From Leidyana gryllorum EB-2025a (lineage: Eukaryota; Protista; Apicomplexa), in NCBI GenBank assembly GCA_048772705.1, contig JBLWGC010000230.1, positions 620,001 through 684,000 of the forward strand: a stretch of DNA of 64,000 nt. The letters run 5' to 3'. This document shows, piece by piece, positions 1 through 64,000 of the stretch. Position 1 is the stretch's first letter. The number at the start of each line of letters is the position of its first letter. A program made the translations under genes and the position numbers. Below the pieces are notes generated by a model. That model did no database searches, was not told the DNA's origin, and saw only the letters and a list, made by a program, of their open reading frames with translations.

Positions 1-2
1 GC

Positions 3-992
3 CGTTGCCCTCGTGGTAGCCAGCTGATTGGCAAATTCTGTGTGTCTGTTCAAACCGCCCCCTTCGAATTCCTGTGCGAAAAGGGCGCCGTCTTGACTGG
101 CAAACAATGTCTCAGCAAAGCCACTGCTCAACCCACCATTAAGTGTCCCAGCCCCTTAACGCTCTCTCCTGACGGAACCGCTTGTTTGGGCAGTGAAGAT
201 GTGGCACCTACTGTTGCCTGTCCTCCCAACACGTCGCAACGTGCGGATGCGAACGGACTATTGTGTATGGTGGCCAGCGAGGAGCCTGCTGCCCGCAGTT
301 GTCCTCCGAATATGCTTATGGTCAACGGCGAGTGCATTGAGCGCATTGCTGCTCAGCCCAGCACTGCTTGCCCTCCTGAGTACTTTGAGGATTTGCGTAC
401 TGGTCGGTGTTTCAGCAGCGAGGAGGCACCTCAGCGTGCTTTCTGCCCTGTTGGATTCAAGCTGGTCGGGAACCGATGTTTGAAGCGCGAGCAGACTCCA
501 CTGGTTCCCATTTGCCCTCCGACGTTCACGTTGACGAAGGGAGTTGGTGAGGATTTGATCTGCGCCAAGGAGACTGTGGTTCCGTTCCTTGAGCTTTGCG
601 CATTTGGCTTCCAGTTAGAGAACGGAGTATGTCTGGCGAAGAAGCTTCAGTACGAGTTTGATGAGCACGACGTCGAGGAGCAGGGACCTGAGGAGAAATT
701 GAAGGACATTGAGAGTCCGATGCCGACGGCTATGCCTCAAGTTACAGAAGCCGATATTGAAGTGAAGATCGATCGCCCTATCGTACAGAAAGGTTTGGTT
801 ATGAGGAATGAGCCGATCGTCCTGAGCGGTCCAGCGAGCGAGGTTGCCAGAAAGCAGGCCATATTGGCTGCTGGAGGTAGCATTGCTGATTTGGGTGCCG
901 ATGTTCAGGTCGAGTACGCGCCTCCTCAGCCAGCTGCTCGCAACACGAACAACCTGGGAGCTTTATTGGCGGCTAGCATGAGTCACCATTGA
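3..992 (+). CDS. Cysteine-repeat oocyst wall protein-like (COWP-type), 5' truncated by window edge
   Basis: Frame is open from position 3 (RCPRGSQLIGKFC...). Regularly spaced CP-x-G/x-x-L...C repeats (CPSPLTLSPDGTAC, CPPNMLMVNGEC, CPVGFKLVGNRC, CAFGFQLENGVC) resemble apicomplexan oocyst wall protein repeats. Confidence 0.7.
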   Translation, partial: RCPRGSQLIGKFCVSVQTAPFEFLCEKGAVLTGKQCLSKATAQPTIKCPSPLTLSPDGTACLGSEDVAPTVACPPNTSQRADANGLLCMVASEEPAARSCPPNMLMVNGECIERIAAQPSTACPPEYFEDLRTGRCFSSEEAPQRAFCPVGFKLVGNRCLKREQTPLVPICPPTFTLTKGVGEDLICAKETVVPFLELCAFGFQLENGVCLAKKLQYEFDEHDVEEQGPEEKLKDIESPMPTAMPQVTEADIEVKIDRPIVQKGLVMRNEPIVLSGPASEVARKQAILAAGGSIADLGADVQVEYAPPQPAARNTNNLGALLAASMSHH

Positions 993-1148
993 AGGAAGAT
1001 CGCATGTATAGTTGGTATATCGTCGATCGTACATACAATGAATTCTTCTATGATACATAATGTCAATGGTTAATGCGTGCCGAGTGACGTGAAACACAGA
1101 CAATGAAATGGCGCTGTCTTTCATTAATAATGACGCGAGTTGTCGTGA

Positions 1149-2100
1149 TTAGAACTTGTCCTTTTTGGCTCTGAGTTGTGCGAGGAGTTGCACAGCGTCG
1201 CCCGCGAAGTCTGGCATCTTGTCTGAGCACTGTACAGCGCGGACGAAAGGATTGTAAGATAGTTCCTGCGGAGTGTTGAAGAAGTGTGTGAGTATGGGGA
1301 CAATGGGTATTTTATTTTACCTCAGCAAGAGTGGACGGTACAGCGGGGATCTGTTGAGCTCTGCGTTGTTGCACTTGGGTCAGTTTGTTGTCGACGGCGT
1401 CATTTTGGGGGTCGACATGTTTGGCAAACCTTTCGGTGAGCAATAATTATTAGAAGTGAAAGGCGGTGATGTGACTCACTTGAGATTGGATTCAGAGTAT
1501 TCGTGTCCGGGGAATACGAAGGCTTGTTGGGGTACTTGTTGGTATAGTTTCTGAATGGATTGTTGCATATTTTGTGCAGTTCCCTCGAAGAAGCGGCCAC
1601 AGCCCGCAAGGAAGAGGAAGTCTCCGGTGAAGATGAGAGGGGTGGTGTCATCGTTGCCTTTGACAAAATAGGCGATGTGTCCCATGGTGTGAGCCGGTAC
1701 GTGGATAGCAGTGATGGTTAGAGAGCCGACATTGACGGTTTGGCCATCTGTGAGGGTGTGGGTGGCGCCTGGAGTTTGCTCGTAGGCGCTGCCGTAGATG
1801 GGGACCTCGGGGTACTTTTTGTGGAGAGCGGCATTCCCGTCTGAGTGGGTGTGATATGATTCCAAAGTAGTGATTACCTGAGTGGTCGTGATGGTGGTGT
1901 GTTGTGAGTATGGCTGCGAGTTTGGGTGTTCCTATTTTGTCGATGAGGGATGTGAAGCGGGAGGGGTCTGCGGCATCGACGAGGAAGAAGTTTCCCGATT
2001 GGCGATCAGTGACGATGTATCCATAGTTGTCTGAATTATACTCGACGATTTGTACATCGGCAGAGGCGTTGGGGGCTGTGGCAGAGTGCAGATAGTTCAT
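1149..2100 (-). CDS. gloB: Hydroxyacylglutathione hydrolase (glyoxalase II), multi-exon
   Basis: Motifs DNYGY, THHHHDHS (metallo-beta-lactamase), PAHTMGH, FTGDFLFLAGCGRFFEG, FPGHEY and C-terminal E-x-x-YNPFVR...LRAKKDKF*. A 37-nt GT-AG intron at 1841-1877 joins the two ORF-track pieces. Confidence 0.92.
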
Positions 2101-2263
2101 AGCGTCGCCTCGGATGCAAAAGTTTTGGCGGTGATGCAGAAATGGACCACAGCCTTAAGCCGGGCTGTCAATACTGGCGTGTCGCGGCTTGTGCCTCCAA
2201 AGGGTTCCCAGATCACGGGCATTCCAGTGAGTTAGTTTACGGTGTGACGATGGATATGAGAGT

Positions 2264-3744
2264 TTGGTGGGACAGCGAGATCCGTTGAAGCTTGAGAGAC
2301 TGGAAATTGAAGGACTGTTGAACCTGTTGACTGCCCTGTTCGAGAATCAACGATGGCTATTGGTAACTTTGTTGAACTTTTCGTGCCAGCATGAATATGT
2401 GGCGAAATTGGTTGACGCCACGGCTCATCGATCTGATCTAAGTGGGCATTGTGTATGGGAGTCGCTCATCGCGCTCACAGGATCAGGTGTAAACGCTTTT
2501 CAAGAGGCAACACTCAAGATACACGCGGAGTGCGAAGCCTACACCAATGAAATTCGGGACAATATCGATCTAACGCATCGTACTATGGAAGATCTAACAT
2601 CCTGTGAGGGGATTGATTTCACGGTGGGGTGTGACATTCCCACGCAGGTTTGAAGAGGTTCGACTTGAGACTCAAGACCTTTCAGACGGCCGTGGAGTAC
2701 AGAGTGAAGGTCAAAAGAGCCGAAGCTGAGAATGTTGAAGGCATAGCCAACGCCCCGGCCGTTCAGAAACGGCTGGAAAGGTGGCAGAAGAAGTGCGAAG
2801 ATGCTAAGAATGAGTTTCGCCAACAACACACACAGCTCGAAAGTGAGTGCTCAATGTACTTATTCACGCACACACACAATGTTTGTCAGTTGATGTGAAA
2901 GGGTTACTGCAACGTGCTCGGGGTGTGCAGTCTGAGGTGTTTGCAGCCGCGCTTCGGTGTCAGGTGAGCGGAATTACACAGACTTGAGCGTCCGGAGACT
3001 ACACGCGGTATTCAGCGAGTGGTGGCCGAGCGGTTGCACAAGAGCTATGCAGCCTTGGAGTGGAGCGAAGATGCCTTGCGGCGATCTGATGCGAGCATCA
3101 GTCACGGCCTCACTTTGGAACAAATGGTCACGGAGGGGAGCGAGATGGAGCGGAGGCATGTGAGTGGTGGCGGCGGAGGAGGGGGCGAGCTTGATGCTCC
3201 CCAGCTTCCGACCACGGCTCGCAGCGTGACGTCGAGTGCGGCTCAGCTTTTTTTGTTGACCCATCGAACTGAGGCCGAGCCGCCGATAGATATCCGGAGA
3301 TCGGTGCCCGTGATCAGTCCGCCGAGTCAAGAGTCATTCAGCATGGAGCTGTCGGTGGATGAGCACGATATGGTGACGTCCGCGACGCTGTCGTCGTCAG
3401 AGAGCGCAGCTGGAGGAGAGGAGGATAATATAAATACGGGAATACCCGACTTGGAGGTTGTGAAGGCCACTGTCAAAGTGCCTGGGCTTGTGATGAGCCC
3501 AGCCAAGAAGTTGTCGCCGTCCGCCTCAGCTTTTGGAAGCACTATCAGCGACGATTGCAAAGCGGTGAATGCCCTCACGCGGTTCAGTTCTATTGACATG
3601 GACTCTGCCAGGCAGACCCCCCGAACGCGATCGATCATTCAGACGCGCTTCATCGAGAGCAATCCACCGATTTCGACTCCCCGACTGCGGCTCTTGTCAG
3701 CCCCCCCCTCTCCAACGGTGGCTCGGACTTTCCCAGTCCCATAG
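2264..3744 (+). CDS. Hypothetical multi-exon protein with helical/coiled-coil N-terminus (possibly BAR-like) and Ser/Pro-rich tail
   Basis: Consecutive same-strand ORFs 2264-2653, 2650-2898 and 3019-3744 separated by short GT...AG segments; amphipathic helical composition. Boundaries approximate. Confidence 0.45.
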
Positions 3745-4327
3745 ACCAAGCGTACTGAACTTGTCATACAGCGCCCAGACTTTCCGCAGGCCGCAGACCT
3801 TTGTCAAGACCTCAAGGTATCTGCTCATCATTTCCACTCTCGGACGCTCCCGGTCACCTGCCAGTTACTGCCCATCATTCACGGCGCCTCAAGTCGCTGC
3901 CAACAAGCAGAACAGATTGATGACCCATACCGTCGAGTGAGTGCCAAACAACAAGACTCCTGGTGATTGGTAAACCTAAGATCTTCGTGCGATGCCACCA
4001 ACAGTTAGGGACACACACGCCCCGTATCATATCATCATTGAACAATCCAACACCTGCTGCGACGGACAACATGGAAAGGTACTATCTCCACATGCTGTCA
4101 TCCTAGACACAGATCGCGTTGCTCACCCGACTGTCACCGCCTAACAAGGCATCACATTGGAGCTGGCCCGGATCATATCTTCTGAGGACCCTCAGCAGCT
4201 GTTTGGGAGTGTGTGTGCCTGTACGTGAGCGTGTATGTCCAAGTGCGAACCGGCAAGCCAAAGATGCAACAACAAATGGATGGGCTTTCAACACAGTATA
4301 TCACCACTCACATTGTTCCCAATCGAA

Positions 4328-4328
<1 letters not shown>

Positions 4329-4384
<56 letters not shown>
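4329..4384. repeat. (CA)n microsatellite
   Basis: Uninterrupted CA run of about 28 units. Confidence 0.97.
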
Positions 4385-4388
<4 letters not shown>

Positions 4389-5048
4389 TACACACATATA
4401 CCACCCCCTAAAAACTCTCAGATGATCACATTAGGGTACCGATTACATTCGGGAACAAAATCTAAAGGAAGAACGCATCCGCAGAATCCTCATCCAATAT
4501 ATTATATCATGCACCAATCAGCATTACGTGGCCGACACTGACACTCCATTGCCGTCAATGTTCCCCTTGAAGTTTTTTTTCCGGTGGGGTTGAATTCTTG
4601 GGGGAGTCATTGACCAGTTCTTGGTGCTCCAGAGTATTTCGCTGTCGCAATGCCTAAGGTACCATTGGGAGCCCCAGTGAGAAAGAAGAGTGAAGTATGC
4701 ATCCGACCGTGGCGTATATTTAGCCGGTTGACGACTGTCAAGAGGTGGGATCCCAAACACCGTCAAAAAGGGTCCATTTCTGTCATCTATCTCTGTCAAT
4801 GTACAATCAATGCCCACATAAATTTGAATGCGTGATAATGCCAGAGATCCTCCGTGTAACGGAGAGCAATGAGTGACAGCCGAACAGTGTGATCGTTGAG
4901 GCAGGAGAGAGCATGAAGTACGCCCTCCAGAGCTTGACGGAGATCGATAAGTGGTGCGGCGTTTGCAAAAGGGCCGTTTATCGAAAGGATAGTAGACAGG
5001 GCTGGATAAATTTGCATCGGTCGGAAAGAGCAGATCGAAAAATCTTAA

Positions 5049-6686
5049 ATGATGCCCCCTGGTTTTCGAATTCCTTCCTGCAGACGCGGGTGTGCGGATC
5101 GCTGGCTCTCATTGACTGGTTGTTTGGCAGGAGCTCTTTTGAATTGTGGGGCTCTCACCGCTGCTGACTTGCTGGACCCACAACTTGTGAGTGCGGTGCA
5201 GAGGAAGGTTGCGTCAAGCGGCTCTTGGGCGTGGCCTGTGGTGCGGATCGACAATGCTTGGCGTCCGATCGTTCGACCCTGTCTGACCCGACAGGAACTT
5301 GGCGAGCTGATCCGAAGTATGAGGCCCACCTCCTTCGGCAACCAGCCAAATGCAGCGCCCTACAGGTTGCGTTTCGAGGGTCCGAGGAATGTGTACTGTC
5401 CAATTGACGTGACTATATTTGGTTCTGAAACGCCGGGACAGGTGATAGGCGAGGCGGCCGGTTCAGCCGGGCTGGTCACAAGTGACGATGGGCGTCAAGT
5501 CCATCTGTGGGTCCACCCTGGCCGAAGGCCGATGATTGGTACAATGGGCTCATGGGACCTTTACGAACGCGGTTATGAGACCATAATACCCGCTGTCAGT
5601 TACTTTCTCACGGCGACCAAGAAGGAAAAGTGGGGGAAAGCAGTGCGAATCGAAGCCAGGTGTTACAGTAACGTACGGCCCATTGAAGTTCTTGTAGAAT
5701 TTGATGGTGCCCTCAAAACTTACGCGGTCGAGTCGACAGAAGTCAACAAACACTTCAATTACAAACTCACCCTCACGAATTGTAAATGGACCGCCAAGAG
5801 CGCAAAAGTACTCCACCAAAGTCACTGCGCAGGGCTCTCACGCCCATACTTTGCTGCCGTGAGGGATGACCACGACCACGACTACAGCGCCCCTGCTACT
5901 GAAAACCCAATCTTCAGGCAAGCAGCCGGACAAGCCCAACCTCCCCCGAGGCAGCAGATCAGATCACGACGCAGAAGAGTGCGTGGACCTTTCCAAAACA
6001 CGAGCAATTGCAATCAGAAACACTGTTCGCTTACTCGGCACGAGAAGAATATTCTGAAAATTAAGTGTCCCGATTTGCTCAGTTTCTTGCGAGATGTGGG
6101 CATTCAAGAAGACGTTAGGTTGGACCTCTTCCCGGCACCCCGAGGCGAGGTCCTCGCCATCGACGGCCGAGATGCCATGTATGTCCTCCGCAACAACAGA
6201 GGCGAAGCTGTGCTCCTCGTAGCTCCAGTCAACAGAGATGCAACCCACTTCGCCGCATTGCAGCGAATTGACAATGTGAACTATCTAACCGGCCTCGACG
6301 TTGACAAATCGAATTGGTGTTCGGAGGTTAATCCGTTCCCGCAGTACATCAAGGAGCAACAGTTGTCTCCAAAGGCGGCGCTGTGGTGGGAAGAGGAAGC
6401 TGTGCTCCACGCGAGTGAAGCGCAGAGCGAAATTGAGAGCGAAACTGACAGTGCACCGCCTACAAGGGGGGCACCGAAACGCTATCATTGTGTCGCAGTG
6501 ATGAACGAGAATGAAATCCACCACATCGTGGCTCTGGAGGCCATAACAGCGGCGGGCGACCCCCAGTATGTCTACTCCCGAGTTGAATGCAACCCGACCG
6601 GACCGCTGTCACAGATCATCAGAGGAATTGAAGCATCGTCAATGCACTGTGGACAAGCACAACAACGTAATGGCTGCCATGCATGA
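5049..6686 (+). CDS. Uncharacterised family protein, paralog 1 (545 aa)
   Basis: Long intronless ORF sharing AADL, RFEGP, TSDDG, PAVSYFL, LQRI-x-NVNYLTGL, NPFP, SPK-x-A-x-WWEE and PKRYHCV with 10615-12177. Confidence 0.8.
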   Translation: MMPPGFRIPSCRRGCADRWLSLTGCLAGALLNCGALTAADLLDPQLVSAVQRKVASSGSWAWPVVRIDNAWRPIVRPCLTRQELGELIRSMRPTSFGNQPNAAPYRLRFEGPRNVYCPIDVTIFGSETPGQVIGEAAGSAGLVTSDDGRQVHLWVHPGRRPMIGTMGSWDLYERGYETIIPAVSYFLTATKKEKWGKAVRIEARCYSNVRPIEVLVEFDGALKTYAVESTEVNKHFNYKLTLTNCKWTAKSAKVLHQSHCAGLSRPYFAAVRDDHDHDYSAPATENPIFRQAAGQAQPPPRQQIRSRRRRVRGPFQNTSNCNQKHCSLTRHEKNILKIKCPDLLSFLRDVGIQEDVRLDLFPAPRGEVLAIDGRDAMYVLRNNRGEAVLLVAPVNRDATHFAALQRIDNVNYLTGLDVDKSNWCSEVNPFPQYIKEQQLSPKAALWWEEEAVLHASEAQSEIESETDSAPPTRGAPKRYHCVAVMNENEIHHIVALEAITAAGDPQYVYSRVECNPTGPLSQIIRGIEASSMHCGQAQQRNGCHA

Positions 6687-7157
6687 TTCCAGTCCGGTAG
6701 CCCACTTTCACAATCACCATTGACCAGTATCCCATTTTCAATGATACGGAACAATGTCTTACTACTTCTGCACAATGTCACCAAACTTTATCGCGTCTCC
6801 CCAAACGTGTGTTAGGCTTGACACACATCGCAAGTTATTGTCAGTGTGCGCAACAGACCACACTGACACGTTTCATAGCTGAATCAAACTCCTTAGCCCA
6901 CCCGACTCGTGGAAGGGAGCGGACAGACTTTTTTTGTCCAGGGATTACTGGCAGCAAAGCGTCAGCTGCACTGTAAGAAGATTGGAAGAACGTCATTCCA
7001 TACGGTGCGTGCGGGGCCAGCGGGCGGGCGAGCGAGAGGACGGAGCATTTGGATCTGGCAAAGCTCCTACTCTCAGAAACCGGCTGAACGAGTGCTAAGG
7101 CAGACTACTAAAGCCGTCTTCCGTTGACCTGCTGTGAAATTTTGGAGTCGGAAGAGG

Positions 7158-8927
7158 ATGGCGTGCAGAGTGAGACCACACAGAAGGGCGAGAGCTACTT
7201 CAACCGAGCGCATGTGGCCTTTAAGACTGCTTGCAAGCGACATTCTCAAGGCTTTGACTGTCCAATCGCTTGACCGTCCGGACTTTGTCACAGCCTTGCA
7301 GACCCAACTCCACCCTCTCTCCCAATGGATTCATCTCTTAACTTCCCCGTGCGCACAAAGGCCCCTCAAATGGAGGGTGGAAGAGGCTGTGCCGTGCATC
7401 ACAACCACCGAGACGGAAAGATTTGAAAAAGGCGACTTATTTGAACAAGCGACGCCGGGGGCTGCCCTCATCCACATCCATGGGGTTCCCGATGTGTATG
7501 CGGAATCAGTTATCCGGATAACCGCGACCAGCCAGAAGCTATGGGACACCCGTGGCCGTTGTGTTGAATTGCCCTCTCTGCCGCAGCGTTTCGTCAATGA
7601 CATCTCTTGGACCGCTGCATGGGGGTCGCGTCTGACCAGACGATTGCATTTAGACTCTGTTGCTCAACGCGCTAGTTTCCTGTTGGAGTCCCTCCCATCC
7701 ATTCCTCCGAGTGCCACGATACGAATGAGGTGTGGGCCGAATTCACCGGCGTGCTTTGAGGTGATACAGCCGGGTGCGCCAAGAGATGTCGAGGTGTATT
7801 GGGTGGTTGAAGAACCGCTGGTGGGTGGAGACCAGTTTTGCTTTGTTCTCTACCGCCAAAGACGGAGTGGGGAGGTTGTCCTTCATCGACGAGGGGGCGC
7901 GGCTGGCGTCCGCACAGAGGTACTTTGCGCCCGACGCAATAATCACACCGACGCTTTGCGGTGTGCCCGCGCTTACGGAGAGTACTACAGGTGTTGGAAT
8001 GCGTTCCTGGATCAGCGCGCGTTGGCTGCTGCTGCTGCTGAGACCGCCGACTCCGAGGCTGGTGATTCAGTAAGCCATGACGATTTCAATTTCGTCAACA
8101 ATACTGATGTGTGTGCTTCTCGAGACGGGCCACACTCGGCTGAAGATTATGATGGGGATCAGACTCCCACCTGCCGACTAATTGATTGTCATCGTCCCGC
8201 GGGGGTGCTGGAACGCAATCCGGAAATTTTATCTCTGATGTCGGCGAACGGATGGTTGAGTCGTCCATGTTACTTTGATCGGTACACTTCTGAGATTATG
8301 GGGGTGTACTGTGGCGGCGTGGGGACATTCGCTCTGATCGATAGACCGACGGAGGATGCTCCCTATTTTCTGATCGGCGCCATACCAGAGAAGCCAATTC
8401 AAGCTGCAGACACCGCTTCGGTAAACCACCCATGCCGATTGGTTGCTATGCAGCGTCTGGTTGGCACCAACTATCTGACGGTAATCCGTTCCGACGAGGA
8501 GGGGACGTTGACGGACAACAATCCTTTCCCCACGTTCTTTCAAGACATGAAATTAACTCCGAAAGTTGCCATCTGGTGGGTGAGTCAGCTCGATCGACGA
8601 ACGAAGGAGAAGCTCAAGTTGAATGATGAAGTGGGAGCGACGCGTCTGTGGCATTGTGTGTATTTGGAATCGGGCGCAAAAGTCGCCTATGCTAAAGCCA
8701 TCAGGCGAGACAACGGAATGTATTCCTACTATGTCGCCAATTGCAGAGATCAGTCCAGTCTCGCTGCGGCCATCAAATACGCTAATAAAAACGGCCGTTG
8801 GAAGTCGACGGACCACTGTCCTGAGGATTTCTCCCCGGACTTCAGCGTCGAGCAACATGTCACTCAGCCTCTTAAGCTGGAGGCTAATGAAATTGATCTG
8901 CCTCAAGCCGAAGCTCACCAATTCTAA
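7158..8927 (+). CDS. Uncharacterised family protein, paralog 2 (divergent)
   Basis: Long ORF whose C-terminal half has MQRLVGTNYLTVI, NPFPTFF, TPKVAIWW and LWHCV, matching the family C-terminal domain. ANGWL is shared with the 12198 gene. Confidence 0.75.
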   Translation: MACRVRPHRRARATSTERMWPLRLLASDILKALTVQSLDRPDFVTALQTQLHPLSQWIHLLTSPCAQRPLKWRVEEAVPCITTTETERFEKGDLFEQATPGAALIHIHGVPDVYAESVIRITATSQKLWDTRGRCVELPSLPQRFVNDISWTAAWGSRLTRRLHLDSVAQRASFLLESLPSIPPSATIRMRCGPNSPACFEVIQPGAPRDVEVYWVVEEPLVGGDQFCFVLYRQRRSGEVVLHRRGGAAGVRTEVLCARRNNHTDALRCARAYGEYYRCWNAFLDQRALAAAAAETADSEAGDSVSHDDFNFVNNTDVCASRDGPHSAEDYDGDQTPTCRLIDCHRPAGVLERNPEILSLMSANGWLSRPCYFDRYTSEIMGVYCGGVGTFALIDRPTEDAPYFLIGAIPEKPIQAADTASVNHPCRLVAMQRLVGTNYLTVIRSDEEGTLTDNNPFPTFFQDMKLTPKVAIWWVSQLDRRTKEKLKLNDEVGATRLWHCVYLESGAKVAYAKAIRRDNGMYSYYVANCRDQSSLAAAIKYANKNGRWKSTDHCPEDFSPDFSVEQHVTQPLKLEANEIDLPQAEAHQF

Positions 8928-9536
8928 TCTTCAACTCTCAGCCATTTTTTTGTAATGTCAGGTATCTTGGGCCGAATACCATCAACTTTAATCGCTCACG
9001 GCATGAACCAAATTCCCTGGTTGTGCAATGAGTTGGCAGCCGTTTCGCCATTGCAAATGATCCTATATGGCACTTGGCGCCCTCTGTCGATCACAAGTCC
9101 TCAGCCATCGAGTTATCCCAACCAGGGTGGTCTTCCTTCGCATCTGAGTGCCATCTGTTTTGCCTTTGATGGAGCAGTAATGTGCCCTTGTCAACTGCAC
9201 AATCGTAGTCTGCCTCGCGAAGCCGCGACGAGACACCAACACAGAGCCGTAGCCGTCTCTTTGTGACTCAGTATAGAAGCTTTGGGAATAACGGGTGGCG
9301 ATTTGCGGTGTTTGCGTGCTAGTCGGGCCGGAACACCAGATCAGTGTGGAACATGTGTTTCCAGCTCATGTTTGAGGTCACAGGGGGGCTTGCGCGGGAA
9401 ACTGGCTAAGTGTGGGGATTGCATCTCATTGTCGTCTATGATGGCCATTTGATTCGTTAAACCGCAGTACGACAGGAGCCCTTAGGGTCACACAGACTTG
9501 GGATATCAACCTCACTTTTTTTGACTATCTTATTGT

Positions 9537-10443
9537 TAACATCTAAAATTGGTGACCGGCTGCACTAGCTGCTCGTCCTCCTCCAACTCGACGGAGGCGG
9601 TCAGATCATCGATGAGCTCCGTGCCCGGCTTAGTCTTAGTCCATCACCCACCATTTGGTCAATTCGGTCCAGTTGATCAGTGCCGAGCACACACGTGTGT
9701 TCGGACGCCGGCCTCTCCGTGTCAGCCGGCATCAAATCACCACATGCAAAATATTATACAACGAAGATGCAAAAAGGGGGTTTACTAAACTAGGGTTGTG
9801 ATACTCTACCATTCAATGTCACACAAGGGTTTGACGACCTTTTTACCTGGATAAAGGCCGGCTCATACGGAGACACCGGTTTACAAACACGCGCGTGTGC
9901 TCGGCAAGAATAGATCTAACTTGCTTCAGGTTGAGCTATGGAGAGTAACGGATTGAGGCCCAAGGTGGCTTTGGTAGAGTTGGAAGACGGAAGACAGGAC
10001 ATTCAGCCTATGATTCCGGTCACAGATGAGCCAAAAAATCATGTTGTGTGACACTACCAGCAGTAGGAGCGACATTTCAAAGACCTGAAAAATAGCTCAT
10101 GGACACTGAATTAAGCAGGTGATTCGTCAAACCCCTGTGTGACACGGAGTGTTAGGGTACTGTAACCCTAGATTAGTGAACCCCCTTTTGCATCTTTTAT
10201 TTGTTTATATTTTATGTGTGGTGATCTATATGACGATTGGGGCCGGCTGACACGGAGACACCGGCATCCAAACACACGCGTGCTCGGCACAAACTGAACT
10301 GGTTGGATTAATCAAACTACGTGATGGCGAAGGACGGATTAAGGAGCAAGGCGGCAAGCAACCAGGAGGAAGATCAAAACCCTACGGTCGACCTTACGGC
10401 AGTTCCGAATGCTGATCGGCCTACAGAACCGATCACGAATTAG
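9537..10443. repeat. Three-copy repeat unit (conserved upstream element plus micro-ORF); copy A inverted relative to B and C
   Basis: 9680-9837 is an imperfect reverse complement of 10124-10290. 9856-9906 is a direct copy of 10241-10290. Each copy is followed by an ATG and a (D/N)GLR-encoding stretch. Confidence 0.85.
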
Positions 10444-10614
10444 CAGGCTAGCCGCAGTAAAGCACCTTCCGGGGAGACACACTTTTTACCAAACAGATCA
10501 AACTAACAAAAACCAGCCGACGTTCACACCTACGCTCGACCCACTCAGACAAGACACAAGACAGTAACAGTTCACAGATCAACGAATTAGCAGAAGAAGG
10601 AAATTTCGGAAGAG

Positions 10615-12177
10615 ATGAGAGCTCCGTATTTTGGTCACAAGCCATACACCTCAGCTTCGCGGCTGAGGTTGACTCAAAGCATCGCGGGAGTCCTCTTCAC
10701 CCATGAGTCTCTAAGTGCTGCCGACCTGATCAGTCCTCAGGTTGTACAGGCGGTGAGAGAGCGGTGTGTGAAGTCGCCGTCTAGTTGGCCAGTGCTTCCA
10801 CCAGCCACTTGGCGAGACCATCCTGCTTTACACGGTCGGGTCCATGTCACCTTGGCAACCGAGCCGTTGTCTCGTTGTACCATTGAAACCGACCCGATGT
10901 TGCACACCGAACCCCACAAGGTCCGCTTTGAAGGGCCCCAGAGATTCTTTTGTCCCCTTAATGTGGATATTCTCGGCCTGGAAGAGCCAGGTGCCCAACA
11001 TCCGGAGGCTTACGCTCGAGGCGCGTTGGCCACGAGTGACGATGGGTGGAGAGTACAGTTGTGGTGTAACACATCACAAGTGAACCAGGAGACATATTCG
11101 ATCTCGTGGGACACTTGGTGGCGTGGATTTGACAGGTTGATCCCCGCCGTCAGTTACTTTTTGAAGAATGCACCACAGAAGTGGGGGTTCTCAAAGTCGG
11201 CCGTCATTGAGGCACGCACTTTAGACGCGTTCCAAAATGTACAAATTACTGTCAGACAGGAAGAGACGACGGAGGAGAGGACTCGAACATTTGCTGTTTG
11301 TTTCGGAGGTGTGGAGAGTTTGGGGTCGCTTCAGTATCCGCAAGAAATCCAGCTGTTGGCAACACATTCGAAGGTCATCGACGCAAACTCCTCTTCTGCT
11401 CCAGGCGGATCGTCGACGGCATCTGTGCCGAGTAGCGAAGCCCCAGAGAACGAGTCAACGAGCCCTCCTGTGGCTAGAAGGGTCGAGAACGGGGCGGATG
11501 GAGGGGCTCTACACTCGTCTACGAGGTCGAATCCAATGATCGAAGAGATGGAACGCAAATGGCCGGAACTGCACTCCCTCTTAACGGCTGTGGGTGCTTT
11601 CGATCAGCAATCCGGGGCCGACATTATGCAGACGGGGTACACTGTACGGAACATGAGACAAGTGGACAACAAGTTTCGCTTGGTTCACAACAACAGAGGT
11701 GAAATGATACTGTTGTTGGGCCCCGACAAAGCTTCGGTCGATGTCGTCATTGCATTACAGCGCATCGGCAATGTTAACTATCTCACCGGTTTGCCCGTCT
11801 CCGATGGGAAATGGTGTTGGGAGCTGAACCCGTTCCCCGAGTACTTTCGGCAAAACACAGAAGTGTCTCCGAAGAGCGCTGTATGGTGGGAAGAGCGACA
11901 GATGGACCGAAGCGAACCCAAACGCTATCACTGTGTGATGGTGGAAAGCGAAGAGGTGATCAAAAGTGTCGTCGCGACCGAGTTGAGAGTGAATGGTGCA
12001 TCGTACTTTCCCCCTGAATTCCAATTCGAGCTGAAGACTTGGGCTCCAGGAATGGAGTTGGCCGATGTCATTACTCGTCTCAATCCGACGCCCCAGCGGC
12101 CTCCGAGAGTCAGAGGCCCGTTGTGGGAGGAATTACAGCAGCTGCGGTTGCTGCATGGGGCCAAGCCGACAGAGTGA
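10615..12177 (+). CDS. Uncharacterised family protein, paralog 3 (520 aa)
   Basis: Collinear motif matches along its whole length to 5049-6686. Confidence 0.8.
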   Translation: MRAPYFGHKPYTSASRLRLTQSIAGVLFTHESLSAADLISPQVVQAVRERCVKSPSSWPVLPPATWRDHPALHGRVHVTLATEPLSRCTIETDPMLHTEPHKVRFEGPQRFFCPLNVDILGLEEPGAQHPEAYARGALATSDDGWRVQLWCNTSQVNQETYSISWDTWWRGFDRLIPAVSYFLKNAPQKWGFSKSAVIEARTLDAFQNVQITVRQEETTEERTRTFAVCFGGVESLGSLQYPQEIQLLATHSKVIDANSSSAPGGSSTASVPSSEAPENESTSPPVARRVENGADGGALHSSTRSNPMIEEMERKWPELHSLLTAVGAFDQQSGADIMQTGYTVRNMRQVDNKFRLVHNNRGEMILLLGPDKASVDVVIALQRIGNVNYLTGLPVSDGKWCWELNPFPEYFRQNTEVSPKSAVWWEERQMDRSEPKRYHCVMVESEEVIKSVVATELRVNGASYFPPEFQFELKTWAPGMELADVITRLNPTPQRPPRVRGPLWEELQQLRLLHGAKPTE

Positions 12178-12998
12178 GATTCCTAAATGAATATTTGATG
12201 GACTTGAGTGAATGGGAATGGAGCACAGTCCCAATGCCAACAGTGTGCGGGCCGAATTGGGGGGCCCCGGAGGTCTGTCTGGAGTGGTCGTCTCCCGATG
12301 CACCCTGCCGTCCTGAGAATCGGCGGCTGTCGACGGGTCTGCGACGGCTCCTGAAAGCCAACGGGTGGTTGCGGGACTCTTGCGTGCACACTGCCAGAAG
12401 CGCTGTGGACGTTGTGAAAGTGAGGGGGGTTGACAGAGTGGTGCAGCTCAAGGGGCATCCGTTCTCGGGTATTGAGGCCTTTGGCATCTGTAGGGGAAGA
12501 AGTGAGGGTCCGCAGCCGGAGCGAAGGATGCTGACGGTCCAAAATGTGGATGGAGTTGAGTATCTCAGAGTCATTGACCCTAACGACGCATCTCAGTGGT
12601 TCCTGCACCCAGACGATCCCCTCGTACGCCACTTCAGTGGGAGAAGAGGAGAATACAAAACTGTTCTGTATTGGAAGGAGCCAGTGGGCGCAGAAGGGGA
12701 AGGATCTCGAGATCACCACGAGTTCCACGCAATCGCCCAGACCACCGGCTGGCAAATGGAGTATTACAAAGCGGTTCGGGACTCACATTTTGATTCCTGG
12801 CGGGTATTACAATGGCCTTCTCAGTTGAGAGGGGAGAGTGTCGCACAAGTGCTGGCCGAAGCACAAGCTGAGCCACAACGATTCACAGAAGTCCGCACGC
12901 ATCCGGGCGAACGCTCCGTTTCTCGCTCACACGCTGAGGAAGACATGGAGTGGCCATCATCATCACACGTGGACCGCCGCACACGCCCAGATAGTCAT

Positions 12999-13177
12999 TG
13001 AGCCGTGTGAATGGCTCACGTTAACCTCCGAGGCTGCGGGGGTTCCTATAGGCTTACTCAACATAGGCGTGTCGCTCATTAGTTATCAACTAGCTCTGAT
13101 CTATTTACAAAAGACTAAAAGGATGTCGGCGACATAACATTGCCTTCGCGTTTTGCCTCACTGCGCCTGACCGCTCA
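12999..13177 (-). repeat. 3' LTR of copy 1
   Basis: 179 bp with TGAGC...GCTCA termini, adjacent to the PPT. Confidence 0.97.
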
Positions 13178-13179
13178 GC

Positions 13180-13188
13180 TCCCCTCCC
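13180..13188 (-). promoter_or_regulatory. Polypurine tract, copy 1
   Basis: GGGAGGGGA on the minus strand, 2 nt before the 3' LTR. Confidence 0.85.
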
Positions 13189-13198
13189 GCCGCGTCCC

Positions 13199-16100
13199 TC
13201 AATCGATTACCACTCTAGAGGGCGCGCGGCGCTTCTTAGCGGGCGGGCCGTCCGCCGTGGGTCGTAGCGGATCTTCCACCCGCGCTCGCCCCTGCAAGAC
13301 GACATCCTCCACAGTAACGTCCTTGGGCCAGCCCCGATTCAAAGGCCTCTCTCGTAGCCACTGCCCTTCGTTCTTCTCCACGTGGTCGACGGTAAGTTGG
13401 AAGAGTGACCCGGGGATAGCAGCGGGCAGTGGGGTAAGCTTCCGGAGCGCTACTGTACGCAGCTCCTCGGCCCGGCCCAGGTGCGCCACTGTGGCACTAC
13501 CGTCCCGGACTCGCACCACGCGACACGGCAGGGAGTGGCGGAAGCTAGACGACGTGGGGCCGTGGAGATCTGCTTGCAGCATAGCGTCTCGGGCTTCCTT
13601 GGACGCCTCGGTCAGGACCCAGTCACCTACTGTTATCGCCTTGGCGGGTTGCGCCTCCAGCGCCCGCGTTCGCTGCGCCAGCACCCACCCTACGTACCCT
13701 TGCAACCGGTGGGCGCGCTGTTGCGCGACTCTAGCCTCGTTGTTGTCTTGTCGCAGCGCCTGCCAACCGGCGATCGCCGGCTCGAACCCCATCAACATGT
13801 AGAACGGCGACCGCGCCGTAGCTACATGGGGCGTGGCGTTATAGGCCATCACTAGCGACGCGACCAGAGTCTCCAGCGGCTCCGCGGTGCCCTCGGCTAC
13901 CAGAGCGTCAACGCCCCGCTTGAGAAACTCGTGCGAGGCCTCGTTGATCCCGTTGCCTTGCGGGTAATGAGCCGTGGTGAAGTAGTGGGTACACCCCATT
14001 TCGATGTCCACAAGCTCGCGAAAGGCAGCCCCCTGGAACACCGATCCTCTGTCGGTAAGTATCGCGGTAGGGACCTGGAAGGTATAGAGCCACTTCTCCC
14101 GGAGGGCCTTGGCCACGCTCTTGGCCGTTGGGGGCTCCCACAGTACCTCCACTACCATGAATCGCGAGTAATGATCCACGATCACCACCCACCAGTAAGC
14201 TTCCCCTTTCCATCGTCTCGGCCCGACGAGGTCGATACTGACTATCTCGCACGGCCACGGCTTAGTCAACATGCCCACGAGGGCCCGCTTCGTCGGCTTA
14301 CGGAGTCGCTGACACACGATGCACGCCCTGACATACTCTGCGGCCTGCTCGGACATCCCTGGCCAGTAGACCCACTGCCGCATAAGCCTCAGCATCCGGT
14401 TTACCGCCACGTGCATCCCGGCCTTCCCGCAGTGGAACCAGTATAAGAGGGTCTCTCGCCAGTCTGGTGGAATCCACAGCTTCGTACTCCCTATTTTGTA
14501 ATACAGGCCTTCCGGCCCTTTTCTTATCAGATTCTCCTCTCCCGGAGGGATCGATTTAGACGCCTCTCGTAACTGAGGGATCGACGGGAGCAACGGGGGT
14601 GGCCAGATCTGCGCGACTGCCTCAGCCTCGAAGAGCGGCACGCAATACTCTTCCATATCTATCCCGCCTTCGTCATCTGCTGGGTGCCGCGACAAGTAAT
14701 CGGCCACGACGTTGTCCTCCCCTTCTAGGTAGATGAACTCCAAGTCGTACTGCTGTAAGAACAGCGACCAGCGCAGGAACTTGCCATCCTGCATCGCGTT
14801 GAAATACTTCAGCGCGGCATGGTCCGTAATTACGAAGGTCTTGCGGGTGCGGATGTAGTCGTGGAACTTCTTTACAGCCCACACCACTGCGAATGCTTCC
14901 TGTTCCGACGTGCTCCACCTGGTCTCCGCGTCAGTCAACTTCTTACTAGCATATTCCAGGGTCACCAGCGTCCCCTCCTGGGCTTGCATCAGCACCGCCC
15001 CGACCCCTTTCTTACAGGCATCCGTGTTAATCACGAACAGCCCAGGGCCCTTAGGATAGGCCAGTAAGGCCGCTTCGGCGATTCCCTTCTTAACTAGCGC
15101 GAACGCTCGTTGCTGCTCGGGACCCCACTCGAAGGGGTGACTCTGCTTGGTGAGAGACGTCAGTGGCTCCGCGATCGTGCTGTAATCCTGCACGAACTTT
15201 CTCAAGTAGCTACTCATCCCCAAGAACTCCCGTAGCTCTCTCAAATTCGTGGGTGCAGGTGCGTTTACGATCCCCTGCACCTTCTTCGGACTCGGCCTGA
15301 TGCCTTCCCGACTTACTCTAAACCCTAGCATGTTGACCTCTCGCCTGTACAGCTCCGTCTTCTTGAGCTTGAAGAAGAACCCTGCTTCCCTCGCCGCCGC
15401 CAGTACCTCTCGCAGCGTCGCGTCGTGTTCCTCCTTCGTGTCACCCCAAATGGTGATATCGTCAATGTACCTCGTCGCGCAACGGACGGAACCGAAGGCT
15501 AGATCTAACGCGCGTTGACACTCGCTCGGAGAATTACGCACTCCGAACGGGAGCACCGTGTACTCGTAAGTGCCAGCGTGGGTGATCATCGCGGTGTACG
15601 GCATACTCCCCTCCTCTAGCCTTACGTTCCAGAAACCGTTGGCGCAATCTAGAGCCGAGTACCACTCGTGCCCGGCTGCCAATTGGCACAGGTCCCACAC
15701 GTGAGGCAGGGGGTACGCGTCCGGTACCATCTGCGCGTTGAGAGGGCGGTAATCTACTACAATCCGCCACTCCCCAGTCTTCTTCTTTACAAATAAGGGG
15801 CTTGCACCCCACGGGCTCTTACTCGGCCTGATTACACCAGCCTTGAGCATACTCTGGAGTTGCTTATCCAACTCCTCCTTCAACTCCGCGGTCAGCGGTC
15901 TCAACCTTGCCCTATACGGCTTCCCGTAAACCTCGAAGCTGGCGGTGCTGACCTTAACTCGCCCCGGCACCGGGTCCAGCCAGGCATCTTTATACTCCCA
16001 CCAGATGTCCCACAGCTCAGAGACCCTCTCCGGACTCAAGTGACTCGTGATCGCATGAAACGTAGCTCGAGCCTCGGCTTTCTTTTCTTCGTCGGTAGCC

Positions 16101-17830
16101 CCTATCTCGTAGCCTGTAACGACGTCTTTAGCCGCATTGGCTCGCTTCTCTTCCTCCGTAAGCTCAACCATCAGCGCCTCGACCCTCCTAGGCAGTAACT
16201 GGCCCTCGAGAGGGTCCAGCAACAGCCCGCTGGTCTTCAACGCGTCCATACCTACTAGTAACTGGTCATGATGCGTCTCGACTACCCAAAACGATTGCTC
16301 AAAGCCAACCCCTCCAATCTCCAACTTTACAGGTTCGAGCTTCCGGCCCCTCGCGGTACCCAGCCCGGCGAAGTTTACCGTATCACCGGTAGCCCTTAAC
16401 CCGAACTTCTTACGCAACGAAGGCCCGCAGACACTGAAAGCCGCTCCTGTGTCGACTATCGCCTCGAACTCTACTCCGTTGATCTTTACGGGCATCCGGA
16501 AAGCCTTTCCGAACCCGTTCGGCGAGCAGCGATACACCTCTCTCTCGCCAAGGTAATCTTTGAGCAGGCGGCAGGTCTCCTCGAGGACTCCTTCATCGTC
16601 GGTCTCGCTCGACGAGTCCTCGGCCTCGCACACCTTGGCGTCCGCTTTCTCCTCTTCCGCTGCTTTCTTCTTGGCGGCCTCCTTGAGCTCTCGGTAATGC
16701 TTCGCTTTACGCTCTCTAACTTTCGCTGCTCGACTTCGCAAGATCTCCAACAGCTCTTCCGCGCTTACGATCTTCTCTTCGGCTGAATACGGCTCCTTAG
16801 ACTGAAGCACGTGACCTGCCCGGGTCTCCATTACACGAAGCTTGATCCTCTGCGACTTCGGATCGCGCTTTACTAGCGCCCTACACGTGGTCGCGGCGTG
16901 ACCTTTCTTGTCGCAATGCTCGCACTTTTTCTCCTTGTACTCGCAGTCCTTCGAGTGGTGACCCTTCAACCCACACCTGAAGCAGGGAGGCTTCTCCACC
17001 TCCTTCTTGGGGGTATCGGCCGGCGCCTTGGGCGGCTCCGCCGTTTTCTCTTCCATCGACTCATCAGTCGCCGGAGGCTCTGCCGTAAACAGCGGGACAC
17101 CCGTCCGCGCTCTCTTCTTAGCACACTCAGCTTCGGCGAACTCAGCCCCGTCCATTAAGGCCGTGAGCGAGTCGAGGTTGGGCATATAGCTTAATCTCTC
17201 GAGCACATCGAGGGGTAAACTTCTCTTGAAGAGCATCCGCAACCTTCCCTCGGTGAGCAGGGAGTCGTGTTGGCGACGGTCTCTCACTCGGACGAATCTC
17301 CTGCAGACCGAACGCATCCACGCCACCGCATCCGGCACTGTCCCCGCTCTCTTTCCCGCAGCGATCTCTAACTCGAGCTCCTCTACGTAGTCGGAGTGGC
17401 GGAAGTGTCTCTTCGCCACTCTCTCGACCATCTCCTCGTACTGGAGTCCCGCCGGTAGGCTACGGAGGGTTGCCGCTACATTCGGCGTTGCCACCAGAGC
17501 CCAGGCATCTCTGAAGAGTTCGGAGCAGAGTCCGAATCTCTTGATTTGCGCCGCCGCTGCGTCGACCCAGTCTTCGAACGCTCTCTCGTTGGGCGGGTCG
17601 AATGGAGCGAGGTTGAGGAAGTTGAGGAACTTGGCTCTCCGATTGAGCTGTTCCACCACGTCGTCCTCATGTGGTTCTCGGGGGAACCTCTCGTCGTTAG
17701 CTAGGAACTCCAACAGCACAGCCTCGTGGTTCCCAGAACAGCCCCCAGCTGAGCCGTGTGAATGGCTCACGTTAACCTCCGAGGCTGCGGGGGTTCCTAT
17801 AGGCTTACTCAACATAGGCGTGTCGCTCAT
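13199..17830 (-). CDS. Gag-Pol polyprotein (1543 aa), copy 1
   Basis: Two CCHC knuckles (CFRCGLKGHHSKDC, CEHCDKKGHAATTC), protease IVDTGA, RT LPFG and YIDD, RNase H NTDAC, integrase H-x6-H...CIVC and D,D,E (SIDLVG, LTDRG, NGINE). The RT-RH-IN order is that of Ty3/Gypsy. Confidence 0.98.
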   Translation of the reverse strand: MSDTPMLSKPIGTPAASEVNVSHSHGSAGGCSGNHEAVLLEFLANDERFPREPHEDDVVEQLNRRAKFLNFLNLAPFDPPNERAFEDWVDAAAAQIKRFGLCSELFRDAWALVATPNVAATLRSLPAGLQYEEMVERVAKRHFRHSDYVEELELEIAAGKRAGTVPDAVAWMRSVCRRFVRVRDRRQHDSLLTEGRLRMLFKRSLPLDVLERLSYMPNLDSLTALMDGAEFAEAECAKKRARTGVPLFTAEPPATDESMEEKTAEPPKAPADTPKKEVEKPPCFRCGLKGHHSKDCEYKEKKCEHCDKKGHAATTCRALVKRDPKSQRIKLRVMETRAGHVLQSKEPYSAEEKIVSAEELLEILRSRAAKVRERKAKHYRELKEAAKKKAAEEEKADAKVCEAEDSSSETDDEGVLEETCRLLKDYLGEREVYRCSPNGFGKAFRMPVKINGVEFEAIVDTGAAFSVCGPSLRKKFGLRATGDTVNFAGLGTARGRKLEPVKLEIGGVGFEQSFWVVETHHDQLLVGMDALKTSGLLLDPLEGQLLPRRVEALMVELTEEEKRANAAKDVVTGYEIGATDEEKKAEARATFHAITSHLSPERVSELWDIWWEYKDAWLDPVPGRVKVSTASFEVYGKPYRARLRPLTAELKEELDKQLQSMLKAGVIRPSKSPWGASPLFVKKKTGEWRIVVDYRPLNAQMVPDAYPLPHVWDLCQLAAGHEWYSALDCANGFWNVRLEEGSMPYTAMITHAGTYEYTVLPFGVRNSPSECQRALDLAFGSVRCATRYIDDITIWGDTKEEHDATLREVLAAAREAGFFFKLKKTELYRREVNMLGFRVSREGIRPSPKKVQGIVNAPAPTNLRELREFLGMSSYLRKFVQDYSTIAEPLTSLTKQSHPFEWGPEQQRAFALVKKGIAEAALLAYPKGPGLFVINTDACKKGVGAVLMQAQEGTLVTLEYASKKLTDAETRWSTSEQEAFAVVWAVKKFHDYIRTRKTFVITDHAALKYFNAMQDGKFLRWSLFLQQYDLEFIYLEGEDNVVADYLSRHPADDEGGIDMEEYCVPLFEAEAVAQIWPPPLLPSIPQLREASKSIPPGEENLIRKGPEGLYYKIGSTKLWIPPDWRETLLYWFHCGKAGMHVAVNRMLRLMRQWVYWPGMSEQAAEYVRACIVCQRLRKPTKRALVGMLTKPWPCEIVSIDLVGPRRWKGEAYWWVVIVDHYSRFMVVEVLWEPPTAKSVAKALREKWLYTFQVPTAILTDRGSVFQGAAFRELVDIEMGCTHYFTTAHYPQGNGINEASHEFLKRGVDALVAEGTAEPLETLVASLVMAYNATPHVATARSPFYMLMGFEPAIAGWQALRQDNNEARVAQQRAHRLQGYVGWVLAQRTRALEAQPAKAITVGDWVLTEASKEARDAMLQADLHGPTSSSFRHSLPCRVVRVRDGSATVAHLGRAEELRTVALRKLTPLPAAIPGSLFQLTVDHVEKNEGQWLRERPLNRGWPKDVTVEDVVLQGRARVEDPLRPTADGPPAKKRRAPSRVVID
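17730..17747 (-). promoter_or_regulatory. Primer-binding site, tRNA-Pro type, copy 1
   Basis: TGGGGGCTGTTCTGGGAA lies 2 nt after the 5' LTR, is complementary to a tRNA 3' end ...UUCCCAGAACAGCCC-CCA, and resembles the canonical PBS-Pro TGGGGGCTCGTCCGGGAT. Confidence 0.8.
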
Positions 17831-17928
17831 TAGTTATCAACTAGCTCTGATCTATTTACAAAAGACTAAAAGGATGTCGGCGACATAACATTGCCTTCGC
17901 GTTTTGCCTCACTGCGCCTGACCGCTCA
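17750..17928 (-). repeat. 5' LTR of copy 1
   Basis: Identical to the other LTRs; contains the gag ATG at 17830. Confidence 0.97.
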
Positions 17929-18240
17929 GTCATTCAAGAGCGCCCGAGACGATGGTCGTTGAGAACGGGCGGTCATTACCACCATCACGCCGGCGACTTC
18001 TTCGTGAAAGAACGGACAGGCCTCGGATGCCCGTACGGACACCTCCACCACCACCACCACCAAGATGGGGGATCCTGACATCACGCCTGCGAGGCACACA
18101 CACCTCACGGCCCGACGGCGAGCAATTGAGGAGCCCTCGTCGTGAAACTGAGGGAGGCGGGTGGGTATCATTACCACGGCGATCACGCGACGCAATCCTC
18201 GCAAACATCCCGGGTGACGCGTGGCGAGCAGTTGTACAAG

Positions 18241-18419
18241 TGAGCCGTGTGAATGGCTCACGTTAACCTCCGAGGCTGCGGGGGTTCCTATAGGCTTACT
18301 CAACATAGGCGTGTCGCTCATTAGTTATCAACTAGCTCTGATCTATTTACAAAAGACTAAAAGGATGTCGGCGACATAACATTGCCTTCGCGTTTTGCCT
18401 CACTGCGCCTGACCGCTCA
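18241..18419 (-). repeat. 3' LTR of copy 2
   Basis: 179-bp LTR, with PPT at 18422-18430. Confidence 0.97.
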
Positions 18420-18440
18420 GCTCCCCTCCCGCCGCGTCCC

Positions 18441-21400
18441 TCAATCGATTACCACTCTAGAGGGCGCGCGGCGCTTCTTAGCGGGCGGGCCGTCCGCCGT
18501 GGGTCGTAGCGGATCTTCCACCCGCGCTCGCCCCTGCAAGACGACATCCTCCACAGTAACGTCCTTGGGCCAGCCCCGATTCAAAGGCCTCTCTCGTAGC
18601 CACTGCCCTTCGTTCTTCTCCACGTGGTCGACGGTAAGTTGGAAGAGTGACCCGGGGATAGCAGCGGGCAGTGGGGTAAGCTTCCGGAGCGCTACTGTAC
18701 GCAGCTCCTCGGCCCGGCCCAGGTGCGCCACTGTGGCACTACCGTCCCGGACTCGCACCACGCGACACGGCAGGGAGTGGCGGAAGCTAGACGACGTGGG
18801 GCCGTGGAGATCTGCTTGCAGCATAGCGTCTCGGGCTTCCTTGGACGCCTCGGTCAGGACCCAGTCACCTACTGTTATCGCCTTGGCGGGTTGCGCCTCC
18901 AGCGCCCGCGTTCGCTGCGCCAGCACCCACCCTACGTACCCTTGCAACCGGTGGGCGCGCTGTTGCGCGACTCTAGCCTCGTTGTTGTCTTGTCGCAGCG
19001 CCTGCCAACCGGCGATCGCCGGCTCGAACCCCATCAACATGTAGAACGGCGACCGCGCCGTAGCTACATGGGGCGTGGCGTTATAGGCCATCACTAGCGA
19101 CGCGACCAGAGTCTCCAGCGGCTCCGCGGTGCCCTCGGCTACCAGAGCGTCAACGCCCCGCTTGAGAAACTCGTGCGAGGCCTCGTTGATCCCGTTGCCT
19201 TGCGGGTAATGAGCCGTGGTGAAGTAGTGGGTACACCCCATTTCGATGTCCACAAGCTCGCGAAAGGCAGCCCCCTGGAACACCGATCCTCTGTCGGTAA
19301 GTATCGCGGTAGGGACCTGGAAGGTATAGAGCCACTTCTCCCGGAGGGCCTTGGCCACGCTCTTGGCCGTTGGGGGCTCCCACAGTACCTCCACTACCAT
19401 GAATCGCGAGTAATGATCCACGATCACCACCCACCAGTAAGCTTCCCCTTTCCATCGTCTCGGCCCGACGAGGTCGATACTGACTATCTCGCACGGCCAC
19501 GGCTTAGTCAACATGCCCACGAGGGCCCGCTTCGTCGGCTTACGGAGTCGCTGACACACGATGCACGCCCTGACATACTCTGCGGCCTGCTCGGACATCC
19601 CTGGCCAGTAGACCCACTGCCGCATAAGCCTCAGCATCCGGTTTACCGCCACGTGCATCCCGGCCTTCCCGCAGTGGAACCAGTATAAGAGGGTCTCTCG
19701 CCAGTCTGGTGGAATCCACAGCTTCGTACTCCCTATTTTGTAATACAGGCCTTCCGGCCCTTTTCTTATCAGATTCTCCTCTCCCGGAGGGATCGATTTA
19801 GACGCCTCTCGTAACTGAGGGATCGACGGGAGCAACGGGGGTGGCCAGATCTGCGCGACTGCCTCAGCCTCGAAGAGCGGCACGCAATACTCTTCCATAT
19901 CTATCCCGCCTTCGTCATCTGCTGGGTGCCGCGACAAGTAATCGGCCACGACGTTGTCCTCCCCTTCTAGGTAGATGAACTCCAAGTCGTACTGCTGTAA
20001 GAACAGCGACCAGCGCAGGAACTTGCCATCCTGCATCGCGTTGAAATACTTCAGCGCGGCATGGTCCGTAATTACGAAGGTCTTGCGGGTGCGGATGTAG
20101 TCGTGGAACTTCTTTACAGCCCACACCACTGCGAATGCTTCCTGTTCCGACGTGCTCCACCTGGTCTCCGCGTCAGTCAACTTCTTACTAGCATATTCCA
20201 GGGTCACCAGCGTCCCCTCTTGGGCTTGCATCAGCACCGCCCCGACCCCTTTCTTACAGGCATCCGTGTTAATCACGAACAGCCCAGGGCCCTTAGGATA
20301 GGCCAGTAAGGCCGCTTCGGCGATTCCCTTCTTAACTAGCGCGAACGCTCGTTGCTGCTCGGGACCCCACTCGAAGGGGTGACTCTGCTTGGTGAGAGAC
20401 GTCAGTGGCTCCGCGATCGTGCTGTAATCCTGCACGAACTTTCTCAAGTAGCTACTCATCCCCAAGAACTCCCGTAGCTCTCTCAAATTCGTGGGTGCAG
20501 GTGCGTTTACGATCCCCTGCACCTTCTTCGGACTCGGCCTGATGCCTTCCCGACTTACTCTAAACCCTAGCATGTTGACCTCTCGCCTGTACAGCTCCGT
20601 CTTCTTGAGCTTGAAGAAGAACCCTGCTTCCCTCGCCGCCGCCAGTACCTCTCGCAGCGTCGCGTCGTGTTCCTCCTTCGTGTCACCCCAAATGGTGATA
20701 TCGTCAATGTACCTCGTCGCGCAACGGACGGAACCGAAGGCTAGATCTAACGCGCGTTGACACTCGCTCGGAGAATTACGCACTCCGAACGGGAGCACCG
20801 TGTACTCGTAAGTGCCAGCGTGGGTGATCATCGCGGTGTACGGCATACTCCCCTCCTCTAGCCTTACGTTCCAGAAACCGTTGGCGCAATCTAGAGCCGA
20901 GTACCACTCGTGCCCGGCTGCCAATTGGCACAGGTCCCACACGTGAGGCAGGGGGTACGCGTCCGGTACCATCTGCGCGTTGAGAGGGCGGTAATCTACT
21001 ACAATCCGCCACTCCCCAGTCTTCTTCTTTACAAATAAGGGGCTTGCACCCCACGGGCTCTTACTCGGCCTGATTACACCAGCCTTGAGCATACTCTGGA
21101 GTTGCTTATCCAACTCCTCCTTCAACTCCGCGGTCAGCGGTCTCAACCTTGCCCTATACGGCTTCCCGTAAACCTCGAAGCTGGCGGTGCTGACCTTAAC
21201 TCGCCCCGGCACCGGGTCCAGCCAGGCATCTTTATACTCCCACCAGATGTCCCACAGCTCAGAGACCCTCTCCGGACTCAAGTGACTCGTGATCGCATGA
21301 AACGTAGCTCGAGCCTCGGCTTTCTTTTCTTCGTCGGTAGCCCCTATCTCGTAGCCTGTAACGACGTCTTTAGCCGCATTGGCTCGCTTCTCTTCCTCCG

Positions 21401-23072
21401 TAAGCTCAACCATCAGCGCCTCGACCCTCCTAGGCAGTAACTGGCCCTCGAGAGGGTCCAGCAACAGCCCGCTGGTCTTCAACGCGTCCATACCTACTAG
21501 TAACTGGTCATGATGCGTCTCGACTACCCAAAACGATTGCTCAAAGCCAACCCCTCCAATCTCCAACTTTACAGGTTCGAGCTTCCGGCCCCTCGCGGTA
21601 CCCAGCCCGGCGAAGTTTACCGTATCACCGGTAGCCCTTAACCCGAACTTCTTACGCAACGAAGGCCCGCAGACACTGAAAGCCGCTCCTGTGTCGACTA
21701 TCGCCTCGAACTCTACTCCGTTGATCTTTACGGGCATCCGGAAAGCCTTTCCGAACCCGTTCGGCGAGCAGCGATACACCTCTCTCTCGCCAAGGTAATC
21801 TTTGAGCAGGCGGCAGGTCTCCTCGAGGACTCCTTCATCGTCGGTCTCGCTCGACGAGTCCTCGGCCTCGCACACCTTGGCGTCCGCTTTCTCCTCTTCC
21901 GCTGCTTTCTTCTTGGCGGCCTCCTTGAGCTCTCGGTAATGCTTCGCTTTACGCTCTCTAACTTTCGCTGCTCGACTTCGCAAGATCTCCAACAGCTCTT
22001 CCGCGCTTACGATCTTCTCTTCGGCTGAATACGGCTCCTTAGACTGAAGCACGTGACCTGCCCGGGTCTCCATTACACGAAGCTTGATCCTCTGCGACTT
22101 CGGATCGCGCTTTACTAGCGCCCTACACGTGGTCGCGGCGTGACCTTTCTTGTCGCAATGCTCGCACTTTTTCTCCTTGTACTCGCAGTCCTTCGAGTGG
22201 TGACCCTTCAACCCACACCTGAAGCAGGGAGGCTTCTCCACCTCCTTCTTGGGGGTATCGGCCGGCGCCTTGGGCGGCTCCGCCGTTTTCTCTTCCATCG
22301 ACTCATCAGTCGCCGGAGGCTCTGCCGTAAACAGCGGGACACCCGTCCGCGCTCTCTTCTTAGCACACTCAGCTTCGGCGAACTCAGCCCCGTCCATTAA
22401 GGCCGTGAGCGAGTCGAGGTTGGGCATATAGCTTAATCTCTCGAGCACATCGAGGGGTAAACTTCTCTTGAAGAGCATCCGCAACCTTCCCTCGGTGAGC
22501 AGGGAGTCGTGTTGGCGACGGTCTCTCACTCGGACGAATCTCCTGCAGACCGAACGCATCCACGCCACCGCATCCGGCACTGTCCCCGCTCTCTTTCCCG
22601 CAGCGATCTCTAACTCGAGCTCCTCTACGTAGTCGGAGTGGCGGAAGTGTCTCTTCGCCACTCTCTCGACCATCTCCTCGTACTGGAGTCCCGCCGGTAG
22701 GCTACGGAGGGTTGCCGCTACATTCGGCGTTGCCACCAGAGCCCAGGCATCTCTGAAGAGTTCGGAGCAGAGTCCGAATCTCTTGATTTGCGCCGCCGCT
22801 GCGTCGACCCAGTCTTCGAACGCTCTCTCGTTGGGCGGGTCGAATGGAGCGAGGTTGAGGAAGTTGAGGAACTTGGCTCTCCGATTGAGCTGTTCCACCA
22901 CGTCGTCCTCATGTGGTTCTCGGGGGAACCTCTCGTCGTTAGCTAGGAACTCCAACAGCACAGCCTCGTGGTTCCCAGAACAGCCCCCAGCTGAGCCGTG
23001 TGAATGGCTCACGTTAACCTCCGAGGCTGCGGGGGTTCCTATAGGCTTACTCAACATAGGCGTGTCGCTCAT
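18441..23072 (-). CDS. Gag-Pol polyprotein (1543 aa), copy 2
   Basis: Translation in the ORF track is the same as copy 1. Confidence 0.98.
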   Translation of the reverse strand: MSDTPMLSKPIGTPAASEVNVSHSHGSAGGCSGNHEAVLLEFLANDERFPREPHEDDVVEQLNRRAKFLNFLNLAPFDPPNERAFEDWVDAAAAQIKRFGLCSELFRDAWALVATPNVAATLRSLPAGLQYEEMVERVAKRHFRHSDYVEELELEIAAGKRAGTVPDAVAWMRSVCRRFVRVRDRRQHDSLLTEGRLRMLFKRSLPLDVLERLSYMPNLDSLTALMDGAEFAEAECAKKRARTGVPLFTAEPPATDESMEEKTAEPPKAPADTPKKEVEKPPCFRCGLKGHHSKDCEYKEKKCEHCDKKGHAATTCRALVKRDPKSQRIKLRVMETRAGHVLQSKEPYSAEEKIVSAEELLEILRSRAAKVRERKAKHYRELKEAAKKKAAEEEKADAKVCEAEDSSSETDDEGVLEETCRLLKDYLGEREVYRCSPNGFGKAFRMPVKINGVEFEAIVDTGAAFSVCGPSLRKKFGLRATGDTVNFAGLGTARGRKLEPVKLEIGGVGFEQSFWVVETHHDQLLVGMDALKTSGLLLDPLEGQLLPRRVEALMVELTEEEKRANAAKDVVTGYEIGATDEEKKAEARATFHAITSHLSPERVSELWDIWWEYKDAWLDPVPGRVKVSTASFEVYGKPYRARLRPLTAELKEELDKQLQSMLKAGVIRPSKSPWGASPLFVKKKTGEWRIVVDYRPLNAQMVPDAYPLPHVWDLCQLAAGHEWYSALDCANGFWNVRLEEGSMPYTAMITHAGTYEYTVLPFGVRNSPSECQRALDLAFGSVRCATRYIDDITIWGDTKEEHDATLREVLAAAREAGFFFKLKKTELYRREVNMLGFRVSREGIRPSPKKVQGIVNAPAPTNLRELREFLGMSSYLRKFVQDYSTIAEPLTSLTKQSHPFEWGPEQQRAFALVKKGIAEAALLAYPKGPGLFVINTDACKKGVGAVLMQAQEGTLVTLEYASKKLTDAETRWSTSEQEAFAVVWAVKKFHDYIRTRKTFVITDHAALKYFNAMQDGKFLRWSLFLQQYDLEFIYLEGEDNVVADYLSRHPADDEGGIDMEEYCVPLFEAEAVAQIWPPPLLPSIPQLREASKSIPPGEENLIRKGPEGLYYKIGSTKLWIPPDWRETLLYWFHCGKAGMHVAVNRMLRLMRQWVYWPGMSEQAAEYVRACIVCQRLRKPTKRALVGMLTKPWPCEIVSIDLVGPRRWKGEAYWWVVIVDHYSRFMVVEVLWEPPTAKSVAKALREKWLYTFQVPTAILTDRGSVFQGAAFRELVDIEMGCTHYFTTAHYPQGNGINEASHEFLKRGVDALVAEGTAEPLETLVASLVMAYNATPHVATARSPFYMLMGFEPAIAGWQALRQDNNEARVAQQRAHRLQGYVGWVLAQRTRALEAQPAKAITVGDWVLTEASKEARDAMLQADLHGPTSSSFRHSLPCRVVRVRDGSATVAHLGRAEELRTVALRKLTPLPAAIPGSLFQLTVDHVEKNEGQWLRERPLNRGWPKDVTVEDVVLQGRARVEDPLRPTADGPPAKKRRAPSRVVID
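22972..22989 (-). promoter_or_regulatory. Primer-binding site, tRNA-Pro type, copy 2
   Basis: Same 18-mer as in copy 1. Confidence 0.8.
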
Positions 23073-23170
23073 TAGTTATCAACTAGCTCTGATCTATTTA
23101 CAAAAGACTAAAAGGATGTCGGCGACATAACATTGCCTTCGCGTTTTGCCTCACTGCGCCTGACCGCTCA
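22992..23170 (-). repeat. 5' LTR of copy 2
   Basis: 179-bp LTR containing the gag ATG at 23072. Confidence 0.97.
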
Positions 23171-24489
23171 ACAAGTGTCCGCGTTCTTTCCGACATCAAG
23201 ACCACCTCTAGGTCCCCCAGCGGCTTAGAACCGATGCCCATGCGACCGGTTGTCCTCCACGCCAACATTGCTGGGCAGTGTCCCACTCCACTATTCCGAC
23301 CCCTCCCGAATTACAGCTGGAAAAACTGATCTACTGGGATCAGCTTCTCCAGTGAGATGTCAAGCCATGCACCACCCTACTTAAGCTCAGTTAGGCAGTA
23401 TGTCTCCTGCTCAGCTCAGACCAGCCGACCGCCCAAGCGTCTTGAGATTTTTGAGATTAAGACTGTTTGTATTAGTTGTTTCGTGCTTCCTAAAACGAAC
23501 ACCGACCACCGACTTTCGCAGCTATCGCAGATTGTCTGACAGATCGATATCGCACACAATCTAAATTCAGAAGCCTCCTGCGATGGGCGCTGTCAAAGCT
23601 GGGAGGTACAATTCTATGATCCAACGAAGCTTTCGAGATTATGCAATTCACTCTCATCGATATCTGTTGACTGCCTCCTCAAATAGCGAGCGATTTTGAG
23701 GGGAAATACTGGACTGGGAGAGATGGCTGGTTCGGCGCCACCGTCGGTAGAGAAGCCTTCAGTAGCACCTGTGACTGTGACGAGCCAATTAGACGATCTG
23801 GTCCCTGCGTAAGTTGGGTGCCCTATTCCTCGAACAATTGGGATTGATGGCGGAGGAATCCAGCCCCCTTTTGTATCGCCCTCCCTCTTTTGCAAGTTCC
23901 CATCCGACATGATACACCACCACGAAGGACGACGCGAGTGAACATCAAACTTACTGATGGCTGTTCACAGCCCTGGGAGCAAAGCGAATGGGCCTCCCAA
24001 GGAGAACGCGGGTTCTCAATTGAGTTGGTGGAAGAATCAGAGGATGATCCAGCCGGTCACGAATCAATGATCTGCTCAAAGTATTGGAACATATGGTGTC
24101 TGTCAGCTGTACCAGTCGGGAAGGTCACTAACCTCATAACAGCGCACGCATAATGATTAAAGACCCCTTTTCCGTAGAGGACAGCGGGACGAATGACGCT
24201 ACACCACACTCCGCTCCCGCTCGGCGAGCCAGCGATCTGTACTAAGACACAGACACAGCCCAGGCGCATCGCCCATCGGGACGATGCCGCACACAAACCA
24301 TCAAAGACCAGATAGAATAATAGAGAGACAAATGACTACCTATGAATAAGCGTAGATGGCCTAACACACCTCCCAACGCTAATCCACCATTCCTGTGCTG
24401 ACCCGGTCGCAAGCCGAGGAAGTGACACTGCTTCAAGACGGCGGTAACATAAACCTTGACCCCTCCCAACACACTAACAACTTCAATCT

Positions 24490-24540
24490 CACGTTAGACT
24501 ATCTGTATCAATGTTGAGAGAGATGAGATAGTCTAACGTG
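24490..24540. repeat. Perfect 15-bp inverted repeat with 21-nt spacer
   Basis: CACGTTAGACTATCT (24490-24504) and AGATAGTCTAACGTG (24526-24540). Confidence 0.9.
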
Positions 24541-25381
24541 TACAAAGGTGTTGAAGATTATCTGCGCATCCGAAACATACGTTAGAAGTGACTCCTTTTG
24601 GGCTCGAGAATTGATAAGGATAGTGATTAGGAAGCCTAGGGTAGTACTATACGCGCAGCCCGCAGCTGGTTGACAGACTCCCGCTCGCTAGGAGACCGGG
24701 GGACCTTACAAACACGTCTATTTTACGCCTTTGAGTAATCGGAAGAACTCGGAACCAGATCGAATTACCCCTCATTGCTAGTGTTGACTACTGGTTTATT
24801 ATAGTGATGTTGCACCTGATGTCTCAAAAGACTTCAGGGTCTCTAAGTGGCGAACGCTGCACCTAAGACAGTTAAAGAGAGAATCACGATAGTGCCGGTT
24901 GTAACCATCGATTAACAATAGGAACGCGGATAGGTAGCAATGTCGGCGACCGGCCAGGACCAGTCCGTCGGTTGTCTGTGTCTCCGGTTCCGCGCCGGCC
25001 GGCCCCGGAGACACAGACTTGCATAGAAACTTGAAATCTTTTACATCCGAAACAAAATAGTTACTCAAAAACATCCAAAACCACTCACTAACGGGATGGT
25101 AGCGACGCAATCAACCCCCGGCCAGCTGCCGGACCCAGCACCAGGGGTGGATCCAGATCGTACCCGATCGCCTCCCCCGGGGCTGGTCGGGATCACAAAA
25201 CACGCATCAATAAACCCAGCCTATACAGCGCCTACTGCGCTGCAGGAAAGCCAAATCAAGCATAGAGTCATACAGTCAGGTAGACCCAGTGAACATCAAC
25301 AGGATGAACATGAGTCAGTAGCTCTTTTTGATCCGGTGAATACTAACACGGAGTAAAGTTTTTACTGGAGTATGTATATAA

Positions 25382-25562
25382 ATCAGAATTCCGTTGTGGC
25401 ATCAGCGCGACCCGGCGAAGGGCCTCAGATGCAAATTACCCATAGAATAGATTCATCAGAAGCTGCTTTTTGTACAAGGAATGGATCAGAATTCAGTTGT
25501 GACATCAGCGCGACCCGGCGAAGGGCCTCAGATGCAAATTACCCATAGAATAGATTCATCAG
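25382..25562. repeat. 78-bp direct repeat pair with 25-bp spacer
   Basis: 25382-25459 and 25485-25562 differ at two positions. Confidence 0.92.
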
Positions 25563-26303
25563 TTGAAAAGTGCATTTCAAGTATCAGCTTAAAGGCTCGA
25601 CGTTTGGTTTCCTAAGACAGCTGTTGCTGACTTCAACCCTATCATTGTCAGTCATCATATCTGCATGGTGAGCATGTTACACCAGTGTTCGATCGCACAG
25701 TCCATGACGGAACGGCGTAGGCCAACACCTGTGTTTCATCATTCTCCGTCCTCTTGACGACCTCAACGGGGAGGCGATGTGACCCCGAAAAGGCGCTTTT
25801 GGGATGGATCCACACAAAATACGCAGCACACAAGTAGTCACAATAAGTATCAGATTCATTTTATATCGTCAGGTTGCCTTCGGATTAGAAGTGACAGAAT
25901 TATAGTTTGAATCATCATGACGAAAGCTTCGCATTACGAGTTGTCAGAGAGCACTTTTCTCAACAATCGGTCACAATCCAAAAGTATGGAATGCACCTTT
26001 CAGTCCGCCCGTCGTGCTCGACTCATCACCCCAACTCGCACTGATCGAAGTGAATACATAACATGTCGCGTGAAAGCACATTGAAAGAAGACCGCCTTTG
26101 ATCACAAGGCGGAGGAAGAAGAAGCACCGCAAAATTTGTTGCTGTCACTGTTTGCAAAAAACCGTCATATCCAATTTGGACAGAACGGATCTGATACGGA
26201 TCTGGAGTATAGCATTTCGTCCCTTTGTTCGTTTATATACGGATGCGCAGACTACAAATCCTTCCAACTGAACGAAAACAGATTGAATTCAGGCGCCACT
26301 ATA

Positions 26304-28062
26304 TCACTTCTGACCATTGGTGTCGAGTGGTGTGGCAGATTGAAGGTCAGCTGTATCGGGCTTCTTCGATGTGTCCTCTGGTGGCTCGATCCTTGCGGCC
26401 GAGTCCTTAGGTGCTGGCGGAGCCGACTTCAGAGCAGTCCCATCACCAGCAGTTCTCTCCTCGGCTGCTGCCTCAGCTGTTATGGCCGCCGCTAACTTCA
26501 TTTGCAGTCCTTGCAGCTCCGGTTCGGGCTGCGGAGCCTTGAGGATCAGACTTGAGAAGGGAGCGATGTCCAGCCAGACGCAGTATGGCCAGCCAAGTCG
26601 TCCACCCTGCGTTGTCGGCACTTTGACTTGGTTTCCTGGACCCCTCATGGAACCTCCATACTTCCAGTCGTCAGAGTTCAACAACACAGACCACTTTCCG
26701 CCGTGGGGGACCCCAATGGGGAACTTCTGGTGGTATTTGGCACTAAAGTTGCAGACGGTCAGCACATCGTTGTTCCACACAACCCAATGTCTGAGCCATG
26801 CAATAACACAACTCTCGGCATTATCGCATTCCGTCCACTTGAAGTTCCACGCGTCGTCATCTCCAGCGTGAAGCGCGCCCTCTCTCTTATAGATTCCCAA
26901 CAAGTCCGCCACGTACTGCATGAATTTGGACCGCAAAGGTTCCGTTGACTCATGCCAGTCTACACTACGCGACTCCTTCCATTCCCGACCCTGAGCAAAC
27001 TCTGCGCCCATAAAGACCAAAGGACGGCCTCCGAGTCCGATCTGATAGGTAAAGAGGGACTTCATAGTGGCGATCCGCTCATCAAATGACGCTCCAGCAA
27101 AACTGCACTTGTCCAGTAGGCTTCCTTTGCCGCTCACCACTTCGTCGTGGCTTAATGGTAATACCCAATTCTCGTGTGCCATATATAAACCGCGGAAGGT
27201 CAACTTGCTGTGTTTCGTCGGACGCAAAGGAGTTGGAGTACACAAATACGCCAGAGTGTCATTCATCCAGCCCAAATCCCATTTTGCATCGAATCCCAAT
27301 CCATTCTTCTTATCTGTCACCCCCTTCCAACTCGTTGCCTCTTCAGCCATCGTGAAGACGCCCGGAAACTCTTTGTGAATCACCCAGTTAAGCTCTTGCA
27401 ACATATTTATCGCCTCCAAGTTGGCATCCCCACCAAACTCATTGGGCAACCAATCGCCCTCATCACGGCAGTAATTCTTGTATAACATAGACGAAACGGC
27501 GTCAATTCGTAATCCATCGATATGATATCGGCGTAACCAGTGATACGCCGCACCCAACAAAAATGAGCGGACTTCATTCCTCCGGAAGTTGAACACTGTA
27601 ATCACGATTCGCTGCACGCCACAAACACTGAACCTACCCATAGTGCCCCAAGTACGGTGCTCGCCTTCTCTGGGATCCGCATACTCAAAAACTGGCTCCC
27701 CGTCGTAATAAACCAGGCCCCAATCGTCCTGTGGACCCGAATGGTACGCCAGTAACGTAGCAGCAACAACTCACCTTAACAAAGTGGGCAGGTACAAAGT
27801 CCATGAATACTCCAATATCATTCTGATGTAAAACGTCGATGAGGTATTTCAGATCATCGGGGTTGCCTAGACGACTGTATGGCGCATAGAACCCCGACAC
27901 CTGGTAGCCCCAACTGCCTTCGAACGGATGGTGAGCTAGGGGCAAGAACTCGACGTGCGTGAAGTTCAGGTCTTTCAAATGCTTCACCAGCCGGTGTGCC
28001 AGCTCGCGGTAACCTGAAGTGCAGAAAGAACTATCTACATCCAGTCTTTCCAATCTACACTC

Positions 28063-28129
<67 letters not shown>

Positions 28130-29304
28130 ACGTTGTGTATAGTAGCTGTGTGCTATTTGCTGTTGCCGGACGTACCAAGATAGGTATTGCCATCACCCCG
28201 CATCCAGGACGGCAGGTGGACTTCGTAGATCGACATCGGCTTCCGATTGATGGTGTCGGCTTCTGCTTTGCGTTTCTCTAGCCATTCGGCGTCAGCCCAC
28301 TGGTAGCGATCTTCCGGAGCTTTGTAGGAGTCGTCACAGCCGCTGATAACAGAGGCGTGTGCGGGAGGATTCTCGAATTCTTGAGCCCAAGGATCAATTT
28401 TCACGAAGTCCTGTGCCTTTTTGGAATGGATTTTGTATCCATATTTCTGTCCAACTGTGGCTATGGAGGGCACGAATAATTCCCAGACTCCATATTCATG
28501 ACGCTTGCGCATGGGATGAGCTCGGCCATCCCATTGGTTGAAGTCGGCGACAACGGAGACAAAAACTGCGTTGGGCGCCCAGACCGCGAAACGTATACCT
28601 TCGGCTCCTTCAAAGTTGATACTGTGAGAACCCATTAGATTGTCAACATGCCAGCAGGAGCCAGATTGGAAGAGCTTGAGGTCATTATCAGGCAAAGTGC
28701 ATGGAAAGTTATAAGCATCTCGAACAAGGTATGGAGTATTTGTGCTATCTCCTTCATATAAAACCCTTAATTCATACTGTACTTTAGTTAATTGGAGCAA
28801 ATCGGTTGCGGAATTAGCACGTGAATTGTTGGATGAATCCTTGGCGCATCGCCATGTGAAGGACTTTTGGAACAGCCAAGCGCATCGCTGAGTCATAGGC
28901 ACCCATCCCTCAGCATCAGCTAACTCGTCTTCAATAGCACATGAGCTCCCCGGCAGCATCCGGATGGCCATGTCCTTGGCATCCTTGATCCATCCCCGGA
29001 TAACCAAACAAGACTCGCCATTACATTGGAAGGAATGCGGACCTAACACACTGAATGGATCCCCGTGGTTCGCTCTGTGTAACAAGGCGACATCGTGGTC
29101 GAGAATATTTCCTTCATTAGGCATAGAGGGTTGTGATTTGAGCACAAAGTCAGCAGTCGCTTGCTGAACTTGCTTAGGTGGCAGAGCGGCCGAATCATTT
29201 GAATTATCTTGCAGAGACGAGTCATCGTAACATGCTTTAGGCTGATAACTTCCTAACGTATATCGCGTAGCCGTTGGAGTCGTCTCAGCAGTTGTATCGG
29301 CCAT
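26304..29304 (-). CDS. glgB: 1,4-alpha-glucan branching enzyme, bacterial GlgB-type, multi-exon
   Basis: Motifs [56 protein letters not shown] and [15 protein letters not shown], split over three ORF-track pieces by introns. Confidence 0.95.
28066..28124. repeat. (CA)n microsatellite inside a glgB intron
   Basis: CA run of about 29 units. Confidence 0.97.
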
Positions 29305-29355
29305 TATATCCTCAACGTAGATACCACCAGGTGACTAAAAATCACTGCCCTTTTT

Positions 29356-30470
29356 TCATCGCCGTCTCCGTCCCTCAATCTCAGCTGCCAGGCGAGATAT
29401 CTCCGACAACCTTTCATTCTCTCCCATCTCATCTTCCTCCCCACATTGCTCTTTCACCAAATGTTCTGCCGTTTCCACTGCTTCTGCCGCTTTGTCTAAA
29501 TTACCCGATACCAAATGAGCCAATGCCAAGCGGTGAAACACTCGGTCCTATACAATCATATACATTTCGTCGTAGGCAGTAATCACTTACATCCTGCTCG
29601 TTTTGACTCAGCAAGAACTCCAGAGTTCGGATCGCATCCTCCACCAACCCAATGTCCACCAACAACCTGCTCAGCTGCAGCTGAACCTCATATGGTGGGA
29701 CTGTGTCCAAGTCAACCCCAGCCGCTCTGTCAATATATGGGCTAATCACTGATAATGCCTCTTTTGATTCCTTCTTAGCTTCCTCAATGTCCCCCAACAA
29801 ACGACCATACCCAGCCCGCGCAACACGGACACCAAAATGATTAGGAGCCAATTCCAGAGCCTTATCTAAAGCCAGTTCACATCGCTCCTGGGCCTCTTCT
29901 TCATCGCTGCAATACGAAAGCAATCTCAGATAGTCAATGGAGGGCAGTCGGTCGGTTAGCACACACGTGTGCTTGCCGATCGGGCGTTTTGTACTAACAG
30001 CACACGATTACTCACCACAAGTCGGTTGTGAAAAGCTCTGCGATGGCCAGATACGTTTCGACCACGCGGTTCCGAGCCTCTTCATCATCATTGCCTGTCA
30101 ATTGTGGTTGTTGGATATTCAGCACCCGTTCATAGTGAGCCAGAGCTTCGCGTCCTTCGGAGAGTTGGGCGAGATAGAAGTACTTCTTGGGTCCACTGTC
30201 GGGTTGAAGAGCAGCTGCTTTCTGGAAGAGGTGAATTGCGGCTGCTTCCAGCGCGTCTTGATCGTCAAAAACTGGGTCTGGGAAGGGAGGAATTAGTGTA
30301 TCTGCGGTTAGTAGGAATTCGGCAAAGTCTTCGTGTATGGATGCGTCATTGGGGCATTGTTGCAACAATTGGGTGAAAATAAGGAAAGCCTCTTGGTGGT
30401 TTGGAGGCACTCGTGTCAAAGCAATTTGAAGGCTTTGAGACAAACTCTCAATTGGCTGTGTATTGGGCAT
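29356..30470 (-). CDS. ACL4: TPR protein, assembly chaperone of Rpl4 (ACL4-like), multi-exon
   Basis: QPDSGPKKYFYLAQLSEGREAL, YLAIAELFTTDL|CDEEEAQERCELALDKAL and LLSQNEQD match the Acl4 pattern as I recall it. Confidence 0.8.
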
Positions 30471-30500
30471 GGGGTTAAGAGGTTTGAAATTTATTTCGGG

Positions 30501-31730
30501 ATGACATCGATGATTTTCCACCCCGAAGTTGGAGGTGGGGGAGGCGGCGGATGGAGCGGTCCGCCGGCACCTCCACAATTGACCCACAGGCTGGTAGTAT
30601 GCCTGACTCCTGTGGCGCGTAACGTGCACTTCAGTCTGATATCAGAAGATATATCGGGAGTATTCGACCTCTGTGGGCCCACGAAAAGTGTGTTTGTGGG
30701 GCACTATCCCGAGTTTCCTGCGCCAGTAGCGAGTATCGCGTATGCTGTTGTGGAGTTTTACTCTGGTGCTGCTGCGGCAGAGGCGGTGACCGGTTTGAAT
30801 GGGACTGTGCTCCCAGGGCTAGGGACTATTCAGATCCACCGGTTACAGCCGGATGAAGCGCCGATTATTCGGGTTCGGGCTATTCACCAGGCGCTGTTCA
30901 GTACGACTTCGACGCCGGCGGAGTCGGACAATACGTCCGTATTGAAGCAACTAGCGAGTGCTCTATCTACCTCTGCTGCTGCCCCTAAACCCCCTGCCCC
31001 GATTTACATGGCCAGGCTCGAGTTGGTTTCGTTGTTTGGCTATGAAGAGTTCAATGTCACCCAACAAGTACTCGGTGAAAGAGACCGAAACATTCATTAT
31101 ATCCTAGAAGAGGCCGAAAATAAGGTGGCTATCAGCCTAAACGGGGTACCTTTGAATCACGCTCCAGTGGCTGAACGGCTGCACATGGCGGTAACGTCCG
31201 CGTCGCAACCCCATTACGAGAAGGCCGTGGATATGGCGGAGGATTTGCTCCAAGCTGTTTGCTTGCAGTTTGTGCATTTCTGCCTCCAGCGAAGACTCAA
31301 GATACCCACTAATGTGGGCTTCATAAGGCACAGCTATGTAGGCCTCCAAACCCCAGATGGTCAGGGCAAAGACTTCTCTTACATGGGATTGCGGGAAAGA
31401 CCCAGAGTATGGCTTAAAGATGTACCGCCCCAAGCCCTTGCACCCCCCCCTTCCGGCCCTCCCCCAGCCCCGAACACTGACGCGCCCCCGCCCAAACAGC
31501 AACAACCGCAAACAGCTGCTGATACTCAACAACAGCAATCCGTTCCCCGCAATCAGCAGCAAGGCGGTGGTGGTGGAGGTGGCGGTGGCTGGGGTAGTCA
31601 ACGTCGAAGTCGCCCACGTCAGAATAACCAGTCGCAAGCCAACAGACAAGCAGCACAGGCTCCCCCTCAACAAGGTCAGCAGCCACCTCCAGCACAAGGC
31701 GGAGGTGGAGGTTACTATGATGGATGGTAG
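30501..31730 (+). CDS. RNA-binding protein with RRM and KH-like (SF1/KHDC4-type) domains and Q/G/P-rich tail
   Basis: RNP1-like YAVVEF followed by AVTGLNG. FNVTQQVLG...KVAISLNG...LHMAV...AEDLLQAV resembles an extended KH domain. Start and end approximate. Confidence 0.65.
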   Translation: MTSMIFHPEVGGGGGGGWSGPPAPPQLTHRLVVCLTPVARNVHFSLISEDISGVFDLCGPTKSVFVGHYPEFPAPVASIAYAVVEFYSGAAAAEAVTGLNGTVLPGLGTIQIHRLQPDEAPIIRVRAIHQALFSTTSTPAESDNTSVLKQLASALSTSAAAPKPPAPIYMARLELVSLFGYEEFNVTQQVLGERDRNIHYILEEAENKVAISLNGVPLNHAPVAERLHMAVTSASQPHYEKAVDMAEDLLQAVCLQFVHFCLQRRLKIPTNVGFIRHSYVGLQTPDGQGKDFSYMGLRERPRVWLKDVPPQALAPPPSGPPPAPNTDAPPPKQQQPQTAADTQQQQSVPRNQQQGGGGGGGGGWGSQRRSRPRQNNQSQANRQAAQAPPQQGQQPPPAQGGGGGYYDGW

Positions 31731-31895
31731 AACCGCCCCTCCACTCTTAAGCAGAAAGCAGCAGCAGGACAGACTGACAGCCAGCCAGTTACCCACTATA
31801 AATATCCATCAGTATCATCAGTCACTACTTCTACCACCTCCTACACAACACACAATTACACACACTGACTTATTATTAATGCAGGATAGAGCTTT

Positions 31896-33109
31896 TCATT
31901 CCCCCCCGCCGTCACCACTTCGCCGGTAATCGTGCAACAGAGCGCTACCAACTCTGTGTGTCGGCTTAGCCATACTTTTGGAAACATGCTGCTTCCAATC
32001 ATTCTGCTGCTCTCTCGCCTGACTCTCTTCAGTCGCTGCTTTCTGCTCCCTTTTCAACGCCTTTAGCCGCCGCCTCTTATTGGCTTTCTGCGCTTCAGTG
32101 TCTGAGTCCAAATTACACATTTCATTCACAAGCTGTGACCCACCTGTTGCTCTAACTATTAGATTAGCCGGAACACGCAACCCGCCCGCCAGAACCACTT
32201 CCTTAGGCTTCTTCTTGGTTGCCACATCGGCTGAATTACGTTTACCGCCACCCCCAGAACCCGAAGCATTACTGTTCGGCGGCACTATCGGTATATCCGC
32301 CGGCCGCAACTGCACATCATAGAAACGTGGCCACCCAAATCTCACTCACCCTGTCTGCTGGGACGGTCTCACTGTTTCCATACTCTGTATATGTCACCAA
32401 GTAACCCTCCTCCACAATGGCGTCAACAGTGCACTTGTACCATTGTCTATGGACAACAACTCGTCATATCACAGCAGATTGGACCACCACATCACTCACC
32501 CATCGTCAGAATATAGTGCCTGAGCCTCCATACCCACCGTTACGCTATCGGGAGGCATGGGGTTCCGCAGACGAACCGCCCCAACGGGCACATTCTGCGT
32601 CTGTTTACGCGCCAACCAATACACCTTCACAGTCAGAGGTGTACCCGTTGACGGGTCTAATTCGCCAAGCGCCATGATAGTCCCAAATACGGGGTGGTGG
32701 GGATCCTTGCTGGACACACACGTGCGTCCGATCAATGCTAAAGTCCCCGGTGCAGGCTGAACGACTGTTGGAGCCGCTGGGGGGATGCTGCCGCTCTTGC
32801 CCTCATCATCCGGTGCCCCCACAGGACCTTCAGCTACAGACGGTGCCGGGGGCTCATCTCTTGCTGCGGCCTCTTCCGCTTCTTTGAACTCGATCAAATC
32901 AGTAAAGGAGACAATGACTTCCTCCAAGTCAGCCTTTAGCTTCTGCAGTTCAGCACTGCCAGGCTCGGACTCCAAAGCCTGGGATATAGCCTCCCAGTTT
33001 GCTTTATACTCATTCAGACGGGTCTGCAGGCACCATTGTCACATCAATTCACTGTCCCTTCATCCCTTACCTTCAAGCTCTCCAGCGACTCCTCAGCCAA
33101 GTCCGCCAT
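31896..33109 (-). CDS. SPF30: Splicing factor SPF30/SMNDC1-like Tudor protein, multi-exon
   Basis: Exon 1 MADLAEESLESLK, 47-nt intron 33024-33070, then RLNEY...ALESEPGSAELQKLKADLEEVI. Tudor VGMEAQALYSDDGQWY...YLVTYTEYGNSE; C-terminal QQNDWKQ. Confidence 0.85.
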
Positions 33110-33123
33110 TTTTTTTGCCTTGT

Positions 33124-34354
33124 ATGAGCCTCGGAGGCCTGCGACTCGACCACCTCGAGTGTGTTAAGACTCTCAATGCCCACAACAAGGGTGGTGTCTT
33201 GGATTTGGTGCTAACTCAAGACAGTCAATATGGTTTAACCTGTGGTCAAGATAGTTCCATCAAGCTCTGGAACCTTTGGAAGGGTCTTTTGATTCAATCA
33301 TATGAAGGTGTGCATCACGCAGAGGTCACATCCGCACATTTCAGTTCATGCCGTTCCAAGTTTGTATCCGTTGGCACGCGCGACTCGAACGGATATTTGT
33401 GGGATGTATCAACGGGAAAGATTATCCGTCGCGTCGGGCGCCATGAGCTAGGGATCACCACAGTAGGAGCTATTCCGAAATCCGATGACATCGTCTGGAC
33501 CACTTCACCTGACAAAACTGTAGCTCTTTGGGATCTACGCGAGCGAGGACCTCAGAAGCGACCAATCCAAGTACTGAATGACGCTTTCGATACTGTCACT
33601 ACGTAAGCTGCAATCGATACGTCCCCTTTGTAGCGGTGTTCGATCGTGTGTGTGCGACGCCCTGTGTCCCCGTGTCAATCCCGTGGGCCCTTTTTGTGCT
33701 TATTATAGCTCGCACTTCTATTATATCGTGTCTGCAGGGCCCTGGCGACAAAGGATGGCGAGATATTGACCGCGTCCCTGGACGGCTTTTTGCGGTCATA
33801 CGATCTGCGCAACGGACTAATGACTGCTGACTTTCTGCACCATGCTTTGACAAATTTGGCCTTAACACATGACCCTGGATCACAATGTGTACTGGTGACA
33901 TGTCTGGGGTCCCAGTTACTGTTGATTGATCGGTCCTGTAAGGAGAGTTGTGAGGTTCTAAACAGCTATGGGGGCCGAGTTAATCAGGTGACCCGGCTTC
34001 ACCCAACTCTCGACAATACAGACTCTGTGGTCATCTCCCCAAGCGAAGACGGGAAGTTGCTATTTTGGGATATTGGGACAGAAGACAACAGTCGTACTCT
34101 AAAGGTAAGCCATAAAGTCGAGAGGTTTCATTCAAACGGAGAGACTTTAGGTCATTGAGAAGGCTCATGGCGACGTGAATGTAGTGAATGGCGTGAGGAC
34201 CATTCTCGACACTGACGAGACGAAAGATCGGCTCCTCCGATCTTCATCACCAAACCAGAAGTCGGCGGTGGATGAGGTTGAAATGGATAAAACTTCCTTT
34301 TTCACCTTCGGTCAAGACGGCCGGATCAAAATGTGGAGGGCGGTTATGCGGTGA
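33124..34354 (+). CDS. WDR83: WD40 protein, WDR83/MORG1-like, three exons
   Basis: YGLTCGQDSSIKLWN, LIQSYEG, TVALWDLR...PIQVLNDA-x-D-x-VT, TASLDG-x-LR-x-YDLR-x-G, SEDGKLLFWD. Last intron 34105-34150. Confidence 0.8.
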
Positions 34355-35423
34355 CAATCCAATGATCATCGAGTGATCTGTCCGTACATTGAGACGAGAA
34401 GGATTCCCCGCCCAGGACAGCACAGTGCAAGGGTTTGTACCCACAGCCTGCCTTCGGGGTCACCGAGGCGTCCAGTAGCGCCACTTCGGATAGATCACAC
34501 CAATGGCAGGTGCTCGTTGCAGTGCAACTCGTGCAAGTAGTGAAGTGGCGACAGTAGTCGTTCACTCGCGACTCCCAGGTGTCAATGTAGAACGCTGTCA
34601 GCTTCACCGAGGACGCCCTCGGGGCACTTGTGAACCATTGGCGAATCTTCTCAGGCGGGTCACCATCGTGACGGGTCACCAACGTTAACGAAAGCTCGTC
34701 GGTCGGACTGACGATGCCCTCCCTCTCAAGCCACCACTGTTGCATATATGAAGCAATCGAGGCCTCAACCAAGTCCGCTCCGACCATCGGAGCCTCGAAA
34801 AGAGGGGTTGTATACCCATTTTCTTTTGTGTAAAGGGGTATTGTTCTTATCCACTCATCAGGAGCGGTGGAAGTTGAGGGACGACGATGTTTCAAAGTCA
34901 AAGAAACATGTGTGTTGGGATCGTTGTGGTACAGATCGGTGTCTGGTCGATCGATGAAACCCAAATAACCCAACTTCATCGGGTCTCCCAACTGGACCAA
35001 ATCGTACAACGATAAGACATATTCCACAGAGTAACTCGTGAACTTTCCCTCCACCAGCCGAACATCCAAATCGTATCCATCTGAGTTGCGCCGCACGGGA
35101 TCTGGATACGGCTCCGGCGGCAAATCTGAGCGCGCCTGGAGTTGTCTTTTCCTTCCTTTAGCCATATTCCCGCTCGACCCACTCGACGGTGATCCCCGAT
35201 TCCACAACCACACTGCGCCCTCGTTCCTCACAGTATGGACAAACTGCTTAGAGGTCACATATTTGGCCTCGATCTCCTCAACATAGCCTCGCGGGATGAT
35301 ACAGTCCGGTAACGCCGATGAGTAGTCGTTATAGTCATATAGGAATGGTGTCAAACAATTGTTGATCATACATGTTGGTGCTCCCAGAGCCAATGCACAT
35401 GACACAGCCGGAATCGGTGCCAT
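34344..35423 (-). CDS. Hypothetical protein, probably secreted, with C-terminal PSI-like Cys motif
   Basis: Hydrophobic N-terminus from ATG 35423; CRHFTTCTSCTATSTCHWC is a PSI-type pattern. Confidence 0.55.
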   Translation of the reverse strand: MAPIPAVSCALALGAPTCMINNCLTPFLYDYNDYSSALPDCIIPRGYVEEIEAKYVTSKQFVHTVRNEGAVWLWNRGSPSSGSSGNMAKGRKRQLQARSDLPPEPYPDPVRRNSDGYDLDVRLVEGKFTSYSVEYVLSLYDLVQLGDPMKLGYLGFIDRPDTDLYHNDPNTHVSLTLKHRRPSTSTAPDEWIRTIPLYTKENGYTTPLFEAPMVGADLVEASIASYMQQWWLEREGIVSPTDELSLTLVTRHDGDPPEKIRQWFTSAPRASSVKLTAFYIDTWESRVNDYCRHFTTCTSCTATSTCHWCDLSEVALLDASVTPKAGCGYKPLHCAVLGGESFSSQCTDRSLDDHWIVTA

Positions 35424-36277
35424 CAGATGCTGCCGTGCTGAAGATTTTTTTTCGCGTCTAAGAGTAAGCTGGACGACTTGGCCGTACACTCCTTCAACGC
35501 CAGAATGCGTCGTCCCAATTGACGGAGAGTCTTAGACCGTAAAGGCCATTTCTCTGGTATCAACTCATCGTACTCGCTTTGCCGCTCCTTCACCTCAGCG
35601 ATCTCTTTCTTCAGATTCTCTATTACCACGTCCTTGTCGCGGATACTCTTCTCAATAATTCGCCGAATCTCATTCTGAGCCAACTTGCTCTCTTTCTATA
35701 CAACACAAACAACATAAACACACCAGAGATGATCAATGCCACTTACCCCCCGGGTCCGAATGTACTGCAAGTCTTTCTGGACAACGTAATTCGACTTCCG
35801 AAGCAAACAAATCGCAGTACTTATCGTCTCCAAAAAGGATGCCTCCTCCGGTAACAACTCGTTCGCCGACACACCGCGCTTCCCCGCCTTCTGACGAGCA
35901 TTCACCGCCTCCTCCAAAGCGGAGTTAGACGACTGCAACAACGCTACCGCAGCCTGGGGCGTCACCGCTTGGCGCTTCTTCTAATCACGCGTTGCCCGAC
36001 CAACTTGTCACGCTCACTCACTCACCCCATAGGTGCTTTCGTTGAAGAAGATTTCGCGATCAATGTCCACTTCTTCGTTCTGAACCTCCTCAAATGCTGC
36101 TGCTGCTGGGGTGGCCGCCTCTGGACGAACCAGCTCTGCCGCCAACTGCGCCTCGTCCATTGCGTGGGCGATCGGGGCAGCTCCCCCTTTCCGGGACCCC
36201 ATCATCATGCGAGCACGAGCTACCGACAGAACTCGTTGTTTTCTGCCATCTCTAACACCCGGAGGCCGTCTACTCAT
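35423..36277 (-). CDS. Hypothetical multi-exon coiled-coil protein
   Basis: Three consecutive minus-strand ORFs separated by GT-AG segments; structure uncertain. Confidence 0.4.
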
Positions 36278-36305
36278 GATGGGTGCAGTGCACGTTTGCT
36301 GTCAA

Positions 36306-39300
36306 CTATAAGTGTTCATCCTCCACGCACTCTCCGTCCTCGGGAACTTCCGACCCCGTCGCAACTCCCTCCTGCATCGCGCTGCGGGGTAAAACAATCG
36401 TCTCCTCCTCCCCAACACTCAACAATCCGCCACCGCTTTCGCCCGTCAGACTACCACGCTTCTTCCTCGGGATACGCGGAGCCGTTGTTGTTGCAGACCC
36501 GCTCGGGTCGTCCAGCATGTCGTCCCCAGGCATCTCATCCTCGTCATCGTCAAACAGCCCACCCCGACCGGCAGCTAAGCCGCCATTGGTGTCGTCCATC
36601 TCCTCTTCTCCGAACACCCCAGCATCCTGACCACTCGCCACAGTGTGTGTGTGCGTATCGGGAGGGTGCTGGCCGTCCGCCAAAGGACCGCCATCACCAC
36701 TCGTTTCCTCTTCGGAAGGGAGCGCAGAAGATGAGGGCTCACCTCCTCCAGCAACCGGAGACGTAGAAAAGTCACCTTCCACCGGCACTCCCTCGGCCAC
36801 TAACTTGGTGGTACCTGTAGTCTTAGCACCAGTGGGGCCGTCGGTGGCCGCCGTGTTCAGCCCATCCCTGAGGACCCCGTCTGTAGCGACGGGCGCATCA
36901 GCGGCGGGCCCACTCCCACTCTCCTCGTCGGCCGGGGACGCAGACGCGGCAACACCGCCAGACTGAGACGGCAGGTTGTCAGTAGTCGTAGTAGGCTCGT
37001 TAGCACCAGGTGAAGCACTGGCTGTTACTAAGGTGTGTACCAATTGTAACAGTTTGACGGCTCGAGTTTTTATTTTGTCAGATTTGACCTTCTTCATGAA
37101 GTCAGGGACTCCCTCAGCCAAGGCGGTGTCATGGGCAATCTTCTGCCAGTTAGCAAACCCATGGATGTATATACCCTTCAGCAGTTGGTTGTCGCCTAAC
37201 TTCACAATATTAGCTGTCGTGGCATCCTCCGGTAAGTCCAGCTTCATATGTTGGGCACGAATTAGCCAAGGCTTGGCCGCATCTGGATTCTGGTCGGATA
37301 TCATCTTATGTAAACTCTCCAAATGAGCCACGCGGTCCAACAATTCCCGACACGGACACGCATATCCAGCTCCAAACGAAATACTGATTGGAATCTTTTT
37401 CGTGGTACCAGAAGCTGTCGTGGTCGTCGTGGCGTCCTTCTCCGCCTGAGCCAACGCAGCCTCACAACGTTTGATCAGATTCTCCGCCTCTTCCAGAATC
37501 ATGGATTCGTCCACCTTGCCCAACTTCGCATCATCCAGGACATCCATCATTCTTATCGCGGGAGACCCAAACTTTATCATCGCGCGACTCAAACGATAAC
37601 GTTCACGATCAGCAAAAACACCATTCGCCACATTCGCACCAGACGAAGAGGCTACAGATCGCTTGCCACTCGTACCAGTAATGGATGAGCTTCCTGCCTT
37701 CTTGGATCCAGAAGTAGCTCCAGCACGTGCTCGAGTACTCCCACTGCCAGCTTTCCGTCGACTGGCCGCGCCACCACGCCGTCTGCTGGACCTCAACGGA
37801 GCATCGCTGCTATCTCCCTCGTCACTGTCGTCATCCGCAAGGTCACCAATTCGGAAATCGTCTTCTTCCACGTCACCGCCAGCAGCCATGTACAGGTCAC
37901 GTCCGGTAGCAGCGGCCCGCTTCGCACTCCTACCGCCCTTCCGACCACCACGCGTTGTTGGGGCAGCCGCTTCGGCCGGAGCAGCAGCAGCCGCCTCGCC
38001 TTTGATCTTCACGCGCTCCTCCAGCGGAATGATTTGATCCCAAGCCAACTTGTCCTCTTCCTTTTGTTTCGGAGCTTCGTATCTGAAGTCAGATACATTA
38101 CTGAACGAACTCAGAAGATCTTCTGCACGTCCGTTCCCGCTTTGATCGGTGTGCTCCTCTGCCTCCGCCAGGACCTTATCGAGATCAATTTTGACGCTGT
38201 CGTCGTCGGTTGCACTGCCACCGTCCTCATTGCTGGTCTCTTTCTTCTGCCAGAGCTTCGTTGCTCCGAACATCAGAATCTTAGTCAGCTCCTCGCGGTT
38301 GAATCCACTATTCTTTCCTTGGGCCCCGCCCGTACCATTGAGCAGATCTGTGTCTTTTATACCCGCCTTCACATTCAATCCTTGGACGACCAATGCATCC
38401 AGGACCATTTTCGCTTTGGCTCGCTCCAGAATATCTTCCTCCACACTATCTTTGGTGACAACCCTGCAGAACGCAGATGATTGAATTCATTTGGGCCAAA
38501 TGCGTGTACATCTATGCATTGCAGCACCGACGGCAAGCGGCGGGGCTGCTGCTATACCGCAATGAAGCGTGTTGCTATCAATGGAGTTGCCATTGTTTCA
38601 CGCACACACACAATGTGTGTCTCCGGAAACACAATGAATTCATGCACGTACCTATATATTTGCACTGTCTTGGTTTGGCCGATACGATGAGCTCGTGCTT
38701 CCGCCTGAAGATCATTCTGAGGATTCCAATCAGAATCGTATATAATGACAGTGTCGGCCGATGTCAGATTGATACCCAGGCCACCGGCCTTGGTGGAGAG
38801 TAAGAAGCAAAAGTCATCCGAGCCAGGAGCGTTGAAGTGATCCATAGCCTTCTTTCTGACATCTCGGGACATTGTACCGTCGAGTCTCTGTGTGGAAAGT
38901 TATGTGATGATCCGTTCCTAAATGAGGAGTCTAGTTACCTGATGTTTGAAGCCTCTAATGGTGAGGAATGTGGAGAGGAGGTTGAGCATCCTGACCATTT
39001 GCGAGAAGATGAGTACTCTGTGCCCTTTCTCCTTGAGTCTGGTGAGCAGTTTGTCGAGAAGGCACATCTTGCCAGAGCTCCAGAGCAATTCCTTGTTGAA
39101 GCTTTCTCTGTCTTCGGGACAGTGGAGGAGGAAGGGATGGTTGCAGATCTTCTTGAGCTCGACACAGATGTTTTGGAGACTGAGCTTGCTGCCTCCCGTG
39201 GATTTGGAGAGCGACTCGTAGTTTCTGAGAACGACGTCCTTGCAGAGAGAGGCCTGACGGGGAGAGAGCTCTACCCTGAGAATCCACTCAACTTTGTTAG

Positions 39301-42211
39301 GTAATGACTTCAATACGTCCTTTTTGACGCGTCTGAGTACGACTTCTCGCAGTTCACGTTCCATTTGATTGAGTTGTCGAGCCTTGAGTTCGCCGACGGA
39401 ATCAGTTTTCTCGATTTCGGAGTACTTTTGTTGGAAGAGCGGTAGGCTGTTGTAGATGGACGGGTTCATGAAGTGCAGGAGAGACCAGAGTTCTTCCAGA
39501 TTATTGTGCAATGGCGTTCCAGAGAGGAGTAGTTTGTATCGTGGACGGAATAAGCAGAGCTCCTTAAAGCGTTTGGATTCCCGATTTTTCAGTTGATGAG
39601 CTTCGTCTACAGCCATAAAGTACCAAGGAATGGCTCGAAGAAACTCGAGATCTTCGGGGCATTGTAGAATTGAAGTGGTGGTGATAACAACGTCGCATCG
39701 ATATCGAACACGTTTGGCGATAACTTGTTTTAGATTTTGTGTGTTCATCGAAGTCAGGCGGCCTCGAGGTTGCACAAAGGCCTCATAGGCTGTGCGGGAC
39801 ATACTGGAGGCCTGGACGATCTTCATTTCCTCGCGCCGGACAACCTCTCTGGCAGCTGGGTTCCCATGATGAAGAATAACATTGAGATTAGGAAGCCACT
39901 GCTGGAATTCCTGAAGCCAATTATCCATCGTTGACTGTGGTACAACGATGAGGAAGGGTCCAGCGACCTTCTCGGCGTATGCCATGTGACCCACAACACT
40001 GATTGTTTGAGCGGTCTTGCCGAGGCCCATCTCATCGGCAAGGAGGACGGACAAATCTTTCTTCATTCTGCTGATGATCCAATTGACTCCAGTAATCTGA
40101 TAGTCACGTAGCTGCATCTGCTTGTCCCCACCGAGGTAAGGGGGTGTGCCGTTGTATGGCTCAAATGACGTCTCCGATAAATCATGCTGATTGAGTGGAT
40201 TGTCGCAACTCAAAGACCCACAGATACGACTCTCTCTCAAGCGATAAGCCTCGATCATGTGACCAAAGTTGTTCTCCTGTAGAAAACCTTCCGTCTCCCA
40301 CGTACACTGATCGTACGGACAACTTGTCCACTTCACCAGATACACCGTTACCAAAGAAGAAGGTCCACCAGCGCTATTAACGTCGGCATATGTAGCCGCA
40401 GAAGGCGAGGCACCTGCCGCACCCGGCGGCATTAACCCGCCACCCAAACCGTCAGCGTCACCCCCTTCTCCCATAACATGATGCATGCCATCTCCTGTGA
40501 TCAAATCTGATGCAGAAGCGGAAGGCATCACATCGTCAGTACCCTGCGGAGTCAATGGGGGCGCCGGAACCAATGTATGCGTCACGATACGCTCCGGTAT
40601 CAACGCGTCCTGGTCAAGTTGCCGCTGCAACTCTAAGGCAATCACCATTTGCTCAACTTCATCTTCACTCATGTGCAACTTTTGAGCCTCCATCTCCGCT
40701 TGCTTCTTGATATAGTTTGTAATTTTCTTGATCCCCGCAACGTTCAGCGCCTGACAGTGCTCCAACGTCATCGCGGTGTTGTGTAAATGACTTTTTCCGG
40801 TCCACTTTATGATGAAACGACGCTCAATTCGACAACCCTCCGGTGCTGTCACAACAGGCGCTGGCGCCGTCACAGCCGCACCCCCAGGAGATGCAGCTCC
40901 GCTGTTGCTCAACGGGATCTCATCTCCAGTTATCGAATCAATAGCCACGTCCACATGACCAACCACCTTGTCCACGCCCAGTGTAGACGGACCAGTCGCC
41001 GACGGAACATCCAAAACACACACAGCTCTCTTCCGTGTTGATACCGGCGCCAAATCTTCTTCGTCCGCTACCGCCTCGTCCGCTTCATCCTCGTCCACTC
41101 CACTGTACACTGCGTCGTCTTCATCCATCCATGAACCTCGCCGACGAGCCGAACGCCGTCGACTCTTGGTTGTCGTAGTCCGCTGACTCCGACTCCCCAC
41201 TGCACTCAATAACTCCGAATCTACGTCAGAAGTCCAAGCAGCATCGTCACCGTCGTCACTGCTCAAGCGCTCATTCACCCAGTCAGCGTCAGCGTCTCCT
41301 CCACCAGACTGCCGTGACCCTCCCACACGACGACGTTTTGTCGCACGGGTTGGAGACTCGCTGACAGCCTCGTCGGCCCACGCCCAACTACTGTTGGTCG
41401 CTGCTCGACGACTGGGCCGGGTTCCTCCCGTGTATGAGCTGCTCTCAGACGCCGCCGCAGCTGCTGCCGTGTCCTTTCGCACACGTGTGCGACGCGTGCT
41501 GCCGCCCTTCGCGCCACTTTTACGATTGCCACGCGGATTATAGTCGTCGTCGTCATCCGCTGCGATAGATTCCTCCGTCAACTGCGCCGGCGGTGCCGAC
41601 TGCGGGTAAGGCGAAGCTTCACTCAGAGCGGGTGATGCCAATTGTGCTGCCGCAGCCGGATACCCGGATCGTGGCGGCGGTTTACGTGCCTTTCGCGATC
41701 GTTGCTCAGGAGGTGCTGCTGCTGCCGCCGCAGCAGCCGCCATTCGACTTCGTAGCATATTGGACATGGCCATTGTCGCAGCCATATGTTGCTGTGGGTG
41801 ATGATACCCAGGCGGCGCTCCCATGGAATAGGCTCCTGGTGGTGGGGCTTGTGCCGTTGGAGGAGCTCCATATCCAGTATGAGAAGGTGGCGCAGCTGCG
41901 TACTGTGGTTGCATCTGGTAACGACGATACATTTCCATCATTGCTGGTGACGGATGATAAGCCGCCGCGGGCGCTTGCGACCTATTCATCGCAGCGACCA
42001 TCTGTTGCGTGATGTACATCTGTTGCATTGGTGTGCTCAGCTTGGGTGCCGCCGCTCCGTAGGCTGGATTAGCGGACGGCACATATTGGCCGGCAGGTGG
42101 GGTCGGTTGGCCGCCGCCGGCTGTCGTTTGGGGGCCACCAGGAGGAGGAGGATAGTTGTACATTGCCGCGTTAGTGTCGCTGCTGCTGTTTCCGGCCGAC
42201 AGCTGTTGCAT
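36306..42211 (-). CDS. CHD1: Chromodomain helicase DNA-binding protein 1-like remodeler, multi-exon
   Basis: Tandem chromodomains ([30 protein letters not shown]), SNF2 motifs [45 protein letters not shown] and [21 protein letters not shown], and SLIDE-like [13 protein letters not shown]. Confidence 0.93.
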
Positions 42212-42349
42212 CCCTTAGCATACCTATCATCAGAAAGGTTTGTCCCAAACAAATTTGAACTTCCCCTTACCCACAGCGATCTTGCAGCTCCCCTGCAACC
42301 AGAAATTTGCCAGAAAAAACGCTGCAAAATTTCCAATTTCTCTATTAGA

Positions 42350-44108
42350 TTAACCCTTTATCACAGCAACTGGACGCAGCTTGACGCACTTGGCGGAGAT
42401 CCCGGCATCATGGCATGTCTAGAGACAGATTATTAGCCTTCGCACACCTCCACACTCACCTGAACGACCTCCGTGACGTCCTTGTAGCTCTCCGGAGCTT
42501 CTTCCATGATGAGTTTTGGGCTGGCCACTCTGACACTGATGCCCTGATCACTCAGCTTGTTCAACACTGTCTGATAGTCCAACATGTTCCTGCTCTTGTT
42601 TCTGCTCAGAGCCCGTCCTGCTCCATGGCATGTAGATCCCCAGGTTTCCTTGAAGCCTCTTTCGGTACCCAACAGTACGTAGGAATTAGTACCCATTGTG
42701 CCTCCGATCAAAACGGGCTGTCCGATTCCCTGATAATCCACAGGAATCAACGGATGGAAAGCCGGGAAAGCTCGAGTGGATCCTTTGCGATGGAGCAACA
42801 GTGGTGTCGGCTTCCCATCAACTTGATGTGTCTCAATCTTTGCAATGTTGTGCGATACATCATAGATTACATTCATATCCAAGTCGTCCGCACTTTGCTT
42901 CATGACGTTCCCAAACGCTTGACGCACCAAAAATGTCATTGATTGTCTGCAGGTTACACCATCGATGGGCGGAATGTTCCCAAGGGAGACAACACCAGAA
43001 AGTCCAAAGGCACGACACATCATCACACACACGAACTTAGGAGACATACCGATTCACCCAGGCATAATTGGCAGCAGCGGCCATCGCCTTCAAGTAGTCT
43101 TGGCCTTCTTGAGACCCGATACGAGCACAGGCCAATTGTTTGTCATTGGTGCGGATTCCATCCCGCCCCATCGCTTTCTCCATTTGGACTAAAGCGTCCG
43201 TGGCCACCTGGTGTCCCAACCCTCTGCTGCCCGAATGGATCATAACACACACTTGATCTTTCTGGTCAATGCCCATCCGCTTTGCTCCCGCCTTGTCAAA
43301 GATCTCTTCAACAACCTGTTTTCGTCCACAAGTCATAGTATCTTGCTGAACCTTTGCTCACCTGAATCTCAGCATAATGATTCCCGGCCCCCAGTGTTCC
43401 CATCTGAGGCAGTCCGCGCTTCTTGGCGCGAGAGCTGACCTTGGTGGGATCTGCTTGAAGCATACGCCCGTACTCCTCGCAGTGCTCCTTGTCCTCAGCC
43501 CACGCGTACCCTTCCCGCAGGGACCAATCCATCCCCAACTGGAGAGCTTCCTCGAGGTCTGAAGGTTAGTCACATCGTCACTATCACGAAAGTGCTTCAC
43601 CTTGAGCCCGACACGGGATGATTCCTTGACTGCCCACTCCCACGGGTATATAATTGAAGAGTGACTGAGCCAATGCCTCTTTGACAGGCAGAATATCGGC
43701 CAGCGTCAAATTTGTTCGTAATAATCGGACGCCGCAATTAATGTCAAAGCCCACACCGCCTGGTGATACGATTGACTCTGGTTTAGTCATATCGAATGCT
43801 GCGACGTTCCCGATGGCGAATCCATACCCAGCGTGTACGTCCGGCAGACCAATTGATTTGTGCACGATGCCCGGCAGCCCAGCAACGTTAGCGATCTGCT
43901 TCATGGCCGGAAGAAACCCACCGGCGTTGCCCGTACGTTGCCGACAGAAGTTCTGTAGCTCATCGAACATCAACTTCTCCAGGGTCCCGTTGACATAAAA
44001 GTAGCCTGGTACTTTCATGTTCTCAACGAAGCCCGGATCAATCCGGTATCGATTCACCCCATCTGGCTTGATGTACTGGCATTCTTGGTCGAAGTTCCTC
44101 ACGACCAT
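42350..44108 (-). CDS. RTCB: RNA-splicing ligase RtcB, multi-exon
   Basis: [62 protein letters not shown]; last exon TCHDAGIS...LRPVAVIKG* after a 41-nt intron 42419-42459. Confidence 0.97.
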
Positions 44109-44496
44109 GGTCAGCAGAATCAAAAAAATCGGTATTTAGACATTGATACATCATCCTAGTGGCGCTCTACAAAGGGGATAATGCATGGTCTGGTGTTTTA
44201 CTGCGTGGGAGTGACCGTTCCACGGTGCTTATGAGCCTACACTATGAATAATATCGGGAATACACATCCGATTGGGAATCTACATCCCAAGTCGGCAAAG
44301 CTGGGAGGACACGAATGTGTGTGCTGCGAGACGTGAACACTAGTCCGATGACTGTGGAAGGCAACACCGATAGTTTGGACTGAGTCTCACGAACTATGAA
44401 ACGAGTCGTTTCTACCCTTTTGAAAAAGTATAAGTGTTTACTTAATCTTTTGCGACGAGGCAGGATCTTCCATTGTCGGAGCATTGTAAGCACGAG

Positions 44497-45654
44497 ATGT
44501 CAGCTGCTCTCCAGCCATGGCGTGTGCGCGGTTTAGAGATGGCGAACCGGATCGTCGTCCCCCCTATGGGAACTTGGTTGGCTGATCCGGAGACGAACGA
44601 AGCCAACGACCAACATCTGGTGCATTACGGTGCTTTGGCGATGGGAGGCTCAGGGCTTCTCATTTTTGAAGCAGCTCCAGTGACATACAATGGACGCACA
44701 GGCCCGAACGACCTTGGTATCTATGATGAGAAGCATGTCGCTGGGCTGAAACGAATTAACGATTACATTCACAGGCATACTCGATGCAAGACAGCCATCC
44801 AGATCGGACACGCTGGCAGGAAAGGAACAATGATCGGATTCGGAACTCCCAAACCACAGCATCTGACACCGAACGAGAAGTTCGGTAGTGAGTGCGTGGG
44901 TCCTTCCCCGATACCTTTCAAGGAAGGAGTATACAATCCTCCTCGCGAGTTGACCATACAAGAGTTGGATGAGATGAAGGCGGCATTTGTGCTTGCTGCT
45001 CAACGCACAGTTGCGGCCGGATTCGACTCTTTGGAGCTTCACTGCGCCCATGGAATGCTCTTGAGTGCTTTTCTTACCCCGTCTTCCAATCAGAGGACCG
45101 ATGAGTACGGAGGCGATCTCGAAGGACGGATGCGATTCCCCTTGGAGGTGGTTGCGGCTGTCAGAGCAGTCATACCGGAGGACATGCCGCTGATTGTGAG
45201 AATCTCAGCGGAAGAGTGGAGTGAGGGTGGTTGGACCACCGAAGATTCCATTGTATTCGTCCAACGGTTGAAGGATTGTGGCACGGATATAGTTCACGTC
45301 AGCTCGGGTGGTATGAATTCCGCCCAAAACATACCGCGAGTGCCTCAATTCCAGATCCCGTTGGCGAAAGCCATCAAAGAAGCAGTTGACATTGAAGTCA
45401 TAGCAGTCGGTCAAGTGGAGAAGTTGGCTGATGCTTCTCGCTTTATTGAGGAGAAGTCAGCTGACGCAGTAGGTGTCGGTCGAGCACAACTTCGTGATCC
45501 ATATTGGCTCCGTCGCGAAACTCAGGAGCAGCAGATGCAGCCCTGGTTCCCACTATACCAGATAGGTGCTTATGCCTCACTTCGTAAAACTGGCAAATCT
45601 GCTGAAGAGATCCGCCAGGGCTCCACATCGACCAAACAAGCGGCCACTGCCTGA
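44497..45654 (+). CDS. NADH:flavin oxidoreductase / Old Yellow Enzyme, YqjM(NamA)-like, paralog 1
   Basis: NRIVVPPM, QIGHAGRK, AGFDSLELHCAHG, NQRTDEYGG, VRISA-x-EW, VHVSSGG, GRAQLRDPYW; intronless. Confidence 0.93.
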   Translation: MSAALQPWRVRGLEMANRIVVPPMGTWLADPETNEANDQHLVHYGALAMGGSGLLIFEAAPVTYNGRTGPNDLGIYDEKHVAGLKRINDYIHRHTRCKTAIQIGHAGRKGTMIGFGTPKPQHLTPNEKFGSECVGPSPIPFKEGVYNPPRELTIQELDEMKAAFVLAAQRTVAAGFDSLELHCAHGMLLSAFLTPSSNQRTDEYGGDLEGRMRFPLEVVAAVRAVIPEDMPLIVRISAEEWSEGGWTTEDSIVFVQRLKDCGTDIVHVSSGGMNSAQNIPRVPQFQIPLAKAIKEAVDIEVIAVGQVEKLADASRFIEEKSADAVGVGRAQLRDPYWLRRETQEQQMQPWFPLYQIGAYASLRKTGKSAEEIRQGSTSTKQAATA

Positions 45655-46218
45655 TCCCATTCTGTCCATCAATGACTTTGGAAGCAGCTCGAGGCTCTAC
45701 TTTTTGATCAGTTTTGTCAGTGATGCCTTGGGATTCAGCAACGTGTCCAAACATCTGTCCAAACATCTATATAACCTCCGCCGACCGTCAATCCAGCTTA
45801 GTACGACAATTTCGTACAACATTAACTGCTCACTTGGCAATTTCGACTCTTTGATACGGAGTCGAGCTGACTATTTCCGTCATTCAATGGGCAGCACACA
45901 CCATTTTCTGGTGGATAGTCAACCATTACTTTCCTCCATCTGCGCTGGCTACTAATTTCTTACGTCCTGCTCATCCACCCCCCCCTGGCCGGCTAGCCTG
46001 TCCCACCCGACGGCCCAAAACAGTCTGTGATGTACCCCGAGCCTCTCTTGCGTAGGTCCCTGTTATAGAATGCATTAGGCGTGACCATTTCCCATAGTAG
46101 TGTTTCTACTGTATAGTGACAAAATCAATCAAAGGGGTAGAGGCTCGAAAGCCAAAGACAAATAACATTGAAGTATGAAGAACACCTGCTATATCAGTCC
46201 TTCTTCTATTCGATAGGA

Positions 46219-48466
46219 CTACATGTATGAGCGGGGTGCTGACAGCCGCTGCCTGGATGGCTCACCAGCTTCGAATACGACACATCCAGTGTACGGTAGT
46301 TCGGCTTCGCGAATCGCATTTTGAATAGTTTGTTTGAATTCTGACCTCTGAGGTTCGGGAACATAATACATTGGGACTCCAGGGAACGATTTGGTCCATG
46401 GATCACTCTCATCACCTTCGGGCTCGCTTAATTGACCCGTCATCAACTCTGCTATATTTTGAGCAAAGTTGGGCGGAAAGTAGCGCAATCGGTGCCAGAA
46501 GATTCGTACGCGGCCCTCTTGCTTTCGGGCGAATTGATAAACATTCTGAATCTCGTGTGTATCCAACGGTTCGCTCGCAATCAGTACATACGCCAGGTGT
46601 TTCCGCCGGTTCTTCTCCGATTGAGCGGCTACACTCCAACGCATGAAATCGCGAGTCGTACTCGCAACCAGAATCACATTGCGATCTCGTTCTGTACATC
46701 CACCGCGCGCTGTTCGACATCCTATTACCGACATCAACTCGTCCAGCACAGTATTATTGCTGGCGTCACTACTGCGCACAAAGTCCCAACTCAACCCATG
46801 CCGACGTGGTAGTGGATTACACATATCCACTGCTTCTGCTCGTTTACGACTAGTTTGGGTGGTGTAGGGCTGGAACACCGCAATCGTGGCACCGATCGTA
46901 CGACCATTCATTCGAACAGCATTCGCAGACCGTGGACGGTGTCTTGGAGTCAATCCAGCATTCTCAAACGCGCGCGCAAACGCCTCACACTCCTCACAAC
47001 GGGTGTTCTCGAGGAAGTACCCTTCGTAGGGCAATCTGTCGCTGCAATGAAAAGATTAAATGATAACAGCACACACGGAGACACCGAACACACAAGTTGC
47101 AGTGATTGGCTTACTCAACATGTCTCCATACATAGTGGTCTGCGCACGGTCGCTTGGGCGACGGAGGTGGGTTTTCGCGACGTTGATCCGAGAGTAGTCG
47201 TCTTTCGGACGGGTGGCGGTAGCAACTTGGACTTGGGAGGTCTGGAATGGGTTGGCAAAGGGCAAGGTTACGGTTATCTCCAGAGGCAAAGTGAACCTTC
47301 TCAGAGCGCACCAGCGGCGAGCGCGCGAAGGAGCTGTCTGAGGAGAGGTAAGCGACCTGTGCCTTTTTAGGTACGCCGTCTAGGATGACGTTCTCCGATA
47401 CGACCATTCTCTTGAGGTTGGGACACGCCAAACGCATCCTTTTGGGGGCAACGTCGTTGTCTGGTAGATTGTAGAGTGCAAGCCATAAATCCTTGCAGTT
47501 GGGCATACACAGAAGTGGAGCCGCCGCATTATACCCTGTTAGGTATCTGGCATCACCAAGAGTGAGACTGAAGCGCTCAACGTTGCTCATAATGGTTGTG
47601 CCAGAGAATATAGAGGCAATGCAAGGGCTGAGTGCATAAGACGTGTGATAGTGCTCCGCTTGTATGATGATGGAGCGCGCCTTTTCGAGGCTGCGTGAGA
47701 CGAGTTTGCTAATGAGTGGATTTGTGTGGAGAAAGCAGTCGGCTCCAGCCATTGCATTCAAACAGAGCGGGTCTAAGACCAGCGTTTGCTTGATATAGCG
47801 CAGAAGGCTATAGGAAGCCTTTCCAGCTTTAATGATGTCGTAAAAGTTTAAGCATGGGAGAATGTGATACCACACATCCAAGGGAACGCGATGGAAGGGG
47901 GCAGCTCTCCGTCCACGTCCTGTTCGTCGCCGAGTCCCAGATTGACTTTCACGTGCGCTATAATCCCCGTAGTCATCGCCGTATTCATCGCCGTAGTCAT
48001 CGCCGTAGTCATCGCCGTAGTCATCGCCGTAGCCATATACTGAAGGGGTGGCGCTCGCTTGAGAGGAGTTGTAGCAATCTGAATATGAGTTGTAGTCTAG
48101 TGACCTGTAGTCTGATGGCTTGTAGCTAGCTGAGTATGTATAGCCGCCAGAACTGTATTGAGCCCCAGTTGTGCACCAGGTGTAACGTCGCCCATTCTTT
48201 GCACTGTCAGTAGTGCCATTGTATTTGGCATTGTAGTTGGAATTGACATATTTTTGGAGCCTTCCATTTGGTGTCCGCATTAAATCTACGTCTCGGGGGG
48301 TTGGCATTGGATCCGTGTATCTCGGAATTCGCAACACCTCTCGATCTCTCGGAGTTTGGCGTGCGCCCCTAATCAACGGACTTCGCATGGCCTCCATGTT
48401 GCGAGTAGCACAGCATTGTTGCGTACACTCTCTCTTACACATTCTTCTTTGATATCGAGCCACCAA
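46219..48466 (-). CDS. F-box/LRR-like protein, probably one multi-exon gene covering both ORFs
   Basis: F-box-like FHRVPLDVWYHILPCLNFYDIIKAGKASYSLLRYI, followed by MPNCKDLWL and CPNLKRMVV. Joining 47111-48466 to 46219-47034 is inferred. Confidence 0.6.
47967..48032 (-). repeat. 12-bp coding tandem repeat encoding (YGDD)n
   Basis: About 5.5 copies of CCGTAGTCATCG on the plus strand. Confidence 0.9.
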
Positions 48467-48525
48467 TCAAATGATGTTTGTACCAGATCGCAGCTGACAG
48501 ATTTTTAACGAATTATGCAAGCTGG

Positions 48526-48599
48526 AAACCCTAAGCCCTCAAACCCTGACACTGCTAAACCCTAAACCGCGGAACCCTAAACCCTAATTTCTTAACCCT
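48526..48599. repeat. Cluster of telomere-like AAACCCT(A) motifs in divergent intergenic region
   Basis: About six or seven exact or degenerate AACCCT units within 74 bp. Confidence 0.75.
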
Positions 48600-48715
48600 C
48601 ACACACCAAGTGCCCACGTAGTACATCCCGATCCGCTGGGATTTTGAAGTGGTTTGACACAAAGCAGCTCGAGTTCATTGGTGGTAATACGGTCGCCAGG
48701 AGAACTTAATAGACA

Positions 48716-51124
48716 ATGTTGCTCAAACCGCATCGCCACATACCGTCATCGTCAACCGTACTCCATCACTTACTGCCCCCTATCACTAGTCCGTGCATAA
48801 CTCCTCAAACTGACTGTCCGACCACTAATACCCGAACTGGTACTAATTTTTCACCGACCACCACACCGTCCGAGTCTGCTGCTGAAGTTTATGCCCTTTC
48901 TCCCAGGCGCATATGGAAACAACGGCGCCGTGTCATGGGGGAACTTGGGTTCGACCCGCTTGACCTTGACCAACCCACTCGCCTGATGCAAGCCTGTTTG
49001 AATGATCAACCAGAGGTCCTGCGGTTCCTTCACCAGAAATACCCAGAGCTTCTGAGGTGGCGACTGATCGATCGTAGATCTGCCATACACTTTGCTGTTG
49101 AAGTTGGATCGCTTAGATGTTTAGAAGCACTTATCGAATTCGGAGTCAACCCGCATGCTGAGTGTACTGTTGAGGGCTGGACGGCCCTTCATTTTGCTGC
49201 ATCGTTCAACAAAACTGAGCTCGTGAAAAGCTTACTAAAGTCGCATCCATTACTGGCAGAGCAGCATGATCGTTATAAGCTGCGCCCCATAGATTATGCT
49301 GCTAGTGGGACAACTGAGGAGTCCGTTGAGACACTGCTGCTACTGCTGGCAGGTGAATCCGAGCAGAACCAGCTTGCTGAGATTTCCAATGCTGTGAAAA
49401 TTGCGGTTTCGAATGATAACAAAGCAGGTCTTGGCGCACTATTGGCCCGGCTTCCCAATATTTTGGAGCAAGTAGACCCCAATGGAGAGCCTCTGATACA
49501 TTTTGCGGCGGGCGAAGGGTCCGTTGGAGCGATCGAAGCTATTGTGGAGTATGACATAAAGCTTGCGCACACACGAGACACGCTTGGTCGCACTCCACTG
49601 TATGTTGCTGCTATCAATGGAAATTGGGCAGCTGTGCAGTACTTTCATTCACTGGATCCTGAGTTGGTTAGCATTCCCGACAATGAAGGTCTGACACCTG
49701 CGTTGGGGGCGTGCAAGTCTGATCAAGTGGAGGTGCTGAAATATCTTGTGACTTACTGTGGAATTGACTTGCTGACTTGTGTGTGTCCCGCAGCGGGGGC
49801 AACAGCGTTGATGATAGCGGCACAGCACAAGTCGATGCGTGTGGCTGAGTATCTTGTTGATTATTGGCCGCAGTTGGTGATGGTGCAAGATGCGTCGAGG
49901 CGGACGGCGTTGCGATATGCCATGGAGGCGGAAGAGCGTTGTGAGCCACTGGTTGCTTTGCTACAGAAGGCCTTAATAGCGGAATGCATGGATGGCGATC
50001 TACGGTGTTTGAAAAAGACAACTGCGAAAGAGTTATCTTTCATCGCAGTTGAGCTGCACAATGTGGAGTGTTTGCGTCGGCTGAAGAAAGCTGGTTTCGA
50101 TGTGAGGAACATGTGCAAGAAGGGTTCGGAGGTACCGTTGTTGGCACACGTCGTCATGACCAACAATCTGAGAGTCTTGGAGTGTCTGGTGGAGGAGTAT
50201 GGTGGCGAGATCCTTGAATATGATTTGGTGGCGTCACTGCAGAAGACTTTGACGGACTTGGCGGCGGCGAATGATGCCCTTGAAGTATTTGAGTACCTCA
50301 TAGGGCGACGAGAAAAGGAGGCAGAGCGCGGGGGTTTGCGGCCTCGTCTGCTGTCGGGAATGTTGAGGGCTATCGAAGCCGACAAGCCGAGGGTAGTGAA
50401 GTACATTCTCGTTGTGTGGCGGACTATCATGGATCAAAGAGATCCTCAAGGGAGATCCTTGTTTATGGTGGCAGCGGCAGCGGGCGCGGTTGAGGCGGCC
50501 AAGGAGCTTACGACCGCAGAGATGAAACTGGATAGAGACTTCCAGCACGAGTCCTCGAGAATGACGGTTCTGATGGCGGCGGCTGCAAACGATCATCCAG
50601 AGATGGTGGAGTGGCTGGCGCAGAACTTCCCACGTTTGGTGACAACCACCGACATTGATGAGAAATCGGCGTTGTATTATGCCATCGAGGGTAAATCTAT
50701 GGGTAGTCTGGAGGTGATATGGAAGCACTGCCCCCATTCGAAGAGGCTGCGTCTCTTCGCAACGTCTACGCTGGAGTCACCCATGACTCTGGCTGCCTCC
50801 TTGAACAACGTCGATATTATGAAGTGGCTGGACGAGAAGTGCCCGGAGCTCTGGTGCACGCCGAATCGGCAGGGACTCAGGCCACTGGACGTGGCCGCGG
50901 ATTCTGGAGCTAAGGAAGCGTTTGATTGGCTGCACCAACGGGGAGCGTCTAAGACTCCTGTGCAGCACTTAGCCATAGGGGTCAATGAGGTTCAGCGGGC
51001 CGTCAGTCCTCCTGAGGTCTTCGAGAGAGGGGCCTCTGAGGTTCAACAACGTGTCAGTGATACTCGCGAGAGGGCGAAGAAGGACATTCGGAAGGCAGAG
51101 ACAACCAGCAGGGTGCCGAGATGA
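48716..51124 (+). CDS. Ankyrin repeat protein (802 aa)
   Basis: Many ankyrin repeats: GWTALHFAA, GEPLIHFAA, GRTPLYVAA, GATALMIAA, GLRPLDVAA. Confidence 0.93.
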   Translation: MLLKPHRHIPSSSTVLHHLLPPITSPCITPQTDCPTTNTRTGTNFSPTTTPSESAAEVYALSPRRIWKQRRRVMGELGFDPLDLDQPTRLMQACLNDQPEVLRFLHQKYPELLRWRLIDRRSAIHFAVEVGSLRCLEALIEFGVNPHAECTVEGWTALHFAASFNKTELVKSLLKSHPLLAEQHDRYKLRPIDYAASGTTEESVETLLLLLAGESEQNQLAEISNAVKIAVSNDNKAGLGALLARLPNILEQVDPNGEPLIHFAAGEGSVGAIEAIVEYDIKLAHTRDTLGRTPLYVAAINGNWAAVQYFHSLDPELVSIPDNEGLTPALGACKSDQVEVLKYLVTYCGIDLLTCVCPAAGATALMIAAQHKSMRVAEYLVDYWPQLVMVQDASRRTALRYAMEAEERCEPLVALLQKALIAECMDGDLRCLKKTTAKELSFIAVELHNVECLRRLKKAGFDVRNMCKKGSEVPLLAHVVMTNNLRVLECLVEEYGGEILEYDLVASLQKTLTDLAAANDALEVFEYLIGRREKEAERGGLRPRLLSGMLRAIEADKPRVVKYILVVWRTIMDQRDPQGRSLFMVAAAAGAVEAAKELTTAEMKLDRDFQHESSRMTVLMAAAANDHPEMVEWLAQNFPRLVTTTDIDEKSALYYAIEGKSMGSLEVIWKHCPHSKRLRLFATSTLESPMTLAASLNNVDIMKWLDEKCPELWCTPNRQGLRPLDVAADSGAKEAFDWLHQRGASKTPVQHLAIGVNEVQRAVSPPEVFERGASEVQQRVSDTRERAKKDIRKAETTSRVPR

Positions 51125-51324
51125 ACAATGGATTTGAATAGTTAGGAAACAGGATCTGTCACTCTATAGGTGATTTGGATCAAGTTTAGGAGCTGTGATT
51201 GAGATTCGTTTAGGAGTTGAGTGTTCGACTGCGGACTGACTATGTGAAAGTCAAAAAAATGGGTGTGGAATGGTCAGTCAATCCAAACGATATGTCACAG
51301 ATATTGATTGATAGTTTCTTGGGT

Positions 51325-52792
51325 TCAAAAGGTCCCTTCGACCCCGAGAGCAACGCATTTCATGAGAATTTGTCCGAGCGCGAGCCCCGCGAGAAGGGCC
51401 AGAACATTGAGGGAGGTCAAAGAACCGCGCGTGGCTTCGTCTTTGATCTTCATTGGACCAGTGATGACTGCAAGCGTAGAGATCCAGCCATCCAGGACAG
51501 AGTGGAGACAGAGAACAATGATTTGAGCAGCATAGTTATTGGCAAAAGCCCCATCAAGTCTCCAGAATATAACAGCAGGAATTGTCAGAAGCAGCTTGAA
51601 AACGGTCATTGCGATGAGCGTCTTGGTGCCCCAAATTGCCCAGGGACACGTTTTGCTGAATGCGGGCATCATACTGCCAATGCAGCCCGTCGATTGAAAC
51701 ACGCCCTAAGAAACAAGTTAGTGAATATGTCGTCTACCCAACACGATCTGCTTACCACGATGATGTTGGTGTGAGTCAGACTCGGCTGCGTCCAGCGGAA
51801 GGGTCCGATGTTCGGATAGATGAGATAAGTGTGTGTCGCATTTATCACACCTATGGCCAGATGAAGCCAATGCTTGACGGCAACGTGACGGAACTTGGGC
51901 TTGTTGGGATCATTGCGTTGAGCGATAACATTCGAACGAGCGCGATCGAAACACTCTCGGACAACTGGAATGCGCGACATCCAGAACACGAAACCGAACG
52001 ATGCCGCGATCAGTGCCGCCACACACAGTTGCTGAGCCCAAACTGCCGCAATAACATTGCCAGGAAAGATAAGCTGCAATGGTAGAGTGATTCAAGAGAA
52101 GTAGGCGACAGCGTGCGGCTTACCTCGGACCAGAACATATACAAGACAAAACTAATTAAACCCCCAACCCCGATTCCACCAGCCACCCAAGCCGCATTGT
52201 TGACTGGCATATATCCCGATAACCCATAATGACCGGCCTGCACGGCAGCAATGTATCCACCACCGAGACCAGCCAGAATGTGCAAACAGACTAAGGCAGC
52301 TACCGAGGGGAGCACGTGGATCACTAGTGCGGTTAGAATCGGTAACAGGGCAAACGTTGCGCCCGACCATAGATTAAGCTTCAAATTAGAGTACCCCCTC
52401 TTCACTGTGATCGCTGCGACTATAAAGTCAATGACAGTTGAAGTTAGGACTAAGGTATCGCTCAAGCGGGGATAATTCGGAAAGAACTCGTGAGTCACGT
52501 CATTAATCACACTGATTATCCCGTTCAAGTAGAGCAGCTCAATGGCTCCACACAGGAACCAACCCAAATGGAACAGCTTTCGATCCAAAAGGGGGGGACC
52601 CGAATCAGTTGTGGAGAGCCCTTCCTCGATATCCGCCTCTTCAGCTCCGTATTTCCCGACCACGTATCGTTCGCTATCCATTGTAGACTCGAAAGCCGGC
52701 TGCGCAGTTTTCGTGGGAGAAGAAGCATCTGTGGCCAACTCCTGTACAACAGTGACCACAGAATCTTCGCTACCCACAACCAAATCCTTCAT
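51325..52792 (-). CDS. Equilibrative nucleoside transporter (ENT)-like, multi-exon
   Basis: Multiple transmembrane segments, YGLSGYMP...GIGVGG, YPNIGP, DGWISTLAVITGP, terminal LLAGLALG helix. Confidence 0.75.
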
Positions 52793-53310
52793 TTTCGCAC
52801 TCGCCTTGCGCCTGCGCCTACCAAAAAAAATCTGGATACTCCAGCGGCCACCTGACATCAGCGCTCGCCGTTACATCGTGAACGGACACCTTGCACCGCC
52901 ATCACAGCCTGAGGACTCTCAGCACCGCAAACGAGCGTCAATAAGGGCTCAATGGAACATTCGCCGCCCTCGAGCTTCCAGCTGAAGGCTGTGCACGCCG
53001 TATGTAGCGGTAAAGCCTCCAGTAAACATGCGGGGCCAGCGCCCGGACGCAAACAGAGACGTACACACGCAGGCAAGCACATTCATTGAGTTCATCACCC
53101 ATGAAGATCCATCTGCGCTGAACTCGCAGCCATAGTTAATATATTGTCTATCCACCGCCGAAAGTATAGAGCCCGGTAGCGCAGTGGTGCCGTCATCAGT
53201 CGTACAAAGATCAACCTCCCAACGCTCCATTATGCCAGCGAAGGGTGATGTGGATCACAAAAATCCACCAATTATCGGACACTGTCGAAACTCTGTGTCA
53301 AATTGAACCA

Positions 53311-55066
53311 ATGAGCGACGTTGTGCTACTTGAGAGCCACTTTGGACAGATTCTGAACTTCTTACATTTGTTAGACGTACAACGATTGACCCGCCTGGAC
53401 CAAAGCATTCGCACTTTCATCTTAGACAGATATCGCCCTGATACTTTGGTGATCAATGTGACTGATGCTCAGGCATCCTTGCTTATGGATGTATGGTGGG
53501 GGCAACCATGGCTATCAAGGTGTGTGCTAACAGCGCGCAAGATCATGATCCATGGGGATTGCCTTCACAAATTAGTCAGTCCTCTCTTATCTACCATTTG
53601 CTACAATGAGTTGCCCCGCTTGGAGGTGCTGAACGTTACTTTTCAGGGGGCTCATCAAAAGGGACCCCCACCCTCGCCTGAGGCCTGTACGTCTCTTGTC
53701 GGCCCGTTTCCCCGACTGAAGTACCTGAGCTGGCACTGTGGTTTCTTGCCACTGGGACGATTGATTGATCAATGTCCCGCATTGGAGGTTCTGGTTGTGG
53801 ATCCTGATACGGACATGGGGTTGCTGACAGTGCCCGCGAAAGTTCGAGTTGGATGTTTCAGGACCGTCACTATCGAGCAGCTAATGTGTTTGGGCCGGCC
53901 AGCCAGCTCGCCGGCGGTGGAAACTTGGCCGATAGCATTGAAAGGTCAGGGCGACAATGTCACATGGTGTCGTGCGCTTCGACAATTGAAGAAACAGTTC
54001 TCATTGGCAATTGACGATCAGAAAGTAGCCCAAGGCATTGGACTCTTGCGGACTGATGACATTGAGGGCCCACTACGTTGGTAAGTTCGACACACAGTCG
54101 TTGGATGTGACATTGTGCATTAGGAATGCAGAGATGATAGAATGGTTCGAGTCGACTAGGAGGCATTTGAGTAGCCTCTGTGTGCCCCGGTTGGAAGTGC
54201 CTATAGGAGATCTGTTGACGCGGCGACAGTTCGTGTATGAAATGTCATTGAACTCTGTTTCGCATTGGGATAATGAAGAGTTTGGTTTGGGATGCGCGCC
54301 GCTGACGTTGGGGTGTGGGTCGAAACACGTGTGTCCCTCTAATTACAGAGTGTTAACCACACTGAGAGAGTGTAACGAATTTGTTGAGTCAATGTGCAGT
54401 TTGAGCTGCGGTAGTTGGACTCTGTCTGAGAGTGTGACATATCTGATGGCTCTGAGGCCTGATGAATGGCAGAGTGTCGCACTGGAGCACAATTGGGGTC
54501 CGCACGCGTGGCCGCCGAATGTGATTCGTGTTGCCATGGCTTCGGCGAGCGAGATTTATGGGGATACCGGATGCGTTGCGGAGACAATATACAGAATGTC
54601 CATTAACCATTTGGTGTTGACTGGACCGGAAATTCCAGTGTTGGCTCTTTTGAGAGCAGATCGTCTGCGGTACATCTTGTACTCGGATTGGAATCATCGG
54701 TTGATAGTTTGTGTGACTTCGGTATGTTACTACGGCCCAGCGGCGAGCGAACTTGCGCTGGATATGTTGATGGGAACGTTCGAGCGTGGCGGAGTACTGC
54801 AGAAGCTTGCGGGGCGAGAGTCGACCAAAGTGAATAAGGGTCAGCCTGTGTCATCGCTGACCGACTGTCAACGACGGTATTTTGACAATTGGTTCAAGGA
54901 GATGCGTAAATTCACGCCTCCGTGGGTGACTGTACTATTGTTGTGTACGTTGAAGAGCGTTTCGGGGACAGCATCGCTGGATGACCTGTCGCGTATCCGG
55001 GACGCAGGATTACTACGACGTTGGGGTTGTATGATATACAAACTGAAGGCTTTGCCATTGGTGTGA
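53311..55066 (+). CDS. F-box/LRR-like family paralog 1 (two exons; intron 54081-54123)
   Basis: ILNFLHLLDVQRLTRLD, LPRLEVL, FPRLKYL, CPALEVL. A 43-nt GTAAGT...TAG intron joins the two ORFs in frame. Confidence 0.7.
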
Positions 55067-55161
55067 GATTGAGATAATAGTTAGTCATAGTTAGTGCGGG
55101 TTGAAGAAGTTTGTGGGAGGTTGGAGGACTTTGCACCCTGATTGCCGGTGGTGTGCTAACG

Positions 55162-57177
55162 ATGATCCGGCGGCAGGTATTTTGGACTCGGCCATTTATT
55201 AATCTGACATTGGCGTACTCGGAGGAAGCGGATGTGTACCGATATCGCCGTTTGAGCAAATGTATTCGAAATTACATTGATTCCGATGATTTTCTGTTAC
55301 CTCACATAGATCTGACCTTTTGCCATATTGGATCAACTGGTCGCCTCGAGTGTTTGCGCAAAGGAATTAGTTATCCGGTGACTGTTTTGCAAAGGGTCCG
55401 GTCAGTTGTGCTCAACGGATTGTATTCGAGTGAACAAGACAGTGCCAACTTGCTGAAACTGTTGTTCACACATAGGTGCGGCCGGTTGGAGCGGCTGTCA
55501 GTGAGTTTGGCTGCTTGGCCGGAAGGGCTGACCATCAGTCAGCCATTGGAGAATTTGCGCTTTCTGAGACTCTTATTGCTCAATACGTTGACAGAAAAGT
55601 TGGTAATTGAGGCCCCTAATCTGAGTGTGCTGACCTGCACGAGTGACTCCATGGACAATGTTGTGATTTTGGGACGCTCCAAGTACTTGTCTGGGGCTAT
55701 GTGCTATCAACAAAGACATTTGCCCACAGCTCAAGTGAGCGTCTTCCAGAGCGGCGGTGTCCGGAACCCCATATTATGTTTCAATATCCTCGAGGCGGCC
55801 CTGCGGGCGGACGATCAGGGCGAATGGCTGAGGAGGGCCCCAACGCCATATCGACTGGAGTCCACCATAGCACCCGGAACGCCCACGGATTGGTTGGAGG
55901 TGTGGCGTCACTTTGGGGCCGATGGGGGCCCGGGTCAACGCGTTGGTGATCGCGGGGCGTGGCAATGGGAGCCGGAGAAGTGGAGGCCAGAGATGACGCT
56001 GACCATCTTGCCAGCGTTGGTGGAGATATGGGCATTGTTGGAACGATGTGTACCGATAGAATTGCGCTTACCAAACACCTCTGGCGGAGATCCGAGTCCG
56101 TCGGCGTTGTGGTCACCCGCGGTGGTGGGGGCTCCGCGATTGAGTGACACTTGTTTGTGTCGATTGAGTTACTGTGGAGACAGAGTGCCTTTGATGTGGC
56201 TTCAGTCGGGTCTCCCATACCCGAGCGAGATGCAGCCGACAGCGGAATGGTTCAAAGAAGGAATTTCGTCTCCCCCTTTTCAGGATCTGAACTTTGCTGT
56301 CACCACCACAGAAAATGGGTCAGAGATTGTGGAGGTTCTCCAGGGCATAGGCGCCTTTGACGTGGGCACTCTGGTGATAGGAATGATGCTGTCGACCCGA
56401 AAAGCCATCCGGAGTCGAGCATTGGAGCGCATAGTGTTGCACTGTGACACATGGTGGGCTGTCCATCGCACTTTGGAGAGGGCCAAGGCCGACTTGGACG
56501 GGTGGTACTCGGGATTTGAATGGGACAATTGGGTGGAGGGGAGCAAACGAGTGGTCATAGCAGATCATCAGGGCATTGAAAATCTCCATTTGATCGTTCA
56601 GAGTCTCAGATTGAACTATGTCTTCATTTTGACTCGCCCAACACTGAGCTTACTCAAAGTGTGGTACCGGCTCGGCTACCATTGTGCGAAACATTTGGGC
56701 ATGAGACTTCATCTTATCTTTCTCTTCCACATATATATGGACCCATTTTGTCTGGAATGTCTCTCGAGTTTGGCTGAGGGACGCTACGACGAGCCCACGC
56801 TTAACAAACTGGACGCCATGGACGACAGAGGGTTTGGGGGCGCGTGTGCCACCAACAGACTGAGCGAGAGACTGATGGAATACTTTAGACAGTGGTACCG
56901 GAGGTACTTTGACATCAGTGACTGCACAGAAATTCTGAAACACGTTCGCTTTGATCTCACCTTCCTTCAGAGTGTGTACAGATCAGTGCGCTTTTCCAAC
57001 GCCAATCTGTGCGATCTGCTGAAGCGGGCAGAGACTGGACCTCTTGACCCCAAAGACCCACATTGGTGGGCACTTCAAAGCCATCCAGAATGGAACTTGA
57101 CCGATTGCGGCTACATTACACCTTATTTGCCCTTTTACCGTCCAGACAATCGAATATTAGGGGGCGATGGCCTGTGA
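55162..57177 (+). CDS. F-box/LRR-like family paralog 2
   Basis: Long ORF with CGRLERLSV, LENLRFL, APNLSVL and C-terminal YMDP...LAEGRY...YFRQWY. Confidence 0.75.
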   Translation: MIRRQVFWTRPFINLTLAYSEEADVYRYRRLSKCIRNYIDSDDFLLPHIDLTFCHIGSTGRLECLRKGISYPVTVLQRVRSVVLNGLYSSEQDSANLLKLLFTHRCGRLERLSVSLAAWPEGLTISQPLENLRFLRLLLLNTLTEKLVIEAPNLSVLTCTSDSMDNVVILGRSKYLSGAMCYQQRHLPTAQVSVFQSGGVRNPILCFNILEAALRADDQGEWLRRAPTPYRLESTIAPGTPTDWLEVWRHFGADGGPGQRVGDRGAWQWEPEKWRPEMTLTILPALVEIWALLERCVPIELRLPNTSGGDPSPSALWSPAVVGAPRLSDTCLCRLSYCGDRVPLMWLQSGLPYPSEMQPTAEWFKEGISSPPFQDLNFAVTTTENGSEIVEVLQGIGAFDVGTLVIGMMLSTRKAIRSRALERIVLHCDTWWAVHRTLERAKADLDGWYSGFEWDNWVEGSKRVVIADHQGIENLHLIVQSLRLNYVFILTRPTLSLLKVWYRLGYHCAKHLGMRLHLIFLFHIYMDPFCLECLSSLAEGRYDEPTLNKLDAMDDRGFGGACATNRLSERLMEYFRQWYRRYFDISDCTEILKHVRFDLTFLQSVYRSVRFSNANLCDLLKRAETGPLDPKDPHWWALQSHPEWNLTDCGYITPYLPFYRPDNRILGGDGL

Positions 57178-57249
57178 ACCGAGACACCATCTAGGGCATT
57201 GTAAAGGGGCATAGAAGCAGAGTAAATTAAACACATATTAGGCTTAACA

Positions 57250-59439
57250 ATGACAATGATACTGTTAGAGTCAGATTTTGAGGACGACTATGATGACGAC
57301 TACGAAGAGTCTTGGCTTGAAAGGAACTCCACCGTTGCTAAGGTGACTGGAAAGGGAGCGGAGGTTTGCTGTCGAAACTCTTCGTAGGTGTTCAGAGCCC
57401 CCCTGATATGGCAAATCGTGCGGTTTCTGGACGGAGGCGATGCCAAGCGGCTCGAGAGGCTCAACCGCCGCTGCTTCGAGAGTCTAAACTCCAAAGACGA
57501 CCCAATTGCTGTGTGCCCAGTCTTGGATCTCACCTACGCTGAGAGAGTCAACGATGGACAGGAGCTCAAGTGCCGGAAAAGGAGACTAACCTATCGCAAC
57601 CACCCCGAACGCTGTGCCCGAATCGTCACTATGGGACACCCTGCCAGCGGAACCAGAGCGGGACTCGGATTTCGTTACCCTCTGAATGTTTATCAGTGGC
57701 ACTTTCTCCCACACATCGCACCCACAGTGGAGCGTCTCTTCCTCCTCGGCGCCGAGCTGCCCGAATCAGACACCTCCTTCCCTCAACTTACAGTGCTTTG
57801 CATTGTACGGCCAAGCGGTGCTGAGCCCAGAAAACGATGGAGAATCTTTGCTCCCAAACTACGGTATCTGATAACATCCTATCCCACTTGCCGGTGCATA
57901 GATCTGCGGAAGACTTCCCCTGACTTCGAGACCCTCCACGTCAACGCCCTCGGCCGTGTGCCAGACCCCTGGGAAGGGGTGCCGTGGTTCACTCTCAACC
58001 GACACGGCGACCAGTGCTTTCTCCATCAGCTGAAAAGCGCAATTCAATTCCGCCAGTCCAACTCCGGTCAATCGTGGGGGGACGGAGGCGGCGTACGACG
58101 CTCGATCGCTCCACTGACTCCTGGGTTTTGGGAAGCAGTCGCTGATCTCTTGGCGGAGGATCAAACTCTACTTGGTGTCTCAAAAGAAGTGTACTCTGAG
58201 TGTCTTGAGGCCGCAGCCGCTGATTGGAACCCCGCCGAGTGGACGGTAATGATGATATATCAGCTTCGCCATATCATCGGAGCTCTGTGGAGGCTCTTTG
58301 AGTCCATCTTGCCCAAAGGCGTCCGACTTGATCCAGTGTCCCCCCCCGGTATGAGCGCCGTTGGCATTGGATTCAGTGGGTGTCCAACCATTCCTTCGGA
58401 TTCTGAGGCCTTTCGGTTCGCTTTCTGCTGCAAGGAAGTCCCGCTAATCCTCTTCCCCTCCGTTGAGAAACAAACACACACCTTCCCACACACGCCAACT
58501 CCACTCCTAACACAGATGCAGTGCTTGAATAAGATGCCATTGTCAGAACCGCCCGAGTCTGACCCGTATTTCCCCTTCAGAAAGTGGACCTGGGGGCAGG
58601 GAGTGCAGAAAGACAAACGGACACCTATTCTACGCTACATTGGGCAACTGGACGAAGAAGATCAAAAAGTCTGGAGAAGATCACTCTTACCCTACGAGGA
58701 ATGGGAGCGGTTGTTGCAGTGCATTCCTGCGAATCTGACTGATGACGCCGAAGCGGGACACCTCAGACGCCCCCCGGATGCAGATTGGGTTATGTTCATT
58801 AATGAGATGCGTCGAACCAGTGGTCAAGCACTCCGCCGTATCATTCGATTGTTCCATATCAGTCATGTTATCATCATGGAAGGCGCTACCAATTCATTGA
58901 TAGCGACTTGGTACTATTATGGCGAAGAAGCAAAATCCTGTGGAGCTAGAGTACGGGTACTGTTTGGCAGTTGTACCTATGTACACCCAGTTGCTCTTAA
59001 TGTGCTGGTGGATATGGCTGAGGGTATTTATCGGCCCGGACAAGGCAATAAATTGTCAGCCATTGAAACCAGCGTATTTGCTGATTACCATCCCGTTTGT
59101 GAGGTCAATGTAATTCAATTCCGCTACTTCACTTCCATGTATGCTCGCATGCGACGCGCTATTGATATATATATGCTCGCTGACATCAGCAGTAGAGCCA
59201 GCTTCCAACCGCACGCTTATACTGCACGATTTGATCGGCTGGCAGAGATCATCTGCCGCATAATGAGACCTGCCAACACTATGGAGAACGACCTCTGGAT
59301 CAACTGGGGCATAGACGATCTAATAGGTCATTGTTGTCCTCAGGAAACTGTGTGCACGGCAATCCCACTGTGGCGATTTATCGACTGGCAGGATGTCGAC
59401 CAAGCGGACATATGGGAAGCTTTCGACCCCCGAAGATGA
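57250..59439 (+). CDS. F-box/LRR-like family paralog 3 (two exons; intron 57343-57387)
   Basis: A 93-nt first exon splices in frame to the GTG-started ORF. IVRFLDGGDAKRLERLNR, FPQLTVL, APKLRYL, YVHP...MAEGIY...YFTSMY. Confidence 0.75.
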
Positions 59440-59462
59440 TCGATTGGACAGGAATCTGTAAC

Positions 59463-59497
<35 letters not shown>
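59463..59497. repeat. (TTAG)n microsatellite
   Basis: About 8.5 units between convergent genes. Confidence 0.95.
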
Positions 59498-59645
59498 CCT
59501 ATTTGGATGTATATAGTTGCATCTAAAGCATTCCAGCTAAGTTGCAGAGTCAAAAAATGTCATCAGTAGTAATTCCGTGCAGAAGATCAGCAATAAGCAG
59601 CAACAGCACACACGGGTGCGATCGAATCCAAAAAATGGAAATATC

Positions 59646-61718
59646 TCAATACCGCGGGCACATTGAACCCCGCCTGGGACGGAAGAGTGGCAGACGATCT
59701 AGTGTGGGTGAGAGAACTTCCATATACTTGCCAAGATTCTTGTCACCACCATTGCTTGATTCAGCCGATTCGTGAATGTCGTCATCCACTTGGTCGTCTT
59801 GTTGTTTTTCTTCATGGTGGTTTGTCAGTTGTTCGAGCATATCAGCGACATCAGAGGGTCGTGTATAAGCTTGATCATGTATATGTTCCAGAACACCGGG
59901 TTCGAAGTGGACTTCTTGTAGTGCCGGGAATGGTACTTGGAGGATGAGCTCGTTGTACCATTTTTCAAAGTACGCTTGTTGGCTCGCATTCGCTAAAAGC
60001 AGGGGCGTGAACAACGAGGCCCCATGGTCCGTTGCTTGGGCAATATGCTCAAGGGATCTTAAGGTTTCCTTTGCGTAATGGCCCCGACTCATCTCGAGCA
60101 TTGCTTGCATCAAAGTTGGATGCATGTATGCGAGTTTAGCGAAGAAGATGTGTGGCGTCTGTGTGTTGGTAGTAGATTGGGGAGTGGGGTTTTTCGCAGA
60201 AGTGGTCGTCAATGCGTGTTGGAGTGCAAAGCCCAGGCGGTAGGCTTCAAGAACGGTAATCAATGTGGGGGAATCGAGGAAGAAGATGTGAGTGCAATGG
60301 TTGGCCAAGATCTGATTATAAGCACTCGGAAAAATGGTTGGGTCGGAATCGCACATGAGGATCAATTGGCATTGATCACTCAATGCTAGAGATTCGCAGC
60401 CTCTTCTCGGAGTCTCTTCAGAAAGTAAGCCCATAAAAGTTTCAGCGTTCATCACCAGTCTCTTCAGATTGGAGAGATCTCGTGAAAACAGGGGCGTGTG
60501 ATCGCTGGTGGCAGCGGCAATTTCATATATGAGTTCAATAGATCCATCGTTGGGACTGAATGCGGTGCCAAAATCGGGAGCGAGATCGGGTCGAGATCTC
60601 AGCTCGAATGGGAAGTCGTTGTTGTCATCTTGGGGATAGAGAGTCTTTTTCGAAAACCATCCCAGAGGTACCGTTGTACCACATCGTATCAGCGCTTGAG
60701 TTTCCGATGGGGTAAGGCGTAATTGACTTTCTTGGTGGAGACGGCCCCATGTCGCTCGGATTCGCTTCTGGGGTACCAATCTACTGAATGCCTCCAAGTC
60801 GTGAGCAGAATCTATGATGTCCCAGACGGACACCAGAATAGGTGCCACAGCCCTTTGCATGGCGGGTGTCCAACAGTTCAATTTCCAGACGCTTCCGCTG
60901 GCAGTGAACTCTGTCAATCGTGTGTGCATCAGAGCCCTTCGCTCCGGTTTGACGTGCTTATTCAGCGCCAACGCAGCTTGCAGCCACCGCACCTGGAGCC
61001 CAGGCGATATGGTGGTGGCCAAACCGCTCACATCACTCGTAGAAGGGGCAAACAACTGCTCCAACTGAGCGATAATGTTGGTGGGGTCCGCAGCCAAACT
61101 GCTACTCGCAGCCACCTCAACGAGAAATTCGCCTCGGGCCGAATAGCCGCACGGCACTCTCGTGAGTCTCGGAGCGGGAACCTCTATACCTTCTAATATA
61201 TCTAAGGTTCCCATGAAGTAATCCAAATTTGGCGCGTCCAGCTTCAGTTTCGGCTGTAACACGGACTGTCTTTCCCGCACAACGATAAACAGATATTTGA
61301 GGTTGGGGAAAGAGCCTCGGAAAGACGTCCAGTCAACTTGACCATCTTGGGATATTATTGAGGGCCACTCGTCCACGCATATCTGTAATGTTTCCAAGCG
61401 GGGGCAGCCTTCACTGAGCAACAACGACAACAACATCGCTACCGCTTCGTTACTCAATCCGCCCCCGTTCAGCGATAAAGCCCAAGATTTCAGTAACTGT
61501 GCCTTCCGATATCTCCTCTTCAGTCCACCCAAACCTCTGATGTACTCTCCCTCGTCTTTCCACCCCTCGAGAGTCACAGATCCAAGCGAAGCATTGTCGG
61601 TCTCAAAGTACCGACTGGACGCAGAGTTCAGCCGCTTGAGACTCGATACTGTGTTTTCCGTACAATACTTGGTCACGTGCTCCACATAGCAAGACGAAAG
61701 TACGAGGGGAGCCAACAT
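59646..61718 (-). CDS. F-box/LRR-like family paralog 4 (inverted)
   Basis: SLKRLNS, CPRLETLQI, FPNLKYL, APNLDYF, YMHP...MSRGHY...YFEKWY. Confidence 0.75.
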   Translation of the reverse strand: MLAPLVLSSCYVEHVTKYCTENTVSSLKRLNSASSRYFETDNASLGSVTLEGWKDEGEYIRGLGGLKRRYRKAQLLKSWALSLNGGGLSNEAVAMLLSLLLSEGCPRLETLQICVDEWPSIISQDGQVDWTSFRGSFPNLKYLFIVVRERQSVLQPKLKLDAPNLDYFMGTLDILEGIEVPAPRLTRVPCGYSARGEFLVEVAASSSLAADPTNIIAQLEQLFAPSTSDVSGLATTISPGLQVRWLQAALALNKHVKPERRALMHTRLTEFTASGSVWKLNCWTPAMQRAVAPILVSVWDIIDSAHDLEAFSRLVPQKRIRATWGRLHQESQLRLTPSETQALIRCGTTVPLGWFSKKTLYPQDDNNDFPFELRSRPDLAPDFGTAFSPNDGSIELIYEIAAATSDHTPLFSRDLSNLKRLVMNAETFMGLLSEETPRRGCESLALSDQCQLILMCDSDPTIFPSAYNQILANHCTHIFFLDSPTLITVLEAYRLGFALQHALTTTSAKNPTPQSTTNTQTPHIFFAKLAYMHPTLMQAMLEMSRGHYAKETLRSLEHIAQATDHGASLFTPLLLANASQQAYFEKWYNELILQVPFPALQEVHFEPGVLEHIHDQAYTRPSDVADMLEQLTNHHEEKQQDDQVDDDIHESAESSNGGDKNLGKYMEVLSPTLDRLPLFRPRRGSMCPRY

Positions 61719-62023
61719 TCACTTGTTCTTATATGTAATTTTATTCGCTACTCTAATGATCACTCCCAAAATCCAATCGAAGATCTCTCCCTTTCAACCA
61801 AAAACACTCCAAAGATCCACTCAGTGCCCATAGCAACCACTCCCTGATGTGCCCGTGTGTTCGTGTGTGTGCGCGTTTGCGCGCGTGTGTGTGAGTGGCT
61901 CAGGCCAGTTGTGGGGGTTCTGGCAGTCGATCCGCACAGGGCATTGGGTCAAAGATTTTTGGTGTCCCAATATTGTGGGTGCCATTGTAAATTCTTGGCT
62001 GAAGTAGAGTAGTGGTTGCCAAG

Positions 62024-63256
62024 ATGAGTGCTGTATTGGAGCCTATGCGGATTAAGGGGTTGGAGCTGCCCAACAAGATGGTTCTTGCCCCCATGTGTAC
62101 CTGGTTGGCTGAGCCGGGAGTGAACGAGATAACGGACCGTCACATAGTCCACTACACCAACATTGCCATGGGGGGTACGGGTTTGATCATCGTGGAGGCC
62201 TCCCCCGTTGAGTACCGTGGACGCATAGATTGGAAAGACGTCGGTATCTGGTCGGATCGTCAGGTTCTGGGTTTCCGTCGCCTGAACGATATCATTCACA
62301 AGACCACCAAGTCCAAGACTGGCATTCAGCTCGGCCACTGTGGGCGTAAGGGGAATGGGCGCGATACCATGTCTCCGCACCCGCGTCAACTGGGACCCAA
62401 CGACGAGCACGGAGCCACCAGCATCGCCCCCAGCGCCATTGCTTTCCATCAGGAGGGCAGAGGGCCTTACAGAACTCCCAAAGAAGCCACCATAGCCGAG
62501 CTGAAGACCATCAAGAAGGCGTACATCCAAGCCGCCAAGAGAGCTGTAAAAGCGGGCTTCGATATGATTGAGATCCACAGTGCCCACGGGTATCTGCTCT
62601 GCTCTTTCACCAGTCCCCTGTCCAACCAACGTACCGATCAGTACGGTGGCTCTCTCGAAAATCGATGCCGCTTCCCTCTGGAAGTGGTCCAAGCGGTTCG
62701 CGAAGTCATCCCCAAAAACATGCCCTTGTTCGTCCGCATCTCGGCCTCCGAGTGGATTGAGGGCGGATTCACCCCGGAAGACAGTATCTACTACTCCAAA
62801 GAGCTCGTCAAGGCGGGAGCAGATATGATTCATGTCAGCTCCGGGGCCAACAGTGCTGATCAAATGCTCCCGGAAGGGAAGCATTTCCAGATCCCGTTGG
62901 CCGAACGGATCAAAAAGGAGGCCGGGGTCCCCGTGGTAGCTGTTGGAGACATTGATGATCTCAGCTATGCTGATGAGATCATTAAGAGCAACAAAGCCGA
63001 TATGGTGGCCGTTGGCCGAGCACTTCTCAACAACCCCTACTGGCTCAGGAATGAGGCCGCTCGTCTCAGCTTGGAACAGGCGGACAACATGTGCCCCAAA
63101 TATCAGGCCTACGCCTACGGCTCTGTCCGTAAGGCCACCATGAAGGGCGCGTTGGGCAAAATACTGCAAGACGGCGCCACCTCCGACGCCAGCTTTGGAA
63201 CTCGCTCGCTGAAAAGTCTCGCTGAGAAAAGCGTTTCAGAGGCCACAGGAGGGTAA
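62024..63256 (+). CDS. NADH:flavin oxidoreductase / Old Yellow Enzyme, YqjM(NamA)-like, paralog 2
   Basis: APMC, QLGHCGRK, AGFDMIEIHSAHGYLL, NQRTDQYGGSLENR, GRALLNNPYW; intronless. Confidence 0.94.
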   Translation: MSAVLEPMRIKGLELPNKMVLAPMCTWLAEPGVNEITDRHIVHYTNIAMGGTGLIIVEASPVEYRGRIDWKDVGIWSDRQVLGFRRLNDIIHKTTKSKTGIQLGHCGRKGNGRDTMSPHPRQLGPNDEHGATSIAPSAIAFHQEGRGPYRTPKEATIAELKTIKKAYIQAAKRAVKAGFDMIEIHSAHGYLLCSFTSPLSNQRTDQYGGSLENRCRFPLEVVQAVREVIPKNMPLFVRISASEWIEGGFTPEDSIYYSKELVKAGADMIHVSSGANSADQMLPEGKHFQIPLAERIKKEAGVPVVAVGDIDDLSYADEIIKSNKADMVAVGRALLNNPYWLRNEAARLSLEQADNMCPKYQAYAYGSVRKATMKGALGKILQDGATSDASFGTRSLKSLAEKSVSEATGG

Positions 63257-63428
63257 GTCTTTGTCGAATCGAACCCCCCTCCTTCGCAAATACGCCTTTC
63301 ACCTTACGCAGGCGCAATGGAGTCTTTATCTGCTGTGTTCAGCAGACCTTTGCCACCGACAATGAGTTTGTCCATTAAAATTAATTCGTACAATTTCTGA
63401 TCGACGGATCGATCCAATTTTTCTTGCA

Positions 63429-64000
63429 TTATTCGTGATATACTTCGCCAGCCGTCGACTCTCCACCCATCCAAGCCCCCCTCCCGGCTTTAGATACATT
63501 CAGAGTCGGTAATTTTATGCCCAATCGCTTTGGTGCCGCCACCTTTGGCGGTGGCCGATACGATTCCCACCCTGATGACGATGAAGTACTCGAACTCGAC
63601 GACCCAATCGAGTAGTTTGGATCTGATTCAGCGGATGCCACTATCACAGCAACCTGTTCTTTGATTTTCCGATCACTTGACGGCTCACTGCAGCAAAAGG
63701 GAACAGTCGCACAGTCGTCTCGCCATAATCCAATACTCACTTTTGCTCCACAGTTTTGATCTGACGGCCCTGCAACCGTAACCGTTCTCGCTGAACAACC
63801 AAAACAGTCTCATGCAGCTCATCCCATTGATAATCTATCATCGGCATCGCCGGATCGAAAGGGGGAGGTGACGATGTCGGCTTCGGCACCAACAGCTTCC
63901 CCTTCCGATACGACCGAAAACACGAGTCAGCTAACCGAGTTGCTGATCTCAGAGCCTGCAGACCCTGGTGCATTGATGTAAATGCCTCAATAGATTTTGC
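63429..64000 (-). CDS. 3' part of a hypothetical multi-exon gene running off the window
   Basis: Two adjacent minus-strand ORFs with a GTGAGT donor at their junction; no recognisable motif. Confidence 0.35.

Follow-up and report, generated by a model that had tools for sequence, protein, structure and literature searches.

Two independent insertions of one very young Ty3/Gypsy-order LTR retrotransposon 312 bp apart in a eugregarine genome

Introduction

Several LTR retrotransposons are known to insert non-randomly. In Saccharomyces the hot spots of Ty3 and Ty1 are at Pol III genes; the LTR elements Tf1 (S. pombe) and Tos17 (rice) have theirs at the level of regions or genes. Chromoviruses are the Ty3/Gypsy elements that carry an integrase chromodomain, and are found e.g. 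in Eimeria, fungi and plants.

Transposable elements are scarce in apicomplexan genomes, and the LTR elements reported from them are mostly fragmented (PMC9141347). The same paper records Gypsy-like LTR retrotransposons from two gregarines, Ascogregarina taiwanensis (citing Templeton et al.) and Gregarina niphandrodes. A sequence-only reading of the 64-kb stretch of DNA analysed here (the whole of which is referred to as the window) had described two intact elements within one host gene, and had called such elements rare in most apicomplexans. This is a fair description of the group, although Gypsy-like LTR elements were already known in two gregarine genomes (PMC9141347). In the literature searched we found no report of a gregarine family with seven full copies that are nearly identical and share identical LTRs. 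Here we describe such a family, and find that the double insertion is real and that the two copies lie closer together than random insertion predicts.

Results

Two complete elements lie within one reading frame

The host genome is that of a eugregarine, its CHD1 protein being 82% identical to that of Gregarina sp., 78% to that of Blabericola migrator and 71% to that of G. niphandrodes. The window contains two complete 4,930-bp elements, copies A and B, whose features are collected in Table 1; all of the coordinates were confirmed, as were the identical LTR pairs and the antisense placement relative to the host frame. The four LTRs of the two copies are identical (4/4, 179 bp). When the two copies were compared end to end they differed at a single site (14978 C versus 20220 T), and this difference is synonymous because CAG and CAA both encode Gln951, in agreement with the single synonymous difference noted previously.

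Table 1. Positions in the window of the two elements, their parts and the interrupted host frame.
Feature	Position	Strand	Remarks
Host orphan ORF, piece 1	12198-12998	+	267 codons; now stops at TGA 12999-13001, the first three LTR bases
TSD of copy A, left	12994-12998		GTCAT
Copy A, complete element	12999-17928	-	4,930-bp LTR retrotransposon of Ty3/Gypsy order; class assigned by domain order
Copy A 3' LTR (element orientation)	12999-13177	-	179 bp, TG...CA
Copy A polypurine tract (PPT)	13179-13188	-	GGGAGGGGAG; one base off the 3' LTR
Copy A Gag-Pol ORF	13199-17830	-	1,543 aa
Copy A primer-binding site (PBS)	17731-17747	-	17 nt; pairs with tRNA-Pro 3' end including CCA; 2 nt past the 5' LTR
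Copy A 5' LTR	17750-17928	-	179 bp, TG...CA
TSD of copy A, right	17929-17933		GTCAT
Host ORF, piece 2	17929-18240	+	312-bp unique spacer; TSD of A at its start, TSD of B at its end
TSD of copy B, left	18236-18240		ACAAG
Copy B, complete element	18241-23170	-	4,930 bp; LTRs 18241-18419 and 22992-23170
Copy B polypurine tract	18421-18430	-	
Copy B Gag-Pol ORF	18441-23072	-	1,543 aa
Copy B primer-binding site	22973-22989	-	
TSD of copy B, right	23171-23175		ACAAG
Host ORF, piece 3	23176-23228	+	last 16 codons and stop

The Gag-Pol frame is uninterrupted in both copies, has its first ATG within the 5' LTR and runs in the order Gag-PR-RT-RNaseH-INT. Pfam matches cover PR (polyprotein residues 447-532), RT (681-839), RNase H (902-1028), the INT zinc domain (1120-1177) and the INT core (1195-1290). 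Two CX2CX4HX4C (CCHC knuckle) motifs are seen in the translation of Gag, where the Pfam zf-CCHC match falls under the cut-off (E = 0.0035). INT is located after RT in Pol, which is the domain order of Ty3/Gypsy elements (Metaviridae), and the other marks of that group are also present, i.e. TG...CA LTRs with a short TSD, a PBS and a PPT. The complement of the PBS occurs ∼950 times in the genome, compared with 0-3 occurrences for the control, and is located at the 3' ends of tRNA-Pro genes.

No near-identical protein to the polyprotein was found in public collections. The best match, which is on a 3.8-kb Logan contig, is 61% identical over RT-INT, and the next among the matches listed are 43-47% identical. 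All 120 matches listed bear the Gypsy-type domain set and the named ones are Ty3/Gypsy elements; the remoter ones, at 28-34% identity, mostly bear the chromodomain PF00385. This domain gave no match in the last 253 residues of the element described here, even at E ≤ 10, and the element and its close relatives fall outside the chromoviruses as defined by an integrase C-terminal chromodomain. Alignment and an AlphaFold model of low confidence (mean pLDDT 62.5) point to an SH3-like barrel at the integrase C-terminus and, after the barrel, a short conserved tail that ends in KRR.

The interrupted host frame is a lineage-specific orphan

We deleted each element together with one TSD copy in silico, purely as a test of frame continuity. 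In the rejoined sequence one frame stays open for 446 codons, of which 386 count from the first ATG at 12198, and this is the only long frame to span both junctions; excision of both elements therefore does restore the continuous 386-codon ORF that had been described. The host frame is on the plus strand and the ORFs of both elements, on the minus strand, are antisense to it. Three orphan paralogues in tandem precede the host ORF, which itself has no paralogue in the genome. Pfam searches of pieces 1 and 2 found no domain, and piece 1 had no homologue by word search, in the ESM Atlas or among 1.84 billion representative proteins, piece 3 (16 aa) being too short for such searches. Conservation of the host ORF is thus not detectable. 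The earlier description of an Arg/Pro-rich tail holds (R 21%, P 16%), but the conserved domain said to have been left intact does not, as neither a Pfam domain nor a homologue was found. The codon usage of the tail is not coding-like, so that the insertion sites may lie within non-coding DNA.

The two copies result from separate integration events

Copies A and B are nearly identical, have the same orientation and are spaced 5,242 bp apart from start to start, all of which could also be produced by segmental or tandem duplication of a single element or by assembly stutter, i.e. with no second transposition. However, each copy is bordered by its own perfect 5-bp TSD, the flanks beyond the TSDs, outer as well as inner, have no similarity to one another, and the 312-bp spacer is present only once in the genome. 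Because the flanks are dissimilar tandem duplication is excluded, a conclusion that the sequence-only reading had drawn from the distinct TSDs and the unique spacer. In addition, the only difference between A and B is a variant that also occurs at another locus: copy B matches the contig C35 copy at every position, this variant included, while copy A is one site off both and has its state in common with four other copies. Duplication or stutter is therefore refuted by the TSDs and flanks, and its probability is negligible. Since the TSDs (GTCAT and ACAAG) are distinct and perfect and the spacer is unique, the copies are the products of two separate integration events of one family, and the claim of two independent insertions of the same element 312 bp apart stands.

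Another explanation of the arrangement places the two insertions on separate haplotypes, or in separate cells of the parasite population sequenced, with one copy each, the assembly having joined both in cis via the 312-bp spacer. Polymorphism would be expected for insertions that interrupt genes, and two contigs (C47 and C7) begin at or inside the element, showing that the assembler left some copies unresolved. However, the locus is mid-way in a 1.73-Mb contig, a length that implies long reads, and an overlap of 312 bp would probably not suffice to divert a long-read assembler from one path to another; the assembly also has no alternative contig bearing the host ORF or the spacer. We therefore consider a join of this type quite improbable, and even if it had occurred there would still be two independent insertions 312 bp apart.

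The family is very recent

We collected the copies across the 15.5-Mb genome, as the sequence-only reading had proposed, and found seven that are full-length, a fragment at a contig end and a solo LTR (98% identical, TSD TTTGC). TSDs of 5 bp flank A, B, C35, C2 and the solo LTR, and the flank match is shorter at C220 (4 bp) and C202 (3 bp). The flanks at C47 and C7 (TCGAA versus GCGCG) have no common TSD and were therefore counted as two loci.

All of the young LTRs of the family (15/15) are mutually 100% identical, which indicates that the family is very recent. Pairwise comparison of six of the seven full copies gave 0-5 differences (substitutions and 1-bp insertions) per 4.9 kb. The frame is uninterrupted in five of the seven (A, B, C35, C220 and C202, each of which was translated); in the C2 copy it is disrupted by a 1-bp insertion, and the 1-bp insertion in the C47 copy is expected to have the same effect. 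Together with the presence of the PBS and PPT, these results bear out the description of the element as very young, and from the identical LTRs and open frames we infer that the family is probably active at present.

The spacing is closer than uniform insertion predicts

We calculated the probability, covering all family pairs genome-wide, that the closest pair would lie within 312 bp. For 8-10 family insertions placed uniformly in 15.5 Mb this was P = 0.0012-0.0020, and hence two hits in 312 bp are not an expected outcome of random insertion, a possibility against which the original proposal was to be checked. With a tolerated target of 10% of the genome P rose to 0.011-0.018, and with one of ∼3% to ∼0.04-0.06. 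The small value under uniform insertion makes it likely that some regional bias or tolerance lies behind the close pair. If insertion were random over the tolerated part of this compact genome, the two surviving copies would be neighbours by luck. Such a coincidence is consistent with the P obtained for a target of ∼3%, with the lack of any shared target motif among seven sites or of a genomic feature common to the sites, and with the fact that this is a single cluster, chosen for being striking. The values for the whole genome and for the 10% target, in which all pairs are counted, argue against it, and we judge coincidence to be unlikely.

Long reading frames are interrupted by four of the six copies for which both flanks were examined, as well as by the C7 fragment, and the orphan ORFs interrupted by other copies have 699, 809 and >458 codons. 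These ORFs are unrelated to the host ORF and to each other and the host ORF is without paralogues, on which grounds we rejected the suggestion that the element targets this gene family. Targeting of Pol III or snRNA genes was likewise rejected, as no tRNA gene or Rfam RNA family is beside any copy: none was detected across the 64-kb window, nor as far as 5 kb from the insertion points of the other loci, and at the loci examined no insertion lies within ∼1 kb upstream of a tRNA or other Pol III gene. Several copies sit in locally duplicated DNA. The window site, the C2 copy and the solo LTR each have other repeat families no more than 2.5 kb away.

The first copy might itself have drawn the second, either by altering the local chromatin (e.g. 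through silencing marks) or via a bound tether. The second insertion is indeed beside a resident copy rather than nested in it, several of the family's insertion sites have other repeat families nearby, and in the contig of a relative elements of the same clade abut other elements. On the other hand, six or seven other loci are single-copy, and the integrase C-terminus has no chromodomain or other known targeting domain (as judged from the Pfam searches, the alignment and the low-confidence model). We think it rather improbable that self-attraction accounts for the pair.

Discussion

The results establish how the elements are built, that they integrated separately, how young the family is and how many copies it has. 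As an overall reading we consider it probable, although well short of certain, that the locus records two integrations of one very young, probably active eugregarine family of Ty3/Gypsy order, and that their closeness is a regional effect. The element would be transcribed from the 5' LTR and translated as one Gag-Pol polyprotein from a frame that opens inside the LTR; reverse transcription would be primed by tRNA-Pro, and the integrase would insert the element, usually by a 5-bp staggered cut. Both copies lie, in the same orientation, in the 3' tail, rich in Arg and Pro, of an orphan frame specific to the lineage; copy A cuts this frame to 267 codons. The closeness would stem from integration favouring the stretch, from relaxed selection on it as dispensable DNA, or from the two together; neither a gene family nor Pol III genes would be the target. 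We infer this regional bias from the spacing; a preference for locally duplicated or repeat-rich DNA may serve as a lead.

The element itself is of conventional Ty3/Gypsy type, and one neighbouring pair is not yet proof of targeting: a hot spot cannot be proved from one cluster among eight or nine loci, the others being singletons. It is a possible but unlikely case that the element is live and has a true hot spot, or that it is drawn to its own resident copies by a chromodomain-free mechanism, for which the short conserved integrase tail of the clade would be a candidate. If true, this would be the first demonstrably active, site-biased LTR retrotransposon of the apicomplexan lineage. Its seven full copies, nearly identical and with identical LTRs and open frames, in a genome of 15.5 Mb make the family a good candidate for a currently mobile element and a natural system for transposon-host dynamics in a compact parasite genome, and the double insertion provides a concrete locus for genotyping presence/absence alleles.

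The closest comparison by host is with the Gypsy-like elements of A. taiwanensis and G. niphandrodes, which have the same element order and come from the same host group. The chromoviruses have the same domain order and LTR architecture as the element described here but carry an integrase chromodomain, whereas neither this element nor its close clade has a detectable one. Like Ty3 and Ty1, the element has inserted repeatedly and independently a few hundred bases apart with a 5-bp TSD, and, as in Ty1, its gag frame starts within the 5' LTR and continues through the PBS; the difference is that here the window, and the DNA up to 5 kb from the other insertion points, contain no tRNA or Rfam RNA gene, although tRNA-Pro-like 3' ends alone number ∼950 in this genome. 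The hot spots of Tf1 and Tos17 were defined from thousands of mapped insertions, as against one pair here, but the likeness to these elements lies in the pattern itself, i.e. independent insertions of one family in a short region or gene without a strict motif.

Two independent insertions and their assembly

A direct-repeat scan and a base-by-base comparison delimited two neighbouring full-length LTR retrotransposon copies, A and B, offset from each other by 5,242 bp. All four of their LTRs (179 bp, TG...CA ends) are identical. The target-site duplication (TSD) GTCAT stands on both sides of A and ACAAG on both sides of B; beyond the TSDs there is no likeness on any of the four sides, and the 312-bp spacer between the copies occurs only once in the 15.5-Mb assembly. 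Full alignment of the copies yielded a single difference, 14978 C versus 20220 T, which is the third position of Gln951 (CAG/CAA). A sequence-only reading of this DNA had described the LTRs, the TSDs, the spacer, the single difference and the restored host frame, and every one of these factual statements was correct. It is well supported that A and B are two independent insertions of a very young family with Ty3/Gypsy domain order. Two 4.9-kb direct repeats only 312 bp apart would be expected to recombine readily, which suggests that the arrangement is recent.

If A and B lay on different haplotypes, the cis arrangement alone would fall, and the double hit within one 312-bp stretch would still stand. 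Two other contigs, C47 and C7, start at or in the element, so the assembler did leave some copies unresolved; however, the twin-insertion locus lies midway in a 1.73-Mb contig, and the assembly holds no alternative contig with the host frame or the spacer. The C47 and C7 flanks have no common TSD and therefore represent two further loci, and where a contig breaks exactly at the edge of the element, the sequenced material may have been polymorphic for the insertion.

Coordinates of the element copies and associated features (window positions unless a contig is named)
Feature	Position	Strand	Remarks
Copy A	12999-17928		4,930 bp
Copy B	18241-23170		4,930 bp
LTR-internal start of Gag-Pol frame, copy A	17750-17830	-
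LTR-internal start of Gag-Pol frame, copy B	22992-23072	-
Tandem array of three orphan paralogues	5049-6686, 7134-8927, 10615-12177	+	25-32% amino acid identity, no Pfam domain
C47 copy	C47 1-4928		begins at contig end
C7 fragment	C7 2-412		411 bp, at contig start
Solo LTR	C230:410204-410382		98% identity, TSD TTTGC; same contig as window, 222 kb upstream
C202 copy	C202 54592-59521		14 differences from A, 12 within element positions 4163-4736

A young family in a gregarine genome

An assembly-wide search with three queries, namely the element, the LTR alone and 2 kb of internal sequence, returned seven full-length copies (A, B and one each on contigs C35, C220, C2, C202 and C47), the C7 fragment, the solo LTR and two old LTR-like matches (76-82% identity). 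B and the C35 copy are the same in sequence and A is one site away from both, while the C220 copy differs from A at two sites. A 1-bp insertion breaks the frame of the C2 copy, and the 1-bp insertion in the C47 copy is expected to do the same. The C202 copy looks like a mosaic, given its clustered differences and flanks that match over only 3 bp, as if it had recombined with a diverged subfamily or arisen by exchange between two loci. The young copies share one LTR sequence throughout (15 of 15 LTRs), and the seven LTR pairs show zero differences over ∼1,250 sites; the resulting bound on LTR-pair divergence of ∼0.24% (95%) indicates that the family is very young, and it is plausibly active at present.

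The window includes a gene of CHD1 type (38918-42211, minus strand) with 82% identity to that of Gregarina sp. Poly, 78% to that of Blabericola migrator and 71% to that of Gregarina niphandrodes; these identities place the host organism, as judged from this gene, among the eugregarines. Gypsy-like LTR elements are already on record in both gregarine genomes studied (PMC9141347). The nearest public protein to the element polyprotein is 61% identical, and the family is thus a new one of this known element type. Its interest is moderate and lies chiefly in being a candidate for a live gregarine transposon.

The interrupted host frame

Excising each element in silico with one TSD copy gives one open plus-strand frame that spans both junctions and is 446 codons long, or 386 when counted from the first ATG (12198). 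A is inserted between codons 267 and 268 and B within codon 370, and the third piece, beyond B, has 16 aa, too short for homology searches. As it stands, the frame stops at a TGA, the three bases with which the LTR opens. The earlier proposals that the element targets this gene family and leaves a conserved domain intact found no footing. The first piece of the frame (267 codons) has no paralogue in the genome, no Pfam domain, no homologue by word search, no match at E <= 0.001 among 1.84 billion representative proteins and no usable Atlas neighbour, and the ORFs cut by different copies are unrelated to one another. Codon usage, scored with 13 long window ORFs as the training set, was coding-like for codons 1-135 (0.086), weak for the second half of this piece (0.042) and not coding-like for the spacer piece (-0.148); the tail of the frame is 21% Arg and 16% Pro. 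The array of orphan paralogues lies directly upstream, with the host ATG only 20 nt past the stop codon of the third paralogue. What was called the "host gene" is therefore a lineage-specific frame whose status is uncertain; A and B may have landed in a dispensable tail of it, or else in non-coding DNA that follows the array.

Two further sets of window paralogues, 44446-45651 with 62003-63253 (plus strand) and 55105-57174 with 57388-59436 (plus) and 59649-61718 (minus), share 49% and 22-24% amino acid identity respectively, and lineage-specific duplicated genes seem common in the region. Domains of a glucan branching enzyme (alpha-amylase C, CBM48, GlgB N) are shared out between two adjacent minus-strand ORFs, the C-terminal part in 26304-27641 and the N-terminal part in 28153-29304, presumably as one intron-split gene. 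A 324-bp repeat (10120-10443) recurs at 96% identity in at least seven further genomic places, and a copy of it lies 2.4 kb from the C2 copy; it may be the solo LTR, or a small non-autonomous element, of a different family. The repeat splits a second one (10049-10118 and 10488-10581) that is also found 55 bp from the solo LTR at C230:410204-410382.

Chance and a possible regional bias

In simulations of uniform insertion into 15.5 Mb, the closest pair lay within 312 bp in 0.12%, 0.14% and 0.20% of cases for 8, 9 and 10 insertions respectively. The uniform model is therefore rejected. With 10% of the genome as available or tolerated target the frequency rose to 1.1-1.8%, and with 3% to 3.7-5.9%, so a modest restriction of the target would be enough for the pair to be unsurprising.

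No tRNA or Rfam RNA genes were found near the insertion sites, and the sites share no sequence motif. Long orphan frames are interrupted by four of the six copies for which both flanks were examined (A, B, C35 with 699 codons and C220 with 809 codons), and the C7 fragment adjoins a further one of >458 codons. The C35 copy (in C35 241163-256092) cuts its frame in sense orientation, within a tandem array of 2.63-kb units of 95-98% identity. The C2 copy, the C7 fragment and the solo LTR have diverged local duplicates in their flanks, and at the first and last of these, as at the window site, other repeat families lie no more than 2.5 kb away. As a lead, the pattern is consistent with copies that enter, or persist in, dispensable regions that evolve fast, and a regional insertion bias is plausible. 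Attraction of the element to the neighbourhood of resident copies is a live alternative, in that elements of the clade adjoin each other in a 16-kb contig of a relative; however, it has no targeting domain to support it.

Coding capacity and signals

Each of A and B carries one minus-strand frame of 1,543 codons, with Pfam domains in Ty3/Gypsy order (protease, reverse transcriptase, RNase H, integrase zinc domain, integrase core) and two CCHC knuckles visible in Gag. No chromodomain was detectable by Pfam in the polyprotein. Alignment of the C-terminal 250 residues with the close clade revealed an SH3-like barrel and a short conserved tail that closes with the basic motif KRR; the structure model of the integrase C-terminus is of low confidence (pLDDT 62.5).

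In ENA ERZ25039552 contig_81505 (region 4093-15660), a relative with 43% identity measures 5.1 kb and has 182-bp LTRs that are 99% alike. It adjoins the LTR of another, inverted element, with RT/INT fragments on either side and LTR-like pieces arrayed at 14.6-16.0 kb.

The element is highly compact (94% coding), and relatives are equally so (1,537-1,538 aa on ∼5-kb contigs). The polypurine tract, GGGAGGGGAG, ends one base short of the 3' LTR, and the Gag-Pol stop codon lies 21 nt ahead of that LTR. In element orientation, 2 nt past the 5' LTR, there is a 17-nt stretch whose complement has ∼950 genomic occurrences (0-3 for the control) and is found at the 3' end of tRNA-Pro genes, which marks the stretch as a tRNA-Pro primer-binding site (PBS). 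The first ATG of the Gag-Pol frame is within the 5' LTR, at LTR position 99, and the frame runs on through the PBS. The same layout, with the frame starting in the LTR and continuing across the PBS, is known from Ty1.
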